From the NCBI GenBank assembly GCA_051362555.1, contig CM120649.1, positions 5,208,001-5,272,000 of the forward strand: 64,000 nt of DNA, written 5' to 3'. The position numbers and the translations under genes were made by a program. Of the stretch, positions 1-64,000 are shown piece after piece; positions within the stretch are counted from its first letter, which is position 1, and the number at the start of each line of letters is the position of its first letter. The notes under the pieces were generated by a model, which had not been told where the DNA came from, did no database searches, and saw only the letters and a list, made by a program, of their open reading frames with translations. Source of the stretch: Lingula anatina (Eukaryota > Animalia > Brachiopoda).

Positions 1-3000
1 GCTTTTGGTTCATGATCTAAATCAAGTTTTCCAACTGTTTGTATTAAACTATTTTAAGTAACAATAATGCTATTTGGGGTAAACTATCGGCATGACTGTA
101 ATGCTACTGCGTCTTCGATCACTCAAGATTATGGCATTTTAACGCGTTTCAATTTCAAGTTCACATCCTGAACAAGGTGTCATAACTAACGTTGTAATAA
201 TACTTGTAAAACCATAATCTTAACATTATGAACCTAGCGCAAAGAAGCATATTTATCTGCCAAAATATCGTATTCAAGTGAAGGGGCATTTGTCAATCCT
301 CGATACCACCTTGTGGAACATTGGAACCCTCTTGGAAACAATGGTAAACCAGCTGTACATTTTTCTGATAGCCAAACAACGGGCGTGTCAATATTTACAG
401 TGTGAGACCATACATCGGGGTTTGTTTGCACTTGGGTATGAGCTTTCTCGCCGAAAACGCCGCTGCAATACTGCAGGTATGTGTTACACGCGGGCCCCCC
501 ATTGTCAACGCGATTCATCGCCGCGTTCGATTTTTAATCGCAAGTTAAGCAGCTAATTCCTTTGTCACCCCGTTGTGATCGCCTACTATTTGCTAAACGA
601 CACCAAAGAGGTCGGTTACAAATAAAACACGCCTGCTCGCCTTTGCTTCAATTTTCAAACATCCAATATCTTGATTCTCAAATGACCTGCCTTCTTTCAA
701 ACTCCTGCCTAAGCTTAATTGGCTGTGCCTAATGCGACCTCCTCCTAACGAACTCAATAGAACACCTGCGTCGCGTTCCCAAATCACCGTTTTCTGACCA
801 AGAGTTTTTTTATTTAAGCAGCTAACTCTGGGCAAATTTCCTATATAAAAACTCACGTTCACTGAGACCCCTTTGCGTCGTGTAGTATGACCCTCGGTTT
901 GAAGTCATATACGGCTATAAAAGGGGTCAAGTTGATGGTTATTCTATGAGTTAGGGTCACGGTGTTTGTCCACAGACCGTATTGAAAATACTTCGGCGTA
1001 CTCTTTCATTATTCTGTTCATCGCTTACGATTTGTAGTATGCCAGAGTTATAGAAAATGCCAGGTTAGTGAGAGATGTGGAAATTTATCAGTGGCTTCAT
1101 TCTTCAGAATCCGTAATAAGCACCGACGGACGTAACACATAGTGAAATGTTAAAGAAGCTTTCACAAAATTCAGTCATAATTAAGAGTTCCAATATAATA
1201 TATTCATAGTGGTACACTATATCTTTACTTTCCTCTTTTCTATCACCTTACTTTGATTTACAGCTTTAAATGTAATATTTTCTGATATAGGTTTCTAGCT
1301 GAGTTATAAACGAGCTCATTGTTTTTCCAACAATACTCCAGTACGATATTGCCTTCAGGACGGCCAAGAAAATGTCCGTCTATTATCTCGTCTATCTTCT
1401 TTTATTCAATCCCGGAAATTGGAAAATTTTATCTTGCGTCATTGTTGTATTGTTTCAAACCATTATTCCGCCGACAATCTAAGAAATCATTATTCCATAT
1501 CTGGTTTGATTATTAATAGAAAAATGAAATAAAAACATATGGCACCGCATGTTATTTTGCAGCGGGAAACCGTGAACCTTTGTAAACGTGCGCAAGGCTG
1601 ATAAGAAACGGTTTGAAAGTGCGTTTGTCGGGGGAGATATTATTCCAGATGAGATTTTGTCTCTCCTTCTCAGATAATGCACCATTTAAAAAGATTTCAA
1701 GCGTTAAAGCGGTGTAAATCTGAATGTTTGTCTCAGGTTCAACTGCATCTTGGAGGAATCGATCTGCGTCATTTTCACATGAGTAAAGCCGCACTAGGCG
1801 ATTCCCCATTAAAGCTACGTAGAATTGCCATAGCATGAGTTTGCACTGACAGCGCACGGCTATTAAAACCGTGGTAAACGGATAATTCCGTCTAATGTAG
1901 TAAGTGAGGCGTCTCCCAGAAGGACGCTCGCGATCGTTCCCAGAAATGACCCGAGATACGCAGATTAAGTGCTCCAGGAGACGGAGCGCGGGTTTGGCTG
2001 GCTTACACGTAAACTCTCACTTTGGTAGCGTTCCAGATTATCGCTCAGATGCCATGTACACCACCAGGGGGTGTTTTTTTTCTGTAACAAAATTGTTCTT
2101 GACGGAAAAACGTCGCTTTTAACTACTTGGAAAATAGTTTGGCTGAATGCACCTTTAAATATAAACAATGTGATGTATGTAAAAAAATTCATTAATGACA
2201 ACGATTTTATCATTACTTCAAATAACATCATTATTGTAACCTGAACGGTCCTTGCAAATGCGCAACTTGTAATTACCAATGGACCATCAGTGGGCTACTA
2301 TAACATTGTTGTCGCCATAAATTCTCCATCACATTCAAACACGATAATCGGGTTGTAAGCGCCGTATTTCAGGCTTGATTTCAACGAGATTAAACATCCC
2401 CAGAGAAGGTGTAATCGCACGTAAACTTGGGACGTCTCAATCTAATAACTGATTTGTTACAATCTGCACGCCGTGTTTATACTTGTCGCTGATGGACCAG
2501 CCCGGTTCGGTACTAATTGACATAGAATCTGTTAATTGTAATACGGTCAAAGAAAAACATTTTCTCTGAGATTTAACTTTTAATGTTGGAAGCTTTGAGA
2601 GGCAGCGATGACAGTGTTGTAATCGGAACTTTTATGCTTAAACCTATGTAATAAGGATCATTTTCGCTTCGCTCTATTTGGCGCCAATGTGAACAAACTC
2701 TAGGGTGTTTAAATCAAACCTCAGTGATCTTTACCTATAACTGCAGTCCAGTACGATTTCTTTGATGGCGAGTTCTTGTTCAATATTGACATTTGCCGAT
2801 GAAATTACCTCGTAATTGTTTCATTTGTTTCGCGATCGCTGTGTGGTGATTGTTGAACAGAGAAACAACGTGGTTGACATTCCTTCTTTTTTGTTCTTGA
2901 AAGGAAGGTGGTATTTTATCTTGAGGAGGGCACAGCAAGGCCAAATAACTTGGTCACTATTCGATTTCTGTTTAATTTTCTCATGGACGTTTATGAAATA

Positions 3001-6000
3001 CTCGTTTGCGTCCGTTAAGAAATATTTTTACAGTGCACCCCTTGCCTAGTTTGCTCCTAATCTATGAACTTCGCTATTTTAAAATAAACCCCAGAATAAG
3101 CGTTATAAGCACGCAGACACACCATGTTCCTTTAATGTCTTCTGTTAGTAGCGGACATTCAATTTATACGAAGGTTGCTAAGTTTAACTTCGCCAAAGTA
3201 CCCATTCCCTATTTTAAATCACTTAGATATTTCAGATATTTCAGACAAAAAAAAAACGCGGCATCATCCTATCATCCGGTCTATATCACAGCTAAAGGGT
3301 ATTAGCTCCCAGAGCAAAGCAAAGAATACAAATAACGGCAATAAATTCACAAGTCAATCAACCATTAACTGAGTAATGGGCCTCTGCTATATTTATAAAC
3401 TTCACCGTCTGCCCGTAGCCGCCAGGAGCGCCAAGCGCGCTCTGCACGTGGGAAATAACGAGAGTTCGCTTCGTACGTGCATGGTGGGCAGCAGGTGGGG
3501 ATGTAACGGCTCATACATCATATTTTCCTGAACTGAATGGTTAAAGATGTAAAGATGCGCTAAGGGGTGTGAGGAAAGGCCTGTTGGTATAATCTATTTT
3601 TCACATTTTTTGTGAGTGGTTATTTGTGTTTAAATGATACCATTGCACTGTGAAGTAAAAGGTCCACATGACATAAAAAGACACGTGATATAAGAGGTCA
3701 CGTGATATAGGTGACTAGTCAAAGTGTGGAGGCGATGCGATGCAGCACGGGTAGCATACTCAGTAGGCTTTAAGTGTATCAAATAAATGTTCCAATTAAT
3801 ACCAAACACTAGCTTTGCATCAACATTATACAGGTTACCATAATTAACGACTTGGCATGATTGTTTCTTATTTGTTTAGTCACAAAATTTCAATATACTG
3901 TTCCCATATAACAGACAAACATCACAGTTATAAGGACAAATAATTACACTACAACAGTGACTGTACTAGGACCTATGCAATGAAGTAGCTACAGCAGTGT
4001 TGAACATATTTGAATAGAATAGATACATATCACTGTGCCTTTTTGGTCAATTGAACTCTTCCCGACCGCAATTCCTTTCACTAGTTAAAGCAAGGCCTAT
4101 GCTACAATGCTACGGTCTGTCTGAGGACTTGCACAATACAAGCTTTGTCACTTGACTGCAACAGCTATACATGTACTCATACGTGTGGACATGATAGAAG
4201 ACAAAATTGAGCTATGGGTCGATAAAATAATTGTCAGTTAATAATGATCTACGGGAGTGTAATGCGTATAGTATAAATGGAGCTCAGATTAAAATTGTAA
4301 CTATATAGTACTCAATCGCATCGGTTTTTTTATCGGGGTAGTCAAGAGACGAAATGACAGCGGTAAAGGATTTAATTGCACTGCCAGCATAAGGATAGAA
4401 TTTGAAGCGCACTAGGTTTGGCCGTTACGATCTATTTACATCACGTATTTCTGTAGCTACATTGTAATCCATTTTCACACAAAAACCATCATTAAGGTTT
4501 GGCCATAAATATTTCAGTGGATGGATTACTATAGTAGGCATACGCGCAGATCGAATATTTCTAACGTTATGAAGTAAATTATTCATTCTTTAATGCTGTG
4601 TGTTATGTGTTTCTTTTTCCAGAATTTTTTCCATTCTATACATTATTTGTCTTGGGATAATGGCTCTTTCTCGCTGAGGTAACCTTGAAAGTTTGTTCAA
4701 CGACAATGATTCTTGAAAGTATTGCCGATGTTGTTTGCCTGTAATTTTTTTTTTACAAAAAGACAACTAACGGTAGATGTCTAAGACAACTAGACGACTA
4801 AGACACAAAGTGAAGCTTCTGTTATTTCCTAAATATTCCACACACCCTCATAACTCAATACCTGCATGCATTTGCATCATGTTTGTGCAATTATAGTTTT
4901 AATGCGTTAAATTACAAGTAAAATAATTTGTGAAAATTCCCGTAACTGGGTTAATCTAAACATGGGTGTGTCTGTTGCTCAAGACGTCTAAACTCCAGTG
5001 CAGATGCGTACGCTTCAAAATGACTGCTTTCTTCACATTTTTGTACAATTCATCACACTTGAAAATATGACCCGCTTCTCGTAACCCGTTTCCCCCCGAT
5101 AAGCATAATTTTGAATGTGATTCTTGAGTTTAAACTTTTTACAAGAATGATGCAAGGAAATTACGTAAGCGCAGAGAACAATTGACATTTGTGAGAACGG
5201 ATGTCAGCTGCTCAAGTTTCTTTCTTAATGACCACCTTCCACAAAGCCCCAGACATTTTACACAAAATGGCTTCCTGCTGCCACATTCCGGTCCCGTATC
5301 ATGTCAAAGTTATCAAAGTAAATGACGCACTTCCAAAAGTGAATTATTCCCCTAAGTATTGACTGGCATTGAGGTAGATCTGACTTCTCGTTGTTTGTTT
5401 TGTTGATTATTGCTTTCTTAATAAATGTTAGTTTTGAGTGTTGAACGAGTGATTGTTTGGGCGCAGTGGTAGGCAGGGTTGTGTAGTTTACAGGTATTGT
5501 TTGCTCTAGTTTTTCTCCCAAGACCCAGATTCATATCATTAATTACGTTATCTTGTAGTTCTTCATCACAAATCCACAGCGTATAATCATTTACACAGAA
5601 ACCAATGGCGAACTTAGATCAAATCTTCTAGTATTAACTTAAAACCCTTTGGGAGCAAAATGATTCAACTTGGGACCCGTTTGAACGTGGACCTCGATGT
5701 TCGTCCCTTGTGATGATGCTTGCCACCTGCAAGCATTGCACTGCGCAACTTGTTTAAACAGATAAATATGCTTTCTGGATAATGGCACAAATATGACACT
5801 GGTGTGCGAAAAGCGTTTTTCAGTTTGTGTTACAGTCGCTAATATAGGTAGTCTACAAACATATCCCTTAGGTTAACTAATAAGGTACTCTAATGTGCAA
5901 GAAGCATTCATGACGGGCGTGTCACTTTTAAATTGTTAATTACTTACCAGCAAAACATTTGAAGCATGTGCTTAGAGAACCATGAAGAGTAAATATTAGG

Positions 6001-7937
6001 ATGGATAAAGAGAGAGAGAGAGAGAGAAAGAGAAAGAGAGAGAGAGTTTGTTGTAGTAATATCGAAGCCAATTCATATAACCTGGTAGTAGAAGAATGTA
6101 TTTTAGTAAGAATTTTCCAAATGTTTGATTTATAAATAAAAGCAGTACAGTATGATCAAAATATTTCAAGTTCTGATTCAATCAAAATGACTGTATTGGT
6201 GACATAAACTTCAAACATATTTCAAAATTCTGAACAAAATCCAATAAGATCTGTTATTGATTTATTAGTTCCTAACACAATTTTCTAATCAAATATCACT
6301 CAAATAGTAATTGGTATATAAGATATCTGTATAATCCATTAACTGAGATCCCACCAGCAGTGCTATAAATCCAATATAATAAATCATTAAATAGTTTTGA
6401 ATCATACTTCACAAGTGTCTTTTTGAATAATTAGCTCTTTTGGAACGCTAATTGTATAATGGGCAATGTAATAAGATACAAAATCGGTAAATGTGTACTG
6501 CAATATTGATACTTAATCGACCATGAGATCATTTATGTTGTATTTTAATTTAATCCCAAGCATTAGAACGCTCAAATAGAACGCTGAAGCCTAAGGTATC
6601 CTAACCCCCGTGCCTATGACAATAAACACATTAAATTCGTCGCCCAGTCCATTGACTTACACACGTTCTCTGTGTTCATGAAACAAACAGCCAGAAACCT
6701 CAAGGCATCTTAACCTGTCCACAATAACCCCACGACTCAGCGTCGCAACAAAACTCACTCAAGTGCACTCTCTCACTTCACAGATTATAATAAACGAACG
6801 CTTGAAACCCCTTTAGGGCGCACTCAGTTGCCCTTCTAACCGGCATAATTTGGCCCAAGGTTTCAAACTTGTTTGTCAATTGTCAACGGCGTAACTGAAT
6901 GTAACGTCTTTAAATGCCCGGTGTGTTTTGACAGTGAAATACTGCTCCCCCAGCAGTTTAGATAATCCCCTGGCTAATCCCCTAATCCTTTTGATCCAAT
7001 CTGAGAATCACAGGTAAGCTGTTCCCCTTTGTAGCGGTATTTTGAATCCAGGGTTTAATACAAGGTTTCAGTAGCGTAAGATAAATAGGCTTGTAGTTAA
7101 CTATGACTGGATTGAGTTAAATGGAATGGTTATTGCGTAAAAACCCGACAGCTAGTTTAAGCAAATATAGCCCCATAGGCACACGAGGTATTTTGGGGTT
7201 CAAATAAGAACGTTAACAGTGTAATTGTCCCCTACTTTATAAGGTGGGGTTACCCAATATGGCATTTTTGTAGTCATATATATTGTTACCTGGACAGTCC
7301 CGCCTCCCTACCTCGAAGATGAAGAACAAGATCAAAAGGAGGAATATATATATATATATATTCAATATTGCAGCTTCATATGGTGAACTATGGACACATC
7401 GACATCACTTCACATCATAAACATGTAAACATCACATCTTTGTTTTTGTGTCATTTCGTTACACACACGCGTATATCCAAAGGAGACCCCGAATAACAAC
7501 TCACCTTATAACTCATATTATAGTTTACCTCAAACAAATTTAATTTTATGGAACGGATTTTTCCTCATTTCTTTTGTTAGCAATTCTATCCTATTTATTA
7601 ATATTTGTATTAGTTGAAACCTGAATGAAAATTGACAGTCTCGAATCTTGAATGAATTCTATGGTTCCGAAGGGACAGAATTATACATGAAACTGGAACC
7701 CACTGGGCTTTGTATCGCTCCCTTACAAATAATAAACAAAACTACTGCGTCAAATATGATTAAAATATACTACTTTGTGTCTTATCCACTGGTCTACCGG
7801 TTAGGCTTGCTTGCCAAGTGTATTGCCATTGCCAAATCTGGTGTCAAGGTCGACTGCCCCTTTTACGTAAACTAAATACCAATAGGGTTTGATATTTCCT
7901 CCATTTAAACCACATGATATCCTATCAGAATGGTATC

Positions 7938-8193
7938 GGGCTCATTACCAATGAAACCATCGGTCTACCTAGATCGATCCAACTCTGCGGGCACGCTCGG
8001 TGAATGCAATCAGGTTAACTGATTAACACGGTCCCTCTTGTTTTCAACGCACTTGCGTAATCACCAGCTTCTGTGTATTCTACCCAACGCCAGGAGGTGG
8101 CATATTAATCTGCTAATCTGACTGCATTCAGCTTGAGTCCCCAAGAAAATGGAGCAATCGACGTAGAACGATAGTTTTATCAGGTATAAGCCC
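7938..8193. mobile_element. MITE-like non-autonomous element, copy 1 of a family also at 11516-11780
   Basis: Imperfect TIRs: left gggctcattaccaatgaaaccatcggtctac versus reverse complement of the right end gggcttatacctgataaaactatcgttctac. The body aligns by eye with 11516-11780 (tagatcgatccaactctgcggg...tgcaatcag...ccagctt...tgcattcagc). Confidence 0.7.
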
Positions 8194-10536
8194 ATGGAAT
8201 AACTACGTGCGCCATGGTTTGTCCCTTTCCTTCAGCGTTATACGTTTATACAATTGTGTAAATATATGATTGTTTTATTATTCCAAGCAACAAAATCCAC
8301 TTGTAAGAGACTGTTTTGAATAGCTTTTACTAATACGTCTTCACCTAGCAACTTACATGGTGAAATTGCTGCACCTGGTCAAGAGCATCTCTTTGCGAAT
8401 TAAAAGTACAAGAAAAACACGTAACCGGATATTGTGCTCATCCCAAGTGAAGAAAATATCGATATTAAAAAAACTACATTTTTGAATAAGTAACTCGATA
8501 GACTGGTGTTCTGTCAGTATCAAAATAATGTCTACTGGCGCAGTAAAACTCGTTATTCGTCTATTCATAGCACTCAAATCAAATAACTGTTACCTTGAAG
8601 TTATTAGTCGGCAAATTTAGTTCTTTGCATAGAGGGTATTGGGAAACTCCTTGGTTCAATGGCCGTTAAATGAAAAACAACTATTTCTACAATATCACTG
8701 ATTACCATCTACATCTCCAGTACAGAGAATAACTTGCCTATGGGATTCTGCACTCTTTGAAGGCAAGCAACGCAATTTTTTTTCTTCAAATTTTATTCCT
8801 CCTACCACTCGCGCCGTGGATTAATCCAGCAATTGGGACGAAGATTATCCCGACAATAAAAGAGAGCCCATTACCTTTATTGTTGACATTGCCTTGCTGA
8901 AACCGGCACTGCCATGTTGATAGCCCGTATTGTAAAACCGAAAACCAGTCCTAACACGACCGCTATTGTGAGGCTGATACTTTGAAACTGAGAAGAGGGG
9001 TTCTTCAACCCGATCGGACCCGGTGGGGGTTAGGACAGGGGACAATCCCACGGAACAACACCCACCACTTTTCCACCTGTCGCACATCTTTGCAGCATTT
9101 TTCAAATTCTTTCTATTCTTGTCCCCAATAATGAAGAAAAAGGCATGGGTCCAGTTCATGTGTTACCTACAATTTCGCAGGATTAAACTCTAATAATGAT
9201 TGGACTTATATCGAGGACGTATTAACTTTCAAAAAATGACCTTGAGATCGGTTCGCGGTTATATTGTTCCCAACCCTTGGGAGTAAATTTGGTTCATGCC
9301 CCCCCCTACAAATGCGCCAGTATCTACAACTTTTGTTCACTTCTGTTCACTTTTTTTTTTGTTTTAAAACAATTTCTATATCTGAATATTGTAAATGGCC
9401 TAACCTTAAAAGACGGCTCCAGCCTCTTTTTTTCATGAATTAGTAATGTCATGCATTTAAGAGAAAAAGTCTACAGTCGATCAATAAGTAAGTTAATGGT
9501 ATCTTATGTATTTTGTTTGTGTAATTTTCAGGACATTGGGCATTTTAACCGTTCGTAATGCGTTTCTCAACAAACCAAAGTATTTTTGTCTACTCTTTAC
9601 GGCAAAGATTAAAGCATGGATAAAATACAATAGACAAATATCTTCGATTTTGATCATAGGCATTATTTGTATATGCATTCCTACACAGTCCTCTTCGGAA
9701 ATAGGGCAATGAAAATATCATTTATATCCAAAACTAATTTTGCTCGGGAAATCTTTTTTCATACCCATTTCTGAATATTGATTACAACTTGGTCTACAGT
9801 ACTTTTTTTTCTTTTTTTGCTGCAAATGCATACGCAGTTCTGCAACCAGCGCTTTAATTACAAGGTACAGCCATACGTGTACGAATCGCCATAAAGTTCA
9901 GCCAAAGTATTGAACAAGTATTCCCTTGTGGCCGTCTTTCGACACACAATAACCAAGACAACCCGGGCCTAATCAGGACGGTGTGCTGGTGATTATTAGC
10001 CATAATCTGCTAATCTGCTGCCGACGCCAGTTCTCAAATCTCGTCGATCACAATTTGATTGCTGCGTTTAATGAACACATTGTATGACGAAGCCGCAAAA
10101 CGAATTTCGACTGATACTGTTAGTACGCGTTTCCAAACGTTGTGCAGTGTTTGAGGGTGCTTTTCGACGGTCTTTATCTCTTATTAACGTTAAATCTTCA
10201 ATCAAATCCCAGGTTTAGGAGGTATTTTTCATAGATCTTCCCTTCAAGTTGTAGCATAATAGGTGCGTTTATCCAATGAGTAAACCATGTAAAAGGCTTA
10301 AACACGTACTTCAAGCATCCTCAGAAGCACTTATGCATATATATGATATATGTATTTGACCAATGTACTGCCATCTAAAGGAATTATACACAAACACTCG
10401 TAGCCTTTTTAAACATGCTTAAAAGGTCAACATAAAACATTGATTATAATGTGCCAAAGATTAAGCATCTTGGAGACATTGCAGCCCATTGTACAATATT
10501 GAAAAAAATACAAGTATGATTTGAGCATGTCACTTA

Positions 10537-10711
10537 GGCCCCATTCGGAACAATGGACTAACTAGTTCTAGGGTCAAATATGGCCGACCCACTTGAATAC
10601 TTTCCCAGGGGGAATCTATTCGATGTCTATAACCGGATTAGACGGCAAACTTTTAAGTGGGCCGCAATATTTGACCCTCGTACTTGTTAGTCCACTGTTC
10701 TGAATGCGGCC
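10537..10711. mobile_element. PIF/Harbinger (Tourist-like) MITE
   Basis: About 60-bp imperfect TIRs (ggccccattcggaacaatggactaactagttctagggtcaaatat / reverse complement ggccgcattcagaacagtggactaacaagtacgagggtcaaatat), flanked by TTA on both sides (10534-10536, 10712-10714). Confidence 0.85.
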
Positions 10712-11515
10712 TTAGTATCACCCTAGGTCACCTTTGGTTCCGTTATTGGTCAAGCCAATCCACCCCGTGGTTTCTTTTATCTATTTTTATAAAGTTGTGT
10801 GTTTTCGGGGGTATAGCTTACATGTTTACAACGGCCATTTGACAGTTGTCATAGCAACTGAAAGCGATACCAATCTCATGTGACCAAGGCTCTTTTCTGC
10901 ATACCAATAAACGGGAGCTTAAGTGCTGTCATTAAAGAGTGACCTCTCGCATCGGGGACCATGAGAGTGACCAGGGGGTAATAAGGCATAGGATATCCAT
11001 TACTAAATAAGCTTTTCTTCCCTCGAGGGGTGAAACTAAATACGAGAATATGGGGCTATTTCTTCTTTCTTCCAGATGACACCTTCTGAGCGGGACTATG
11101 GGTTGGGTAAACTGGAGTATTACGTGAATATGTTGGTGAGTCTCATTGAAAGCATTTTCAGAATGAATAAATGACATGACAAGAATACAGGGGATGGGCT
11201 TTTTGGCAGGACCCGTGCGACCTATGGGGATTTCGACAAGATCTTTACCTATAGAAAGCCTGTTTCACTATTGTGTGCTCTTCATTTCCTGCTCACACAG
11301 ATTTCATTTGGCACTTTTGACTCACTTAAAAACATTGAGTTAATCCAACGTCATACTCGATAGAGAATCTATAAGCATTTACATTGCCCTTTACTGAAGA
11401 GCGCAGCGTCGTGTATGCCCTTAACTGAACATTAATACTTAATCAAGCATTAATCTTACATCTTGTACGTACGTTCGTGTTGACAGACATGCCAACTCAG
11501 AAAAGTTAATAGCTT

Positions 11516-11780
11516 GAACCCCACTCCAATAGACACATCGGTCTACGTAGATCGATCCAACTCTGCGGGGACTCTCGCTGAGTGCAATCAGCTTGACTGA
11601 GTGACACGCCGCCTCTTGTTTCCAACGTGCTAGTTAGTATAATAACCAGCTTTTCTGCATTCTACTTAACGACAGGAAGAGGAGTGTTAATCTGTTTGAA
11701 TTAAACTGATTGCATTCAGCGAAGGTCTTACGGAGTTGGATTGATCTACGTAAAACGCCGGTGTCTATGAGAATAGGACC
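11516..11780. mobile_element. MITE-like non-autonomous element, copy 2
   Basis: Inverted arms (tacgtagatcgatccaactc at left, gagttggattgatctacgta at right), TTA after the right end, and similarity to 7938-8193. Confidence 0.7.
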
Positions 11781-14700
11781 TTACATTAAGCTTTCCAAAT
11801 GATGAGGCGGTTTATTACATTCCCCAGTGCACCTACATATCGCAGGTAAAACTTGGAGAAGGGATTAAGTCTCATCAACGGGGTAAAACTGATGCGCAAC
11901 GCAGGCTTGCTAAATTCAATTTTTCCGCAAAGTAAATGTTGGAGATGGATATTCATATAACCAGTGTTTTCCAAAGCGACCACTTTCACGTGACTAATAC
12001 GGCAACACCCTGCAACTATTTTGTGGCCTGCACGATCGCGGGTTAAGGATCATGTGTACCTTGCGCAGAAATCTGGGTCGTTGTCCTTGAAGGTTGGGGT
12101 ATTGAATTAGGGTCGATGTAATACAATCCACTGGAAACGATCTCGTTTATTTGAGAAGTATTGAGGTTTTATCAGCGTTAAGGGCCGATGTTATTGAGAG
12201 CAGTTTTACAAAGCCGATCCAAATTACAATGAATTGTCTCGCAATTAAGTAGTAAATTTTTAAGGTTTGCATGTGAATTTAAATACTAGAATCAGAATGA
12301 TTTCTCTCTTTGAAACTTCGCAACCAGAACAAGGTTGAATTTAAACCCATGTCCGATAGCCCAATTAAAATTTCGTAAGTAAACTACAATGACGTTGTAC
12401 AGGCACTGCTAAGTTTGCTTAGTGCACCGACTGTTTACGGGTTATATAGGACATGTTCAGCGACAGGGAATATGCTGGTAGAGATCTATTACATTATTAT
12501 ACCTGTTATATGCAATGTAATATTACGGCCCCTACGTTTAATATATAGATAGCCTATTATAACGTATATATTTCATGTCACCTACAGTGGTCTGAAATTC
12601 ATACATCTAGCTGCACAAATTTCAACAGTCGCTGGTGAAATACGATTACAATAAATGAGACACTTAGGTAAATGCCACTAGTTTATCAATTATGTTTCAG
12701 TACTTTTTCCTGAGAGTGCACTGATATCTTTTTAAGCGGCGTCCTTGTGATTTCTTCATTCTTTCCCCTGCTATGTATACATGTACAACTCCTATCCCCC
12801 ACCCTCACCCCACCAACCTCCTAACAAGATACATCTCTTACTGTCAGAAATGCATGTGATTCTCACAGAAAGGCATGGAATAATTCAACACATGTGCATA
12901 CTGACTAGAGTAGACGTAATGTTTTTTTTTTTCTTTATCGATCACATTTAAATCTTGGAGTGACACGTGAATACCCCGAGACAAATCTCCAAGTCCCCTC
13001 TCCACTTTAGCCTACCCATCTCCGGCGCCAACGTCAATATTTCATTTAGAAAAAATCTAAATCATGTGCATTAGTCTTTGGTTTATCTTTTAACAGATAA
13101 AAAAATATCATGGACGCAGTCGTTATCAAGTTAACAATAACTCTGGAGCTGTTGCTTGGTCTCCTGTGTACCTCTCATGTACATCTGAAATCTGGCAGGA
13201 ACGAATGTTTTTGTGGCCTAATTGGAAAATAACTCTTAGCAAGACCAATACAGGAGAGAAAATCTATACCAGGCAATCGACCCCTTTGAATACCACAAAT
13301 ACATGAGCACAATGCACCCTGGGTTTATGTGTTGATTTTCAGCAAATCTCCCAACAGGAAGCACTAATTGCTTGCCTTGACACCCGTGACACTGAGGTGA
13401 CTCTGGGTCTGCTCAGACAAAATGGAACGTGACACAGGTCGATCTTTTAACTCGTAAGCTAGTCATCCGGTTAATGAACTAGACCTTGGAGTATATCTGG
13501 GACTCATTTTGAACCCGCTCTCCGCAGGGAGACACCCGCATGGGACTTGCCGGTTATGAATCTCTACTTGAATAATGTTGTCGTTTGATGACGCCTTTTA
13601 GGGTGATTTTCGTTTCAACTTGGACTTTGTCTGAGGGAACCTTAAGCACACATCGTCGGGCAGATAGAGGGGCAGATGGAGTTTGGCTATTGGGGTGCAT
13701 ACCCTCTACATGGCGACCGATGTTGTCCCTGAATTATGTCATTGTTAAGAAAGTCGCGATTCTCGATTCTGGCTGGTCATTTTAAATCATCTTACGTGTT
13801 TTCCCTGAGTGGTTGTCAATGAATCAGCCTTGAAATTACAATGCTTATTTATATATAGTCTGGATTTTTGAGTCAGACCCTCATTTTTATCACTTCGTTT
13901 CGTTCAACTTACAGTTTCATGTTATATGCTATATTAGGATGCAGGTTAGAGTAACAGTTAAATTGTTTGCTTAATCAGTTGGTCAATATTTACACCAAGA
14001 GTCTAAGTGGCTAGAATTCAAACACGGAGCACTTGCTGAGATTTTCAACGTCAAAAATACTTGACATATGATCTAAACTTAAAATCCATTGGTTGTCTAG
14101 AAGAGGTTCATGAGTTGTTGGTTATTCGTTTATGAAGTGTTCTTTGTGAATAACAACGAAAATGATATTAATGTATATGTAAGCCCATTAGCTAATATTA
14201 CAAAGGGCGTGCATTTCGCGAACCAAAGGGAATTCGGATTATTGATAAGAGGCGGTTTAATTTGTGGTAGTGCCTTTTAATTGTGGACCCCACTTCTAAT
14301 AATTAGATAAAACACTCCGCTAATCAAAGAGGGGTAGCGCTTTTGGAACGTGGAGATCTGTCGTGCCCCAGTGGCACATTAAACACAGCTACTGTAGCCA
14401 ACCGTGCCTCGGGTGACTCTCCCTGAACAAAAAAACAACACACTGTATTCCGTTAAACACGTTTCACCCCCCATTAACTCTGAATGGCATAACGATGCCC
14501 CTTTGCCACCGCGGAATTAACATGCACCCGTTGGTGCCAAAGCCATTAGGTATGCATGCCCATGCTAACTCATGGTAACAATAGCCGCCAATGTTCAGAT
14601 TGTTTCTAGTGTTTTAAGTTATTAATTGATGACTGTGGTCTAAGATACATGTAGGGCCTCACAAGTAGACTGTCAAACCGGTAGCGGTCTTTTACTATGT

Positions 14701-17700
14701 TTTTATCGTTATGGTTTTATGACATCTTATTACCGAATTAGTTCAATGTTGTGTAACCACAGAGGAAGCATTTTCATGTAACAGTGTTCTCTTTGACCAC
14801 AAGGCCAGTTAGTAGTCTGTTACCCAATTTTTTGCCTATACTTTAATTTTCTATACTATTTTAGAGACTTCTTATATCATAGGGTATTTTCAAGTTGGGG
14901 TAGGGGGACGGGGGGGGGAGGGGATGTGCAACGCAAATCTATAAGGTCGTTTCTTATCTGTGCAGGATTAACCACTTAGAGGGAGCGGCACACACGTTTG
15001 AGTGAAGTGTCAGGAAGCACAAAAATAAAACGGATAAATAAAAATGAAATAAAAAGAAAAGAAAAGAAAAAATCTATCTCCTGAACTGTGTAGGTGCAAA
15101 GATAAACGAAGTGATAAAAGGACGTCCCATATGGCCAATGTTCCCAGTGAACACATCTAGATATGAATTTTCCTGGAATTGACATTTACTTCTCCCTTTT
15201 TTAAACCAGGGATCCATTCGTTCAAAATGTTAAAGCTTTCTTTCATCTGGTAATTTTATTAAGGCGCTCCTGGTCTTGAGTGCAATATCCACACAGGGGT
15301 CTCGTTTTCGAATGACACAGATTTGCCAGCTGTATGAGCAGTTTTGGTAAGAACAACGAGGCTGGCGAAATACTGGGAAAAAGCTAGCTGTTTTATCCAA
15401 TTAAGATAGATGTCTCAGAAAATTGGTTTAATTATGCATATGATAATCCACTAGAATCGCAGGAACTTCCTCTGATAATTGAAGTGAAATGATATCGACA
15501 TTTAGAACATATTCGCATAAAAAAGGAAGTTTTCAGAATTGACTTTTGGTCTCCAGCTGGTATATGTTGGCATATACCCTGTACCGGTCTTTTTTTTAAA
15601 TCTAGAATATTACCAAAGATAGATACAGAGAAGAGAGAGAGAGAGAGGGGGGGGGGGAGGGGGTAAGTTCAGTGGTTGGTGGGTAAGGACCGAGCTAAAC
15701 ATTACAATAACGCAGGGGTTTCCCTACCTCACAGAACCTACGTCATATAAAAATGCATAAGTCGAGATCGTTTTCAGCAAGTAGCCGGCTATCCCGTATA
15801 TTTAGTCGAACAGTGGCAATTAGAAAAAAAGGCCCAATTGATGCAGTTGCCAATACCTTAGAGACTTCACTTCATCTAGCTAAGTGAGTTCTTATTCATT
15901 TCTTAGCGCCTCCAGAACACGAAGTGGTGGAATACAAATGAGACCGCGAGGACCCGCTTTCAAAACCAGTAATTGAAGAAATAACATGGCTCTGAAATAC
16001 AGGGAAAGAATTGTCACTGTAAAACAGTCTTTATCAAATCTAGTGTCACTTTCTTAATTTCACAGGGGCGGGTGAGAAGATACACGGGATGGAATTGTCA
16101 TAAAAAAACCTACAACTGCTGAATGTGTTCAACACAGTTTGCTGGTTCTGATACTTCTCGTTACACTACACTCAGTACACATCATTCCTAAACGTGCCAG
16201 AATAAGTATCTAAATCCCATCTCCCTACGAATAGTATGATGGGAATTATACTTCGGTTATTTAAAGAGCCGTTAGTGATCATATCTCACACAATGATAAA
16301 CCTTGGAAGAAACTATCTAATGTAAAAAAAAACTGATTGTTTTCTTCCTTACTCTCTCTCTCTTTCTTTCTCTCTTACTGATCACGATCTTTGACTAAAG
16401 GAAAAGAGGAGCTTGCCTATTCTACAAATAAACTTTTATTCTAACCATATTTTTTGTATCGAATACCATAGTTTTAAGTTGTTTTTCTATTCTAAAAATC
16501 ATATTAAAAACAGGTCTGCGCATTTCGAATACTGTAATTTTGGCAGCTCTGCAGAACCGTAAATGGTACTAGTACGTCAATCTCCCCGATAGACTCAGAT
16601 AAGCAATATTTCGATTAAATTAGCGGTTGGCTCATCGGGCCAATTTCAATTCTAGGTAATCATTTCCGACGATCGGAGCATCCAAAACTGAAAGCCACGT
16701 CACAAGACCACGTACTAAGGGCATCTGCGCGTCAGCGTATTCATCTTTTGACAGGAATATCAGCACAGGCGCGCACACACATACGTCACGCCACGTTTAT
16801 TTGTTATTGATGATGTTTTAAAGGAGGAATAATTCAGTTAATGGGGTGACAGAGTTATCACATTTACCGTATTGAGTCTCTTCCAAAGGCGGGAAACGCG
16901 AATACGAATTTATGTCACTGTCACCATTAATAAACGTTGTGTTAGCACCGATAAAGATTATTTTATACCGCGTTAACTAGTCACATAAGCGTTCCGGGGG
17001 AGGGTCATGCCGAGGTCTTTCCGAGCCTTAAAACCTGATGACCCTCCTTCGACACTATTTTTATAACGATCCTCTATCCGCGGAGGTTCTTTCTGTGTAG
17101 AACAGGCTCTGGTTGGTGACGGAGAGGCCCAAGGAAGGCTCGTGGGAGAGAGTAAGCGACATGGACCAAACTGAGTGAATCTCACGGGTCAGAAAAACGC
17201 CGCAGGCCGTGTCTGTGACTCTGCCGGGGGGTTAATGCACCCATGTACGTGATCACCCACACAGAAGGACATTTTGAGCGTAGAATGGGTGCACGCTTGG
17301 TATTTGCGCACCTGACGGGTAACAAAGTGGTTGTGTTATTAAATAAAACATGTTACGTCACTGATGTTGTTATTTGTCTCAGCCCCATGTCGGTGGCGGA
17401 GATTGTTGTTGCATGCAAATATTGTAGTTCACAGTGCAGATTTCGTGTTAACTCTTGTGGCAAACAAACAGTGACGTTGATACGGCACTTAGGTCTCGAT
17501 ACTGCTGGATTTGTGCGTGTGCGTGTTAAGTTGAACATTAATTTAATTGCAATTTCAACCAAGTAATTTTTTGAACAACACTAAAAAAATACTGATTCTA
17601 TTTCTTTAGGCGATCACATGACATTTACGTCGACACGTGTTTCAACTACATTTAGCATATGCCGCTTTGATGTGGCATTTTTGTATGGCATTTACAGTTG

Positions 17701-18346
17701 CTATTTCAAGGCTTTAATGTTGGGATTTCAACGTAACAAGGCGTTTTAGGTTTAAGATGCAGTTCCAGAAACTTGACATTTGAGTTGACAGGGCATTTCG
17801 GGGTTAATTTCCCCCCGGGCCGTGTTATTATGGTGGTATTTTCATCAAATGAATTTATAAATCATTTCAGAGTTTTCATTAAACTGCATAACAAGAAATA
17901 AGTCCTTTAGAATCCTACCACGGAGAGCTTTTTCATAGCACACCGAGCTTGTCATTGTTTATACACCTTTGGCCTTTATTATAATTACAAATAAATGGCT
18001 TGTTCTGTGGAGTGTTATATGTGGGCAAATTCAGTTATTTTTCGAAATGTGACTGTCGAAGTCCTAACTCCATATATTGTATTAGTTCACGAAATGTGCC
18101 GGTTCACGACAGAAAACAAGCTGTAACAGCGCTAGGGTAATTTGAACACTGCGATATCATGTCTGCGATATTAATCACATTCTTCATGTATCTTTATCGA
18201 TTTAGGTTGATATCAGGTACTTTTGCTCTGTTAGACCATAGAGCCCCCAGTGCTCATTCTGGGACGCATAGGATGCCCAGCAAGAGAAAGGGGTGGGCGA
18301 GGGTGAGTTTTTTTTTTCAGCTAAAAATAACAAAAAATCCACCTAC

Positions 18347-18848
18347 CTCGTTGTGGCACGTAAATATTGAGATTCAGACATTCCTCAGTCTGGTCCTCCA
18401 AGAAGGGCATCAGTCTCAAGAAGTGCTGCACCCTGGCGTAGGGCATCGTCTTCCTCAACTCCGCCTCGTCTATGGCTCTCTGGGGGCACACGGCCCGCTT
18501 GCCGTACACGATCCGCGTCCCGTCCCACTTCTCCGTGGGGCTGGAACACACCATGAACCTGTGGTCCCCGCCCTGCAGGGAGGCGTACTGCAGCCCGAAA
18601 TACGCCTCCACGGGCACCAGATGGGGGTTGGGAATCTCGAGGAGAAGACCTCGTAGTTTGCCGTACTGCGTAGTGACGATGCGATCGACTAGCTTCCTCT
18701 CGTAGACTTTGCCTCCGGTCAAGGGGACGAGGACCAGCACGTGGAGGAGTAGGGCGCACAGCCCCGTGAGAAAGCCTCGGGGGCGGCTGAAGCCCGCGGG
18801 GAAGGTCGTTAGAGAGGGTTGCACGAATGAATAACCGGGCCACTGCAT
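18347..18848 (-). CDS. NLGN: Neuroligin-like (carboxylesterase type-B family) protein, first coding exon; gene continues beyond the left edge of the window
   Basis: Hydrophobic leader (LCALLLHVLVLVPLTGG) followed by IVTTQYGKLRG, VEAYFGLQYA, RFM, W.G, VCPQ and QTEECLNLNIYVP, matching the N-terminal cholinesterase-like region of neuroligins. GC-rich coding composition. Donor CGAG|GTAGGT at 18346, just after NIYVP, where neuroligin genes typically have an intron. Catalytic-site region not visible, so another carboxylesterase-family member is not excluded. Confidence 0.85.
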
Positions 18849-19508
18849 GACTTTTAGTGGCTTTAATGAACAAATGCACCACCGGTCCTGTTATGTGCCT
18901 GTGTGTATGTGTATATATACAGGCAAGATCGCGTCTCTCTCCCTCTCTATAAGTCGACGTTTATTTTCGTGAGAGATAAAACTTTTCTCCGCTCCGTACA
19001 AAATCCTTGTCAGGCGTCGTCAATTGGCTTATCCGCCATCCAACTGAACCAACACGACTCTCGCTCTTCAACGCTACTCTTCGCCTCCTTAGTGTCTCAA
19101 TTGAGTCACGCATTAAGCCTCCTAGAACCAATTATCAATAATCAAAGCGGCGGCTTCTCTCGTGAAAGTTCCTCGAGTCAACGCTATGTTTCCCGTACAG
19201 CCTCCGGCGTGGAGAATCCTTCTCGGCGGGATGTCAACCCGTGCGACGTTTTTTTTCCCACCTCTCTCCCGTTATTATCATACCACGGTAGGTGCTCTCT
19301 GTAGGTTAATGCGGGCGATGTACGACCTTTTCTCTGCTGTGTCAACCCAGTGTAGTACTAAACGCCATGAAAGACGACATATCCCACACAAAGGCTAATG
19401 CAGCCCATAAAACTGTTTATGGACGTTCGCTTTGATCCACGTGTAGTAGTGTACCTGTTACGAGACGCAGCGCCTCTCTTTCTCGCTCTCAACTCACTGT
19501 TCGCTGTG

Positions 19509-19557
19509 TTTATATATGAAACCGATCACAGCGGAGGGGTCCATATGCGCATGCGCC
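19509..19557 (-). promoter_or_regulatory. Putative neuroligin promoter: TATA-like box plus NRF1/EWG-type GCGCATGCGC palindrome
   Basis: Minus-strand TATATAAA at 19509-19516 and GCGCATGCGC at 19547-19556, in a CpG-richer stretch about 660 bp upstream of the ATG. Confidence 0.4.
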
Positions 19558-21590
19558 ACGGGTACTTTTTCTGTTTCTTTACAAGAACTCCCGGTTTAAC
19601 GCCTGCATACTTATGTTTGTTTGTTCGGCTATTGTGGCCTTTTTTCACGAGTTTGTTTTCACCGCGTTAAACCACTTAAAGAACAACAATCCCGTCCCGA
19701 AGAGCCGGAGCCCGGGGACATTATACAGACGTGTAAATGTTCGGACCAATTCCACCGAGCTGCTTCCAACTAATAATTAATTGAAGCGAGCAGGTAGCGT
19801 GAGAATAATTAATTCCGATTTCCTAATTGTTGTTCAATCACGGTCGATGGAGGGGAGTGAAAGGGGGGTGCACGGGAAGTCAAGCGCCTCAGGCGCAGAC
19901 GGGACCCTAAGGCACTGCAGGACCGTGGGTTTCTCCCGTCTGTTATAATAAGAACACCCTGCCGTAGAAACTACTCGGGACCCGGTGACCCGTGTTACGT
20001 GTTCGATGTTTGCACGGCGGTGGTTACCGAGACATTGGAGTCTTCTTATACGTTATTGGGTCACCTCGTAGGTTAAGATTGGAAGTTGAAAAAGCGGGAT
20101 GAGTTCGGGGATGGGGCGTTTGTGTGTGTGTGGGGGGGGGGGGGGGCGTTGTTATTCTTTATAAGTCATTATTTCTTCAAAGTGATTTCTGGACTGGTCT
20201 GCTGTATGTAACTGAAGAGAACGTGTAAGCTGGATGATTTACTCGAACTAGATTTTTTTACATATCGAAATATTTGGTCCACATGTAACGATTAAGAACC
20301 GTTTGGTTTGGAAGAAAGGGGGGGGGGGAGCGTTTGCTATGATTGAATTTTGTCATCTCAAGCTTTTGAAAAGTCCGAACTCTTTCGAAGATGTTGATTT
20401 TACTAACAACATGTTTATTAAGATATTTAGGACTTTTTAGGACAATGACGTGGACAGCAAATGGACGAGGACACGCCCATTACCACTGCAATATCCGCGG
20501 ATACACAAGGCGTTCTGCTCCCCCTCAGAATGTACATGCATCTTAGTAAGCGGGTATGAAGTTTGGGAAAAGCCAACGCCATTTCTTCAACACCTACCCT
20601 CCTTGCCAATTCTTTCACATAATATCATCAAAGTGTAATCTACATTTTCTGACTCATACTATGTAACAAGTGTGACAAAGTTGATTGAAATAACTTTCTT
20701 TTGAATAAAATATGCCTCAATCTTCAGAGCCCCGCGTTCCCTCCATGGCGGGACCTGATTAACGTATTTCTTTTCATATGCAGTGAATAGATTAGCTAAG
20801 CCTGGGGACAGCCAATCCATTTTTATTCAATAATCACTCGGCCGAGGTAGATTATTTATTGAACGGCCGCGTCTGAAATGGCAGTCGTCTCACGAAAGGA
20901 ACAAATCGCCAAGGTAAAGCTTTGTGACTGGTAAGGGAAACGCGGCACCCCCTTCTACATGTATGTCGTCTGCACATACTACTCACAACACACCGTGAAA
21001 ACGACCATATATCCTTCGGTCTTGAAGTGACGTTATTATTCTATTATTTAAGCGACTGTAAGGACACTCCCCTTACCCGATCAACTTCCAAATCAAAAAC
21101 ATTCAAATCGCATTCCCCCATCTCTTTAGCCGCTTGAGATACGTGGTATAACTTGAAACATTGGGTTTTTTTCCTTAAAAAATTATACTTTTTGAAAGCG
21201 GCGCATCTTCGGAATTGTATTCTTGGAAATCTGGTAAGGAATGGAAGGAAGGAAGAAAAGAAGGAAGGAAAGGCCACTCGGATACCGATTAGTGGCAAAG
21301 AAATCCCAGGTTTGTGAAGAAATGCCCCCAGGTAAAAACAACGCGAATGAAAAAGTCGATGAAGAAAATATTATCGTCTCCGCTTTATGAAAACAAGGCC
21401 GCGGCAATTCAAAGGTCGGTGACGTGAAGGTTACGAGATGAGACCTCGTGACATGTGTTTGATTTAGTGAAGGAAGGGTTTCCATGTGAGGTTATGGAAA
21501 TATTTTTTGTGGGAGAATGCGCGCTCATCTCATGTGCTGTTCATGTTATATAATAATTCTACGGAAATGTCATTAAAGATGCATATGTTT

Positions 21591-21593
<3 letters not shown>

Positions 21594-21630
<37 letters not shown>
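21594..21630. repeat. (GA)n microsatellite; similar tracts near 22261, 24591, 28785, 29383, 34045, 37087, 41794, 60222
   Basis: Dinucleotide run seen directly. Confidence 0.95.
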
Positions 21631-21632
<2 letters not shown>

Positions 21633-22256
21633 AATAAAAAGATAATGCGTCAAATACATATTATTTGCATGTGCTTATGCCGTTTATTGCATTGTTGAAA
21701 TAAATATCGTTAAGAGCGCATCTTAAGTAAGCAAAGAAGACAACACGCACAATAGCGTGCTTTAACCCATGCCGACCTGGACTATACTGCATTACGGCGA
21801 ACAGCAGAGGAAATTCATCATTTCACGTCCAGGTGCAAACGATATTAACTAATCAAGACTTTTCCGTCAACTATCTCAATATACTCCGTGCACAACGTTG
21901 GATCAAAAAGAAAAAAAAATTGATTGCAAATTCAAAATTCCGTCGACTGGCATTAATGCAAACCGTCCTTCCATTAACGTAATGGTATACGCCTTTTTAT
22001 GTGTAATTAAACCAAATAGAATAGTCGCATTATAAGTCACACAAGGGGGTTGAAACCCAACGGAAAGCCAGCAGGCCAAGGACTTATGAACTCTAGTAAA
22101 TGTGAACATGCAGCCACGCGAAGTGAGGTGTACAGCGAAATCCCACTGAAGGAAGACGTCTAAATCGCAAATTCAAATTACGTTATTTATGATTGGGGTC
22201 ATTCTTCCTCATTCCAGCTACCCAACTCTCTTTCACCCCCTCCTTCTCTTCCTCCT

Positions 22257-22293
<37 letters not shown>

Positions 22294-24170
22294 CGTCCAA
22301 GCAAACCGTTTATTGATAATAGCTGTTGTTGCTGACGACGTCCACCCTGAACGGAGCGAGGACCAAAGGGGTTTTTAAAACCTTTCACACTGGCAATAAA
22401 ACGAAGTAACGTTCCATGTACCGCCTGGGAGCAACCACACATAGCTTCTGTTAGATTTTTTCTATCCGTCAACAGCAGTGGCTACATCATACGTGCGTGT
22501 CATATTGTGTACAGCGTAACGGCAAATATTTATGACGAACTCGTGTCTCAAATTTCAAAATATTGTCATTGATTCCTTCATAAAATTTAAAAGCAAATTT
22601 ATCTACTATAAAAGCCTATACGGTTTATGTATTCACTTGCAAAATGCGCCTTGCAAAACCTAGCAACACGTCGGAAGATTAATACAGTAATAGCAGAAGG
22701 TCACATATATCACTCCTAGTCGCGATATTATTGCTTGCAGATGGCTTACTTGGTGATATTTTATCAGTTATGAATTCATTGGCCTTGAGTACATATTTAT
22801 TTGATTTTGCTATTTACTAGTATCTGTGTAAGAAGAGGTATGTTTTCAGATGGACACCTTTAAAATCGAGATAGCAATGGAGAATGTGTATGACGATACA
22901 GAAAATATTTCACTACTTTTTTAAAAACGAAAGAAACGCTTTTGGCTGACAAAAGAACTAACATAATAATAGCGATAATAATAAATAGATAAATAAATAA
23001 GAAGAAAAAGAAGAATTACAACAACAACAACAGAGTTCTCTATCAGAGGTCGGCTGATTGAATGTGTCATTTATCAATTTATCATTTTTTTTTCGCCAAA
23101 CGTCTTACTGGACACACATTTACACAGAATAACCTGAGAAATACACGTGTTGGTGAATATCTAGAAAAAAATTGCTGTGTGACTGAGGTAGAATGTACAC
23201 ATGAAACCAAAACACTGCACAGTGTATGTCATCATTTTGTCAGCTAAAGGCGTTTTCCTGTGGTTGCTGCACAATTTACGAGTATGCGTTAAAAGGAGTG
23301 TGCTTTTATGAGATTAACCTCAGTTCTTCAAATCTTCAACTGTTTTCATGATGAAAGAATAATATTCTAACTACAGAATAACATGAATCTGATAGAAAAA
23401 AAAACTGGTTTTACCCTTACGTTGTATTTATATAAGCAATATTCATGCTAGATTAGACAAAAAACATTAAAGTGCCTTTTTGGCTTTATTAGTTATGCAG
23501 AGTTTCACAGTCTTCTGCAAAAACGAAAAACCTAATGGAAAAAAATTTATTGTTCATGAGGAAATAAAGAAATCAAATTCAGTGGCATTGAAAATTAATG
23601 AATATTGGGCCATCAAAATTCCCCTGGATGGCGCGTTTCTCTGTGTCCAGAGTGGCTGCGGTTCCGTTATGGATGCTAGGTATTATATATCGCCGTAGAC
23701 ATCTAAACTGTTTTCAACCGGGAAATGTAAGAATATTTATTTTAAAAACAATGACGTGACTATAAAATCAAGTAGAAAATCATGTAATGTCCCCAATTGA
23801 GATCATTTTAACTTAAAACAAAACCCTGCTGGGCGATATCAAGTACAAAAAGCAGCAATAACAAAATAAAACTAAATTGCTCAGTATATGCCTATTGTAT
23901 TAATTGCATTAACTAAGTCTTCTAAAAGCCGAGGTTTTTTTGTATTCCCCGAATACTGGGGGAACTAAATCTTAGCTATCTACGCAATTTTTCACGTTAA
24001 AATGGGGAGGATTACATTCTGTCTGGATTTGGTGTAGATGGTATGGCACGGTTCATGATTTATTTATGGATTTCACTCTTAACCTTTGACTTAATTTTTA
24101 TGAAGAATAACATGGCTCGACGACGCACTGCACTGGCCCGGTTGTGACATCTCAACTAACACAATTACAA

Positions 24171-24500
24171 CATTCACACTAGCACTTTTAACCGCGGTCA
24201 AGGCCTGACCTCGGTCCTATCGCGGTTAACTTTTCTAATGTGACCGCGGTCGAAATAAACCCAGATCGGGAGGTGGGTATAATCGGAGTAAACTCCTGAC
24301 CGCGGTCAAGACCGGATGTCTACATATGAAGCGCACTCGCACAAGTGTATCGTCATTTGAGCTCCGCATGCGACAGGAAGTTCGCTTGCTGAGATTCTAC
24401 CGCTACTGATCGTTGCCGGTGTCAGTGTGAACGCGGTTTGGTTGACCGCGGTTTAATCGGAGTAAACTCGACCGCGGTTAACGTTCTAATGTGAATGGCC
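24171..24500. mobile_element. Harbinger-like MITE with the left terminus slightly clipped; absent from duplication unit B
   Basis: Left cattcacactagcacttttaaccgcggtc versus reverse complement of the right end ggccattcacattagaacgttaaccgcggtc, followed by TAA. Many internal accgcggt palindromes. Flanks are nearly contiguous at ~29230-29250. Confidence 0.75.
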
Positions 24501-24589
24501 TAAATGACTTAGTGGAAGAAAAGATTTGCGCAATAAACCTGGACTATTTATCTAACAAATGTTAATCGACCGAGCAGACGCACACACAC

Positions 24590-24634
<45 letters not shown>

Positions 24635-25603
24635 GGAAATAACGTTATTGATCATTAAACACATTCGTAAAGGAGGTAAATTTATTTCGTTCAATCACGA
24701 TAAAGGTACAAAAATCTGCCCAGCAACAGCGAGTACATGTACATACTGGCGTACTGTTGGCTACTGAATCTTATTCTTTTGTTGACTGTATGACGAAAAA
24801 ATGAAACCATGAAAACTATGAATATGATTTCAACAAGACATGAAAATGAAGTCTATGGTAGTATAAAGTCTGAGGAAGTATAAAATCACACTGTAGATAC
24901 GACGAATCCACGGAACCTCTTGAGGTTCAAGTTTTCACAACAGTTGATGCTCGCAGTCTTCCAAACACTAGACACGGCAGTCGAGAAAAGACGTCTTGGG
25001 AATCTTCATATTACAAACCCGTAGTAAACTTGAACCCTGAAAGTAAGAGTGAAAATTGAGAATTTTGCTCTCCTGTGGTACATGTATGGCAAGTTTAAAA
25101 GTATTAAAGCAGATAAAAATGAAAAATGAAAAAAAATGAAAAGTCTCCAACTCTCTGAAGTCATGGTCGGCAGACGAAGTCTATTTTTGTTTTTGTCTTT
25201 TAAACATATGGTAATAAAAAGGCATCGCAGTTAACTATTAAGGCCGGTAGGAATTTTTCTAATTGATACATGTAGGACATCTCAAATTCACAGTGTGGAC
25301 GATTTTTTATCATTAAAACAACAAAATCGATATTTGAGTAAATTGTGAACATTTCCCACTTAAATATTAGCACAAAGTAGCAAAAACTCTGCAATCGAAC
25401 ATGTATTGTGCATCAAACTAACGTTATTTGGGAATTTTTTAAAAACAGATTGATATTATTAAGGCTATATTTAAGGAGTCCACAAATAAATTTAACGTCA
25501 TTTTAAGTGCAAAATGGTTTTAAAAGGGAATAAAGGAATTTCGATGAACGATGCTTAAACTTACCTTTATGGTAGGTAGATACAATTCGTTTCATAGGGT
25601 GGT

Positions 25604-25915
25604 TTAATATCGCCGATAGCCTCTGTAATACCCTCCTCTGTAATTTCTGTAATTTTGGACTGTGGGTGGATCATTAAAAAAGCTGCCACCGGAACCAGAC
25701 CCAGCACCAAATCCAAAGCCACCGTTGGAGCCACCACCGCCGCCGCCGCCACCGCCGCCGCCGCCGGGAGCAGAGCCAAAGCCGAAACCGGCACCAAAGC
25801 CGGATCCCCCTGGGCCACCGCCACCGCCGCCACCACCGCCGCCACCGCCTCCGCTGAAGTATTGGGCGAAGATCGGCATGATGATCAGGCCGAGGATGAA
25901 CAGGTGCTTCAACAT
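25604..25915 (-). CDS. Secreted glycine-rich protein GRP-1 (103 aa) with Tyr/Arg-rich tail
   Basis: ATG at 25915 (MLKHLFILGLIIMPIFA|Q), TATAAAA at 25999-26005, two poly-Gly/GFG modules, tail YRNYRGGYYRGYRRY. Donor AAG|GTAAGT at 25564, probable acceptor at 25037. Confidence 0.9.
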   Translation of the reverse strand: MLKHLFILGLIIMPIFAQYFSGGGGGGGGGGGGGPGGSGFGAGFGFGSAPGGGGGGGGGGGGSNGGFGFGAGSGSGGSFFNDPPTVQNYRNYRGGYYRGYRRY

Positions 25916-25998
25916 CTTGACGACTATCTGGAGGACTGCCGGGAAGAGTTTTCCAAAGCAAACCTCAGTTGGTCTGTTGTAGTCGTAGAGAGCGCTGG

Positions 25999-26005
25999 TT
26001 TTATA
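25999..26005 (-). promoter_or_regulatory. TATA box of GRP-1
   Basis: gcTATAAAA about 90 nt upstream of the ATG, same position as in paralogs. Confidence 0.75.
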
Positions 26006-27153
26006 GCTTTTGCTCTCTAGCGTGTACAGACCTCTTCTTTGGTAAAAACCCATTTGTCACAATGCATTACACAATAAAAACAAAACAAAACACTGTTATA
26101 TTTTTGATTGAATACTTTTACTGGACCTCTACTATACTACAATACTTCCGGATAGTTACAATATTTCCGTTTCTTGTCCTGTTGATGAGCGGGAACGGAT
26201 TATTTCCTGCTTCAAAAAGTGTAATGATGGCCCTTAATGCAAGAGGATAATTGAAGTTAAACATGCCAATCCACCCTTTTCCCATTAAAGAGGTAACTTG
26301 AATGACACTAAATCAAATGGCACCATTTCCACTGACCATTTTTCCAGGGGGAAAGTTAAAAAAATGTTTCCTTAATTTGTGGTCACGGCACGTGGGGAAA
26401 AAGCTCATTTGTCATTAGTATTGATGGACAGAAAGCCTGATAGCCTTCAGTCATGTCACGCAAATGTCTTTAGCAGATTTCAAATTTACCTTTTAATTTT
26501 GATGCAGTGGAATACATATTGCTGAACTAAAATGCTCGACAACGATGATTTACGCTGCGTTTTTATCCTGCGTAAAAGTTCGAATATGGAGATAAAAATT
26601 AATTATGGAAACTTGGAAATGTAATTTTAACCTGTTTCTACATGGTCATTGTACTGCACAGTTTAGTTTGATAATGGGTAGAGAGGACAGTTATTATATC
26701 AACGATTTATATTATATGTATGTATACCAAAGGTATAATCATACACGTGCGTGAACTGAATGCTCTTCCCCTTTTTCTCTCTTGCACGTTGTCATTATCT
26801 GCACGTGCATGTGTGCACGTACTTGCGTAGATGTATATTTGTTCGCGTGCAGCTGGCGTAGATCGCGTGCGGCTACACTCCGTGAAAGGGCCTAGTAGCA
26901 TGCTTACTGACCATCAAGTCCTTTATTACGTCAGTGGTCATCAGGATATAATTGTTTCAATTTCCCATTTGTCGAAAGAACAAGAACGTACCATATCTAG
27001 AAAAAATTGTGACACGGTGCCTATTTAAGACATTGAAAACATTGAAGTGCAGGCTATAGTGATGGTTTGTTTATTAATTGATTTATGTTTTGTGTTGTTC
27101 GGTGGCAAATGTGATTTTACCTAAGAGGTCTGTGCACGCGAGAGAGCAAATGC

Positions 27154-27160
27154 TATAAAA
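27154..27160 (+). promoter_or_regulatory. TATA box of GRP-2
   Basis: gcTATAAAA 91 nt upstream of the ATG. Confidence 0.75.
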
Positions 27161-27244
27161 AACAGCGCTCACTACGACTACAACAGACCAACTGAGGTTT
27201 GCTTTGGAAAACTCTTCCCAGCAGTCCTCTAGATAGTCGCCAAG

Positions 27245-27556
27245 ATGTTGAAGCACCTGTTCATCCTCGGCCTGATCATCATGCCCATCTTCGCCCAATA
27301 CTTCAGCGGTGGCGGTGGCGGCGGTGGTGGCGGAGGTGGCGGCGGTTCCGGAGGATTTGGCTTTGGTTCCGGGTTCGGCTTTGGCTCATCTCTCGGTGGC
27401 GGCGGCGGTGGCGGCGGCGGCGGTGGTGGCTCCAACGGTGGCTTCGGATTTGGTTCTGGGTTTGGTTCCGGCGGCAGTTTTGTATATGATCCGCCCACAG
27501 TCCAAAATTACAGAACTTACAGAGGAAGGTATTACAGAGGTTATCGAAGATATTAA
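27245..27556 (+). CDS. Secreted glycine-rich protein GRP-2 (103 aa) with Tyr/Arg-rich tail
   Basis: Signal peptide identical to GRP-1, tail YRTYRGRYYRGYRRY. Donor AAG|GTAAGT at 27579, acceptor ttttactttcag at 28285, AATAAA at 28622. Confidence 0.9.
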   Translation: MLKHLFILGLIIMPIFAQYFSGGGGGGGGGGGGGSGGFGFGSGFGFGSSLGGGGGGGGGGGGSNGGFGFGSGFGSGGSFVYDPPTVQNYRTYRGRYYRGYRRY

Positions 27557-28014
27557 ATCACTCCATTCTACCATAAAGGTAAGTCAAATCAACTCCCTAA
27601 ACATCCCCTTTTTCACACTAAATTTATAAGTATTTAAATTTTTGTTTATCGCTGTGCACTATACATGTAGATGTAACTAAATATTGAGGGGATCAGTTTA
27701 TCAACAAGCAGCGTTAGGTTACTGTATTGCAACAGATGAATCTCCCTATTTCTGTCTTCTTTATTATGCATGGTGTTTCGGGGGACATCTAACAAATCAA
27801 GCTGTAAATTTTATGCATTGAGTACTTCGAAAACATATCATCTAGGTCTTTCGTTATGCTTTGGCCCAGAGACAGTGATGATCATATTGGACCACACCCA
27901 TTCGTCATTCTGACCGTTTATCATGCCCTTGCCCTTGATAAAACTTAATAAGCAAGACCTTTCTAAACGTGCTATATTGCTCCTATTATTAATGTTACGG
28001 GCCTTGCTACTTGG

Positions 28015-28210
28015 CAGTGGCGGATTTAGGGTGGGGGAATGTCAGGGGGGTCCTGAGCCCCCTTCTTGTAATTAGGATTTTGACCAGCTGACTCATAATG
28101 GCCCAAATGGCCCTCTAAGATACAAAAAAAGGGGGGTGGAGTCAGCTTCGCATAATGCGGCCTGTCATTCCTAAAAAAACGCCCCCCTCCCCCTTCAAAT
28201 AATCCTGGAT
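28015..28210. mobile_element. Truncated GC-rich non-autonomous DNA element in the GRP-2 intron
   Basis: Starts CAGTGGCGGATTTAGGG and ends ...cccccttcaaataatcctggat (partial inverted match). Absent at the equivalent position of unit B (~33540). Confidence 0.55.
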
Positions 28211-28779
28211 GGTATATGTCAGTAAAAAGTTACCTCAACTTGCAACGGATGATCAAAATAACAATAACATTGATTTTACTTTCAGAGTTCATTCATCGCA
28301 GTATTATGAGGAAATCGATGCCACGTCTTATCTCGACTGAAATATGGGGGAAACGGACGTCAGTTAGCAGCAATTTTTCCACCATTTTCATTCGTCAGTG
28401 CTTCATGGAGTCTTCATATTCATCACACCTGCCATGTGATTTGATACACTATCAGCACGAAAGTCTTGATCGTGTGCATACTCAGTATTTTAATGTGTTT
28501 TTCATGAAAACATCTTCATAGTTTTTTAACTCAGTCGCCATGATGTGTACATTTAAACGCAAAATCATACTGTTTGAATTTTTTTAAATGAGAGTTGTAC
28601 GTCTCTATCGTGATGTATTGAAATAAAAGTCACATTTTTATGGTAAACATGTGTTTTCTCAGTTATTAAAATTAATCCGTTAAAAATATTAATGCGCATT
28701 CTTCAAAACGTTCCAACGCCCCATAGTTTAACAAATTGCATTGTATCCCCCATCTTTCTGATTTTCTCTTTTCCTTACT

Positions 28780-28823
<44 letters not shown>

Positions 28824-29095
28824 GATCAAGCATGTAGTCATCCCTGAAGTCACCTCTTGCAAATGCAGTGAGATATCCGTTAACCAAGTTACGGTACAAG
28901 AACTCTGTTCCGACATGAACAATCATCAAAACCATGACAACGGGATGCTCTCCAAACTCTCCAAACTGCATGATCTTGACATACTCTTCCAAGAGGCATC
29001 TCCCAAAATGTCCACAGATTATCATTCGACCATCGATAGGTTAAAAAAAGGCGATATACAAAACATCAATTAAAACGGTTTACAGCTGGTATGCG

Positions 29096-29131
<36 letters not shown>

Positions 29132-29150
29132 GTTATTATTATTATTATTA
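29096..29150. repeat. (ATT)n microsatellite; another at ~56433-56472
   Basis: Trinucleotide run seen directly. Confidence 0.9.
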
Positions 29151-29380
29151 GTGTTTGCTTTAATTTAATAAATGATTTGACTAGCTACCGCATTGCTCTG
29201 GCTTGGTTGTGACATCTCCACTAACACAACAACGCGTCTCTTTATCTCGTTAGGTTGAAGAAAAGGGTTTGCGTACGAAACTGAATAGTTTATCTAATAA
29301 ATAAAAAAATTGAGTGATAGCCACAACCTTTTGTAATATTTGCTTATGCCTTGAATTGTTTATTTCTGACACAAACACAC

Positions 29381-29424
<44 letters not shown>

Positions 29425-30727
29425 GGGCAAGCGAAAAGAGTGAGAGAAACAATCATTCAAAAGTTTTAAAGACATGGTCTATCTCGAAATAATTTTTTAA
29501 TTCGTTTTATTGGTCGTGTTGGTGCCCTGGTAAAAGCAACATTTGTCACTTTAGAAAAGCGACGCATAGAACTACAGTGTATGAAAATCTTCCTTCAAGA
29601 AAACAAAGAACGACGAGGATAAGCTAAATCACCCCTTAACTTCCAGAATGTACAGGAAACTAAGCCATCACCAATCTAACTTCAATGTCCTTAATTCAAG
29701 ATCGAACGTACCGAACTTTTATACACTTTTCTTTTTAACATTTAGAAGTCTGTGTTTTATTTAGAACTCGGTTTGATCTTAATATAAATCTTTATTTTAT
29801 GTAAATATTTTATAATTTTATTCGAACTCATTCATCTGTACATCTTCAATCTTTTGGTTCCAATGTTCTATATTATATAATAAAAAGACATTTATAATGA
29901 AGGTCAAATGTATTTTGCTCCCTGACGATATAGTTAAAAATCTAACTGGCAACAGTTTTATTATTTGTTGACCGACTGAAATCAAGAAATGTATAAAAAT
30001 GATTTCAATACGACATGACGATGAATTCCACAGACTATCATGATATGCAATGTGATGAAGTATAAAATCACACTGTACCCGGTAGATACGATGATTCAAT
30101 GGAACCTGTATAGGTAAATATCTTGCACAATACTTGCTGGTAGCCGTCTTCCAAAATAACAGATATGGCAGTTGAGATAAGACCTTTTGGGAATCTGCAT
30201 ATAATAGACCCTTAGTAAACGTGAACCCTGAAAGTACTAGAAAGAATGAAAATGAATATTTTGATCTCCTGTGATATAACAAATTCTTCCAGGTGCATGT
30301 CCAAAGTGGAAAAGGCCAAACAGAATTGATAGCGTGGTTTACGAGCGGTGACTCTTTGTAATAAGGGTCGGAAGACGATTTTTTTTGTATTTGTCTTTTA
30401 AACAAATGATCTTACACGGGCATCGCAGTTAACTATGAGTGTTGGTTGGGCATTTTTGTAACTGGTAGGAAATCTCAGATCCACATGCAGTATGGACGAA
30501 TTTTTGAGCATGAAGCAAAATCGATGTATCACGTACAAAATAGCAAACACCCCGCAATGCATACGTTGCATTAAACAAACGTTATTTGCGATATATTTTA
30601 AACAAAACTAATGGTGTTCAGATTTTATTCAAGGAGTACAGGCTTGAATAAAACCTCATGAGAAAATGCACGAAATAATTTTGAATGTGAACAAAGTTTT
30701 TTTTTTTAAGAACATTGAACACACTAA

Positions 30728-30873
30728 CCTTCATGGTAGATTCCATATATCCGTCATAAAGGGTTATTTTTATATATTCGGTAGTATTTGTAATAACCCC
30801 CTCTTCAATATCCTCCACTGGAACCGAAACCGGGGTAACGTGACAGAGATTCCCGAGATTTGAGGTGGCGCAT
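30728..30873 (-). pseudogene. Degenerate GRP-1 paralog
   Basis: Lies at the GRP-1-equivalent position of unit B. The frame from ATG 30873 reads MRHLKSRESLSRYPGFGSSGGY*RGGYYKYYRIYKNNPL*. Signal peptide and poly-Gly are lost, with an in-frame TGA at 30805-30807. Donor (AAG|GTTAGT, 30728) and acceptor (tactttcag, 30228) are retained. Confidence 0.75.
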
Positions 30874-32472
30874 GCTCTAACTTTGAATAAACGGTATATA
30901 ATATTCATATCTTCTCCAATATTTTGCATTTTCTGATCCGTGCATTTTGTTAGATATGGTATCTGGAATAAAAAAAAAGCACTGCACAAAATGGTTAACA
31001 GATGTGAGGTGATCATTTGTCAACAAAACACATGGGATTAGAGGTGAGATTACGTTTTTGACCAAGTCTGTATTACAATTACAATTACAATATCCACAGT
31101 GACAATATTCCCGGTTCTTGCCCTTTTGGCTCAGTGGAGCGCGAATTATTTCCTGCAGTAAAAATGTCACGATGACCCCTGGTACAAGGGGGTAATGGTC
31201 AGCATACATGCTAAACCACCCTCCTCCCATTAAAAAGCCTGTAGTTCTATTAGGACAGCACATAAAATGTCATCCTTTTTACCGGTCATTTATATCTGGG
31301 TACAGTTAAAAAAACATTTCCTCAATTTGCGGTAAGGCGCGTGGACAGTGGGGAAAGCTCGTATGTCATATGCTGTTGATAGACAGAGTGACCGGTATTC
31401 ATGAAGGGAGGTTTAATTTATGGCGTAGGTAAATATTTATCACTCCACAAACTGAAATATATGCACTATTTGTTTGGATATTGTTTATTAAGGCAACATC
31501 TCTCAGGCCTAATCATTACGTTATTCCTATTACTCAACATTATCCATGTTGTCTACTTAATTACATTGTTCGTTCTATTCGAGGGACTTTTAAATAGAGT
31601 CCGTCACCAGTCAAGTTTTGAACACCATACTTGTGTTTATCTTTTATTGTTTTTTGTTTGTGAGTGAGGAGACATAAAGGCCGTTAGCAGAGTTCAAACT
31701 TTTTTGATTCAGTGAAATACATTGCTGAACTATCTGTAAGCATAGCGATGCACGATGAACAACGATGCTATAATGCTGTGTTGTTACCCTGCTTAAAAGT
31801 TCCAAGATTAAGATTAAAATTAATAATGAAAAATATAACAAGTGTATTTGAAAATATCATTTAAAGCTGTTGTAAAATGGACTTCAATGGACTTCAAAGT
31901 TTAATATGATGATTTGAAAAGAGCAGAGTTACCACATCAGCAATTGATATTGTTTTATTTTTTAAAAAGCTGTTGTAACATGGGCTTTATTAGACTACTC
32001 TCTTGTTGAAGAGAGTAGAGTTATTATATCAACAATCTATATTATGAACCAATGGCATAATCATACCTACTCAAAATTATACAAAATATGTTGTAAATTA
32101 CTTGCCTTCCCTCTCTCTCTATCACGTTCTTATTATATGCACGTGCGTTTTTTTTTCACGTGCTGTCTGCAAATGTAGCGTGAGGCCTCTCTCCACGCAA
32201 GGGTCCAGTAGCATGCTTACTGACCATCAAGTCCTTGACTTCAGTGGGCATCAGGAAATAATTCGTTCTCATTTGTCAAAAAAGCAAGAACCATATCTAG
32301 AAAAAATCGCAACATGGTTTCTATTAAAAGAATAAAAAAGGCTCAGATAAATTATTCAGTGCAGGCTGTAATGATGATTTGTTTATTAATTTGTTTTTTA
32401 TTATTTGTGTTACAACGTGAAAAATACTTTTTTTACCGAAGATGAGGTCTGTGCACGCGAGAGAGCAAATGC

Positions 32473-32479
32473 TATAAAA
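32473..32479 (+). promoter_or_regulatory. TATA box of GRP-3
   Basis: gcTATAAAA 91 nt upstream of the ATG. Confidence 0.75.
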
Positions 32480-32563
32480 ACCAGCGCTATCCACGACTAC
32501 AACAGACCAACTGAGGTTTGCTTTGGAAATCTCTTCCCGGCAGTCCTCTAGATAGTCGCCAAG

Positions 32564-32821
32564 ATGTTGAAGCACCTGTTCATCCTCGGCCTGATCATCA
32601 TGCCGATCTTCGCCCAATCCTACAGCGGAGGCGGTGGCGGCGGTGCTGGCGGTGGTGGCGGTGGCCCAGGAGGATCCGGCTTTGGTGCCGGTTTCGGCTT
32701 TGGCTCTGCTCCCGGCGGCGGCGGCGGTGGCGGCGGCGGCGGTGGTGGCTCCAACGGTGGCTTCGGCTTCGGCGGCGGCTTTGGTTCCGGTGGCACTTAT
32801 AACGGTCCACCCCCACCTTAA
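32564..32821 (+). CDS. Secreted glycine-rich protein GRP-3 (85 aa), ends TYNGPPPP
   Basis: Signal peptide identical to GRP-1/2, two modules. Donor AAG|GTAAGT at 32844, acceptor at 33615, AATAAA at 33915. Confidence 0.9.
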   Translation: MLKHLFILGLIIMPIFAQSYSGGGGGGAGGGGGGPGGSGFGAGFGFGSAPGGGGGGGGGGGGSNGGFGFGGGFGSGGTYNGPPPP

Positions 32822-33252
32822 ATCGCTCTATTCTGCTATGAAGGTAAGTTTAAACAATTATTCTCAATGAAAGTTTAGGATTTCATTTATTTTCAAACAT
32901 CGAAACGTTACTGTTCTGTGACGGGTGATTTTCTTTATTCCCTTCTTGTTTAATTTGCATTACGTCCTTAAGAGAAATATAACAACTCAAGCTGTAAATG
33001 TTAGTGCCACGAAAATGTTTCATCCACTCATACTCGGTATAAAAAGTAGAAAGGCGGTTATTGATCATATTTGATCACACCCTTATGCCAACATGACCAT
33101 TTGATTACGTTCTTGCCTTATACCTAGCTGGCAATTGTTAAAGAGGTAGATTTTTCTATGATGCATTCGGTTCTTTACAAAAATTACATGTATGTCGCAT
33201 TCGATACTTTATGCAACTAAATAAGTAGGGCCTTTGTAAAAGCTGTATCTTA

Positions 33253-33495
33253 GATCCCACCCCCATACCTAGATCGATCTAACAGGATCGAACCATCTCC
33301 GAGGGGTTTCTTGCTAAATTGCTTTCAGCTTAAGCGGCTTAGATGCCTGACACGCCTACATAAGCTGCTAAACAATAGTTAATTATCAGTAGGTGTGCCA
33401 GACATCAGAGTCGCTTAAGCTGAAAGCAATTTAGCGAGAAACCCCTTGGAGAGGGGTCGATCCTGCCAGATCGATCTAGGTATGGGAACGGGATC
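33253..33495. mobile_element. Fold-back PIF/Harbinger-type MITE in the GRP-3 3' intron
   Basis: About 105-bp imperfect inverted arms (gatccc..cccatacctagatcgatct..caggatcga...gctaaattgctttcagcttaagcg), TTA on both sides (33250-33252, 33496-33498). Absent from unit A. Confidence 0.88.
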
Positions 33496-34043
33496 TTAAT
33501 GTAGTTATTAATGTTACCCACCTTGGAGCTTTGCTACTTGATATCTCACGTGAACTGTGTAACCTCAACCCGCTACGAGATATCAAAATAACGATTAAAT
33601 TAATTTTACTTTCAGAGATCATTCATCTCAGTTTTGTTAGAAGAAAATTGCATCCACGCTTCATCTCGACTGAAATATTGAGGAGTTTTCAGCATATTTC
33701 CCAACATTCCCATTCACCAAGGTTTCATGGAGTCTTCATGTTTATCATACCTACTATGTGTTATGATACACGATCATCACCATACAGCTCATGATAGTGT
33801 GGGACTCTATACCTGTATATTTTTAAACGCAGTCTGATGCATGTATCTGAACACCACTCTCACTGCTTGCCATTTTGTAAACGAAGCTTGAGCATCTTTA
33901 TCGTAATACCTTAAAATAAAATTTACATTTTTTACTGATAAACAGGTGTTGTTGATAATAATTCAAACTTATCGGTTGAAACATTATACATACATAGTAG
34001 TTGAAACGTTCCTGAATTGAGTCGTATTTCACCGCCATCTTCG

Positions 34044-34119
<76 letters not shown>

Positions 34120-35433
34120 TCAACATTTACTAATTGGTGTGATCTTCAGAAACTTCTTTTTACAAAAAGTTGTTGCTGTTGCACAAAAGTTTTTTCAAAT
34201 AGTTTATTCAGTACAAGGTAGTGGACTGCCAGTGTCGTTTGAGAATAATCCCTTTACCAAGGACAAGTGTAATACGTGTTTCTTACCATTAAGGATGTGC
34301 AATGTATCTATCGTGTTAACAATGCCATGGACGGATTCGGAGCAAGAATGGAGTTAAGAGGTTTGGTGCATAAGAGACGGTACTCCCCCTTAATGACCTT
34401 CCATTAAAACAGCATTTTTGTGAAACCCCTTTCCTTCCTGTAACCTGCATCCCCATTTTTTCATCACTTACCTTTGTGTAGCTCCTTCCACTATTGCCCC
34501 CTCTTGTCCAGCTTTACCCCTGCCCAGTACACCAACCCCATGACTAGGACTCGCAAGTGGTTCGTGTTCAATAACGTGTTAGTGGCCCAAAGCGATAATT
34601 GCGTTAGATGAGACGTCGCAACCAGCACATTGAGCTCTTGTGCATTCATTTTGACGTGTGAAGCAGTGGTGCAATAACTTGAATAAGACGTTTCAATTTT
34701 ATGAGCACTAAATTTAAGGGACTGCCCGATAAAGCCGAATACATCATTTCTCAGAGAGGGTCTATCAACTAACGTACTTAGCAACTTATAATATCTGTCG
34801 TTTCATTGCATTAATTGTGCCAACTAGAACGCCATCGGTACAACTATCGCAATTAACTAAGGCAAATTGTAACAATACCAGATCCTCATACGATGTTTAT
34901 TTCCTCCTTTTACTAGTAGAAGGAACCCTGCATATGAAAAACATGGATCAGTAAAGTGCTTCTACGAGTATATGTAGTCAATGTTCAAGGGACTTGTCCC
35001 TTTTCTGAAACTGGACTATTACCTACCTTGAATTTTCTTATTCATTACATAAGAGTGCGCAAATTTTGAATATCTTTATTTAATTGTTTTCTATTCAACA
35101 TACGGAGGCTTATCTTCAGTTTAACCGACCTCAGAAGAAGAATTACTTATGGTTGTTTACTGGTGTGGTCGGCTCAATCCGTATAGTTTAAAGTCCCATA
35201 TCAAATGACACTTTTCAGGGCATGCCCCCTGCTGTGGACGTGTGTTTTGACATCGATCCTTGCTGTATTTCCCAAGATAAATAAATTGCAGATGGATGTA
35301 TAGAAATACTTACACCACGTATAGATAACTAAATATTAAGGCCAGTGCACGCTGTCTAGACATCTCCATAATGAGAAAGTCACTAAACACATGACTGAAA
35401 GTAAGACATAAAACCGGTTCAGCTGATACGCCT

Positions 35434-35614
35434 CAGGCCCGTAGCCCGGGGGGGGGGGGAGTTCGAACGCACCGCCCTTTTTGCCTGGAAAGGTCCACTC
35501 TCGCGACTGGGTACAATTTGATCTACATGTAAGTACACGTAGGTTTCATGGTAAAAGGTCCCACTTTTTCAGAAAAAGCCCCCCTCCCCTCTAAAATGGC
35601 TGGCTTCGGGCATG
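35434..35614. mobile_element. Short non-autonomous DNA element with 13-bp TIR and 5-bp TSD
   Basis: Left CAGGCCCGTAGCC versus reverse complement of the right end CATGCCCGAAGCC. CGCCT directly flanks both ends (35429-35433, 35615-35619). Confidence 0.75.
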
Positions 35615-37092
35615 CGCCTCGTATTGCAGACCGAAAAAAAAAACAAACAAAGAGCAATGATACGTGAAAAGAGAGAGGGCTAAGTTGAAAATAAGCTCGT
35701 TGAAGTGAGGCTTCCCCTTGCAGGATCCAATTGTTGATATAATGCTCAAATGGTACAAATTAGAGGACGCAAGCATGAGTGTAGTGCATCAAATTTGGGG
35801 AAATGGCTACGCGCTATACGGGGCATATTAGATCACGAATTTCAGTATCGTTGAATCTGCTGCATGCATGGCTCTCTTGAATAAACAGATATGTAAAGAA
35901 CGGAATGCGTAATGTATTTAATTAAATCTCTAGGTTCCAACAGTAAATCGAGAATTTTGGTGCCAAATAAGTAGATACTTGCTTCTCAATTTAGTTTAAT
36001 TTTAATAATGAACATAATATCCATCTCAATACGAGATATTTAGTAATAAGTCCACCTGTGTCTCCCTATGGTCAAGGACAAATGATTGCCCAGTAGTCTT
36101 TCAATTGCCAAAAGTGCCATTGCCAAAAAGTAGGGTCTGGTTCGTAAGGAATATATATATATATACTGCACTTCACTAAGTCACTTCACTAAGTCTCAAC
36201 AATATAGATCCATATAATTTTTGTCCTGTTCAGGCCATGGACAAAATTATCTGATTATTTTTCTCTATGTTCAGACTGTTTGTAGAATTTCTAATCCCTC
36301 TGAATAGGAAAACATTGACCATTTTGTGGCTCACAATTGATTTTAGAACGATTTACCCTAGCAATAGGTAGCGTAATCAATAGAATTGTCGTATCATAAT
36401 GTTATTTAGTTTAAGTACCATGATAATACTTAATGTGTAATGGAGCGATTCATTGCGGAAAAAATATGGTAGCGAAAAAGGAAAACTTACATAAAATATT
36501 TTACAGGAAAAACTCTTGCCTGAAATTGTTTCTGTTACTATATTTTAGGAAGAAAATCTGTAGTACTTTGAAAAAAAAGGTCTTCCGTGACATGCCATCA
36601 TTGAGCACTTACAGCTTGTTCATGTTAAATGTGCATTATAGCTCCACAAAAAAGGACGAATTTGCATTTTTTAAAACTCTACATCTGGCTTTTAAACTAC
36701 GCCTTGCTATGCACGTGTCAAAGGGTTATATATAAAAAAATGTTTGTAGTGCCACAGTTGAAATATGAAGATACATCTTTAAATCGTTTTAAGTGACGTG
36801 TTCTGATTCCTAACGTGTACATTGATGGATTTTTTTTCTTATTTGACTTATCCTCTTTTCCTTATTTTGTGGTGGAAGCAGTAGTTAAACACACAAAATA
36901 AAATGTATTTTTTTTTATTTCTGTGAGAGACAGACTCGTATCCTTAACTTAAACTTCATAGAACGTGATAGCACGCTATGGTTGTTACTGATTTCCGACG
37001 ACACGTTTTAGTATGCGTTAAAAGGCAACGGCTTATAGGCGCGCCGTTATAAGTCAAGAAGACGTCTATTTGACAACGTTTATCACTCTCTC

Positions 37093-37123
<31 letters not shown>

Positions 37124-39388
37124 ACCCTCTATCTCTCTCTCTCTTCTTCTCTCTCTCTCTCTCTCTCTCTCTCATACATATCACAGTGTATTGCTAAGGT
37201 GAGGCTAATTATAAAGTAGGCACACGCACACAATTCACTGACAATTTCGCTATAAGAATTCAATTTAGTTTAATAGGGTAAATCATTTTTTTCGTAATTT
37301 GGTGACGAAAAATATGCATTGTGTTTTCAAAAACCCAATAACGATAATACCCTAGGCACACCCACCCATTTGGTCTCAACTATGCCTGATTTTCGACGAA
37401 ATTTGCTTTTAGAAATTGAATGGGAAAGCAATACCTTCTTGTATACTATGATGAAGTCCATGAGAATAAAACCATTTTCTTAATATCATCACCAGCTTGC
37501 TAATTATGTAATAATCCTTATACATGTAGTGGTGATACACAATATGCAAAACAACGCTGGCAAAGATAAAAATTAATTCTAAGACTATAAACATAAACAC
37601 TGTCGTTAAGTTTCACGAAGAGAGAAAGATATCTTTCAACAATATTATTAGGCTACTAACATCATGGTTGTTGGCCAAATGGAATAGTCGCGAAAATTGA
37701 AAGCTTGCTCATTCTCCTAGCGTCCACAGAAAAGTTACCAAATGGACTTTTCTTTTCGGATTTATAACTCTTCACGTCAATATTTATGCAAAAATCCTGT
37801 TACTTAGGTGTATTATGTATACACGTTTGGTATATAAAAATACTATTAAATCTAGTAGTAAAATATAAGAAAAAATCCACGAAGTTCCATAATAGCGTTT
37901 TCTTCACCATTCGAAACATTTTTTAATGTTTAAAACATTTTCTTAAACAAAAAAAGAAACAACATAAAAACGAGTATATGTTAGAACCCCTTCGTCTCGA
38001 AAACTAACATTAATGCCATACCGTACGTTGTGTCTGCCCGTGTGGGTGGCTGTCATGTTGATAATTCTGAATAAGGAAATACTGAAATACGCGTCTCCAT
38101 AACATCCTATGAAAATCAATCACTACAAGGTGCTATAAGCGGACATGGTCATGCATGCGTGCATTTTGCTCCTTGGGGTCATCAACAAGTCATCTATTCA
38201 GGTGCCACGTGAAACACTTGTATATGACCTTAAACTAGGTACTGCCAGTTACAAGCCTTTTTCTCCAATTTCCTTTACCATATATGACGGAAATAAGGGA
38301 TAATGTTATCTCACGCGCTACCGGTATCTTCAACAATTGGCCAATGGAAGCGCTGGGTTTGCAAAACAAGTTTTTACAACCAATATATTTGATGGCATTG
38401 GTAATGTTGACATCGCACGCGGACTTTGACGGCAAAAAAGGAAACTTCCATCCAAAGCATAAAAACTGCAATTTGATTTTCATTTGGTTATTTTTTTTTA
38501 CATTCCATTAAAATTGCCTTTATACCAGTCATACCAAAAATTATTATTTATTATAAATGAGATAATAAATAAACATTTGGGTCACTCCCAACCGCGGTAA
38601 TTTCATAATGAAATCTACACTGATCAATTTTTATTAATTCATTTTAGATCGGTCCCGTATTGCCCAGTTTAAAAGATATTAATAGATAGATATTTTGGAA
38701 AGCAGTCTCTTGATACGGTAACTTACACCTTAAATGCAAGCCAAGTGAAACAACTAAAATTATTTATTTGTAAATTAAACTATATGTTGAATTAGGTCTG
38801 AATTATCAGTTATAAACTTCAAATCATATGGGTAAAGCAGTACGAACGGTACCCAAAACCCTTTGCTCTTTTATTAAGATCTTGATAAAGATTCTTTGTC
38901 AAGATTTTCCCCTATATACATGTATACAGTATATATGGGTATAACAAGTGTCCACAATAATATTACTTGAAAGTAAAATAGGCACCATCAACTAAAGACG
39001 CTTTTTAGTACACTCTTTGCAACAAATGCTCGCACTCCTCTCCTCTCTCCAGCAGTTGCACTAAAATACAATGTTTCTACATCTTTTTTAAACCAATGGC
39101 TTGTAGAAAAAGATTTGGCAAAGCCTGTATTGACGCTCACCTAGAAATCAACAATCTCATCATTTTTTATCATCCTCTCACCACGAACATGCACTTAGAC
39201 ATGAAATATGACCAGGAATTACTCTCAACAAGAGATAGGATCGGTCTAAGACCTCGACAATGCAAACAATTAATCTTAAAAAAAGTTTTTTTTCTCTTAT
39301 TTCATTTTCATATTTTTTTCAGGATGACCTCAAATTATATATGCAAAGTTAAAAGCCTCGGGTCATGCAGCATACTGGTGCTCAAGGC

Positions 39389-39395
39389 TATAAAA
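39389..39395 (+). promoter_or_regulatory. TATA box of GRP-4
   Basis: gcTATAAAA 91 nt upstream of ATG 39480. Confidence 0.75.
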
Positions 39396-39479
39396 ATGGA
39401 AGTTTTCGTCAGCTGGCACAAACCGACCAGAGGCAAGCTTAGAAGAAGTATCTTTACTGTCCTCCTGAACTTACCCAAG

Positions 39480-39872
39480 ATGTTAAAGAACCTGTTTATT
39501 CTTGGCTTGGTGATCACTCCAATCTTCGCCCAAGCTGGCGGCGGGGGTGGCGGTGGAGGCGGTGGCGGTGGCACCAACGGCGGATCTGGTTACGGTTTTG
39601 GAGCAGGCTTTGGTTTCGGCCAAGGCAATAGTGCTACCGGTGGCAGCGGCGGCGGCGGCGGCGGCGGTGGTGGAGGTGGCGGAAGCAGTGGCCCCAACGG
39701 TGGATCTGGCTACGGCTCTGGAGGCGGCTTTGGTTTCGGCAGCGGAAATGGTGCCGGCGGTGGTGGCGGCGGTGGCGGTGGTGGCGGCGGTGGTGGCAGT
39801 GGCACCAACGGTGGATCTGGCTACGGCTCTGGAGCAGGCTTTGGGTTTGGCCAGGGCAATGGCAGACGCTAA
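39480..39872 (+). CDS. Secreted glycine-rich protein GRP-4 (130 aa), three modules, C-terminal GRR
   Basis: MLKNLFILGLVITPIFA|Q, three (G12-14)..NGGSGYG.G.GFGFG modules, ends GQGNGRR*. Donor at 39894, acceptor at 40188, AATAAA at 40425. Confidence 0.9.
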   Translation: MLKNLFILGLVITPIFAQAGGGGGGGGGGGGTNGGSGYGFGAGFGFGQGNSATGGSGGGGGGGGGGGGSSGPNGGSGYGSGGGFGFGSGNGAGGGGGGGGGGGGGGSGTNGGSGYGSGAGFGFGQGNGRR

Positions 39873-41877
39873 TATAGCCGTCTATTTTAAAAGGTAACTT
39901 TCGTCTTCACATAGTCTAAATGTGTTTTCTCCTTTTTTGTCCTCTAACGTGATTTGAAACTTACATTCATTTACCGATTATTTTGTTTATATCCTTCCTT
40001 ACCGTATTTCAATCATTACATAAAAATATTTTAAAACGGAAATATAGAAATGACATATTTTAAACTTTTTATTAAATACGGCTTAAAAATGATTTTCAGA
40101 TTTTAAAGTAAGTTAACAAAATGCCAAAAGCAAATGGTTAATATTTCGATGCAGTGAATTGAAAATGTTTTTTCTGTATTATTTTCAGAGGAGAGGCAAA
40201 ACTGTCACTTAATGTTGTCGAAAACACGTCTCTTTGACAAGGATTGAACAAGACAGACATCGTAAAGCTCTGTATCGTCAGAATAAACGACTATAAAGAT
40301 TTTGTGACTTTGACACTAAAAAAGAAACCGTTTGAAAGCGAAGAAGATTTATAGGGTGCGCCTCATATTGTCTATCAGTTAAACCAAAATTAAATCAGCT
40401 GTTACCAAGTCTTATTCACTGTTAAATAAACATTTTTATCACATATAAAATATGTGTCTAATGTTCATTTATCTTTTGTCTCGTAAATTTAATCAGCAAG
40501 TAAGAACATTTCTGTGGGTGTTTTTTCTCTTTCTCTTTTTTTCTTTTTTGGAGGTATATTTTACAATCAAGCAAAGCATATATATATATAAAAAAAACGA
40601 GATTATTTTGAACTCCATCGTCTGGAAAACTAACATTTTACTGTCATTCCGTAACGTTGTAATTTGTTTGTGCCCTACTAGCTGTTGTGTGTCTTACTGA
40701 TAATCCTAAATAAGGAAATACTGAAACACGCGTCTCAATAACCTTCTATGAAAATCAATCACTACAAGGCACTAAGCAGATATGGGGATGCATGCATGTA
40801 TTTTGCTCCTTGGGGTCATCACCAAATCGCCTGTTTAGGTGCCACCTGTAACACTTGTATATGACCTTAAAGTAGGTACTGTACTCCCAGTTACCAGTTC
40901 GCTTTTTTCTCTAATTATCTTTTCCATATATGACGGAAATAAGTGATAATGTTCTCTCACGCGCTATGTTCTTACTACTGATATATTTGATGACATTGGT
41001 ATAATGTTGACATCGCACGCGGTCTTTGACGGCAAAATAGAAACATTTCGCCGGAAGTATTAAAGCATCGGTGGAGCGTGGATTCCCAGTAACATATATA
41101 AAACGCTTCTACTAGTTTCTTATACAACTCAAATTAATTAGATATGCCAAGGGATAAATCACTCGACCATGGCCATAAAAGAGCTTTAAACTGCTCCTTT
41201 CTTTAAATTTTTGGTCTGAAATTTTACCTACTTTCGTGATATACTTTTCTACCCCATTGATATACAGCATAGAATGCTAGCAGAAAAATCCGTACAATAT
41301 TATTTTTCGGGTAAAATTGAACGATTCCTTTTGCTTATTCTCTTGGTTATATTACTAGAAACTGTGTGCTGGCATTTGGTTGGATTTTGTGGCAAAAATT
41401 CTATCTTTAAACACAGTGAGATATTTAGAAAAGCGGTCTGTTACATACGCTTGCTTAAACCTTAACTGTAAGTCAAGTGAAACAACTAAATTATTTATTT
41501 GTATATTTAATTTAATACATATTTTGAATTTAAATTTAAATTTTAATTTAAAAATGTGAAATGTCAAAAATTAGCTTTAAGCCATATAGGCTAGTACAAT
41601 GAACGGTACCCAAAACTCTTTGCTCTTTCACTAAGATCTTGATAGTTATTTTTGGCGAGATTTTTCCCTTTAAAAATTGGTATAATGAGTGTCCACAATA
41701 ATATAACTTGAAAGTAAAACGTCACCATCAACTAAAGACGCTTTTAAATGCACTCTTTGTGACAAATGCTCCCACTCCCCCCCCCCCCCTTATCTCTCTC
41801 TCTCTCTCTCACTCTCTCTCTCTCTCTCTCTCTCCAGCAGTTGCACACGGTTAGGTACAATGTTTCATCATTTTATA

Positions 41878-44768
41878 CAGTCATATGGCAACTGACTGCG
41901 CATAGGAAGATATTCAGAACGGAGCGCATGCGCTAAGATGACGTCGCGGTCGAAAATGTGTAACCTGCGCGGAAATTAAAGAATTGTACTTTATTACCTC
42001 TGTACTCAGCGGGCAAATTATGTTGTTTTAACGTTGAAACAACGTTGAACCATAACGTTGATAATAGGTTGGATAAACATTGGATTTGAAAGTTGAATCA
42101 ACGTCAGATAACAACATTGTATCAACACCAGTTGTTAGACAACATTCCTGCATGAAAAGACAATAAAATGACCTGAAATGTTTTTATTTTTGGTACAAAA
42201 CACAGGTACACAATAATAACGTACACTGTAAAAACATCCAAGTGCCTGCTTTGTCTGATCTTTTTCAACGCATTTAGCTCCTAATAAGCATGTTTTGCAC
42301 CTAAGCATGGTACACCCTTTTAGCCTGGGTGTGTTTAGCAGTAGGACATGTTTGATAGCTAAATATATGTAGGGTATATGTGAACATGGAAAAGGTCAAG
42401 GACGTTTCAGATCGTTGAGGGTGCGCGCGCGCCATCTGGTGTTAAATCCGCAACTGATTGTTGAATTGCGGTAACTTACTTTCGAATCGTTTATTGATTG
42501 TTAGATTTTGACGAATGATTAAAATGACCAAAAATAATTTAGTAGAATTAAGTTTAGATAATTAAAATAGGTTTTGGCTGTTAAATAGTGCCAATAGATT
42601 GTTGAATTGACGTCTGCATTTTCTGCGTGAATGGCGTTCCATAAAAACGACTTCAGAATTTAGCACTGCACGCGTCTTTGACATATTTCCACTTGGTGCC
42701 GGGGAGTTCAATTTGTAGCAGACACTTGGCATAAATTGGACTTTTAATGGGAAAGGATCACTTAAAGGGATAATAACTCTTCGTTTCGGCCAAAAAATGA
42801 ATTTTCCTGGAGTAAACAACAATTTTCACATACTTACCAATGGTTAATAAGTCCATTTTTACATTCAAAGTTAGTCCCTGGTTTTTTTCTAAAAAGTTTG
42901 TTTTTTTGTTAAAATCTCTTAAGAGATTTTAACAGAGTATAGCCATCAATGGAGGTCACGTGGTTTAAATACAAGCTCATGCAGATATCAGAATAATAGC
43001 TATACCTCTGTCACTGCCGTTTTTGTGGTAAAACAGAATATATTATATTTCTGTGAGTTATTCACAATGTTTTTATTGTAAACTATGTAAATCTTGATAA
43101 CTTCTGCAAATACTCAATATATAGATTTCAAATCGTATTTGAAATTATTTTTACAAAAATCTCAATACCTGTTATAGAGCTGCCCCCCTTAATCCTTTCT
43201 TTTACAAAAATGGACTGAGCCGCACAAATTTGGAATGCGGCATTGGTATCTTTGATAAAATTGGATACTTTTTAAAGATTTGCACCTGGGTTAACAAAGT
43301 GCGTTTTCCATGGGAAACTTTGTTTACCAATTTTTCTTAGTTTACCAATGAATGAACTTTACACGTTCTGACAATGACATTTTGTTTGTGTCAGCGCACA
43401 TATATATCTCAAACATATTTCCGTTAGTAAAAGTGTGTCGTGACAGTAGATTTCACGTACTTATATTACTTTTTGAACAATTCCATATTTTCAACTTGTA
43501 TATTTTTTCAAATTCAATATTCAATTTCAGTTAAATAAAAATCAGAAATGCATAAATCTTAAGTCCTTTTAATATATCGCTTTCAGGCTTCTATTTGTAT
43601 GTGTATCAAAAAAGTATCACTAATTTGTGATTCGATCATTGTTGAGAAGCTTGCGGTACAGATAAAATAAGAAAACTGTTTCCTCTCATCCAACTTGCCA
43701 TACACAGATAAAGTATACCAGAAAACATATTGGCACATACAGGCAGAAAAGCTCCTCATATGTGAATTCTGAAATAATGAGAAAAAAGAAGCTGACAATA
43801 ACTGTAATGAAATTAATAACGATGAAGACAAGAGCTAACTGAGCACTTTTAGAATTAGCTGAGGTACTTGTAGTGGTAAATTACATCATACCGGTATAAA
43901 CCCATGGCATTTAATGATAGTTGAACTAAGCATCATGAATTGCGTTTTACTTTAGTAGGCCTGTTTTACAAACGTTATCATGAATCAATATTACCTTTGT
44001 TAAATGTTCGTCATCCTTTTCTGTTCTGGAGTTAAGCTACAACCCGCAGCAGATCCACATTTATCCACCTCTCCCACTTCTTTCCACGTGTTCACTCTAA
44101 TTTGTTTACTAGTAGGCCTACGCGAACCCTTTAACACATATGTAGGTCAACATATACTCTACTGCATAAATGATATTAGATTACGTAAATCCAAGCCCTT
44201 TTCCTAATATTAATAAAATAATAAAATCTCACAGAACTGGACCAATTTTCAAAATGCATATCTAAATGCACACGTTTGCCTTTTGCATGTTACACATCAA
44301 GGATAGGTGAAGGTCGTTCATAAAAATATTCACTGAAACTAGTTCAAACTGGTTGTGTGCGATTCAGCATCGATTTTAAAATCGAAAACTTTGGGTGATA
44401 TTTTAACTCATATCTAAAAATGAGGAAAATTCAGGCTGGCAATATAGTCCCACCCCCTACGAGAGTTATTTTGCGATCAATTTTTTTCAAAAAATCAAAA
44501 TCGTGAACATATTTCAACTAAATTTGTTCATGTTTCAGTAATCCTTTAAAATCGGGAGTAATAACATGAACTGTTCTTATCATCTTTACAAAACCACAAC
44601 TTAAAACGCCCTTGTTTGTTTTTAAAATGATTATATTTGCAAGGTACGGTTTTTCACGTCAGCCAACGCAGATGTCCCGAAGCGGCGCTACTTCGTGACG
44701 CGGACTCACTGAAAAGTTTCAAATAACCGACATGACGTTACGTTTTTCAGCCAGTTGCCATCTGACTG
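41878..44768. mobile_element. About 2.9-kb non-autonomous DNA transposon, probably Tc1/mariner type (TA target)
   Basis: TIRs CAGTCATATGGCAACTGACTG / reverse complement CAGTCAGATGGCAACTGGCTG with TATA outside both ends. The GRP-4 unit lacks this segment (~39075-39097). No transposase ORF recognised. Confidence 0.8.
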
Positions 44769-45072
44769 TATAGTCAAGGCGTGTAGAAGAAGCTTTGGCA
44801 ACGCCAGTATTGACGCTCACCTAGGAAGCATCAATGTCATTTTTTATCACCATCTCACCGCAAACAAGCACTTAGACATGAAATATGACCAGGAATTACT
44901 CTCAACAAGAGTTAGGATCGGTCTAAGACCTCGATGATGCAAACAATTAATCTTGAAGTTTTATTTTGTCCTTATTCTATTTTCATGTTTTGTTTTCAGA
45001 GTGAACTCAAATTTAAAATAAAACATACAAAGTTAAAAGCCTCAGGTCATGCAGCACACTGGTGCTCAAGGC

Positions 45073-45079
45073 TATAAAA
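45073..45079 (+). promoter_or_regulatory. TATA box of GRP-5
   Basis: gcTATAAAA 91 nt upstream of the ATG. Confidence 0.75.
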
Positions 45080-45163
45080 ATGGAAGTTTTCGTCAGCTGG
45101 CACAAACCGACCAGAGGTTAGAGCAGGAGAAGTATCTTTACTGTCCTTCTGATCGTAACCAAG

Positions 45164-45427
45164 ATGTTAAAGAACCTGTTTATCCTGGGCTTGATGATCA
45201 GTCCAATCTTCGCCCAAGGTTGCGCCGGGGGTGGCGGTGTCGGTGGAGGCGGTGGCACCAACGGCTTTGGCTCCGGTTTTGGAGGAGGATTTGGTTTCCT
45301 CTCCGGACCTGGTGGTTCCGCCGGCGGCGGCGGTGCTGGAGGTGGTGGTGGGGGTGGCACCAACGGTGGATCTGGCTCCGGCTCTGGTGGGGGCTTTGGC
45401 TTTGGCTGTGTCGGTGGCAAGCGCTAA
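45164..45427 (+). CDS. Secreted glycine-rich peptide GRP-5 (87 aa), two Cys, C-terminal GKR
   Basis: MLKNLFILGLMISPIFA|QGC...GCVGGKR*. Donor at 45449, acceptor at 45830, AATAAA at 46078. Confidence 0.9.
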   Translation: MLKNLFILGLMISPIFAQGCAGGGGVGGGGGTNGFGSGFGGGFGFLSGPGGSAGGGGAGGGGGGGTNGGSGSGSGGGFGFGCVGGKR

Positions 45428-47166
45428 TGTCGCAATCAATGTTGAAAGGTAACTCTCGTTTTCACATATTTTAAATGTTTTTTTCTCTTTTTTGTCTTTG
45501 TGTTTCTAATGTGTTTTGAAACTTACTTTCTTTTTCCAATTAAGTATTTAATATCCTTCGTTATCGTATTTCTGTACCATCAGATAACAAAATTTAAAAA
45601 AGACATTTAGAAACGACATGTTTCTTTTCTTTTCTTTTCATTAATTACGGCCCAAAAATGTTTTTCGTAATTATGTGGAATATAGCTCTACGTCCATAAA
45701 TTTAGAATTAAAGCATTTCATTAGATTCACCCCCATATTTCCAAAACAGTGCAAAATGCAAAAAAAAAACAAATGGTGAATATTTCGATGCAGTGAATTG
45801 AAAATGTTTTTTTTTCTGTATAGTTTTCAGAGGAAAAGCACAACTGTCACTTAATGTTGCCGAAAGCACGTCTTCACAGCAAGGATGGAAGAGTACAGAC
45901 ATATTTAAGCTCTGCATCGCCATTACCTGATCGTAGCAGATCAACGCCTATAAAGATTTTGTGGCTTGGACTCTAAAAAAGATCTTGTTTGAAAAGGAAG
46001 ATTTATGGGATGCGCCTTCTATTGTAATCAGTTTCACCAAAATTAAATCAGCTGTCACCAAGTATTATGCTTTGTTAAATAAATATTTTACCGCATATCA
46101 AATATGTCTTTAATATTCACTTTTTTTATCGAAAATTTGTCTTATCAAGTGAAAAATATTGTTTTATTTTTCTTTCTGGTTTTTATTTAATTATTTATTT
46201 TTTTGGAGATTTCTTAACCTGATTACCATTAGCTTATGCGTCAACAGTGTGTGAAAAATAAATAAGTGCCATTGTGTTTCACAATATATATTACTAGACA
46301 GTAAACAGTGCATTAAAAATTATACAGGCTGAGCGATAATTCAGCCAACCGACAGTCATCGGCATACATACAGTACCTAACACAGTTCGTCGTGCGCGGT
46401 GTCCATTCACTCAAAAATTCTAAGAAGAAAATAAAGAAAAAAATTATACAAGAGCGATATTTCTCATCCAACCACGGTCAATGACGCCTGTTCCAACCAG
46501 ACGACTGTTTAACGTCGCAAATTTAATCTTATTCGTTAGGATCTACATTGTATAGGAACAAATTTCTTTATAACTCCCCAGTGGGAGGGTAATCTAAATA
46601 AAATAATAGGGGAAAGTAAAAGAGGCGAACGGTTTTCAATATACCTGTAAATATTACAAAATTCAACTAAGACACAAGTTAAAATATAAACATTTGTTCA
46701 GTACAGGAACTACATGTAAAAATAAAGAGAGTAAACTTGCAAAGAAATAGAATAAAGATGAATAAGAAAAAACAGAAATTTAAGTATATATAGTAGTAAA
46801 GACCATGGCCTTGATTTAAAAAAATATAAAAGCATTTTGTCTTTTTTCTCACGTAAAGGAATACATGCACGTGTCCTCAATAATTTATATTCTTACTTCA
46901 ACGCTAAATCACTGATTACATCAATAGTCAGCCATTAATAAATGTAAGGTAGCGGTTTATATGTCCCAACTGCCTATATTTCAAATGCACCTCTGTTGCA
47001 CAATGTTGCTTTGTTCTGTGATACAAACTAGGTGGTTGCTTAATCATTTAAATTCAAACACACAGTAGAATTATTATTAGCATCTCTTTTAACAGTAGGC
47101 AGACACACAGGTGGCTTAGACGTAATATATAACCGACAACCATACGTACGTGACTTGAAATTTCAT

Positions 47167-47168
<2 letters not shown>

Positions 47169-47218
<50 letters not shown>

Positions 47219-47630
47219 CATTGGTCAAAAAGGTTGTCCCACCCCCATTTCCATGTACTTTTATTTACAAATGATCACCTCACAGCTGTGAACTGTTAAA
47301 AATAGTGCTTTTTATTACGGATATCGTGTCTAACATGATTAATAGTTTAAAAAGTACAAAATAGTGGTGAAAATATACACATTTTATACCATTTAGTAAA
47401 ATTTATAAGAGGTACCCCCTCAAATCGACTATTTCACTGTGACTTCTACAGATATAAAGAAATGTCTATAAAATTGAAAAGACGTCGTCAAATGTCACCA
47501 AATTCACACAAAATTAGCATTAGGGTGTGCTCGTTAAAGATCACGTGCCTAACAGCGTGTGCGTCTACCGCGTACTGCAATTATCTCCTGTAGACGGCGC
47601 GACAAGCCTTCAACACGGGTTACAATTCTG
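47169..47630. mobile_element. (TA)n tract followed by a possible Tc1/mariner terminal fragment at the junction of the GRP-5 and GRP-6 units
   Basis: TA|CAGCATTGGTCAAAAAGGTTGTCC at 47216 resembles Tc1-type termini. The segment has no counterpart at the end of the next unit (~53253). No partner TIR found. Confidence 0.4.
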
Positions 47631-48569
47631 TTTTGATAATCCTAAATAAGGAAATACTGAAATACGCGTCTCAATAACCTTCTATGAAAATCAATCACTA
47701 CACGGTATTAAGCAGATATGGGGATGCATGCATGAATTTTTCTCCTTGGGGTCATCACCAAATCGCCTGTTTAGGTGCCACCTGTAACACTTGTATATGA
47801 CCTTAAAGTAGGTACTCCCAGTTACCAGTTCGCTTTTTTCTCCAATTATCTTTCCCATATATGACGGAAATAAGTGATAATGTTCTCTCACGCACTATGT
47901 TCTTACAATTGATATATTTGATGACATTGGTAATGTTGACATCGCACGCGGTCTTTGACGACAAAATACAAACCTTTCGCCGGAAGTATTAAAGCATCGG
48001 TGGAGCGTGAATTCCCAGTAACATATATAAAACACTTCTACAAGTTGCTTATACAACTCAAATTAATTAGATATGCCAAGGGATAAACTGAATAAATCAC
48101 TCGACCATGGCCATAAAAGAGCTTTAGACTGCTCCTTTCTTTAAATTAGGCTATTGGTCTGAAATTTTACCTACTTTCGTGATTTACTTTTCTACCCCAT
48201 TGATATACAGCATAGTCGGTAGAAGATGACTTTTAATACGCAAAATAAACCTACCAAGTTTCATCAACATTTATTCTGGCAATTATTTCAGTAGCAAAAC
48301 TATATTTCCAATAATCAAAAACCAGTCTGTTAAAATCATTTTTACCTTCTCGGATGTCTTAATTCAAAGACGTCATTTTTATCATTATCGCAGCTGCAGT
48401 TCTGCGCTGGCGATGAGAGTTCTTCGCGAAATTTGTCGTCATACAGCAGTCTCCACAATTTTGAATGAAAAATCGACTTAGCATCAGAGTATCTTATCTG
48501 TTAACCATTATGTACTGCGTCTCAATCTCTCTTGTTTATTTCCATTATCAAATTTCAGCAAACAAAACG

Positions 48570-50826
48570 CATGGAACGCCATTCACGCAAAAAATGCAGA
48601 CGTCAATTCAACAATCTATGGGCACTATTTAACAGCCAAAACCTACTTTAACTTTCTAAGCTTAATTATTCTAAATTAGTTTTGGTCATTTTAATCATTC
48701 ATCAAAATCTAACAATCAATAAACGATTCAAAAGTCAGTTACCGCAACTCAATAATCAGTTACTGCAATTCAACAATCAGTCGCGGACTTAGCACCATGC
48801 AGATGGCACTCGCGCACCTTCAGCGATCTGAAACGTCCTTGACCTTTTCCATGTTTTCAATTCCGCATATTATGCAGCACACGAACTATATGTGGTGCCT
48901 CGATATGAAATCAGACAACTTTTGTGTTTTTAATCTACAAATACTAAAAAAAAATCAACTAAGTTAATAAAGGCGTTCCATAAAAACGACTTAAGAATTT
49001 AGCACTGCACGCGTCTTTGACATATTTCCACTTGGTGCAAGGGAGTTCAATTTGTAGCAGACACTTGGCATAAATTGGACTTTTAATGGAAAAGGATCAC
49101 TTAAAATTTCATGAAAAGTAAACTATGTAAATCTTGATAAATTTTGCAAATACTCAATATATAGATTTCAAATCGTATTTGAAATTATTTTTACAAAAAT
49201 CTCAAAACCTGTTATAGAGCTGTCCCCCTTAATCCTTACAAAAATGGACTGAGCCGCACAAATTTGGAATGCGGCATTGGTATCTTTGATACAATTGGAT
49301 ACTTTTTAAAGATTTGCACCTGGGATTTTCCATGGGAAACTTGGTTTACAAATTTTTTTCAGTTTACCAATGAATGAACTTTGCACGTTATGACAATGAC
49401 ATTTTATTTGTATCAGGCCACATATCTATATATCTCAAACATATTACCGTTAGTAAAAGTGTGTCGTGACAGTAGATTTCACTTATATTACTTTTTGAAC
49501 AATTCCATATTTTTAACTTGTATATTTTCTCAAATTCAATATTCAATTTCAGTTAAATAAAAATCAGAAAATTATAAATCTAAAGTCCTTTTAATATATC
49601 GCTTTCAGGCTTCTATTTGTATGAGTATCCAAAAAGTATCACTAATTTGTGATTCGATCATTGTTGAGAAGCTTGCGGTACAGATAAAATAAGAAAACTG
49701 TTTCCCCTCATCCGACTTGCCATAAAACAGATAAAGTATACCAGAAAACATATTGGCACATACAGGCAGAAAAGCTCCTCATCTGTGAATTCTGAAATAA
49801 TGAGAAAAAGAAGCAGACAATAACTGTAATGAAATTAATAACGATGAAGACAAGAGCTAACTGAGCACTTTTAGAATTATCTGAGGTACTTGTAGTGGTA
49901 AATTACATAATACCGGATTACCGGTATAAATCCATGGCATTTAATGATATTTGAACTAAGCATCATGAATTGCGTTTTACTTTAGAAGGCCTGTTTTACA
50001 AACGTTATTATGAATCAATATTACCTTTGTTAAATGTTCGTCATCCTTTTCTGTTCTGGAGTTAAGCTATAACCCGCAGCAGATCCACATTAATCCACCT
50101 CTCCCACTTCTTTCCACGTGTTCACTCTAATTTGTTTACTAGTAGGCCTACGCTAACCCTTTAATACATATGTAGGTCAACATATAATCTACTGCATAAA
50201 TGATAATAGATTACGTAAACCCAAGCCCTTTCCTAGGGTAAGACTTTTAAATAAACTATAACTTCTCATTAATTAAATCTCACAGAAGTGGACCAATTTT
50301 CAAAATGCATATCTAAAAGCACACGTTTGCCTTTTGCATGTCACACATCAAGGATAGGTGAAGGTCGTTCATAAAAATATTCATTGAAACTAGTTCAAAC
50401 TGGTTGTGTGCGATTCAGCATCGATATCAAAATCGAAAACTTTGGGTGATATTTTAACTCATATCCGAAAATGAGATAAATTCAGGCTGGCAACTTTTTT
50501 TTTCTTGCAATATAGTCCCACCCACTACGAGAGTCATTTTGCGATGTTTTTTTTTTTTCAAAAATTCAAAATCGGGAACATAATTCAACTAAATATGTTC
50601 ATGTTTCAGTAATCCTTTGAAATCGGGAGTAATAACATGTTCTTTACAAAACCACAACTCAAAACGCCCTTGTTTGTTTTTGAAATGATTATATTTGCAA
50701 GGTACGGTTTTTCACGTCAGCCAACGCAGATGTCTCGAAACGGCGCTACTTCGTGACGCGGACTCACTGAAAAGTTTCAAATAACCGACAGGACGTTACG
50801 TTTTTCAGCCAGTTGCCATCTGACTG
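48570..50826. mobile_element. Rearranged second copy of the 2.9-kb transposon (right TIR kept, left end lost, internal inversion)
   Basis: Right TIR cagccagttgccatctgactg-TA ends at 50826. ~48570-48855 is the reverse complement of ~42385-42642. Forward similarity resumes at ~48972. Confidence 0.75.
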
Positions 50827-51133
50827 TATAGTCAAGGCGTGTATAAGAAGCTTTGGCAACGCCAGTATTGACGCTCACCTAGAAAGCATCAATTTCATCA
50901 TTTTTTATCACCATCTCACCGCTAACAAGCACTTAGAAATGAAATATGACCAGGAATTACTCTCAACAAGTTTTAGGATCGGTCTAAGACCTCGACGATG
51001 CAAACAATTAATCTTGAAGTTTTATTTTGCCCTTATTTTATTTTCATGTTTTGTTTTCAGAGTGAACTCAAATTAAAAATTAAACATACAAAGTTAAAAG
51101 CCTCAGGTCATGCAGCACACTGGTGCTCAAGGC

Positions 51134-51140
51134 TATAAAA
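51134..51140 (+). promoter_or_regulatory. TATA box of GRP-6
   Basis: gcTATAAAA 91 nt upstream of the ATG. Confidence 0.75.
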
Positions 51141-51224
51141 ATGGAAGTATTCGTCAGCTGGCACAAACCGACCAGAGGTTAGTTTAAAAGAAGTATCTTT
51201 ACTGTCTTCCTGAACGTTCTCAAA

Positions 51225-51488
51225 ATGTTAAAGAACCTGTTGATCCTCGGCTTGATGATCACTCCAATCTTCGGCCAAGGTTGCGCCGGGGGTACCGGTA
51301 CCGGTCAAGGCAGTGGCACCAACGGCTTTGGCTCCGGTTTTGGAAGAGGATTTGGTTCGGGCACCGGACCTGGTGGTACCTACAGAGGCGGAGGTGTCGG
51401 AAGCGGTCGAGGCGGTGGCATCAACGGTGGATCTGGCTCCGGCTCTGGCACCGGCTCTGGCTTTGCCTGTGGCGGTGGCAAGCGCTAA
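51225..51488 (+). CDS. Secreted glycine-rich peptide GRP-6 (87 aa), two Cys, three internal Arg, C-terminal GKR
   Basis: MLKNLLILGLMITPIFG|QGC...ACGGGKR*. Donor at 51510, acceptor at 51893, AATAAA at 52141. Confidence 0.9.
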   Translation: MLKNLLILGLMITPIFGQGCAGGTGTGQGSGTNGFGSGFGRGFGSGTGPGGTYRGGGVGSGRGGGINGGSGSGSGTGSGFACGGGKR

Positions 51489-54400
51489 TGTCGCAATCAA
51501 TGTTGAAAGGTAACTCTCGTCTTCACATATTTTTCCATTTTTTTTTTCTCTTTTTTGTCTTTGTGTTTCTAATGTGTTTTGAAACTTACTTTCTTTTTCC
51601 GATTAAGTATTTAATATCTTTCGTTACCGTATTTCTGTACCATCAGATAAAAAAAAAATTAAAAACAGACATTTAGAAACGACATGTTTCTTTTCTTTTC
51701 TTTTCATTAAGTACGGCCCAAAAATGTTTTTCGTAATTATGTGGAATATAGCTCTACGTCCATAAATTTAGAATTAAAGCATTTCATTAGATTCACCCCC
51801 ATATTTCCAAAACAGTGCAAAATGCAAAAAAAAACAAATGGTGAATATTTCGATGCAGTGAATTGAAAAAAAATTTTTCTGTATAGTTTTCAGAGGAAAA
51901 GCACAACTGTCACTTAATGTTGCCGAAAACACGTCTCTTTAGCAAGGATGGAAGAGTACAGACATCTTTAAGCTCTGCATCGCCATTAACTGATCGTAGC
52001 AGATTCAACGCCTATAAAGATTTTGTGGCTTGGACTCTAAAAAGATCTCGTTTGAAAAGGAAGATTTATGGGATGCGCCTTCTATTGTTCTCAGTTTAAC
52101 CAAAATTAAATCAGCTGTCACCAAGTTTTATGCTTTCTTAAATAAATATTTTACCGCTTATCTTTGATATTCACTTATCTTTTTTTTCTCGAAAATTTGT
52201 CTTATCAAGTGAAAAATATTCTGTTTTATTTTTCTTTCTGGCTTTTATTTAATTAATTATTTTTTTTTTTTTTTGAAGATTTCTTAACCTGATTACCATT
52301 AGCTTATACGTCAACAGTGTGGGAAAAATAAAAAAGTGTCATTGTTTTTTACAATATATATTACTAGACAGTAAACAGTGCACTAAAAATTATAGAGGCT
52401 GAGCGATAATTCAGCCAACCGACAGTCATCGGAATACATACAGTACCTAACACAGGTCGTCGTACGCGTTGTCTAATCACCCAATTTTTTAAGAAGAAAA
52501 TAAAGAAAAAAATTATACAAGTAACATTTCTCATCCAACCGCGGTCAATGACGCCTGTTCCAACCAGACGACTGTTTAACGTCGCAAATTTAATCTTATT
52601 CTTTAGAATCTACTTTGTACAGGAACAAATTTCTTTATAACTTCCCAGTGGGAAGGTACTTTAAATAAAACAATAGGGGAAAGGAAAAAAGGCTGACGGT
52701 TTTCAATATACCTGTAAATATTATAAAATTTAACTAAAACGCAAGTTAAAATATTAACATTTGATCGGTACAGCAGGAACTATATGTAAAAATAAAGAGA
52801 GTAAATTTGCAAAGAAATAGAATAAAGATGGATTAGCAAAAACATAAGTTAAAAAATATATAATAGTAAAGAGCATGGCCATGTTATAAAAGGCACTTTA
52901 ATTCCTGTCTCTGAACAGTATTTTGTCTTTTTTCTCACGTAAAGGAAAACATGTTTGTGTCCTTAATAATTTATATTCCTTCTTAAAAGCTTACTCACTG
53001 AGCACATCAATAGTCAGCCATTCCTAAGTGTAAGGAAGCGGTTTATAAGTCCCAAGTGCCTGTACTTTAACTGCACCCCTGTTGCATAATTTTGCTTTGT
53101 TCTATGATAAAGCCTCGGCGGTTGCGTAATCATTTAAATTCAAACACACAGTAGAATTATTGTCATCATCTCTTTTTTACAGCAGGCAGAGACACAGGTG
53201 ACTTAAACATAATGAATAACCAGAAACCATACGTACGTGACTTGAAATTTCATTTATTTTTTTAACTTTATTCACTCAGAGAAAAAAGAAATTTAATTTA
53301 TAAATATATCAGATCTTGCAATTGAAAACGTAGAATTGAAATATTTCAGCAGACCCCACAACATATCCCTTAAACAAAGTATTATTCAAAAAGCAAATGA
53401 TAATATTATCTGCATGCATTTCATTACAGTGAAATGCATTTTCTTCTGTTTTATTGTCTTCAGAAAAAAATGTTATTGTTGCACTATGCTGCGGAAATCA
53501 CGTCTCACCAGTGAGGATGGAGATTAGCCAACGTTTTAATAGCTCTGTATCTTATTTCCGGCAGGTATACCGGCTAAAAATCTTTGACACGAAAAAAGTT
53601 TGAAAACAAGATGATGATGTAATTCTTTGGCACCGAAATTAAAACAGTAGAAATAGATACCTTTTTTTTCACATACCAGATACCAGGATGTGTCTCAAAT
53701 TTATTTGATCTCCATTTTTTTTCTTTTTCTTTTCCTGCTTTCTCTTTATCATGGCTTAAACCTAAACATTTCATTCCGATATCTCTCCCTACATTTTATT
53801 CTTTCTTTTCTATCTCTGTTTTCTTTCTAGCTTTTTTCTCTCTTTTACCTTTTCTGTCTCTCTCTCTCTCTCTCTCTTTTACCTTCCTTTGTAAAATTAT
53901 ATTTTCCTCATTCTTTTCTTCATCTTTTCATTACAATACTATTATTAAATTCTTCACTTTAGGGGCTATTTGTCATGAATACCGTAAATGAACGCATTTT
54001 GACATCTAATTTGTTAATGACTGATATTGTGATAAAGGCAAGCGATATGATTTTCGATGTGACTTATTTAGAACATTATTATGAAGGAAAAGCAATATGC
54101 ATGGAACAGTAAATAGCTTTTAAGCCTTTCCTCAATGTAAAAAAAAAGAAACAGTAACAGTGCGTTTTTGTTGTGCATACTAAACACACATCAGACGACT
54201 AATGAAAAAATACTGCAATGTTTTCAAGTTTATTACCGACATTTAAAACAAACAATATAAAGATGTATACAATTCACGAATCAATACGTACACACGCACA
54301 CACACACACACACACACACTTGCACACACACACACACTTTATTTTGAGCATTAAAACGTGTTAATATAATAACAAAATGCAAACATTAACAATATGATCG

Positions 54401-55066
54401 ATTTTATTCATTAATTCGACATTTTTCTTATATGAAATAACAATTTTTGAAATTTATTTAACTGCACTTTTATTTCGAGCATTAAAACATCACAGACCAG
54501 ATAACACTCAGCTCTTGATGCTTTTGCTGAGTGAAAATGATTATTCTTTTGAGATTGTTTTAAAGTCGGTCGCCCCAAATTCCCATCTTGATAAAAGTTG
54601 GGCAAATCGAACTTGTCTCATATTCGTGGCAACGTCATAATTAAGCAGGTTCATTCATAATAATTTCAGTCAATGAACGAAGAAAGAATTCCCTCTTCTG
54701 ATCTCATTGTTTTTCGTTGGAGACCCCTTGAAACACATCATGTAACGCTGCTCTCTGAAAAGAAAGATATGTAAACGATATAAAAATAAATAAATAACCC
54801 CTTTTCAGTCAATAAGTTTCTAAAAATAATTACAAGTCGGAGCTTTACAAAATAACAGGAATAAATATCGATATTAAGATCAAGATTAAGATGTTTATAT
54901 AAAATTAACAAAACATACATTTTCACAGATGGAAGTAGTCACACTTTACAAATCTGTTGGATCTGTTTAATGTAGATCTGATGATACATATACATCTATA
55001 AAAAGCAATTTATAATTGCAACAAAATATCTACCTACACGTAGTTGGACTAGTGCTTTGTTGAAAG

Positions 55067-55918
55067 CTAGACCTTCTCGTAGGTGGAGACATCTGGGACG
55101 GCGTAGTCAGCTGAACCTTGTCCTTGACCGGAACCAAAACCGCCGCCAGAGCCACCATCGGCACCACCGCCGCCACCCCCTCCGCCTCCACTGCCACCAA
55201 CAACACCTCCAGGAAGACCAGCAAACCCACCCCCTTGTCCCTGGCCGTAGCCGGCCCCGACACCGCCTGGAGAACTGCTGCCACCTCCGCCGCCGCCACC
55301 GCCGCCGCCGCCAGCAGCAACTCCTCCGTGTAGAAACTTAAGGTCTGGTAGAAGACCATCGACACCAGCCTGACCTCCGCCTTGACCTGATCCGAAGCCG
55401 CCGCCTACTCCCCCATCGGCGCCGCCACCTCCGCCGCCGCCGCCACCGCCGCCGCCGGCTAGGAGACCGTCTGGCCCCAGGGCTACGCCACTGCCGAAAC
55501 CTGCGCCGAAGCCAAAACCAGAACCGCCTTCATCACCTCCTCCGCCGCCGCCGCCTCCACCGCCGCCGCCAGCAGCAACGCCTCCGGGTGCTAAGTTTAA
55601 GCCTGGTTGAGGACCATCTACAACAACTTGCCCTCCGCCTTGACCAGAACCAAAGCCGCCGCCAAATCCTCCATTAGCACCGCCGCCTCCCCCTCCGCCG
55701 CCACCGCCGCCGCCGGCAACAACGGTACCTCCTCGACTAACAGCATAACCTCTGCCGTAACCGGCACCGTATCCGAATCCAGAACCGCCTTTTCCTCCGC
55801 CCCCTCCTCCTCCGCCTCCTCCGCCTCCACCGCCTCCAGCACTAACGTTATTGTCACCAAGTGGCACAGCAATAAGCGGAGCAATAGCCACACCGAGGAC
55901 AAGCAGTGCCTTAAACAT
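55067..55918 (-). CDS. Secreted glycine-rich protein GRP-7 (283 aa), six modules
   Basis: Signal MFKALLVLGVAIAPLIA, six poly-Gly tracts each followed by a GG.G.G.G[FY]G.G segment, CATAAAA TATA variant at 55979-55985, donor TAG|GTAGAT at 55033. Confidence 0.9.
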   Translation of the reverse strand: MFKALLVLGVAIAPLIAVPLGDNNVSAGGGGGGGGGGGGGGGKGGSGFGYGAGYGRGYAVSRGGTVVAGGGGGGGGGGGGANGGFGGGFGSGQGGGQVVVDGPQPGLNLAPGGVAAGGGGGGGGGGGGDEGGSGFGFGAGFGSGVALGPDGLLAGGGGGGGGGGGGADGGVGGGFGSGQGGGQAGVDGLLPDLKFLHGGVAAGGGGGGGGGGGSSSPGGVGAGYGQGQGGGFAGLPGGVVGGSGGGGGGGGGADGGSGGGFGSGQGQGSADYAVPDVSTYEKV

Positions 55919-56432
55919 TTCGGAGATGGTTTGGAAAGATGAATGTTTTCCAATGAAAAGCGTCGGCCCGATTTGCTCTTTTATGTACGTTACAGTGGCG
56001 TGACCAACCTTTTAATGCCAAATATATGTCATAATTTTCTTATTTCGACTCAATAATTGCTTCCACAATTACAAAAATGAAAGAAATGATGGCGTATATG
56101 TCATTCCAAACTATACAGAAGTTTCCTGATGGTCACACATTTTTTTCACATTGAATATTGTAACTCACAAAAATCATGAAATAATACAATCAATGTTTGT
56201 TACAGCAGTGCCGTTTCCTCAACTTGTGGTCAACGAGGGTCAATATAAAAAAATTAATACCTGCATTGTGGTAGTTACACCCGTCACAGCTATCCCACTT
56301 AAGGCTGAACCTGATAAATTGTTATGTTGGTCAGGTAGGAGAACAGTAGAAAGTGAAAAAGACTGGAAAAGTGATGGTGGCTACTTAATTTTGGGTGTAT
56401 TCACTTACTTAAAATTATTTTTTTCCATTACA

Positions 56433-56473
<41 letters not shown>

Positions 56474-58641
56474 GAAGTAATGCCACAGCAATGGTACTTT
56501 CCAGGAAGAGTTCTAAACCCACGAGTGTATGTTTATAATTGTCTGGTCAGATGATGCGATTATATACTGTATGGATGCAGAGTTGTGTAAACAATATTAT
56601 TATGTTAGTATTCATTCATTTATTTACAACAACTGGTTCATGTATACCACACCTTCTGCTACTGCTACTACTACTACTTTTATTGAAAAATGTCATAAGA
56701 TGACTCATCCTAAAGCTATACTACGTTTTGTCAGTCGTGTTCAAATGTCTCTCTTTAAGTTTGTGGTTTCATTTAAGTGTGAAAAAAAGTTACCTGGACA
56801 AAATTATGCAGCGAGAATTTCAGACTTGCATATGCGCATGTTCGGGTCCCTTTCCTTTCAAGGCGAGGCACAGAGATGGAAATCTCCGTCACGTTGAGTC
56901 CCAAAACCAGGTACAATTGTTATGCGCACGAAATAATTGGCTCGGCGAGTAGGAGGAGGGAGTAGCATTAAACTGGCTTCTTTACATTGCAAAAGTGGTT
57001 CGAAAGTACGTTTTGCAGACAAATGAGAAATCACAACAACCTGATAAGTAATCAGTTTACATGCCAACGTAAAATTCAAAATGGCATTTTGTCCCAAAAG
57101 GGAAAGGCAAAATGGTAAGACATTTATTTAAACAATTAAAACGACGCAAGAAAAGTTATTGATATTGCTTCCACTCGTCTAGGAGGAAGAATACCAATGA
57201 CTACAATAACTACACGGTTTTAACTATGAAAAACACCCCGGTGATTGCTCCCTATAGCGCCAAGCAATCGCATAATGGCATTTCGACCGCAAAAGGAGGA
57301 AATACAACAAGGTAAGCATAGATAAATTGATATGCCACTTAGAATAGGGAAATGTTGTTCATTTTGATGCGCGAAAAAAATAAGTTGTACGGACGTATCA
57401 ATCACAAAAGTGGAAGACATTTTTTTTTATCACCTGGATTTCCTAAATAACAAAAACAAGTTCCTCTAGAGATAGCAAGGACTTCACAGCTGGAGTTGCG
57501 ACTGTAGGCTGGATCTCTTGGAGGTATTCAACTCAAAAGAGCCTTAATTCGTTGCTTAAGAAATGTTGCTAAATTTGTTGGGAGGCTGTGGATGTGACCG
57601 CATTGCAAAATAGTAAATAAACCCCTTATCACTATTATAATCATTGGCATTCTTCTTATTATGTAAGTACATTTATTGCCAACATCACTGCTTTATGCAT
57701 GCACTGTCGTAATGTACCAATGAAGAGATATCACGGTAAAATAATTTAAACAAAACTGTATTGAGAGAGATGTGATTATTAGAAAAGATACAACAGTTAT
57801 ATTATTTCCACCCATCCCAAAGACAGCAAAACAAAAACCCCGCCAAACGTTAACTTGCATAAAGTGACATTTTATGTATTTCTTGTTGATATAACACCAC
57901 GCCATTCTGCGTTAAAAAGCGCTTATCATTTTTTTCAAGGTTTGCCTTTATTACTTTTACTCAAAAATGCTTCCTTTAAGATGAGTGAGACATCCATGAA
58001 TTGTTTAACCTGTTTACTTAATGAAGGTCAAAGTAGTAGCAGCGTATTTTGTTTCGGGTATAATTTGGTAGGAACCTGGTAAAGTAAAGGTAAGAGATAT
58101 ACGCTATTGCAAATGGTGACAAAAAATTGACATTTGTTAATTTTGCGATAAATATTCAAATCGGATTCCTACAACTGAACCATGTGACAGATCTTCGGAT
58201 TGATAACATTATAATATTTATCAGTTATATGTCAATGACATCACATGTTGACTAAGAGCCAGGAAAAGTGCAGCGCACGAATAACTTTGTTGGCGGAATG
58301 CCGTTTGCAGGGTTTTAAGTCTGAACGCGGCTTAACACAATTTGCTCGACGAAGACAATACACAACCAATTACCATTAGGTCCCAAGCACTGTCTTATCT
58401 TCTCTATGGTCATTAAACAAGGTGTACACGTATTAGCCAAACAACCAAGACCAATGCTACACGTACACTCTAATTCTTATTAATCATGCAGCAAGGTAAA
58501 CCAAATGGGCCATCAGCCAACAACAAGCACGCAAGCAATGATAATTCATTTTTCGGGCTGCTAAAAAACCTGAGCTTTTCTTTTCCTCGTAATCATTCAC
58601 CGCATAGGAAAGAATCATCCAATACGCGACAAACACGATTC

Positions 58642-58648
58642 TATAAAA
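58642..58648 (+). promoter_or_regulatory. TATA box of GRP-8
   Basis: cTATAAAA 110 nt upstream of the ATG. Confidence 0.65.
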
Positions 58649-58751
58649 AGCTATTTACAGTAACGTGGCCCGCATTCGCTTTTAATAGAACTCCACGGTA
58701 CCTGAAAAGATCCAAGTCCATTCTTCCTTCCGTAACCATCAAGATTCCACA

Positions 58752-59309
58752 ATGTGGAAGGTTGCGTTTATTCTCATGGTGGCGGCTTTGCCGATCATGT
58801 CGCAAGAGTCTTTCAGCTATTCCTTCAGCACTGACGCTGAGGGGAATGTTGTGAGTTCAAGTTCTAGCAGCGATGGTACCAGGGGTGCGGCCGGAGGGGG
58901 TGGAGGCGGTGGAGGCGGTGCCCCGCCGCCTAGAGGAGACGGCGTCGGCACCCTGAGCGCCCGACGGGGTCCTGGCGATCCTATCATCATAGATAACGGG
59001 CAACCTCCAGGAGGAGACGGCGGAGGCCCAGGGCAAGGAGGCAGCGGTGGTGGTGGCGGTGGCGGTGGCGGCGGCGGCGGTGGGCGTGGCGGCAGCGGTG
59101 GTAGCGGCGGTAGCGGTTTTGGAGCTGGATTTGGTCAAGGAGGCGGAAGCGGCGGCGGCGGTGGCGGCGGCGGTGGCGGTGGCGGTGGCGGCCAAGGTGG
59201 CAGTTATGTTGGCAACGGTGGAGCACCCCCGGGCTTTACCTCCCCCGAGGACATTGCCCGGTGGGTTGGTAACAATCTGCAGAGACTTGCACAGAATGTT
59301 GGACGTTAG
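58752..59309 (+). CDS. Secreted glycine-rich protein GRP-8 (185 aa) with RGD, RR site and non-Gly C-terminal segment ending GR
   Basis: Signal MWKVAFILMVAALPIMS|Q, poly-Gly tracts with one GSGFGAGFGQG segment, ends PEDIARWVGNNLQRLAQNVGR*. Donor CTG|GTAAGA at 59314. Confidence 0.9.
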   Translation: MWKVAFILMVAALPIMSQESFSYSFSTDAEGNVVSSSSSSDGTRGAAGGGGGGGGGAPPPRGDGVGTLSARRGPGDPIIIDNGQPPGGDGGGPGQGGSGGGGGGGGGGGGGRGGSGGSGGSGFGAGFGQGGGSGGGGGGGGGGGGGGQGGSYVGNGGAPPGFTSPEDIARWVGNNLQRLAQNVGR

Positions 59310-60217
59310 ACTGGTAAGACAAATCTGATCATAAAATTAAATAATCGTTTTTGGTCTTTTTTTTCTCCATAGAGCTTCATATATTTAAATGCATGTGCAG
59401 TTGTAAAGTAATACCAAATCACAAAAAAGATATTTGTAGATCATATTCGTCCATTTTGTTTTAATTTAGATCTACATTCCGTTTTTTTTATGCAGTGGAT
59501 AACAATAAAAAAGAAAAGAAGTAACTTAATTTGTATGCACTCTTGACATATTGCTGAAGATTGATAGTCACAGGGCTTCTAAAATTCATTTTGACTGATA
59601 ATGACTAATATATCGTGCTATTTGTACTTTTGTCTGTTTTACGCCATTGTTAGGACTGAATGATGGCACGTGTACGATATAAATCATACTTCGGCATCAT
59701 TGCTGTTTCTCATGCAACCCAGCAATATTGCGTGTTTAAATCTGTTAAAAAAGAAAAACATTCCCGAGCTCGTAAGCACGACCTCATAGGTTAGACAGAG
59801 CTCTTCTTGTGTAATGATTTAACACATTAAGGGATTGCCTTGATTACCAACATTATGTCACCTATCGTTTATCTTTTAGAATGACACCATCTCCACCTAT
59901 CGGCCATTAGATGCGCTGGATCGGGAAGGTTCCAGATTGACGAAGTTGTTCTAAGGACAAATGGCAGTACCTCAATAATTTTTCATAAAATCACATCTTC
60001 CTGTTTTTATTGCATCTGAAAAAATGTCTGCAACCCGTTGACATCATCAGCTTTACTTATTATATTTGCTATTGGATATAGAGAGCCATTAATAGGTTCT
60101 GAACGTAATTCATGCTAACAGAGGTTGAAGTAAAGGATTTTGAAATCTCAGCCTGTTTCGGGTATATACAATGCTGTAAATAAAAACTGCGCATAGTCCT
60201 GCCTTATTTTGTATCGA

Positions 60218-60258
<41 letters not shown>

Positions 60259-61558
60259 TGCGATGTGTCAGGCATCGCTTTTAAATGTGACTATGAGTCA
60301 CCTTAAACCGACATTATGGTCTTCGGATGAACTACTTCACCACACGCGACAAAACTGTGTGATTTTCAGTAGTCATTCATACATAAATATAAGCAATTGA
60401 AGATACAAAACCACGAGTGAGATGGAGGCGGGGTCAAGAATTTAACAAAGGAGGTTTCACCAATTAATTGCACTAATGTTTAACTGAAAAAAAAGTGGAA
60501 TAGCACATGATGCCGGTCAACAAATCAAATATTTGTCAGTTTTATTAGCTGGTGTCATAAAATTGCACTGCACTGCATCTCTGCATCTGCTTCTTTTGCA
60601 GAAATAGGAAAAGGGGGAGGGGGGCTTTTGGATCAAAGTCTAAAATTACAATGTAATTCAACTGTAATTCACTCATAATGCAGATATTTTCTTGTCCGTG
60701 CAGGCGAAGTAATCGTCACAAATGCGTGCGACGTGCGCGTTGTCACGTCCCACTATGAAATACAAATGAGTGGAAATCATCCAATTGGAAGAAAATCATC
60801 TTGATTACACCGAAATGGTATTCAACGATCATGAAGGTTTTTATTCCGTTTTGGAAATTAACAGTTAATGAATTGATGCTACGGTGGCAATAAAAGTGAT
60901 CCTGGCAACATATGACAGTCGCAGTTTCAATTTTGCAATAATAAATGGCAAGAATCTTTTTCTCTAATAAAGCATTTATTGTGAGTAGATTAACTCTAAT
61001 TATGTCAATGCAATTTGTTTGTTTTGGGTTTTCGGACTTATTAAGGGGTAGATCTCAAAGTTCATATCACCATATACCATCCTCCGCTCTCACTCTCTGT
61101 CTCTCTCTGTGTGTGTGTGTGTGTGCGTATGTGAACTTGTGTAAAATCCTTGTCTTAAAATCTATACTTTTTATACTTGCAGTCTGTAATTTTCTCCTCT
61201 ATTAAAAACGACCGTTTATACCTGTAATTTCACAAAAGAAAACCAGCACACAAACAATTTCTCCTGTCGATGCAAAAACAAAAGTGAGAATAAGCCATGT
61301 CAGGTAGACCTACAATGTTCATGTATTTCAGGAGAACCCGTCAACACACAAAAAAGGATAGGCTTACATGCATCAGTTGTGAGCAGCTTCATAACGTTTT
61401 CTCTCTCTGTATTAGAACTGCGCAGCTGTAATTTAAACACACGATCCCCATCATCTATAATACCCACTGTTATGCTAGTTTAGCTAATTACTGTATTAGT
61501 ATAATAAGCATAATAATAATCAGATCCGGGATTATGGATAGAAATATACACATACTAG

Positions 61559-61620
61559 TATATTTAAACTGTGTTTCACTGTGAAACCAGCGTATTTCTC
61601 GCAGAGGACGAGAAAACCAG
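61559..61620 (+). promoter_or_regulatory. TATA-like box and short non-coding first exon of the double-defensin-like gene
   Basis: TATATTTAAA at 61559-61568, donor CAG|GTAGGC at 61621, acceptor tatatttttag at 61881. Confidence 0.5.
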
Positions 61621-61900
61621 GTAGGCTACGATTAAATGTATTCTTCGTCTATTCTTTTCACAGCATCCGAAGCAGTAATTTTTTTATAATGTCGTTGTGC
61701 AAGAGCATACTTAGAAAACAAAATCATTCGGCCTGCTTTTGTTTCAGTGGATGTCGATACTGTAAATATCAAAACTCCAGAAATGTAATTTTTCGGCCAA
61801 ACGTGGAAAATCTTGCGTGTATTTGTTTTGATGGAGTTATACATACTGGTATGTTTAGTATAACTGCTTTTATATTTTTAGAAGAGAAAACTGAGGTATA

Positions 61901-61979
61901 ATGAAAGGATTGCCAGCCATAATTTGCCTGCTTGTGGTGGCAGTCGCCACGTGGACGGTGTTGTTTGTTCAAGCTGACG
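61901..61979 (+). CDS. Double beta-defensin-like secreted protein, coding exon 1 (signal peptide)
   Basis: Translates MKGLPAIICLLVVAVATWTVLFVQAD. Phase-1 donor G|GTGAGA at 61980. Confidence 0.85.
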
Positions 61980-61992
61980 GTGAGACATATTG

Positions 61993-62024
<32 letters not shown>

Positions 62025-62185
62025 CCTGCCGTTTTCTCTATTTATTTATTTAGAATGTTCACTATTGTCTAAGTGCATGTGTATGTGTGTGTGTGCGCGC
62101 GTGCGCCCGCCAGAGAGTCGGCTTGTGGGTGTACGGAACTAAGAAAAGAACTGGCATTTATTTGCAGTATTAAAACTATCTTCAG

Positions 62186-62332
62186 ATCTATTTGACCAGT
62201 GGATGGAGGACCATAAGTGTGTTGCAAGACGCGGGGCGGTATGTCAGCATGACGGCCTGTATTGCAGTGGGTATTACGAGACAGGACTGTGTGGAGGGGG
62301 TACACGTCGAAGATGCTGTATTCCCGGCTCTG
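62186..62332 (+). CDS. Double beta-defensin-like secreted protein, coding exon 2 (domain 1)
   Basis: Acceptor ctatcttcag, 147-nt phase 1-1 exon: DLFDQWMEDHKCVARRGAVCQHDGLYCSGYYETGLCGGGTRRRCCIPGS (C-x7-C-x6-C-x8-C-x7-CC). Donor G|GTGTGT at 62333. Confidence 0.88.
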
Positions 62333-62707
62333 GTGTGTTTACTGACATCTCTTTATAATTTGTTTACTTTCTTTAAGTCCTGCACAAACTCCAGAATATC
62401 GGTAGAAGTAACGATATTTTGAGACCATAATCTCATGATAATTCTTTACTGGTAGCTTGGTCAGTTATTTCATAACTGAATCTTGATATTTTTTGCGTGA
62501 TGTGCCGAATGCCTTTAGCTGACGTGGAAGGAACACAGGACGGGAGCATTATAGAGTATGAAAATATATATAATTTTGTTGACTTTTCCTTTGCTTTGTT
62601 TTGCTTTGTTATGTGTGCACAACGCCTGGGACTTCTTTATAGATACTTTTTTAACAACAGAAACATCAAAATATCTTAATTCTCCTTTTATTAATTTCTG
62701 TTCTCAG

Positions 62708-62844
62708 CGGACAGATTGTGCCTAAGGGAGTGGGGCACATGCCAGTTCAAAGGAGAAACATATTGCCCTTTTCCCTATGCAACAGGTATATGTGGCGGAC
62801 CACCACGCAGAATGTGCTGTGTACACCGCCCGAATCCGGACTAA
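62708..62844 (+). CDS. Double beta-defensin-like secreted protein, coding exon 3 (domain 2)
   Basis: Acceptor ttctgttctcag, phase 1: ADRLCLREWGTCQFKGETYCPFPYATGICGGPPRRMCCVHRPNPD* (C-x6-C-x7-C-x8-C-x7-CC). AATAAA at 63038-63043. Confidence 0.88.
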
Positions 62845-64000
62845 CTGCGCATGTTCAACCCACTAAGCAACTTAGCGTTGCGCAATTTCGTGAGTTTCAT
62901 TTGAATTCAATTTTAACGCTTTAAAGAAACCAAAGGGTGAAACCTGAATATTTCGCTTGAGTAGGAAATATTTTTAAGGTCTGAAATTCTATATAAAGGT
63001 CTTCCTCCCCATCACGGCTGTAGAGTTATGTTTCGGCAATAAATTTCATCTTTGTTTTATATATTTCGTTTTGTCGTAAATGGTGAGGTGAGTGCGTGCG
63101 TGCTTGCCATCGTGACGGAAATGGAACGCATGTTGAGATTGTGGAATTTTAGCAAATACAAAATGAGAGAACCATCAGAATCACAGAATCGGATTTACAA
63201 GCATCTAAGGCCGGATCCAAGCCTTTCGGTGACGACATTACTTTTTAAATAAATATTGTTTTATACTTCTCTCATATCCTCTTACTTGTTCCATAATTTC
63301 CTTTATGCCATGCAAATATAATTCTTCTTAATTTTTATTAAAACTATTTCCAGAACATGAGATTATTTTACTCTGGCTGCTTGACCCCCCTCTCCCGTGG
63401 TATCCTAAACACGTGCTTAGCTTGCTATTACATTTATCTGACCCTGCTTTATAACATTGAAAAGAAAGAAAATTGTCATTTATCACTTTTCATAACTTTT
63501 GGAATAAAACCATTAAGCAGGACTAAAGTGAAGCACACAACTGAAGAAAAAAGACAACTTTTTCATCGCGCAAAAAAAGAAAAAATATTTACCAGTTGTT
63601 TCCCTTATCAGAGTTTATTACTGCAATACAATAATCAACCATAATTCAAGCGCAAAGCACCAGCTATAAAAATGCTTCAATTCAACATATAATAGAAATG
63701 TCAAATGTAATGGCATTATCTTTGTTTACCGTTGAGACGTTTCTAACTGTGGAAGATCCATGCTTTCCTGTCGTTTCAGATCGGTACCTATGAGTAAAAA
63801 CAAAAAGAAAACAGTAAAAGAGACGTACAAACCGTTCTTTAAGGGGTTTATTTTATACATGTATGTTATAAATGCCTACGTTTAGTAAGAAATCTCCCCC
63901 TCTCCTTCCGTTTCCTTTAGGTCGAATATATGTATTAGTGTAATGAATTAAACTCTTTTAAACTGCAAACTTCTTTTTTTCTTTTATTTTATTCACCAAC

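What the first reader, a model, noticed from the sequence alone, without database searches (positions are those of the whole stretch)
39480..59309. Predicted pyroglutamate and C-terminal amide capping of poly-glycine peptides
Seen: residue 18 is Gln in seven of eight genes, and four ORFs stop right after Gly-basic motifs (NGRR*, GGKR*, GGKR*, VGR*). Established: N-terminal Gln is cyclised by glutaminyl cyclase, and X-G-K/R(-R) termini are trimmed by carboxypeptidase E and amidated by PAM, as in neuropeptides, toxins and amidated Gly-rich spider AMPs. Inference: these pass through the regulated secretory pathway and are blocked at both ends, which suggests bioactive peptides.
Basis: partly seen in the sequence, partly recalled or inferred. 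Interest (0 to 1): 0.72.

Follow-up and report, generated by a model that had tools for sequence, protein, structure and literature searches.

The report
Lingula poly-glycine proteins with capping signals
A lamp-shell (brachiopod) genome carries a cluster of eight small genes for glycine-rich proteins with secretion signals, four of which end in the signal that normally marks hormones and defence peptides for end-capping, but the predicted capped products would be mostly uncharged or acidic, so they are more likely building material for an outer organic layer than classic antimicrobial or nerve peptides.

Summary
The window is Lingula anatina DNA. Eight single-coding-exon genes (25.6-59.3 kb) encode signal peptide + (poly-Gly / Gly-Phe-Gly) block proteins; Gln18 is in 7 of 8 and G-K/R-stop in 4 of 8. 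RNA reads from three runs confirm strong transcription and show that the intron lies after the stop, so the tails are the true C-termini; reads from divergent animals keep Gln18, both Cys and CGGGKR-stop. The copies are paralogs, so the independent cases are about 3 of 4 lineages (Gln) and 2 of 4 (G-K/R). Capping is therefore a sound prediction, but untested. The step to 'bioactive peptide' is weak: pyroglutamate is also known in shell matrix proteins, capping would leave g4 and g5 with net charge 0 and g8 at -3 (Gly-rich antimicrobial peptides are cationic), and two paralogs end in a shematrin-like RRY tail. Best reading: an undescribed family of secreted glycine-rich matrix proteins (about 0.5); Gly-rich defence peptides remain a real rival (about 0.3). 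Tissue and function were not shown.

The parts
25604..25915 (-). g1: 103 aa, signal 1-17, Gln18, two poly-Gly/GFG blocks, Tyr/Arg tail ending RGYRRY; no amidation motif
27245..27556 (+). g2: 103 aa, inverted paralog of g1 (dN/dS 0.23 in mature part), tail ending RGYRRY
32564..32821 (+). g3: 85 aa, Gln18, ends GPPPP, no basic residue in mature chain
39480..39872 (+). g4: 130 aa, Gln18, three poly-Gly/GFG blocks (64% Gly), ends NGRR; predicted capped form 110 aa, 8348.4 Da mono, net charge 0
   Evidence: transcription
39894..40188 (+). g4 GT-AG intron in the 3' UTR, 21 nt after the stop; 3' exon ends about 40436-40444
   Evidence: 20 spliced reads in run X7
45164..45427 (+). g5: 87 aa, Gln18-Gly-Cys20 ... 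Cys82-VGGKR; predicted capped form 67 aa, 5128.1 Da mono (reduced), net charge 0
51225..51488 (+). g6: 87 aa, recent duplicate of g5, Gln18-Gly-Cys20 ... Cys82-GGGKR; predicted capped form 5602.4 Da, net +3
51510..51893 (+). g6 GT-AG intron in the 3' UTR; transcripts end about 52125-52131
   Evidence: 708, 391, 854 spliced reads in X7, X8, X9
55067..55918 (-). g7: 283 aa, Val18, six poly-Gly runs, acidic (net -7), ends STYEKV; neither capping signal; low read depth
   Evidence: splice-like joint 54725-55038, 19 reads in X8, 2 in X7
58752..59309 (+). g8: 185 aa, Gln18, Ser-rich and Pro-rich N part, internal RR 71-72, poly-Gly/GFG block, amphipathic-helix-like C-terminal 19 aa, ends NVGR; predicted capped form 14339.5 Da, net -3
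   Evidence: starts 58686-58702
59314..59879 (+). g8 GT-AG intron in the 3' UTR, 4 nt after the stop
   Evidence: 359, 287, 523 spliced reads in X7, X8, X9
43078..53257 (.). 4.2 kb tandem duplication (43078-47170 vs 49118-53257, 89.7%) carrying g5 and g6

Best explanation
These eight genes are a tandem paralog family of Lingula that encode signal-peptide-bearing proteins of alternating poly-glycine and Gly-Phe/Tyr/Ser blocks, which are likely abundant building proteins of an extracellular organic layer (periostracum, cuticle, chaetae or mucus) and are predicted to be capped by pyroglutamate and, in four cases, a C-terminal amide. Shown: the ORFs, their strong transcription, the position of the intron after the stop, the conservation of Gln18, the two Cys and the G-K-R-stop in divergent animals. 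Predicted: cleavage after residue 17, cyclisation of Gln18, removal of K/R by a carboxypeptidase and conversion of the exposed Gly to an amide by PHM/PAL. Inferred: capping protects the ends from exopeptidases and strips the chain of charge (g4, g5 net 0), which would favour aggregation through poly-Gly and (Gly-X)n segments; different paralogs carry different cross-linking ends (Tyr/Arg tail in g1-g2, a Cys near each end in g5-g6). Tissue and function are not shown.
For: Architecture: poly-Gly runs of 5-15 (none of 5 or more in g6) alternate with (G-F/Y/S/A)n runs; 44-64% Gly; sizes 68-266 aa mature; no confident fold (pLDDT 42 for g4 and g7). Charge after predicted processing: +3, +4, -1, 0, 0, +3, -7, -3 for g1-g8, i.e. 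5 of 8 not cationic; the Arg41 of g6 is replaced in reads of other animals. g1/g2 end in RRY after a Gly/Tyr/Arg tract, like the RnKmY tails of shematrins and KRMPs (PMC3896809 passages). N-terminal pyroglutamate is reported for LICP, Prismalin-14 and PPL3 (PMC13080008 passage). A PHM (gene 05602, 1 peptide) is listed among Lingula shell matrix proteins (PMC4595640 Suppl. Table 25), so the amidating enzyme is present where matrix is secreted. High steady-state abundance: 520-921 reads per million on the 13 kb stretch in 3 of 3 runs of one study. Nearest clusters by language-model features are Gly-rich cell-wall structural proteins (scores 0.84-0.88, lead only).
Against: None of the 14 Lingula-specific shell proteins of PMC4595640 Suppl. 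Table 26 is Gly-rich (max 12% G) and the motif search in the 2026 shell proteome supplement found 0 hits; this is weak because those searches used gene models (none of the 8 exact proteins is in the protein collection), trypsin (g3, g4, g5 have no internal K/R) and, in the 2015 study, bleach-cleaned shell. The runs are of unknown tissue. I found no report of an amidated Gly-rich structural protein (search listing; not exhaustive). Several features fit defence peptides equally (see rival 1). The RRY tail matches none of the listed shematrin/KRMP signatures exactly.
Confidence: 0.5

Rival explanations
1. They are glycine-rich host-defence peptides, capped at both ends, analogous to acanthoscurrins, ctenidins, armadillidins and the nematode NLP-29/caenacin cluster.
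For: Tandem cluster with conserved signal peptide and variable mature part; g5/g6 mature nonsynonymous divergence 0.177 against 0.040-0.071 in flanks (Fisher p about 2e-6 vs intron), dN/dS 1.45. NLP/CNC peptides are Gly/aromatic-rich, clustered, and start with Gln right after the signal (PMC11993903, PMC2453101 passages). Acanthoscurrins, ctenidins, serrulin are amidated. The g1 tail shares 10 consecutive residues (YRGGYYRGYR) with the C-terminus of armadillidin CE. A two-module six-Cys, defensin-like gene lies 2.6 kb downstream.
Against: Those peptides are cationic/basic; here 5 of 8 predicted products are neutral or acidic, including 3 of the 4 with the amide signal. dN is not significantly above dS (p 0.54) and repeated Gly-to-Thr changes may be slippage or conversion; g1/g2 are under purifying selection (0.23). 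The armadillidin match is low-complexity and armadillidin CE was poorly active on Gram-negative bacteria. The neighbour has no significant Pfam or PDB hit.
Confidence: 0.3
2. The basic tails are kept, not trimmed: they are short cationic anchors or cross-linking ends like shematrin RKKKY, and the preceding Gly is there only because the chains are about 55% Gly.
For: 6 of 8 paralogs have Arg/Lys in the last two positions, two of them as RRY that cannot be amidated at a Gly; in g4-g6 a Gly before the basic pair is expected about half the time by composition.
Against: In g8 the 20 residues before the terminal GR hold only one other Gly; the stop follows the basic residue directly in two separate lineages and stays there when the codon changes TAA to TGA in other animals (749 of 750, 405 of 405, 895 of 896 reads); PHM is present.
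Confidence: 0.15
3. They are neuropeptide or hormone precursors.
For: pGlu plus amide is the classic neuropeptide signature (PMC8557429 passage); g8 has an internal RR and an amphipathic-helix-like end.
Against: No repeated dibasic-flanked peptides; 67-166 aa low-complexity products; signal-peptide motifs of these genes gave 0 hits in the brachiopod neuropeptide supplement and no Lingula hit in a second catalogue (files cut when stored); the one Gly-rich Lingula 'achatin' in print is another, 1256-aa protein and was rejected as spurious.
Confidence: 0.04

Closest known systems
Shematrins and KRMPs (Pinctada Gly-rich shell framework proteins)
   Same: Secreted, Gly-rich repetitive low-complexity, paralog family, basic + Tyr C-terminal signature (g1, g2 end RGYRRY)
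   Different: GnY/XGnX repeats there, long poly-Gly plus GFG blocks here; no exact RKKKY/RRKKY/RRRKY/RRKY motif; no Lys/Trp domain; four paralogs here end in G-K/R instead; no sequence homology shown
Acanthoscurrins, ctenidins, serrulin, armadillidins (arthropod Gly-rich amidated antimicrobial peptides)
   Same: Signal peptide + 50-130 aa Gly-rich chain, C-terminal amide (predicted here), GGGF/GFG-type motifs; 10-residue Tyr/Arg/Gly match of g1 to armadillidin CE
   Different: They are cationic and haemocyte-derived with tested activity; the capped Lingula products would be mostly neutral or acidic; no homology, tissue or activity shown
C. elegans NLP-27-34 / caenacin cluster
   Same: Tandem cluster of short secreted Gly/aromatic peptides, Gln directly after the signal, no internal dibasic processing, rapid diversification
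   Different: QWGYG / YGGYG motifs absent; those are basic and infection-induced
LICP, Prismalin-14, PPL3 (mollusc matrix proteins with N-terminal pyroglutamate)
   Same: pGlu at the mature N-terminus of a secreted matrix protein
   Different: No sequence similarity tested or claimed; no amide reported in the passage seen

Membership tests
PAM/CPE-amidated secretory peptides | N-terminal signal peptide | tested here: met
   Recalled von Heijne matrix: best site before residue 18 in 8 of 8, scores 4.0-8.9; SignalP not available
PAM/CPE-amidated secretory peptides | X-Gly-(K/R)1-2 at the true C-terminus | tested here: met
   4 of 8 genes; intron after stop confirmed by reads for g4, g6, g8
PAM/CPE-amidated secretory peptides | Amide and pGlu observed on the mature peptide | not testable with these tools
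   needs MS
PAM/CPE-amidated secretory peptides | Co-expression with PHM/PAL, CPE, QC | not testable with these tools
   no genome held, runs of unknown tissue; PHM exists in Lingula shell proteome
Gly-rich antimicrobial peptides (acanthoscurrin/ctenidin/armadillidin type) | High Gly content, short secreted chain | tested here: met
   44-64% Gly
Gly-rich antimicrobial peptides (acanthoscurrin/ctenidin/armadillidin type) | Net positive charge of the mature peptide | tested here: not met
   3 of 8 cationic (g1, g2, g6); 1 of the 4 with amide signal
Gly-rich antimicrobial peptides (acanthoscurrin/ctenidin/armadillidin type) | Sequence homology to named members | tested here: inconclusive
   No Pfam hit for 8 of 8; no hit E<=10 for g4; only weak composition-driven hits for g8; such searches are blind to low-complexity proteins
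Gly-rich antimicrobial peptides (acanthoscurrin/ctenidin/armadillidin type) | Haemocyte expression and antimicrobial activity | not testable with these tools
   tissue of runs unknown
Shematrin/KRMP | C-terminal RnKmY signature | tested here: inconclusive
   g1, g2 end RRY, close to but not one of the listed motifs; 6 of 8 lack it
Shematrin/KRMP | GnY (n=2,3) repeats; Lys/Trp lead domain for KRMP | tested here: not met
   repeats are G5-15 plus (G-F/S/A/Y)n; no Lys/Trp domain
Shematrin/KRMP | Presence in shell matrix / mantle-edge expression | tested here: inconclusive
   not in published Lingula shell protein lists, but those methods would likely miss them
Proneuropeptides | Short peptides flanked by dibasic sites, usually repeated | tested here: not met
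   at most one dibasic site per protein
NLP-29/caenacin | QWGYG after signal, YGGYG/YGGWG motifs | tested here: not met
   absent from 8 of 8 (motifs)

The most novel reading that the evidence does not exclude
The G-K/R tail is a removable charge tag: neuropeptide-type trimming, amidation and pyroglutamate formation turn a soluble cationic precursor into a chain with no charged group at all (g4, g5), which then self-assembles through poly-Gly and Gly-Phe blocks, and in g5/g6 is closed into a ring or strung into polymers by a Cys three residues from each capped end. That would be hormone-processing chemistry used as the trigger for building a biomaterial in a brachiopod.
Probability: 0.15. Interest if true: 0.72.

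Novelty: new member of a known kind. Interest (0 to 1): 0.42.

Why it matters
Lingula shell organics are known to be Gly- and Ala-rich and the Gly has been assigned to collagens (PMC4595640). This highly transcribed family is missing from the protein collection searched (0 of 8 exact matches) and largely invisible to tryptic proteomics, so it is a candidate for an overlooked Gly-rich component, or for a brachiopod Gly-rich defence peptide family. It gives exact masses to look for. If capped, it would extend C-terminal amidation to an uncharged structural polymer.

Tried and rejected
No whole genome was held, so other family members, PAL, CPE and QC could not be searched in the assembly. Pfam: 0 of 8 (g1 was given one residue short there). 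Homology: g4 none; g8 5 hits at E 3.7-7.6 and 3 hits at E 2.6e-4 to 7.7e-4 that are unrelated Gly-rich proteins such as an RRM protein; PDB profile hits were GS linkers/tags by appearance (9 hits): all rejected. AlphaFold models of g7 and g4 had mean pLDDT 42, so no fold search was run; a polyglycine-II bundle is neither shown nor excluded. ESM Atlas for g8 could not be obtained. No RNA holder was listed by index; of 7 raw-read runs laid, X1, X4, X5 gave 0 reads on g4 and X2 gave 65 mostly poorly matching reads on the 13 kb stretch; the organism was not shown to be in these runs, so they are no test of tissue specificity. The idea that one of these genes is the published Lingula 'achatin' g6587 was checked and rejected. 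A resemblance of the g4-g6 ends to GGNG peptides (recalled) was dropped: precursor layout differs, and the term had 0 occurrences in PMC8557429. The Prismalin-14 paper was not held; its pGlu is cited second-hand. Earlier scan findings: none relevant.

Full report
Origin. An exon at 18321-18848 (-) is a carboxylesterase-family fragment 99% identical over 95% of its length to neuroligin-4 of Lingula anatina. The window is therefore brachiopod DNA. No whole genome was held.

The genes. A six-frame scan found 8 Gly-rich ORFs, g1-g8, between 25604 and 59309; 5 of the 8 lie within the finding's coordinates. Each has a 17-residue hydrophobic leader and a single coding exon; 7 of 8 have TATAAA 90-110 nt before the ATG, and 7 of 8 have a GTAA donor 4-39 nt after the stop (g7 has CATAAAA and a GTGTAG/GTAGGT donor about 28-30 nt after the stop). 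This shared layout and DNA similarity make them paralogs in about four lineages: g1-g3, g4-g6, g7, g8. g5 and g6 sit in a 4.2 kb duplication at 89.7% identity. The mature chains are 44-64% Gly and alternate poly-Gly runs (up to 15) with (G-F/Y/S/A)n runs. None of the 8 has a Pfam hit or an exact match among about 15 billion proteins; homology searches gave nothing credible, which is weak evidence for such low-complexity chains. Fold predictions were uninformative (pLDDT 42).

The observation. Gln18 is in 7 of 8, and G[KR]{1,2}-stop in 4 of 8, against 4 of 188 and 1 of 188 in the other ORFs of the window, and 1.1-3.8% in per-gene shuffles for the terminal motif. After allowing for paralogy the counts are 3 of 4 and 2 of 4 lineages. 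A recalled von Heijne matrix (column sums all 161) ranks cleavage before residue 18 first in 8 of 8; in g3-g6 a second site before residue 20 scores 1.8-5.1 against 7.0-8.9 and would remove the Gln. In g4 and g5 the last two residues are the only K/R in the mature chain.

RNA. Raw reads of run X7 cover g4 from about 39397 to 39893 and 40189 to about 40440, with a GT-AG joint in 20 reads. On 50800-64000, runs X7, X8, X9 gave 7857, 5570 and 10610 reads (520-921 per million), with GT-AG joints after the stop of g6 (708, 391, 854 reads) and g8 (359, 287, 523 reads); g7 is covered thinly. So the G-K/R ends are the real C-termini. Most reads are only 90-95% alike, i.e. from other animals or paralogs; they serve as a natural comparison. 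176 reads in X7 spell Cys-Gly-Gly-Gly-Lys-Arg-stop before the same 3' exon; on g6 the stop codon is TGA instead of TAA in 749 of 750, 405 of 405 and 895 of 896 reads, residue 17 is Ala, residue 21 Gly, and no change is listed in the codons of Gln18 and Cys20 (table cut to 40 of 345 rows, so g8 codons could not be inspected). Loose ends in 1881, 305 and 279 reads show a further abundant transcript ending Arg-Arg-stop like g4 (the preceding Gly codon is shown only in part). Four other runs laid (X1, X4, X5, X2) gave 0 or few reads and are no test; tissues are unknown.

What capping would yield. After signal removal, K/R trimming, amidation and Gln cyclisation, net charges are g4 0, g5 0, g6 +3, g8 -3; the paralogs without amide signal are +3, +4, -1, -7. 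g4 and g5 would have no charged side chain and no free terminus. g5/g6 keep one Cys at mature position 3 and one three residues from the amidated end. g8 has an internal RR and ends in a 19-residue stretch with hydrophobic moment 0.64.

Comparison with the literature (what I saw). PMC4595640 (passages; supplement part 9; supplement searches): 65 Lingula shell proteins, Gly-rich ones are collagens, the 14 novel ones have at most 12% Gly, a PHM is listed with 1 peptide; shells were NaClO-cleaned, trypsin-digested and searched against gene models. PMC13425148 (passages, section 8, supplement search with 0 hits; the supplement may not hold sequences). PMC3896809 (passages): shematrin/KRMP C-terminal signatures RKKKY, RRKKY, RRRKY, RRKY. 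PMC13080008 (passage): pGlu in LICP, Prismalin-14, PPL3, called a common modification of secreted proteins. PMC6784228 (passages), PMC7017220 (passages, section 11), PMC10608444 (passages): Gly-rich antimicrobial peptides are cationic and often amidated; armadillidin CE ends in a Tyr/Arg/Gly tract sharing 10 residues with the g1 tail. PMC2453101, PMC6780910, PMC11993903 (passages): clustered, basic, Gly/aromatic nematode peptides with Gln after the signal. PMC8557429 (passages, supplement searches) and PMC6425005 (supplement search): these genes were not found among brachiopod proneuropeptides. Ten full-text searches turned up no description of this family; subscription literature, including the brachiopod immune-gene survey I recall, was not searchable.

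Weighing. The functional inference does not follow: pGlu is not diagnostic of regulated secretion or bioactivity; the amide signal is in half the family; and the very processing proposed removes the positive charge on which the cited spider peptides are thought to rely. Long poly-Gly and silk-like (Gly-X)n blocks, neutral or acidic charge, the RRY tails, end-placed Cys and high steady-state expression favour secreted matrix proteins (0.5). Against this reading: they are absent from two shell proteomes, I found no amidated Gly-rich structural protein in print, and the cluster shows features of defence genes: conserved leader with fast-changing mature part in g5/g6 (pN 0.177 vs 0.040-0.071 in flanks; dN/dS 1.45, not significantly above 1), an armadillidin-like tail in g1, and a defensin-like neighbour (0.3). 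g1/g2 are under purifying selection (0.23). The two readings may each hold for different paralogs.

Verdict. Real, transcribed, apparently unannotated gene family; capping is a good, directly testable prediction for g4, g5, g6, g8; 'bioactive peptide' is unproven and is the less likely reading. New member of a known kind (secreted Gly-rich low-complexity proteins), with one unusual twist: predicted fully uncharged, doubly capped chains.

Noticed in passing
window 61901-62847 (+): Secreted multi-exon gene with at least two six-Cys modules (C-x6-C-x6-C-x8-C-x7-CC spacing) reminiscent of beta-defensin/big-defensin C-terminal domains; transcribed, most in X7; joints from 62328 go to several places (62707, 62791, 63494), hinting at more modules or paralogs. 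No significant Pfam or PDB hit.
   Followed up: partly
window 18321-18848 (-): First coding exon of neuroligin-4 (99% to L. anatina protein P0001); the Gly-rich cluster lies upstream of it.
   Followed up: partly
window 25599-27561: g1 and g2 form a divergently transcribed inverted pair (89.8% over 463 bp) about 1.3 kb apart; mature parts differ at many synonymous sites (dS 0.28, dN 0.07).
   Followed up: partly
window 51276-51485: g6 has several Gly-to-Thr/Arg/Ser changes relative to g5 and to reads from other animals, so this copy may be young and diverging or specific to this individual or population.
   Followed up: partly
window 10532-10716 and 33252-33496: Palindromic elements of about 190 and 245 bp (self-inverted hits at 73% and 81%), probably MITE-like transposons; a further repeat pair at 30857-31073 / 47213-47426 and an inverted one at 42383-42642 / 48571-48855.
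   Followed up: no
PMC4595640 Supplementary Table 25: A PHM (peptidylglycine alpha-hydroxylating monooxygenase, gene 05602) is listed in the Lingula shell matrix proteome with one peptide; I saw no discussion of it in the passages read.
   Followed up: no

What the first reader, a model, noticed from the sequence alone, without database searches (positions are those of the whole stretch)
45164..51488. Signature of positive selection between GRP-5 and GRP-6
Seen (manual codon alignment): both are 87 aa with no indels. 22 codons change the amino acid (19 in the mature region), only 4 differ purely synonymously (L8, G56, G63, G75), and kilobases of flanking non-coding DNA are near-identical. Several changes are multi-nucleotide (GGC>ACC, GGA>CAA, GCC>TAC). 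GRP-6 gains three Arg while GRP-5 has no charged residue in its mature core. Inference: rapid adaptive divergence, more typical of immune or venom effectors than of passive structural proteins.
Basis: partly seen in the sequence, partly recalled or inferred. Interest (0 to 1): 0.78.

Follow-up and report, generated by a model that had tools for sequence, protein, structure and literature searches.

The report
Brachiopod glycine-rich duplicate remodelled, selection unproven
Two neighbouring copies of a small glycine-rich, likely secreted protein gene in a lamp shell differ at many amino acids, mostly because one copy swapped every second glycine for another residue; this likely reflects selection for a new surface, but the usual dN/dS test does not prove it.

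Summary
The proposed proof is weak. dN/dS is 1.3 (mature part 1.45, CI 0.7-3.7) and is significant only under GY models with fitted codon frequencies. The flanks are not a valid clock: promoter, intron and exon 2 differ by 4%, while 5'UTR, silent sites and distal flank differ by 15%, close to dN. Six of the 26 codon differences vary among other individuals, and one shared tract points to gene conversion.

Other evidence does show a changed regime. Sister pair GRP-1/2 has dN/dS 0.21 (p 0.003). Change falls mainly on GRP-6 (10:3, 9:1, 8:1 by three outgroups), with symmetric flanks (29:27). In two former poly-Gly tracts, 8 of 11 even codons changed and 0 of 11 odd (p 0.001, post hoc), giving Gly-X repeats and up to three arginines.

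The window is brachiopod (neighbouring neuroligin 99% identical to Lingula anatina). No homologue was found. Spliced GRP-5-type RNA is seen; GRP-6 expression is not shown. A structural role is somewhat likelier than an immune one; nothing supports venom.

The parts
45164..45427 (+). GRP-5 CDS, 87 aa, single coding exon; mature part 60% Gly, no charge apart from terminal K-R
51225..51488 (+). GRP-6 CDS, 87 aa; mature part 50% Gly, three internal Arg (Arg54 reads Ser in run X2)
45164..45214 (+). GRP-5 predicted signal peptide, codons 1-17, followed by Gln (judged by eye, no predictor run)
   Evidence: sequence; conserved in six paralogs
51225..51275 (+). GRP-6 predicted signal peptide; 3 of its 4 differences from GRP-5 (codons 8, 13, 17) are not fixed among runs
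51288..51317 (+). GRP-6 tract 1 (codons 22-31): former poly-Gly, changed at 24, 26, 28, 30 only
51384..51419 (+). GRP-6 tract 2 (codons 54-65): former poly-Gly, changed at 54, 58, 60, 62 only
45239..45247 (+). GRP-5 codons 26-28: the GRP-5-type transcript of run X7 carries GRP-6 letters here (shared polymorphism, likely a short conversion tract)
   Evidence: contig 22
45221..45409 (+). Cys20 to Cys82 span, both Cys kept in GRP-5 and GRP-6, absent from GRP-1 to GRP-4; disulfide inferred
51477..51485 (+). C-terminal Gly-Lys-Arg, a predicted amidation signal (also 45416-45424 in GRP-5)
   Evidence: sequence; meaning of the motif is recalled knowledge
45073..45079 (+). TATAAAA box of GRP-5 (51134-51140 in GRP-6)
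   Evidence: sequence
45449..45830 (+). GT-AG intron in the GRP-5 3'UTR (51510-51893 in GRP-6)
   Evidence: spliced reads in X17, table 5
45831..46090 (+). GRP-5 non-coding exon 2 with AATAAA at 46078 (GRP-6: from 51894, AATAAA at 52141); 3' end approximate
43078..47170 (+). Duplicated unit holding GRP-5
   Evidence: (89.7% over 4192 columns)
49118..53257 (+). Duplicated unit holding GRP-6
39480..39872 (+). GRP-4, 130 aa, nearest outgroup paralog, pure poly-Gly tracts, ends Gly-Arg-Arg
25604..25915 (-). GRP-1, 103 aa, control pair member
27245..27556 (+). GRP-2, 103 aa, control pair member
32564..32821 (+). GRP-3, 85 aa
55067..55918 (-). GRP-7, 283 aa, more distant cluster member, not analysed for rates
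58752..59309 (+). GRP-8, 185 aa, more distant cluster member, not analysed for rates

Best explanation
GRP-5 and GRP-6 are tandem duplicates in an eight-gene cluster of glycine-rich, likely secreted brachiopod proteins, and GRP-6 has replaced every second glycine of two poly-Gly tracts, likely under positive selection for a new protein surface, while gene conversion has likely kept parts of the flanking DNA young. Shown: the gene pair, the counts, the parity pattern, the lean of change towards GRP-6, shared polymorphism, and spliced GRP-5-type RNA. Inferred: the 17-residue leader is cleaved, Cys20-Cys82 close a loop and Gly-Lys-Arg is trimmed to an amide. The Gly-X repeats would form beta-strands with one bare glycine face and one face of Thr, Gln, Ser, Val and Arg, so GRP-6 would be a stiffer, cationic variant of a neutral flexible ancestor. 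For the role I favour an extracellular structural or matrix protein (about 0.55) over an antimicrobial peptide (about 0.3); both are untested.
For: Control pair GRP-1/2 has a like Gly content (49-50%) and dN/dS 0.21; N:S 29:9 against 12:18, p 0.003. Polarised amino-acid changes, GRP-6:GRP-5, are 10:3 with GRP-4 (p 0.09), 9:1 with GRP-1 (p 0.02) and 8:1 with GRP-3 (p 0.04), while flanks are 29:27. In the tracts 8 of 11 even and 0 of 11 odd codons changed, p 0.001; 8 of 11 has p 0.0015 even at neutral divergence 0.15. Placement of the 9 lost glycines gives p 0.0009. CpG does not explain it: 2 of the 8 changed codons start in a CpG and 5 other CpG-starting codons are unchanged. Correcting for base class, 34 mature differences are seen against 15.2 expected from both flanks. 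Intermediate codons exist in other runs (26 in X7, 54 in X2), so these two double changes arose stepwise. GRP-6 is intact, and its codons 31-87 differ from the window at 0, 1 and 0 sites in X1, X2 and X4. GRP-5-type RNA is spliced in X17 and X7 and laid on the CDS in 1 of 4 raw-read runs.
Against: dN/dS is not significantly above 1 by counting (p 0.34), in 8 of 12 pairwise ML fits or in 6 of 8 branch fits. Mature dN is no higher than the older non-coding and silent classes (p 0.45). The divergence peak includes the non-coding 5'UTR (12 of 63). The parity test was chosen after seeing the data; with 6 independent events p rises to 0.02-0.07 at divergence 0.13-0.17. The GRP-4 asymmetry alone is not significant. 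The X17 transcript against GRP-5 also gives dN/dS near 1.2 (hand count), so the fast regime is not confined to GRP-6. Adjacent differences are in excess in the flanks too. The four-strand model of GRP-6 has pLDDT 50 and is not reliable. GRP-6 expression was not shown. No call tests function.
Confidence: 0.47

Rival explanations
1. Relaxed constraint on an older duplicate: the pair is about 0.13-0.15 diverged, conversion or constraint keeps promoter, intron and exon 2 at 0.04, and GRP-6 drifts at free positions while alternate glycines are still required.
For: dS 0.13, 5'UTR 0.19 and distal flank 0.15 agree, and mature dN is not above them (p 0.45); the non-coding and silent classes are heterogeneous, p 8e-11. 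MG and equal-frequency models do not reject omega = 1. X17 against GRP-5 also gives omega near 1.2.
Against: 8 of 11 even codons changed, against 0.23-0.29 per codon expected if neutral (p 0.0006-0.003). Few differences in GRP-6 across three other runs. No indel in the CDS against 1.9-4.0 expected from flank rates (p 0.15 and 0.02).
Confidence: 0.33
2. Mutational templating: slippage and short conversions inside the GGN repeats made several clustered changes at once, so there are fewer events than codons and no selection is needed.
For: 11 adjacent differences against 5.4 expected in the mature part, with the same excess in both flanks. In GRP-6, codons 24 and 26 form a repeated hexamer, and codons 46-47 and 76 share 8 bases.
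Against: For most derived codons the longest template found is only 4-11 bases. Codons 28, 30, 58, 60 and 62 gained different residues. Stepwise intermediates are seen at 26 and 54. GRP-1/2 have longer poly-Gly runs and dN/dS 0.21.
Confidence: 0.12
3. Function rival: the pair are glycine-rich antimicrobial peptides diversifying in an arms race, as in the nematode nlp-29 cluster, and GRP-6 gained charge for membrane binding.
For: Tandem cluster, leader, predicted amidation signal, gain of Arg. nlp-29 cluster branches show adaptive evolution (PMC2453101, passages). Ctenidins, acanthoscurrins and serrulin are Gly-rich and amidated (PMC6784228, passages). GRP-1 shares a 10-residue Tyr/Arg run with armadillidin CE.
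Against: These peptides are described as cationic, whereas processed GRP-5, the type shown to be expressed, would have no charge. No sequence match to any of them.
Confidence: 0.3
4. Assembly artefact: two divergent alleles were placed in tandem.
For: Lingula is heterozygous (1.6%, PMC4595640, passage). No listed contig spans both copies.
Against: X2 shows both types directly. X1 and X4 hold the GRP-6 core and 0.58 and 0.50 of the GRP-5 region's words, where the rest of the window supplies only 0.23. Shared words have about twice the depth of GRP-6 words in X2 (24 against 11.7) and X4 (205 against 108), next to a GRP-4-type contig at 66 in X4.
Confidence: 0.05

Closest known systems
C. elegans nlp-29 / caenacin antimicrobial cluster (PMC2453101, passages)
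   Same: Tandem cluster of small Gly-rich peptides with lineage-specific duplication and branches of excess nonsynonymous change.
   Different: NLP/CNC peptides are Gly- and Tyr-rich and infection-induced; mature GRP-5 and GRP-6 have 0 and 1 Tyr, long poly-Gly tracts and a Cys pair; induction is untested; no homology found.
Arthropod Gly-rich antimicrobial peptides: acanthoscurrins, ctenidins, serrulin, armadillidins (PMC6784228, PMC7017220, passages)
   Same: High Gly content, small size, aromatic spacers, C-terminal amide (predicted here).
   Different: They are described as cationic haemocyte peptides; GRP-5 would be neutral; terminal Cys pair here; no activity data.
Shematrins and KRMPs of bivalve shell matrix (PMC3896809, PMC4897951, passages)
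   Same: Secreted Gly-rich low-complexity families, duplicated and fast-evolving; GRP-1/2 end in a basic run plus Tyr like the R/K..Y signature.
   Different: GRP-5/6 lack GnY repeats and end in Gly-Lys-Arg. [quoted passage not shown]
Divergence peak under gene conversion, e.g. human red/green opsins (PMC3924837, passages)
   Same: Close tandem copies, low intron divergence, higher exon divergence, shared polymorphism.
   Different: The peak here also covers the 5'UTR, the distal flank is as diverged as the exon, and no functional site is known.

Membership tests
Paralog pair under positive selection | dN/dS significantly above 1 | tested here: inconclusive
   Counting p 0.34; 4 of 12 pairwise and 2 of 8 branch ML fits significant, all GY with fitted frequencies
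Paralog pair under positive selection | dN above neutral non-coding divergence | tested here: inconclusive
   Above promoter, intron and exon 2 (p 6e-8), not above 5'UTR, silent sites and distal flank (p 0.45)
Paralog pair under positive selection | Non-random site and lineage pattern | tested here: met
   8 of 11 against 0 of 11, post hoc; 10:3, 9:1, 8:1; flanks 29:27
Paralog pair under positive selection | McDonald-Kreitman excess | not testable with these tools
   One polymorphism in the GRP-6 core across 3 DNA runs; contigs drop alleles
Concerted evolution with divergence peak | Shared polymorphism between copies | tested here: met
   X7 contig 22 has GRP-6 letters at codons 26-28 between GRP-5 letters at 24 and 30, inside one 31-mer; a third copy is not excluded
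Concerted evolution with divergence peak | Peak confined to the selected coding sites | tested here: not met
   5'UTR 0.19 and distal flank 0.148 against mature 0.162
Gly-rich antimicrobial peptides | High glycine content | tested here: met
   60% and 50%
Gly-rich antimicrobial peptides | Net positive charge | tested here: inconclusive
   Met by GRP-6 (3 internal Arg), not by GRP-5 (none)
Gly-rich antimicrobial peptides | C-terminal amidation | not testable with these tools
   Gly-Lys-Arg present in the sequence; the modification itself needs mass spectrometry
Gly-rich antimicrobial peptides | Antimicrobial activity; haemocyte or induced expression | not testable with these tools
   Runs are coded, tissue unknown
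Gly-rich antimicrobial peptides | Sequence homology to a named family | tested here: inconclusive
   No hit; low complexity weakens these searches
nlp-29 / caenacin type | Gly- and Tyr-rich mature peptide | tested here: not met
   0 and 1 Tyr in mature GRP-5 and GRP-6 (sequence)
Shematrin / KRMP | GnY repeats and C-terminal R/K..Y signature | tested here: not met
   Absent from GRP-5/6; GRP-1/2 end in Arg-Arg-Tyr
Lingula shell matrix proteins | Present in the shell proteome | tested here: inconclusive
   PMC4595640 calls its Gly-rich shell proteins collagens; the 9 of 14 novel rows seen have 9% Gly or less. 4 motifs gave no hit in the 1 held supplement of PMC13425148, which may hold no sequences. 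GRP-5 has no internal tryptic site.

The most novel reading that the evidence does not exclude
An unannotated brachiopod gene cluster captures the birth of a silk-like (Gly-X)n, disulfide-closed, amidated cationic peptide from a poly-glycine ancestor by stepwise point substitution at every second codon, driven by positive selection and held against ongoing gene conversion, with intermediate alleles still segregating.
Probability: 0.3. Interest if true: 0.7.

Novelty: new member of a known kind. Interest (0 to 1): 0.42.

Why it matters
If true, it is a small, tractable case of how a low-complexity poly-Gly protein becomes a patterned Gly-X protein: two 70-residue peptides that can be synthesised and compared, with natural intermediates in other individuals. 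It would add either a new structural protein family or a Gly-rich defence peptide family to brachiopods, where my searches listed no paper on this cluster. It is also a caution: a default GY-F3x4 fit calls this pair significant while MG fits do not, and near flanks understate the age of the pair.

Tried and rejected
No whole genome is held, so copy number outside the window is unknown and conversion from an unseen paralog is not excluded. Homology: none for GRP-6 among 784 candidates, none for the six-paralog profile among 7949 candidates or 1.84 billion representatives; no Pfam family for 7 of 7 GRPs scanned; one weak PDB hit, E 0.004, to a lysis protein chain, taken as composition; Atlas best 0.78, plant Gly-rich wall proteins, lead only; the second Atlas query got no answer. 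Exact look-up found 0 of 8 GRPs; the GRP-4 query lacked its Met, so 7 count. Structure: GRP-6 four strands at pLDDT 50, GRP-5 no structure at pLDDT 44; fold search best Z 2.4 of 48161 chains; none of this is evidence. No RNA holder was listed. X11, X13 and X14 gave no depth over either CDS core, and X7 had no contig over 51372-51403; contigs drop minor variants, so this says nothing on GRP-6 expression. The GRP-5-type 5'UTR joined to the GRP-6 N-terminus in X1 contig 5 was dropped as evidence of conversion because a shared 31-mer allows an assembler chimera; codon 6 is therefore not counted among the six unfixed codons. CpG decay and GC content were rejected as the cause. Hidden indels were rejected. 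Earlier findings: none. Two papers (pearl oyster low-complexity proteins; ctenidins) are not held. Searches gave nothing used.
Full report
Setting. The window holds eight glycine-rich ORFs between 25.6 and 59.3 kb. An exon at 18324-18890(-) is 99% identical to Lingula anatina neuroligin-4, so the window is from that brachiopod or a very close relative. No whole genome is held. GRP-5 and GRP-6 lie in a 4.1 kb direct duplication. Each has a TATA box, one coding exon, a 3'UTR intron and a non-coding second exon.

Observation. The codon counts are exact: 22 nonsynonymous and 4 synonymous codons, 38 bases, no gap under 4 of 4 gap settings. The flanks are less alike than stated: 5.0% upstream and 9.0% downstream, with 27 indels.

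dN/dS. Counting gives dN 0.174, dS 0.132, ratio 1.31 (p 0.34); mature part 1.45 (p 0.27; bootstrap 0.72-3.68). Pairwise ML gave 1.4-2.4 under MG or equal frequencies (8 fits, none significant, lowest p 0.06) and 2.7-5.4 under GY with F3x4 or F1x4 (4 fits, all significant). On the GRP-6 branch, 6 of 8 fits gave 1.3-2.7, not significant, and the 2 GY-F3x4 fits were significant. I trust the MG fits more, because GY with fitted frequencies reads a 50-60% Gly composition as mutation bias (my own knowledge). The classical test is therefore open.

Flanks as a clock. The mature part has 34 differences against 15.2 expected from the flanks after base-class correction, which looks strong. But the non-coding and silent classes are heterogeneous (p 8e-11). 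Promoter, intron and exon 2 differ at 40 of 939 bases; 5'UTR, silent sites and distal flank at 104 of 696. Mature dN exceeds the first group (p 6e-8) and not the second (p 0.45). In 9% of downstream 210-base windows the count reaches 34. The RNA run X17 comes from a diverged source (most reads 90-95% alike). Its GRP-5-like transcript differs from GRP-5 at 22 listed places over 305 bases (7.2%; 40 of 312 rows shown), more than the paralogs' near flanks do. If it is the GRP-5 ortholog, which absent rows suggest but cannot prove, the duplication is older than those flanks look.

Other individuals. I laid 4 of the 9 holder runs on GRP-6 exon 1 (28 of 36 pieces shown). Codons 31-87 of GRP-6 are present in X1, X2 and X4 with 0, 1 and 0 differences. 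Six of the 26 differing codons are not fixed: 8 (GRP-5 letter in GRP-6-type contigs of X2 and X4), 13 (GRP-6 letter in the GRP-5-type contig of X2), 17 (GRP-5 letter linked to the GRP-6 N-terminus in X1), 26 in part and 28 (GRP-6 letters in the GRP-5-type transcript of X7), and 54 in part (Ser in X2). Each link spans under 31 bases or lies in one contig branch, so it is not an assembler join. Shared polymorphism is described as a strong sign of gene conversion (PMC3924837, passages); a third copy in X7 is an alternative. Codons 26 and 54 show one-step intermediates, so these double changes were stepwise. One polymorphism gives no power for a McDonald-Kreitman test.

What does point to selection. 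First, GRP-1/2, also ungapped and Gly-rich, has dN/dS 0.21; GRP-1/3 and GRP-2/3 have 0.50 and 0.32. N:S is 29:9 against 12:18 for GRP-1/2, p 0.003. So composition alone does not produce a ratio near 1. Second, change leans to GRP-6: 10:3 (p 0.09, 6 codons ambiguous), 9:1 (p 0.02, 9 ambiguous) and 8:1 (p 0.04, 10 ambiguous) by three outgroups, while flanks are 29:27. Third, in the two former poly-Gly tracts 8 of 11 even codons changed and 0 of 11 odd (p 0.001); at neutral divergence 0.15, 8 of 11 has p 0.0015, or 0.04 if only 6 events are independent. Random placement of the 9 lost glycines reaches the observed Gly/non-Gly alternation (52 of 69) with p 0.0009. This test was chosen after seeing the data. 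It shows for certain only that alternate glycines are kept; the excess at even codons is what favours positive selection over partial relaxation. Against it, X17 versus GRP-5 also gives about 1.2 (hand count).

Expression. Spliced GRP-5-type reads cover the CDS in 1 of 4 raw RNA runs (X17, depth about 150). X7, listed as DNA by guess, has spliced GRP-5-type contigs at depth 3500-6200 against 6 upstream. Tissue is unknown. GRP-6 transcripts were not shown.

How it likely works. Shown: a hydrophobic 17-residue leader before Gln, two terminal Cys found only in GRP-5/6, a Gly-Lys-Arg end, and Gly blocks broken by Asn-Gly and Pro-Gly. Inferred from general knowledge: secretion, a disulfide-closed loop and an amide; Gly-X repeats form strands with one bare face. 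AlphaFold gave four strands for GRP-6 and none for GRP-5, at pLDDT 50 and 44, too low to count. A neutral, 60% Gly, abundant product fits a matrix protein better than a cationic defence peptide; GRP-6 could have moved towards binding polyanions, whether matrix or microbe.

Comparison. It works like the nlp-29 cluster in its evolution (PMC2453101, passages), like arthropod Gly-rich peptides in its predicted processing (PMC6784228 and PMC7017220, passages) and like shematrins in composition and fast change (PMC4897951 and PMC3896809, passages). It is a member of none on the tests run. The Lingula shell proteome papers name collagens as the Gly-rich fraction (PMC4595640, passages and supplement passages; PMC13425148, passages and one supplement searched). 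A Gly-rich Lingula gene model once taken for achatin is mentioned (PMC8557429, passage); I could not check whether it is in this cluster. Searches listed no paper on this cluster; subscription papers, including any on Lingula immunity, are not covered.

Verdict. A real gene pair with a real shift away from purifying selection. Positive selection on GRP-6 is about as likely as not (0.47, against 0.33 for relaxation). Interest 0.42.

Noticed in passing
window 18321-18890 (-): Neuroligin N-terminal coding exon (Pfam COesterase), 99% identical to Lingula anatina neuroligin-4; the GRP cluster lies 5' of it.
   Followed up: yes
window 25604-25915 (-): The GRP-1 tail shares the 10-residue run YRGGYYRGYR with the isopod peptide armadillidin CE and ends Arg-Arg-Tyr like KRMP signatures. 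Low complexity; chance not assessed.
   Followed up: no
window 25599-27561: GRP-1 and GRP-2 form a head-to-head inverted pair, equal length, dS 0.25, dN/dS 0.21.
   Followed up: partly
window 45298-45392: 8 reads of X17 skip 93 bases with 12 other letters between, a net in-frame loss of 27 codons: a shorter allele or further paralog.
   Followed up: no
window 51885-51893: Two AG acceptors 7 bases apart: X17 uses the second, X7 contigs the first.
   Followed up: no
window 51816-52062: X17 depth about 840, with 1706 reads whose loose ends resemble the GRP-4 stop region: a GRP-4-like transcript is likely more abundant than GRP-5 there.
   Followed up: no
window 45122-45127 and 45146-45163: The short 5'UTR is the most diverged non-coding part of the pair (12 of 63 bases) while the promoter is at 4%; unexplained.
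   Followed up: partly
window 47123-49100: The spacer between the copies holds dispersed repeats that draw partial reads in 4 of 4 RNA runs and match 40698-41272 and 42383-42766.
   Followed up: no
window 39639-39851: GRP-4 has a 111-base internal repeat, giving three Gly modules where GRP-5/6 have two.
   Followed up: no
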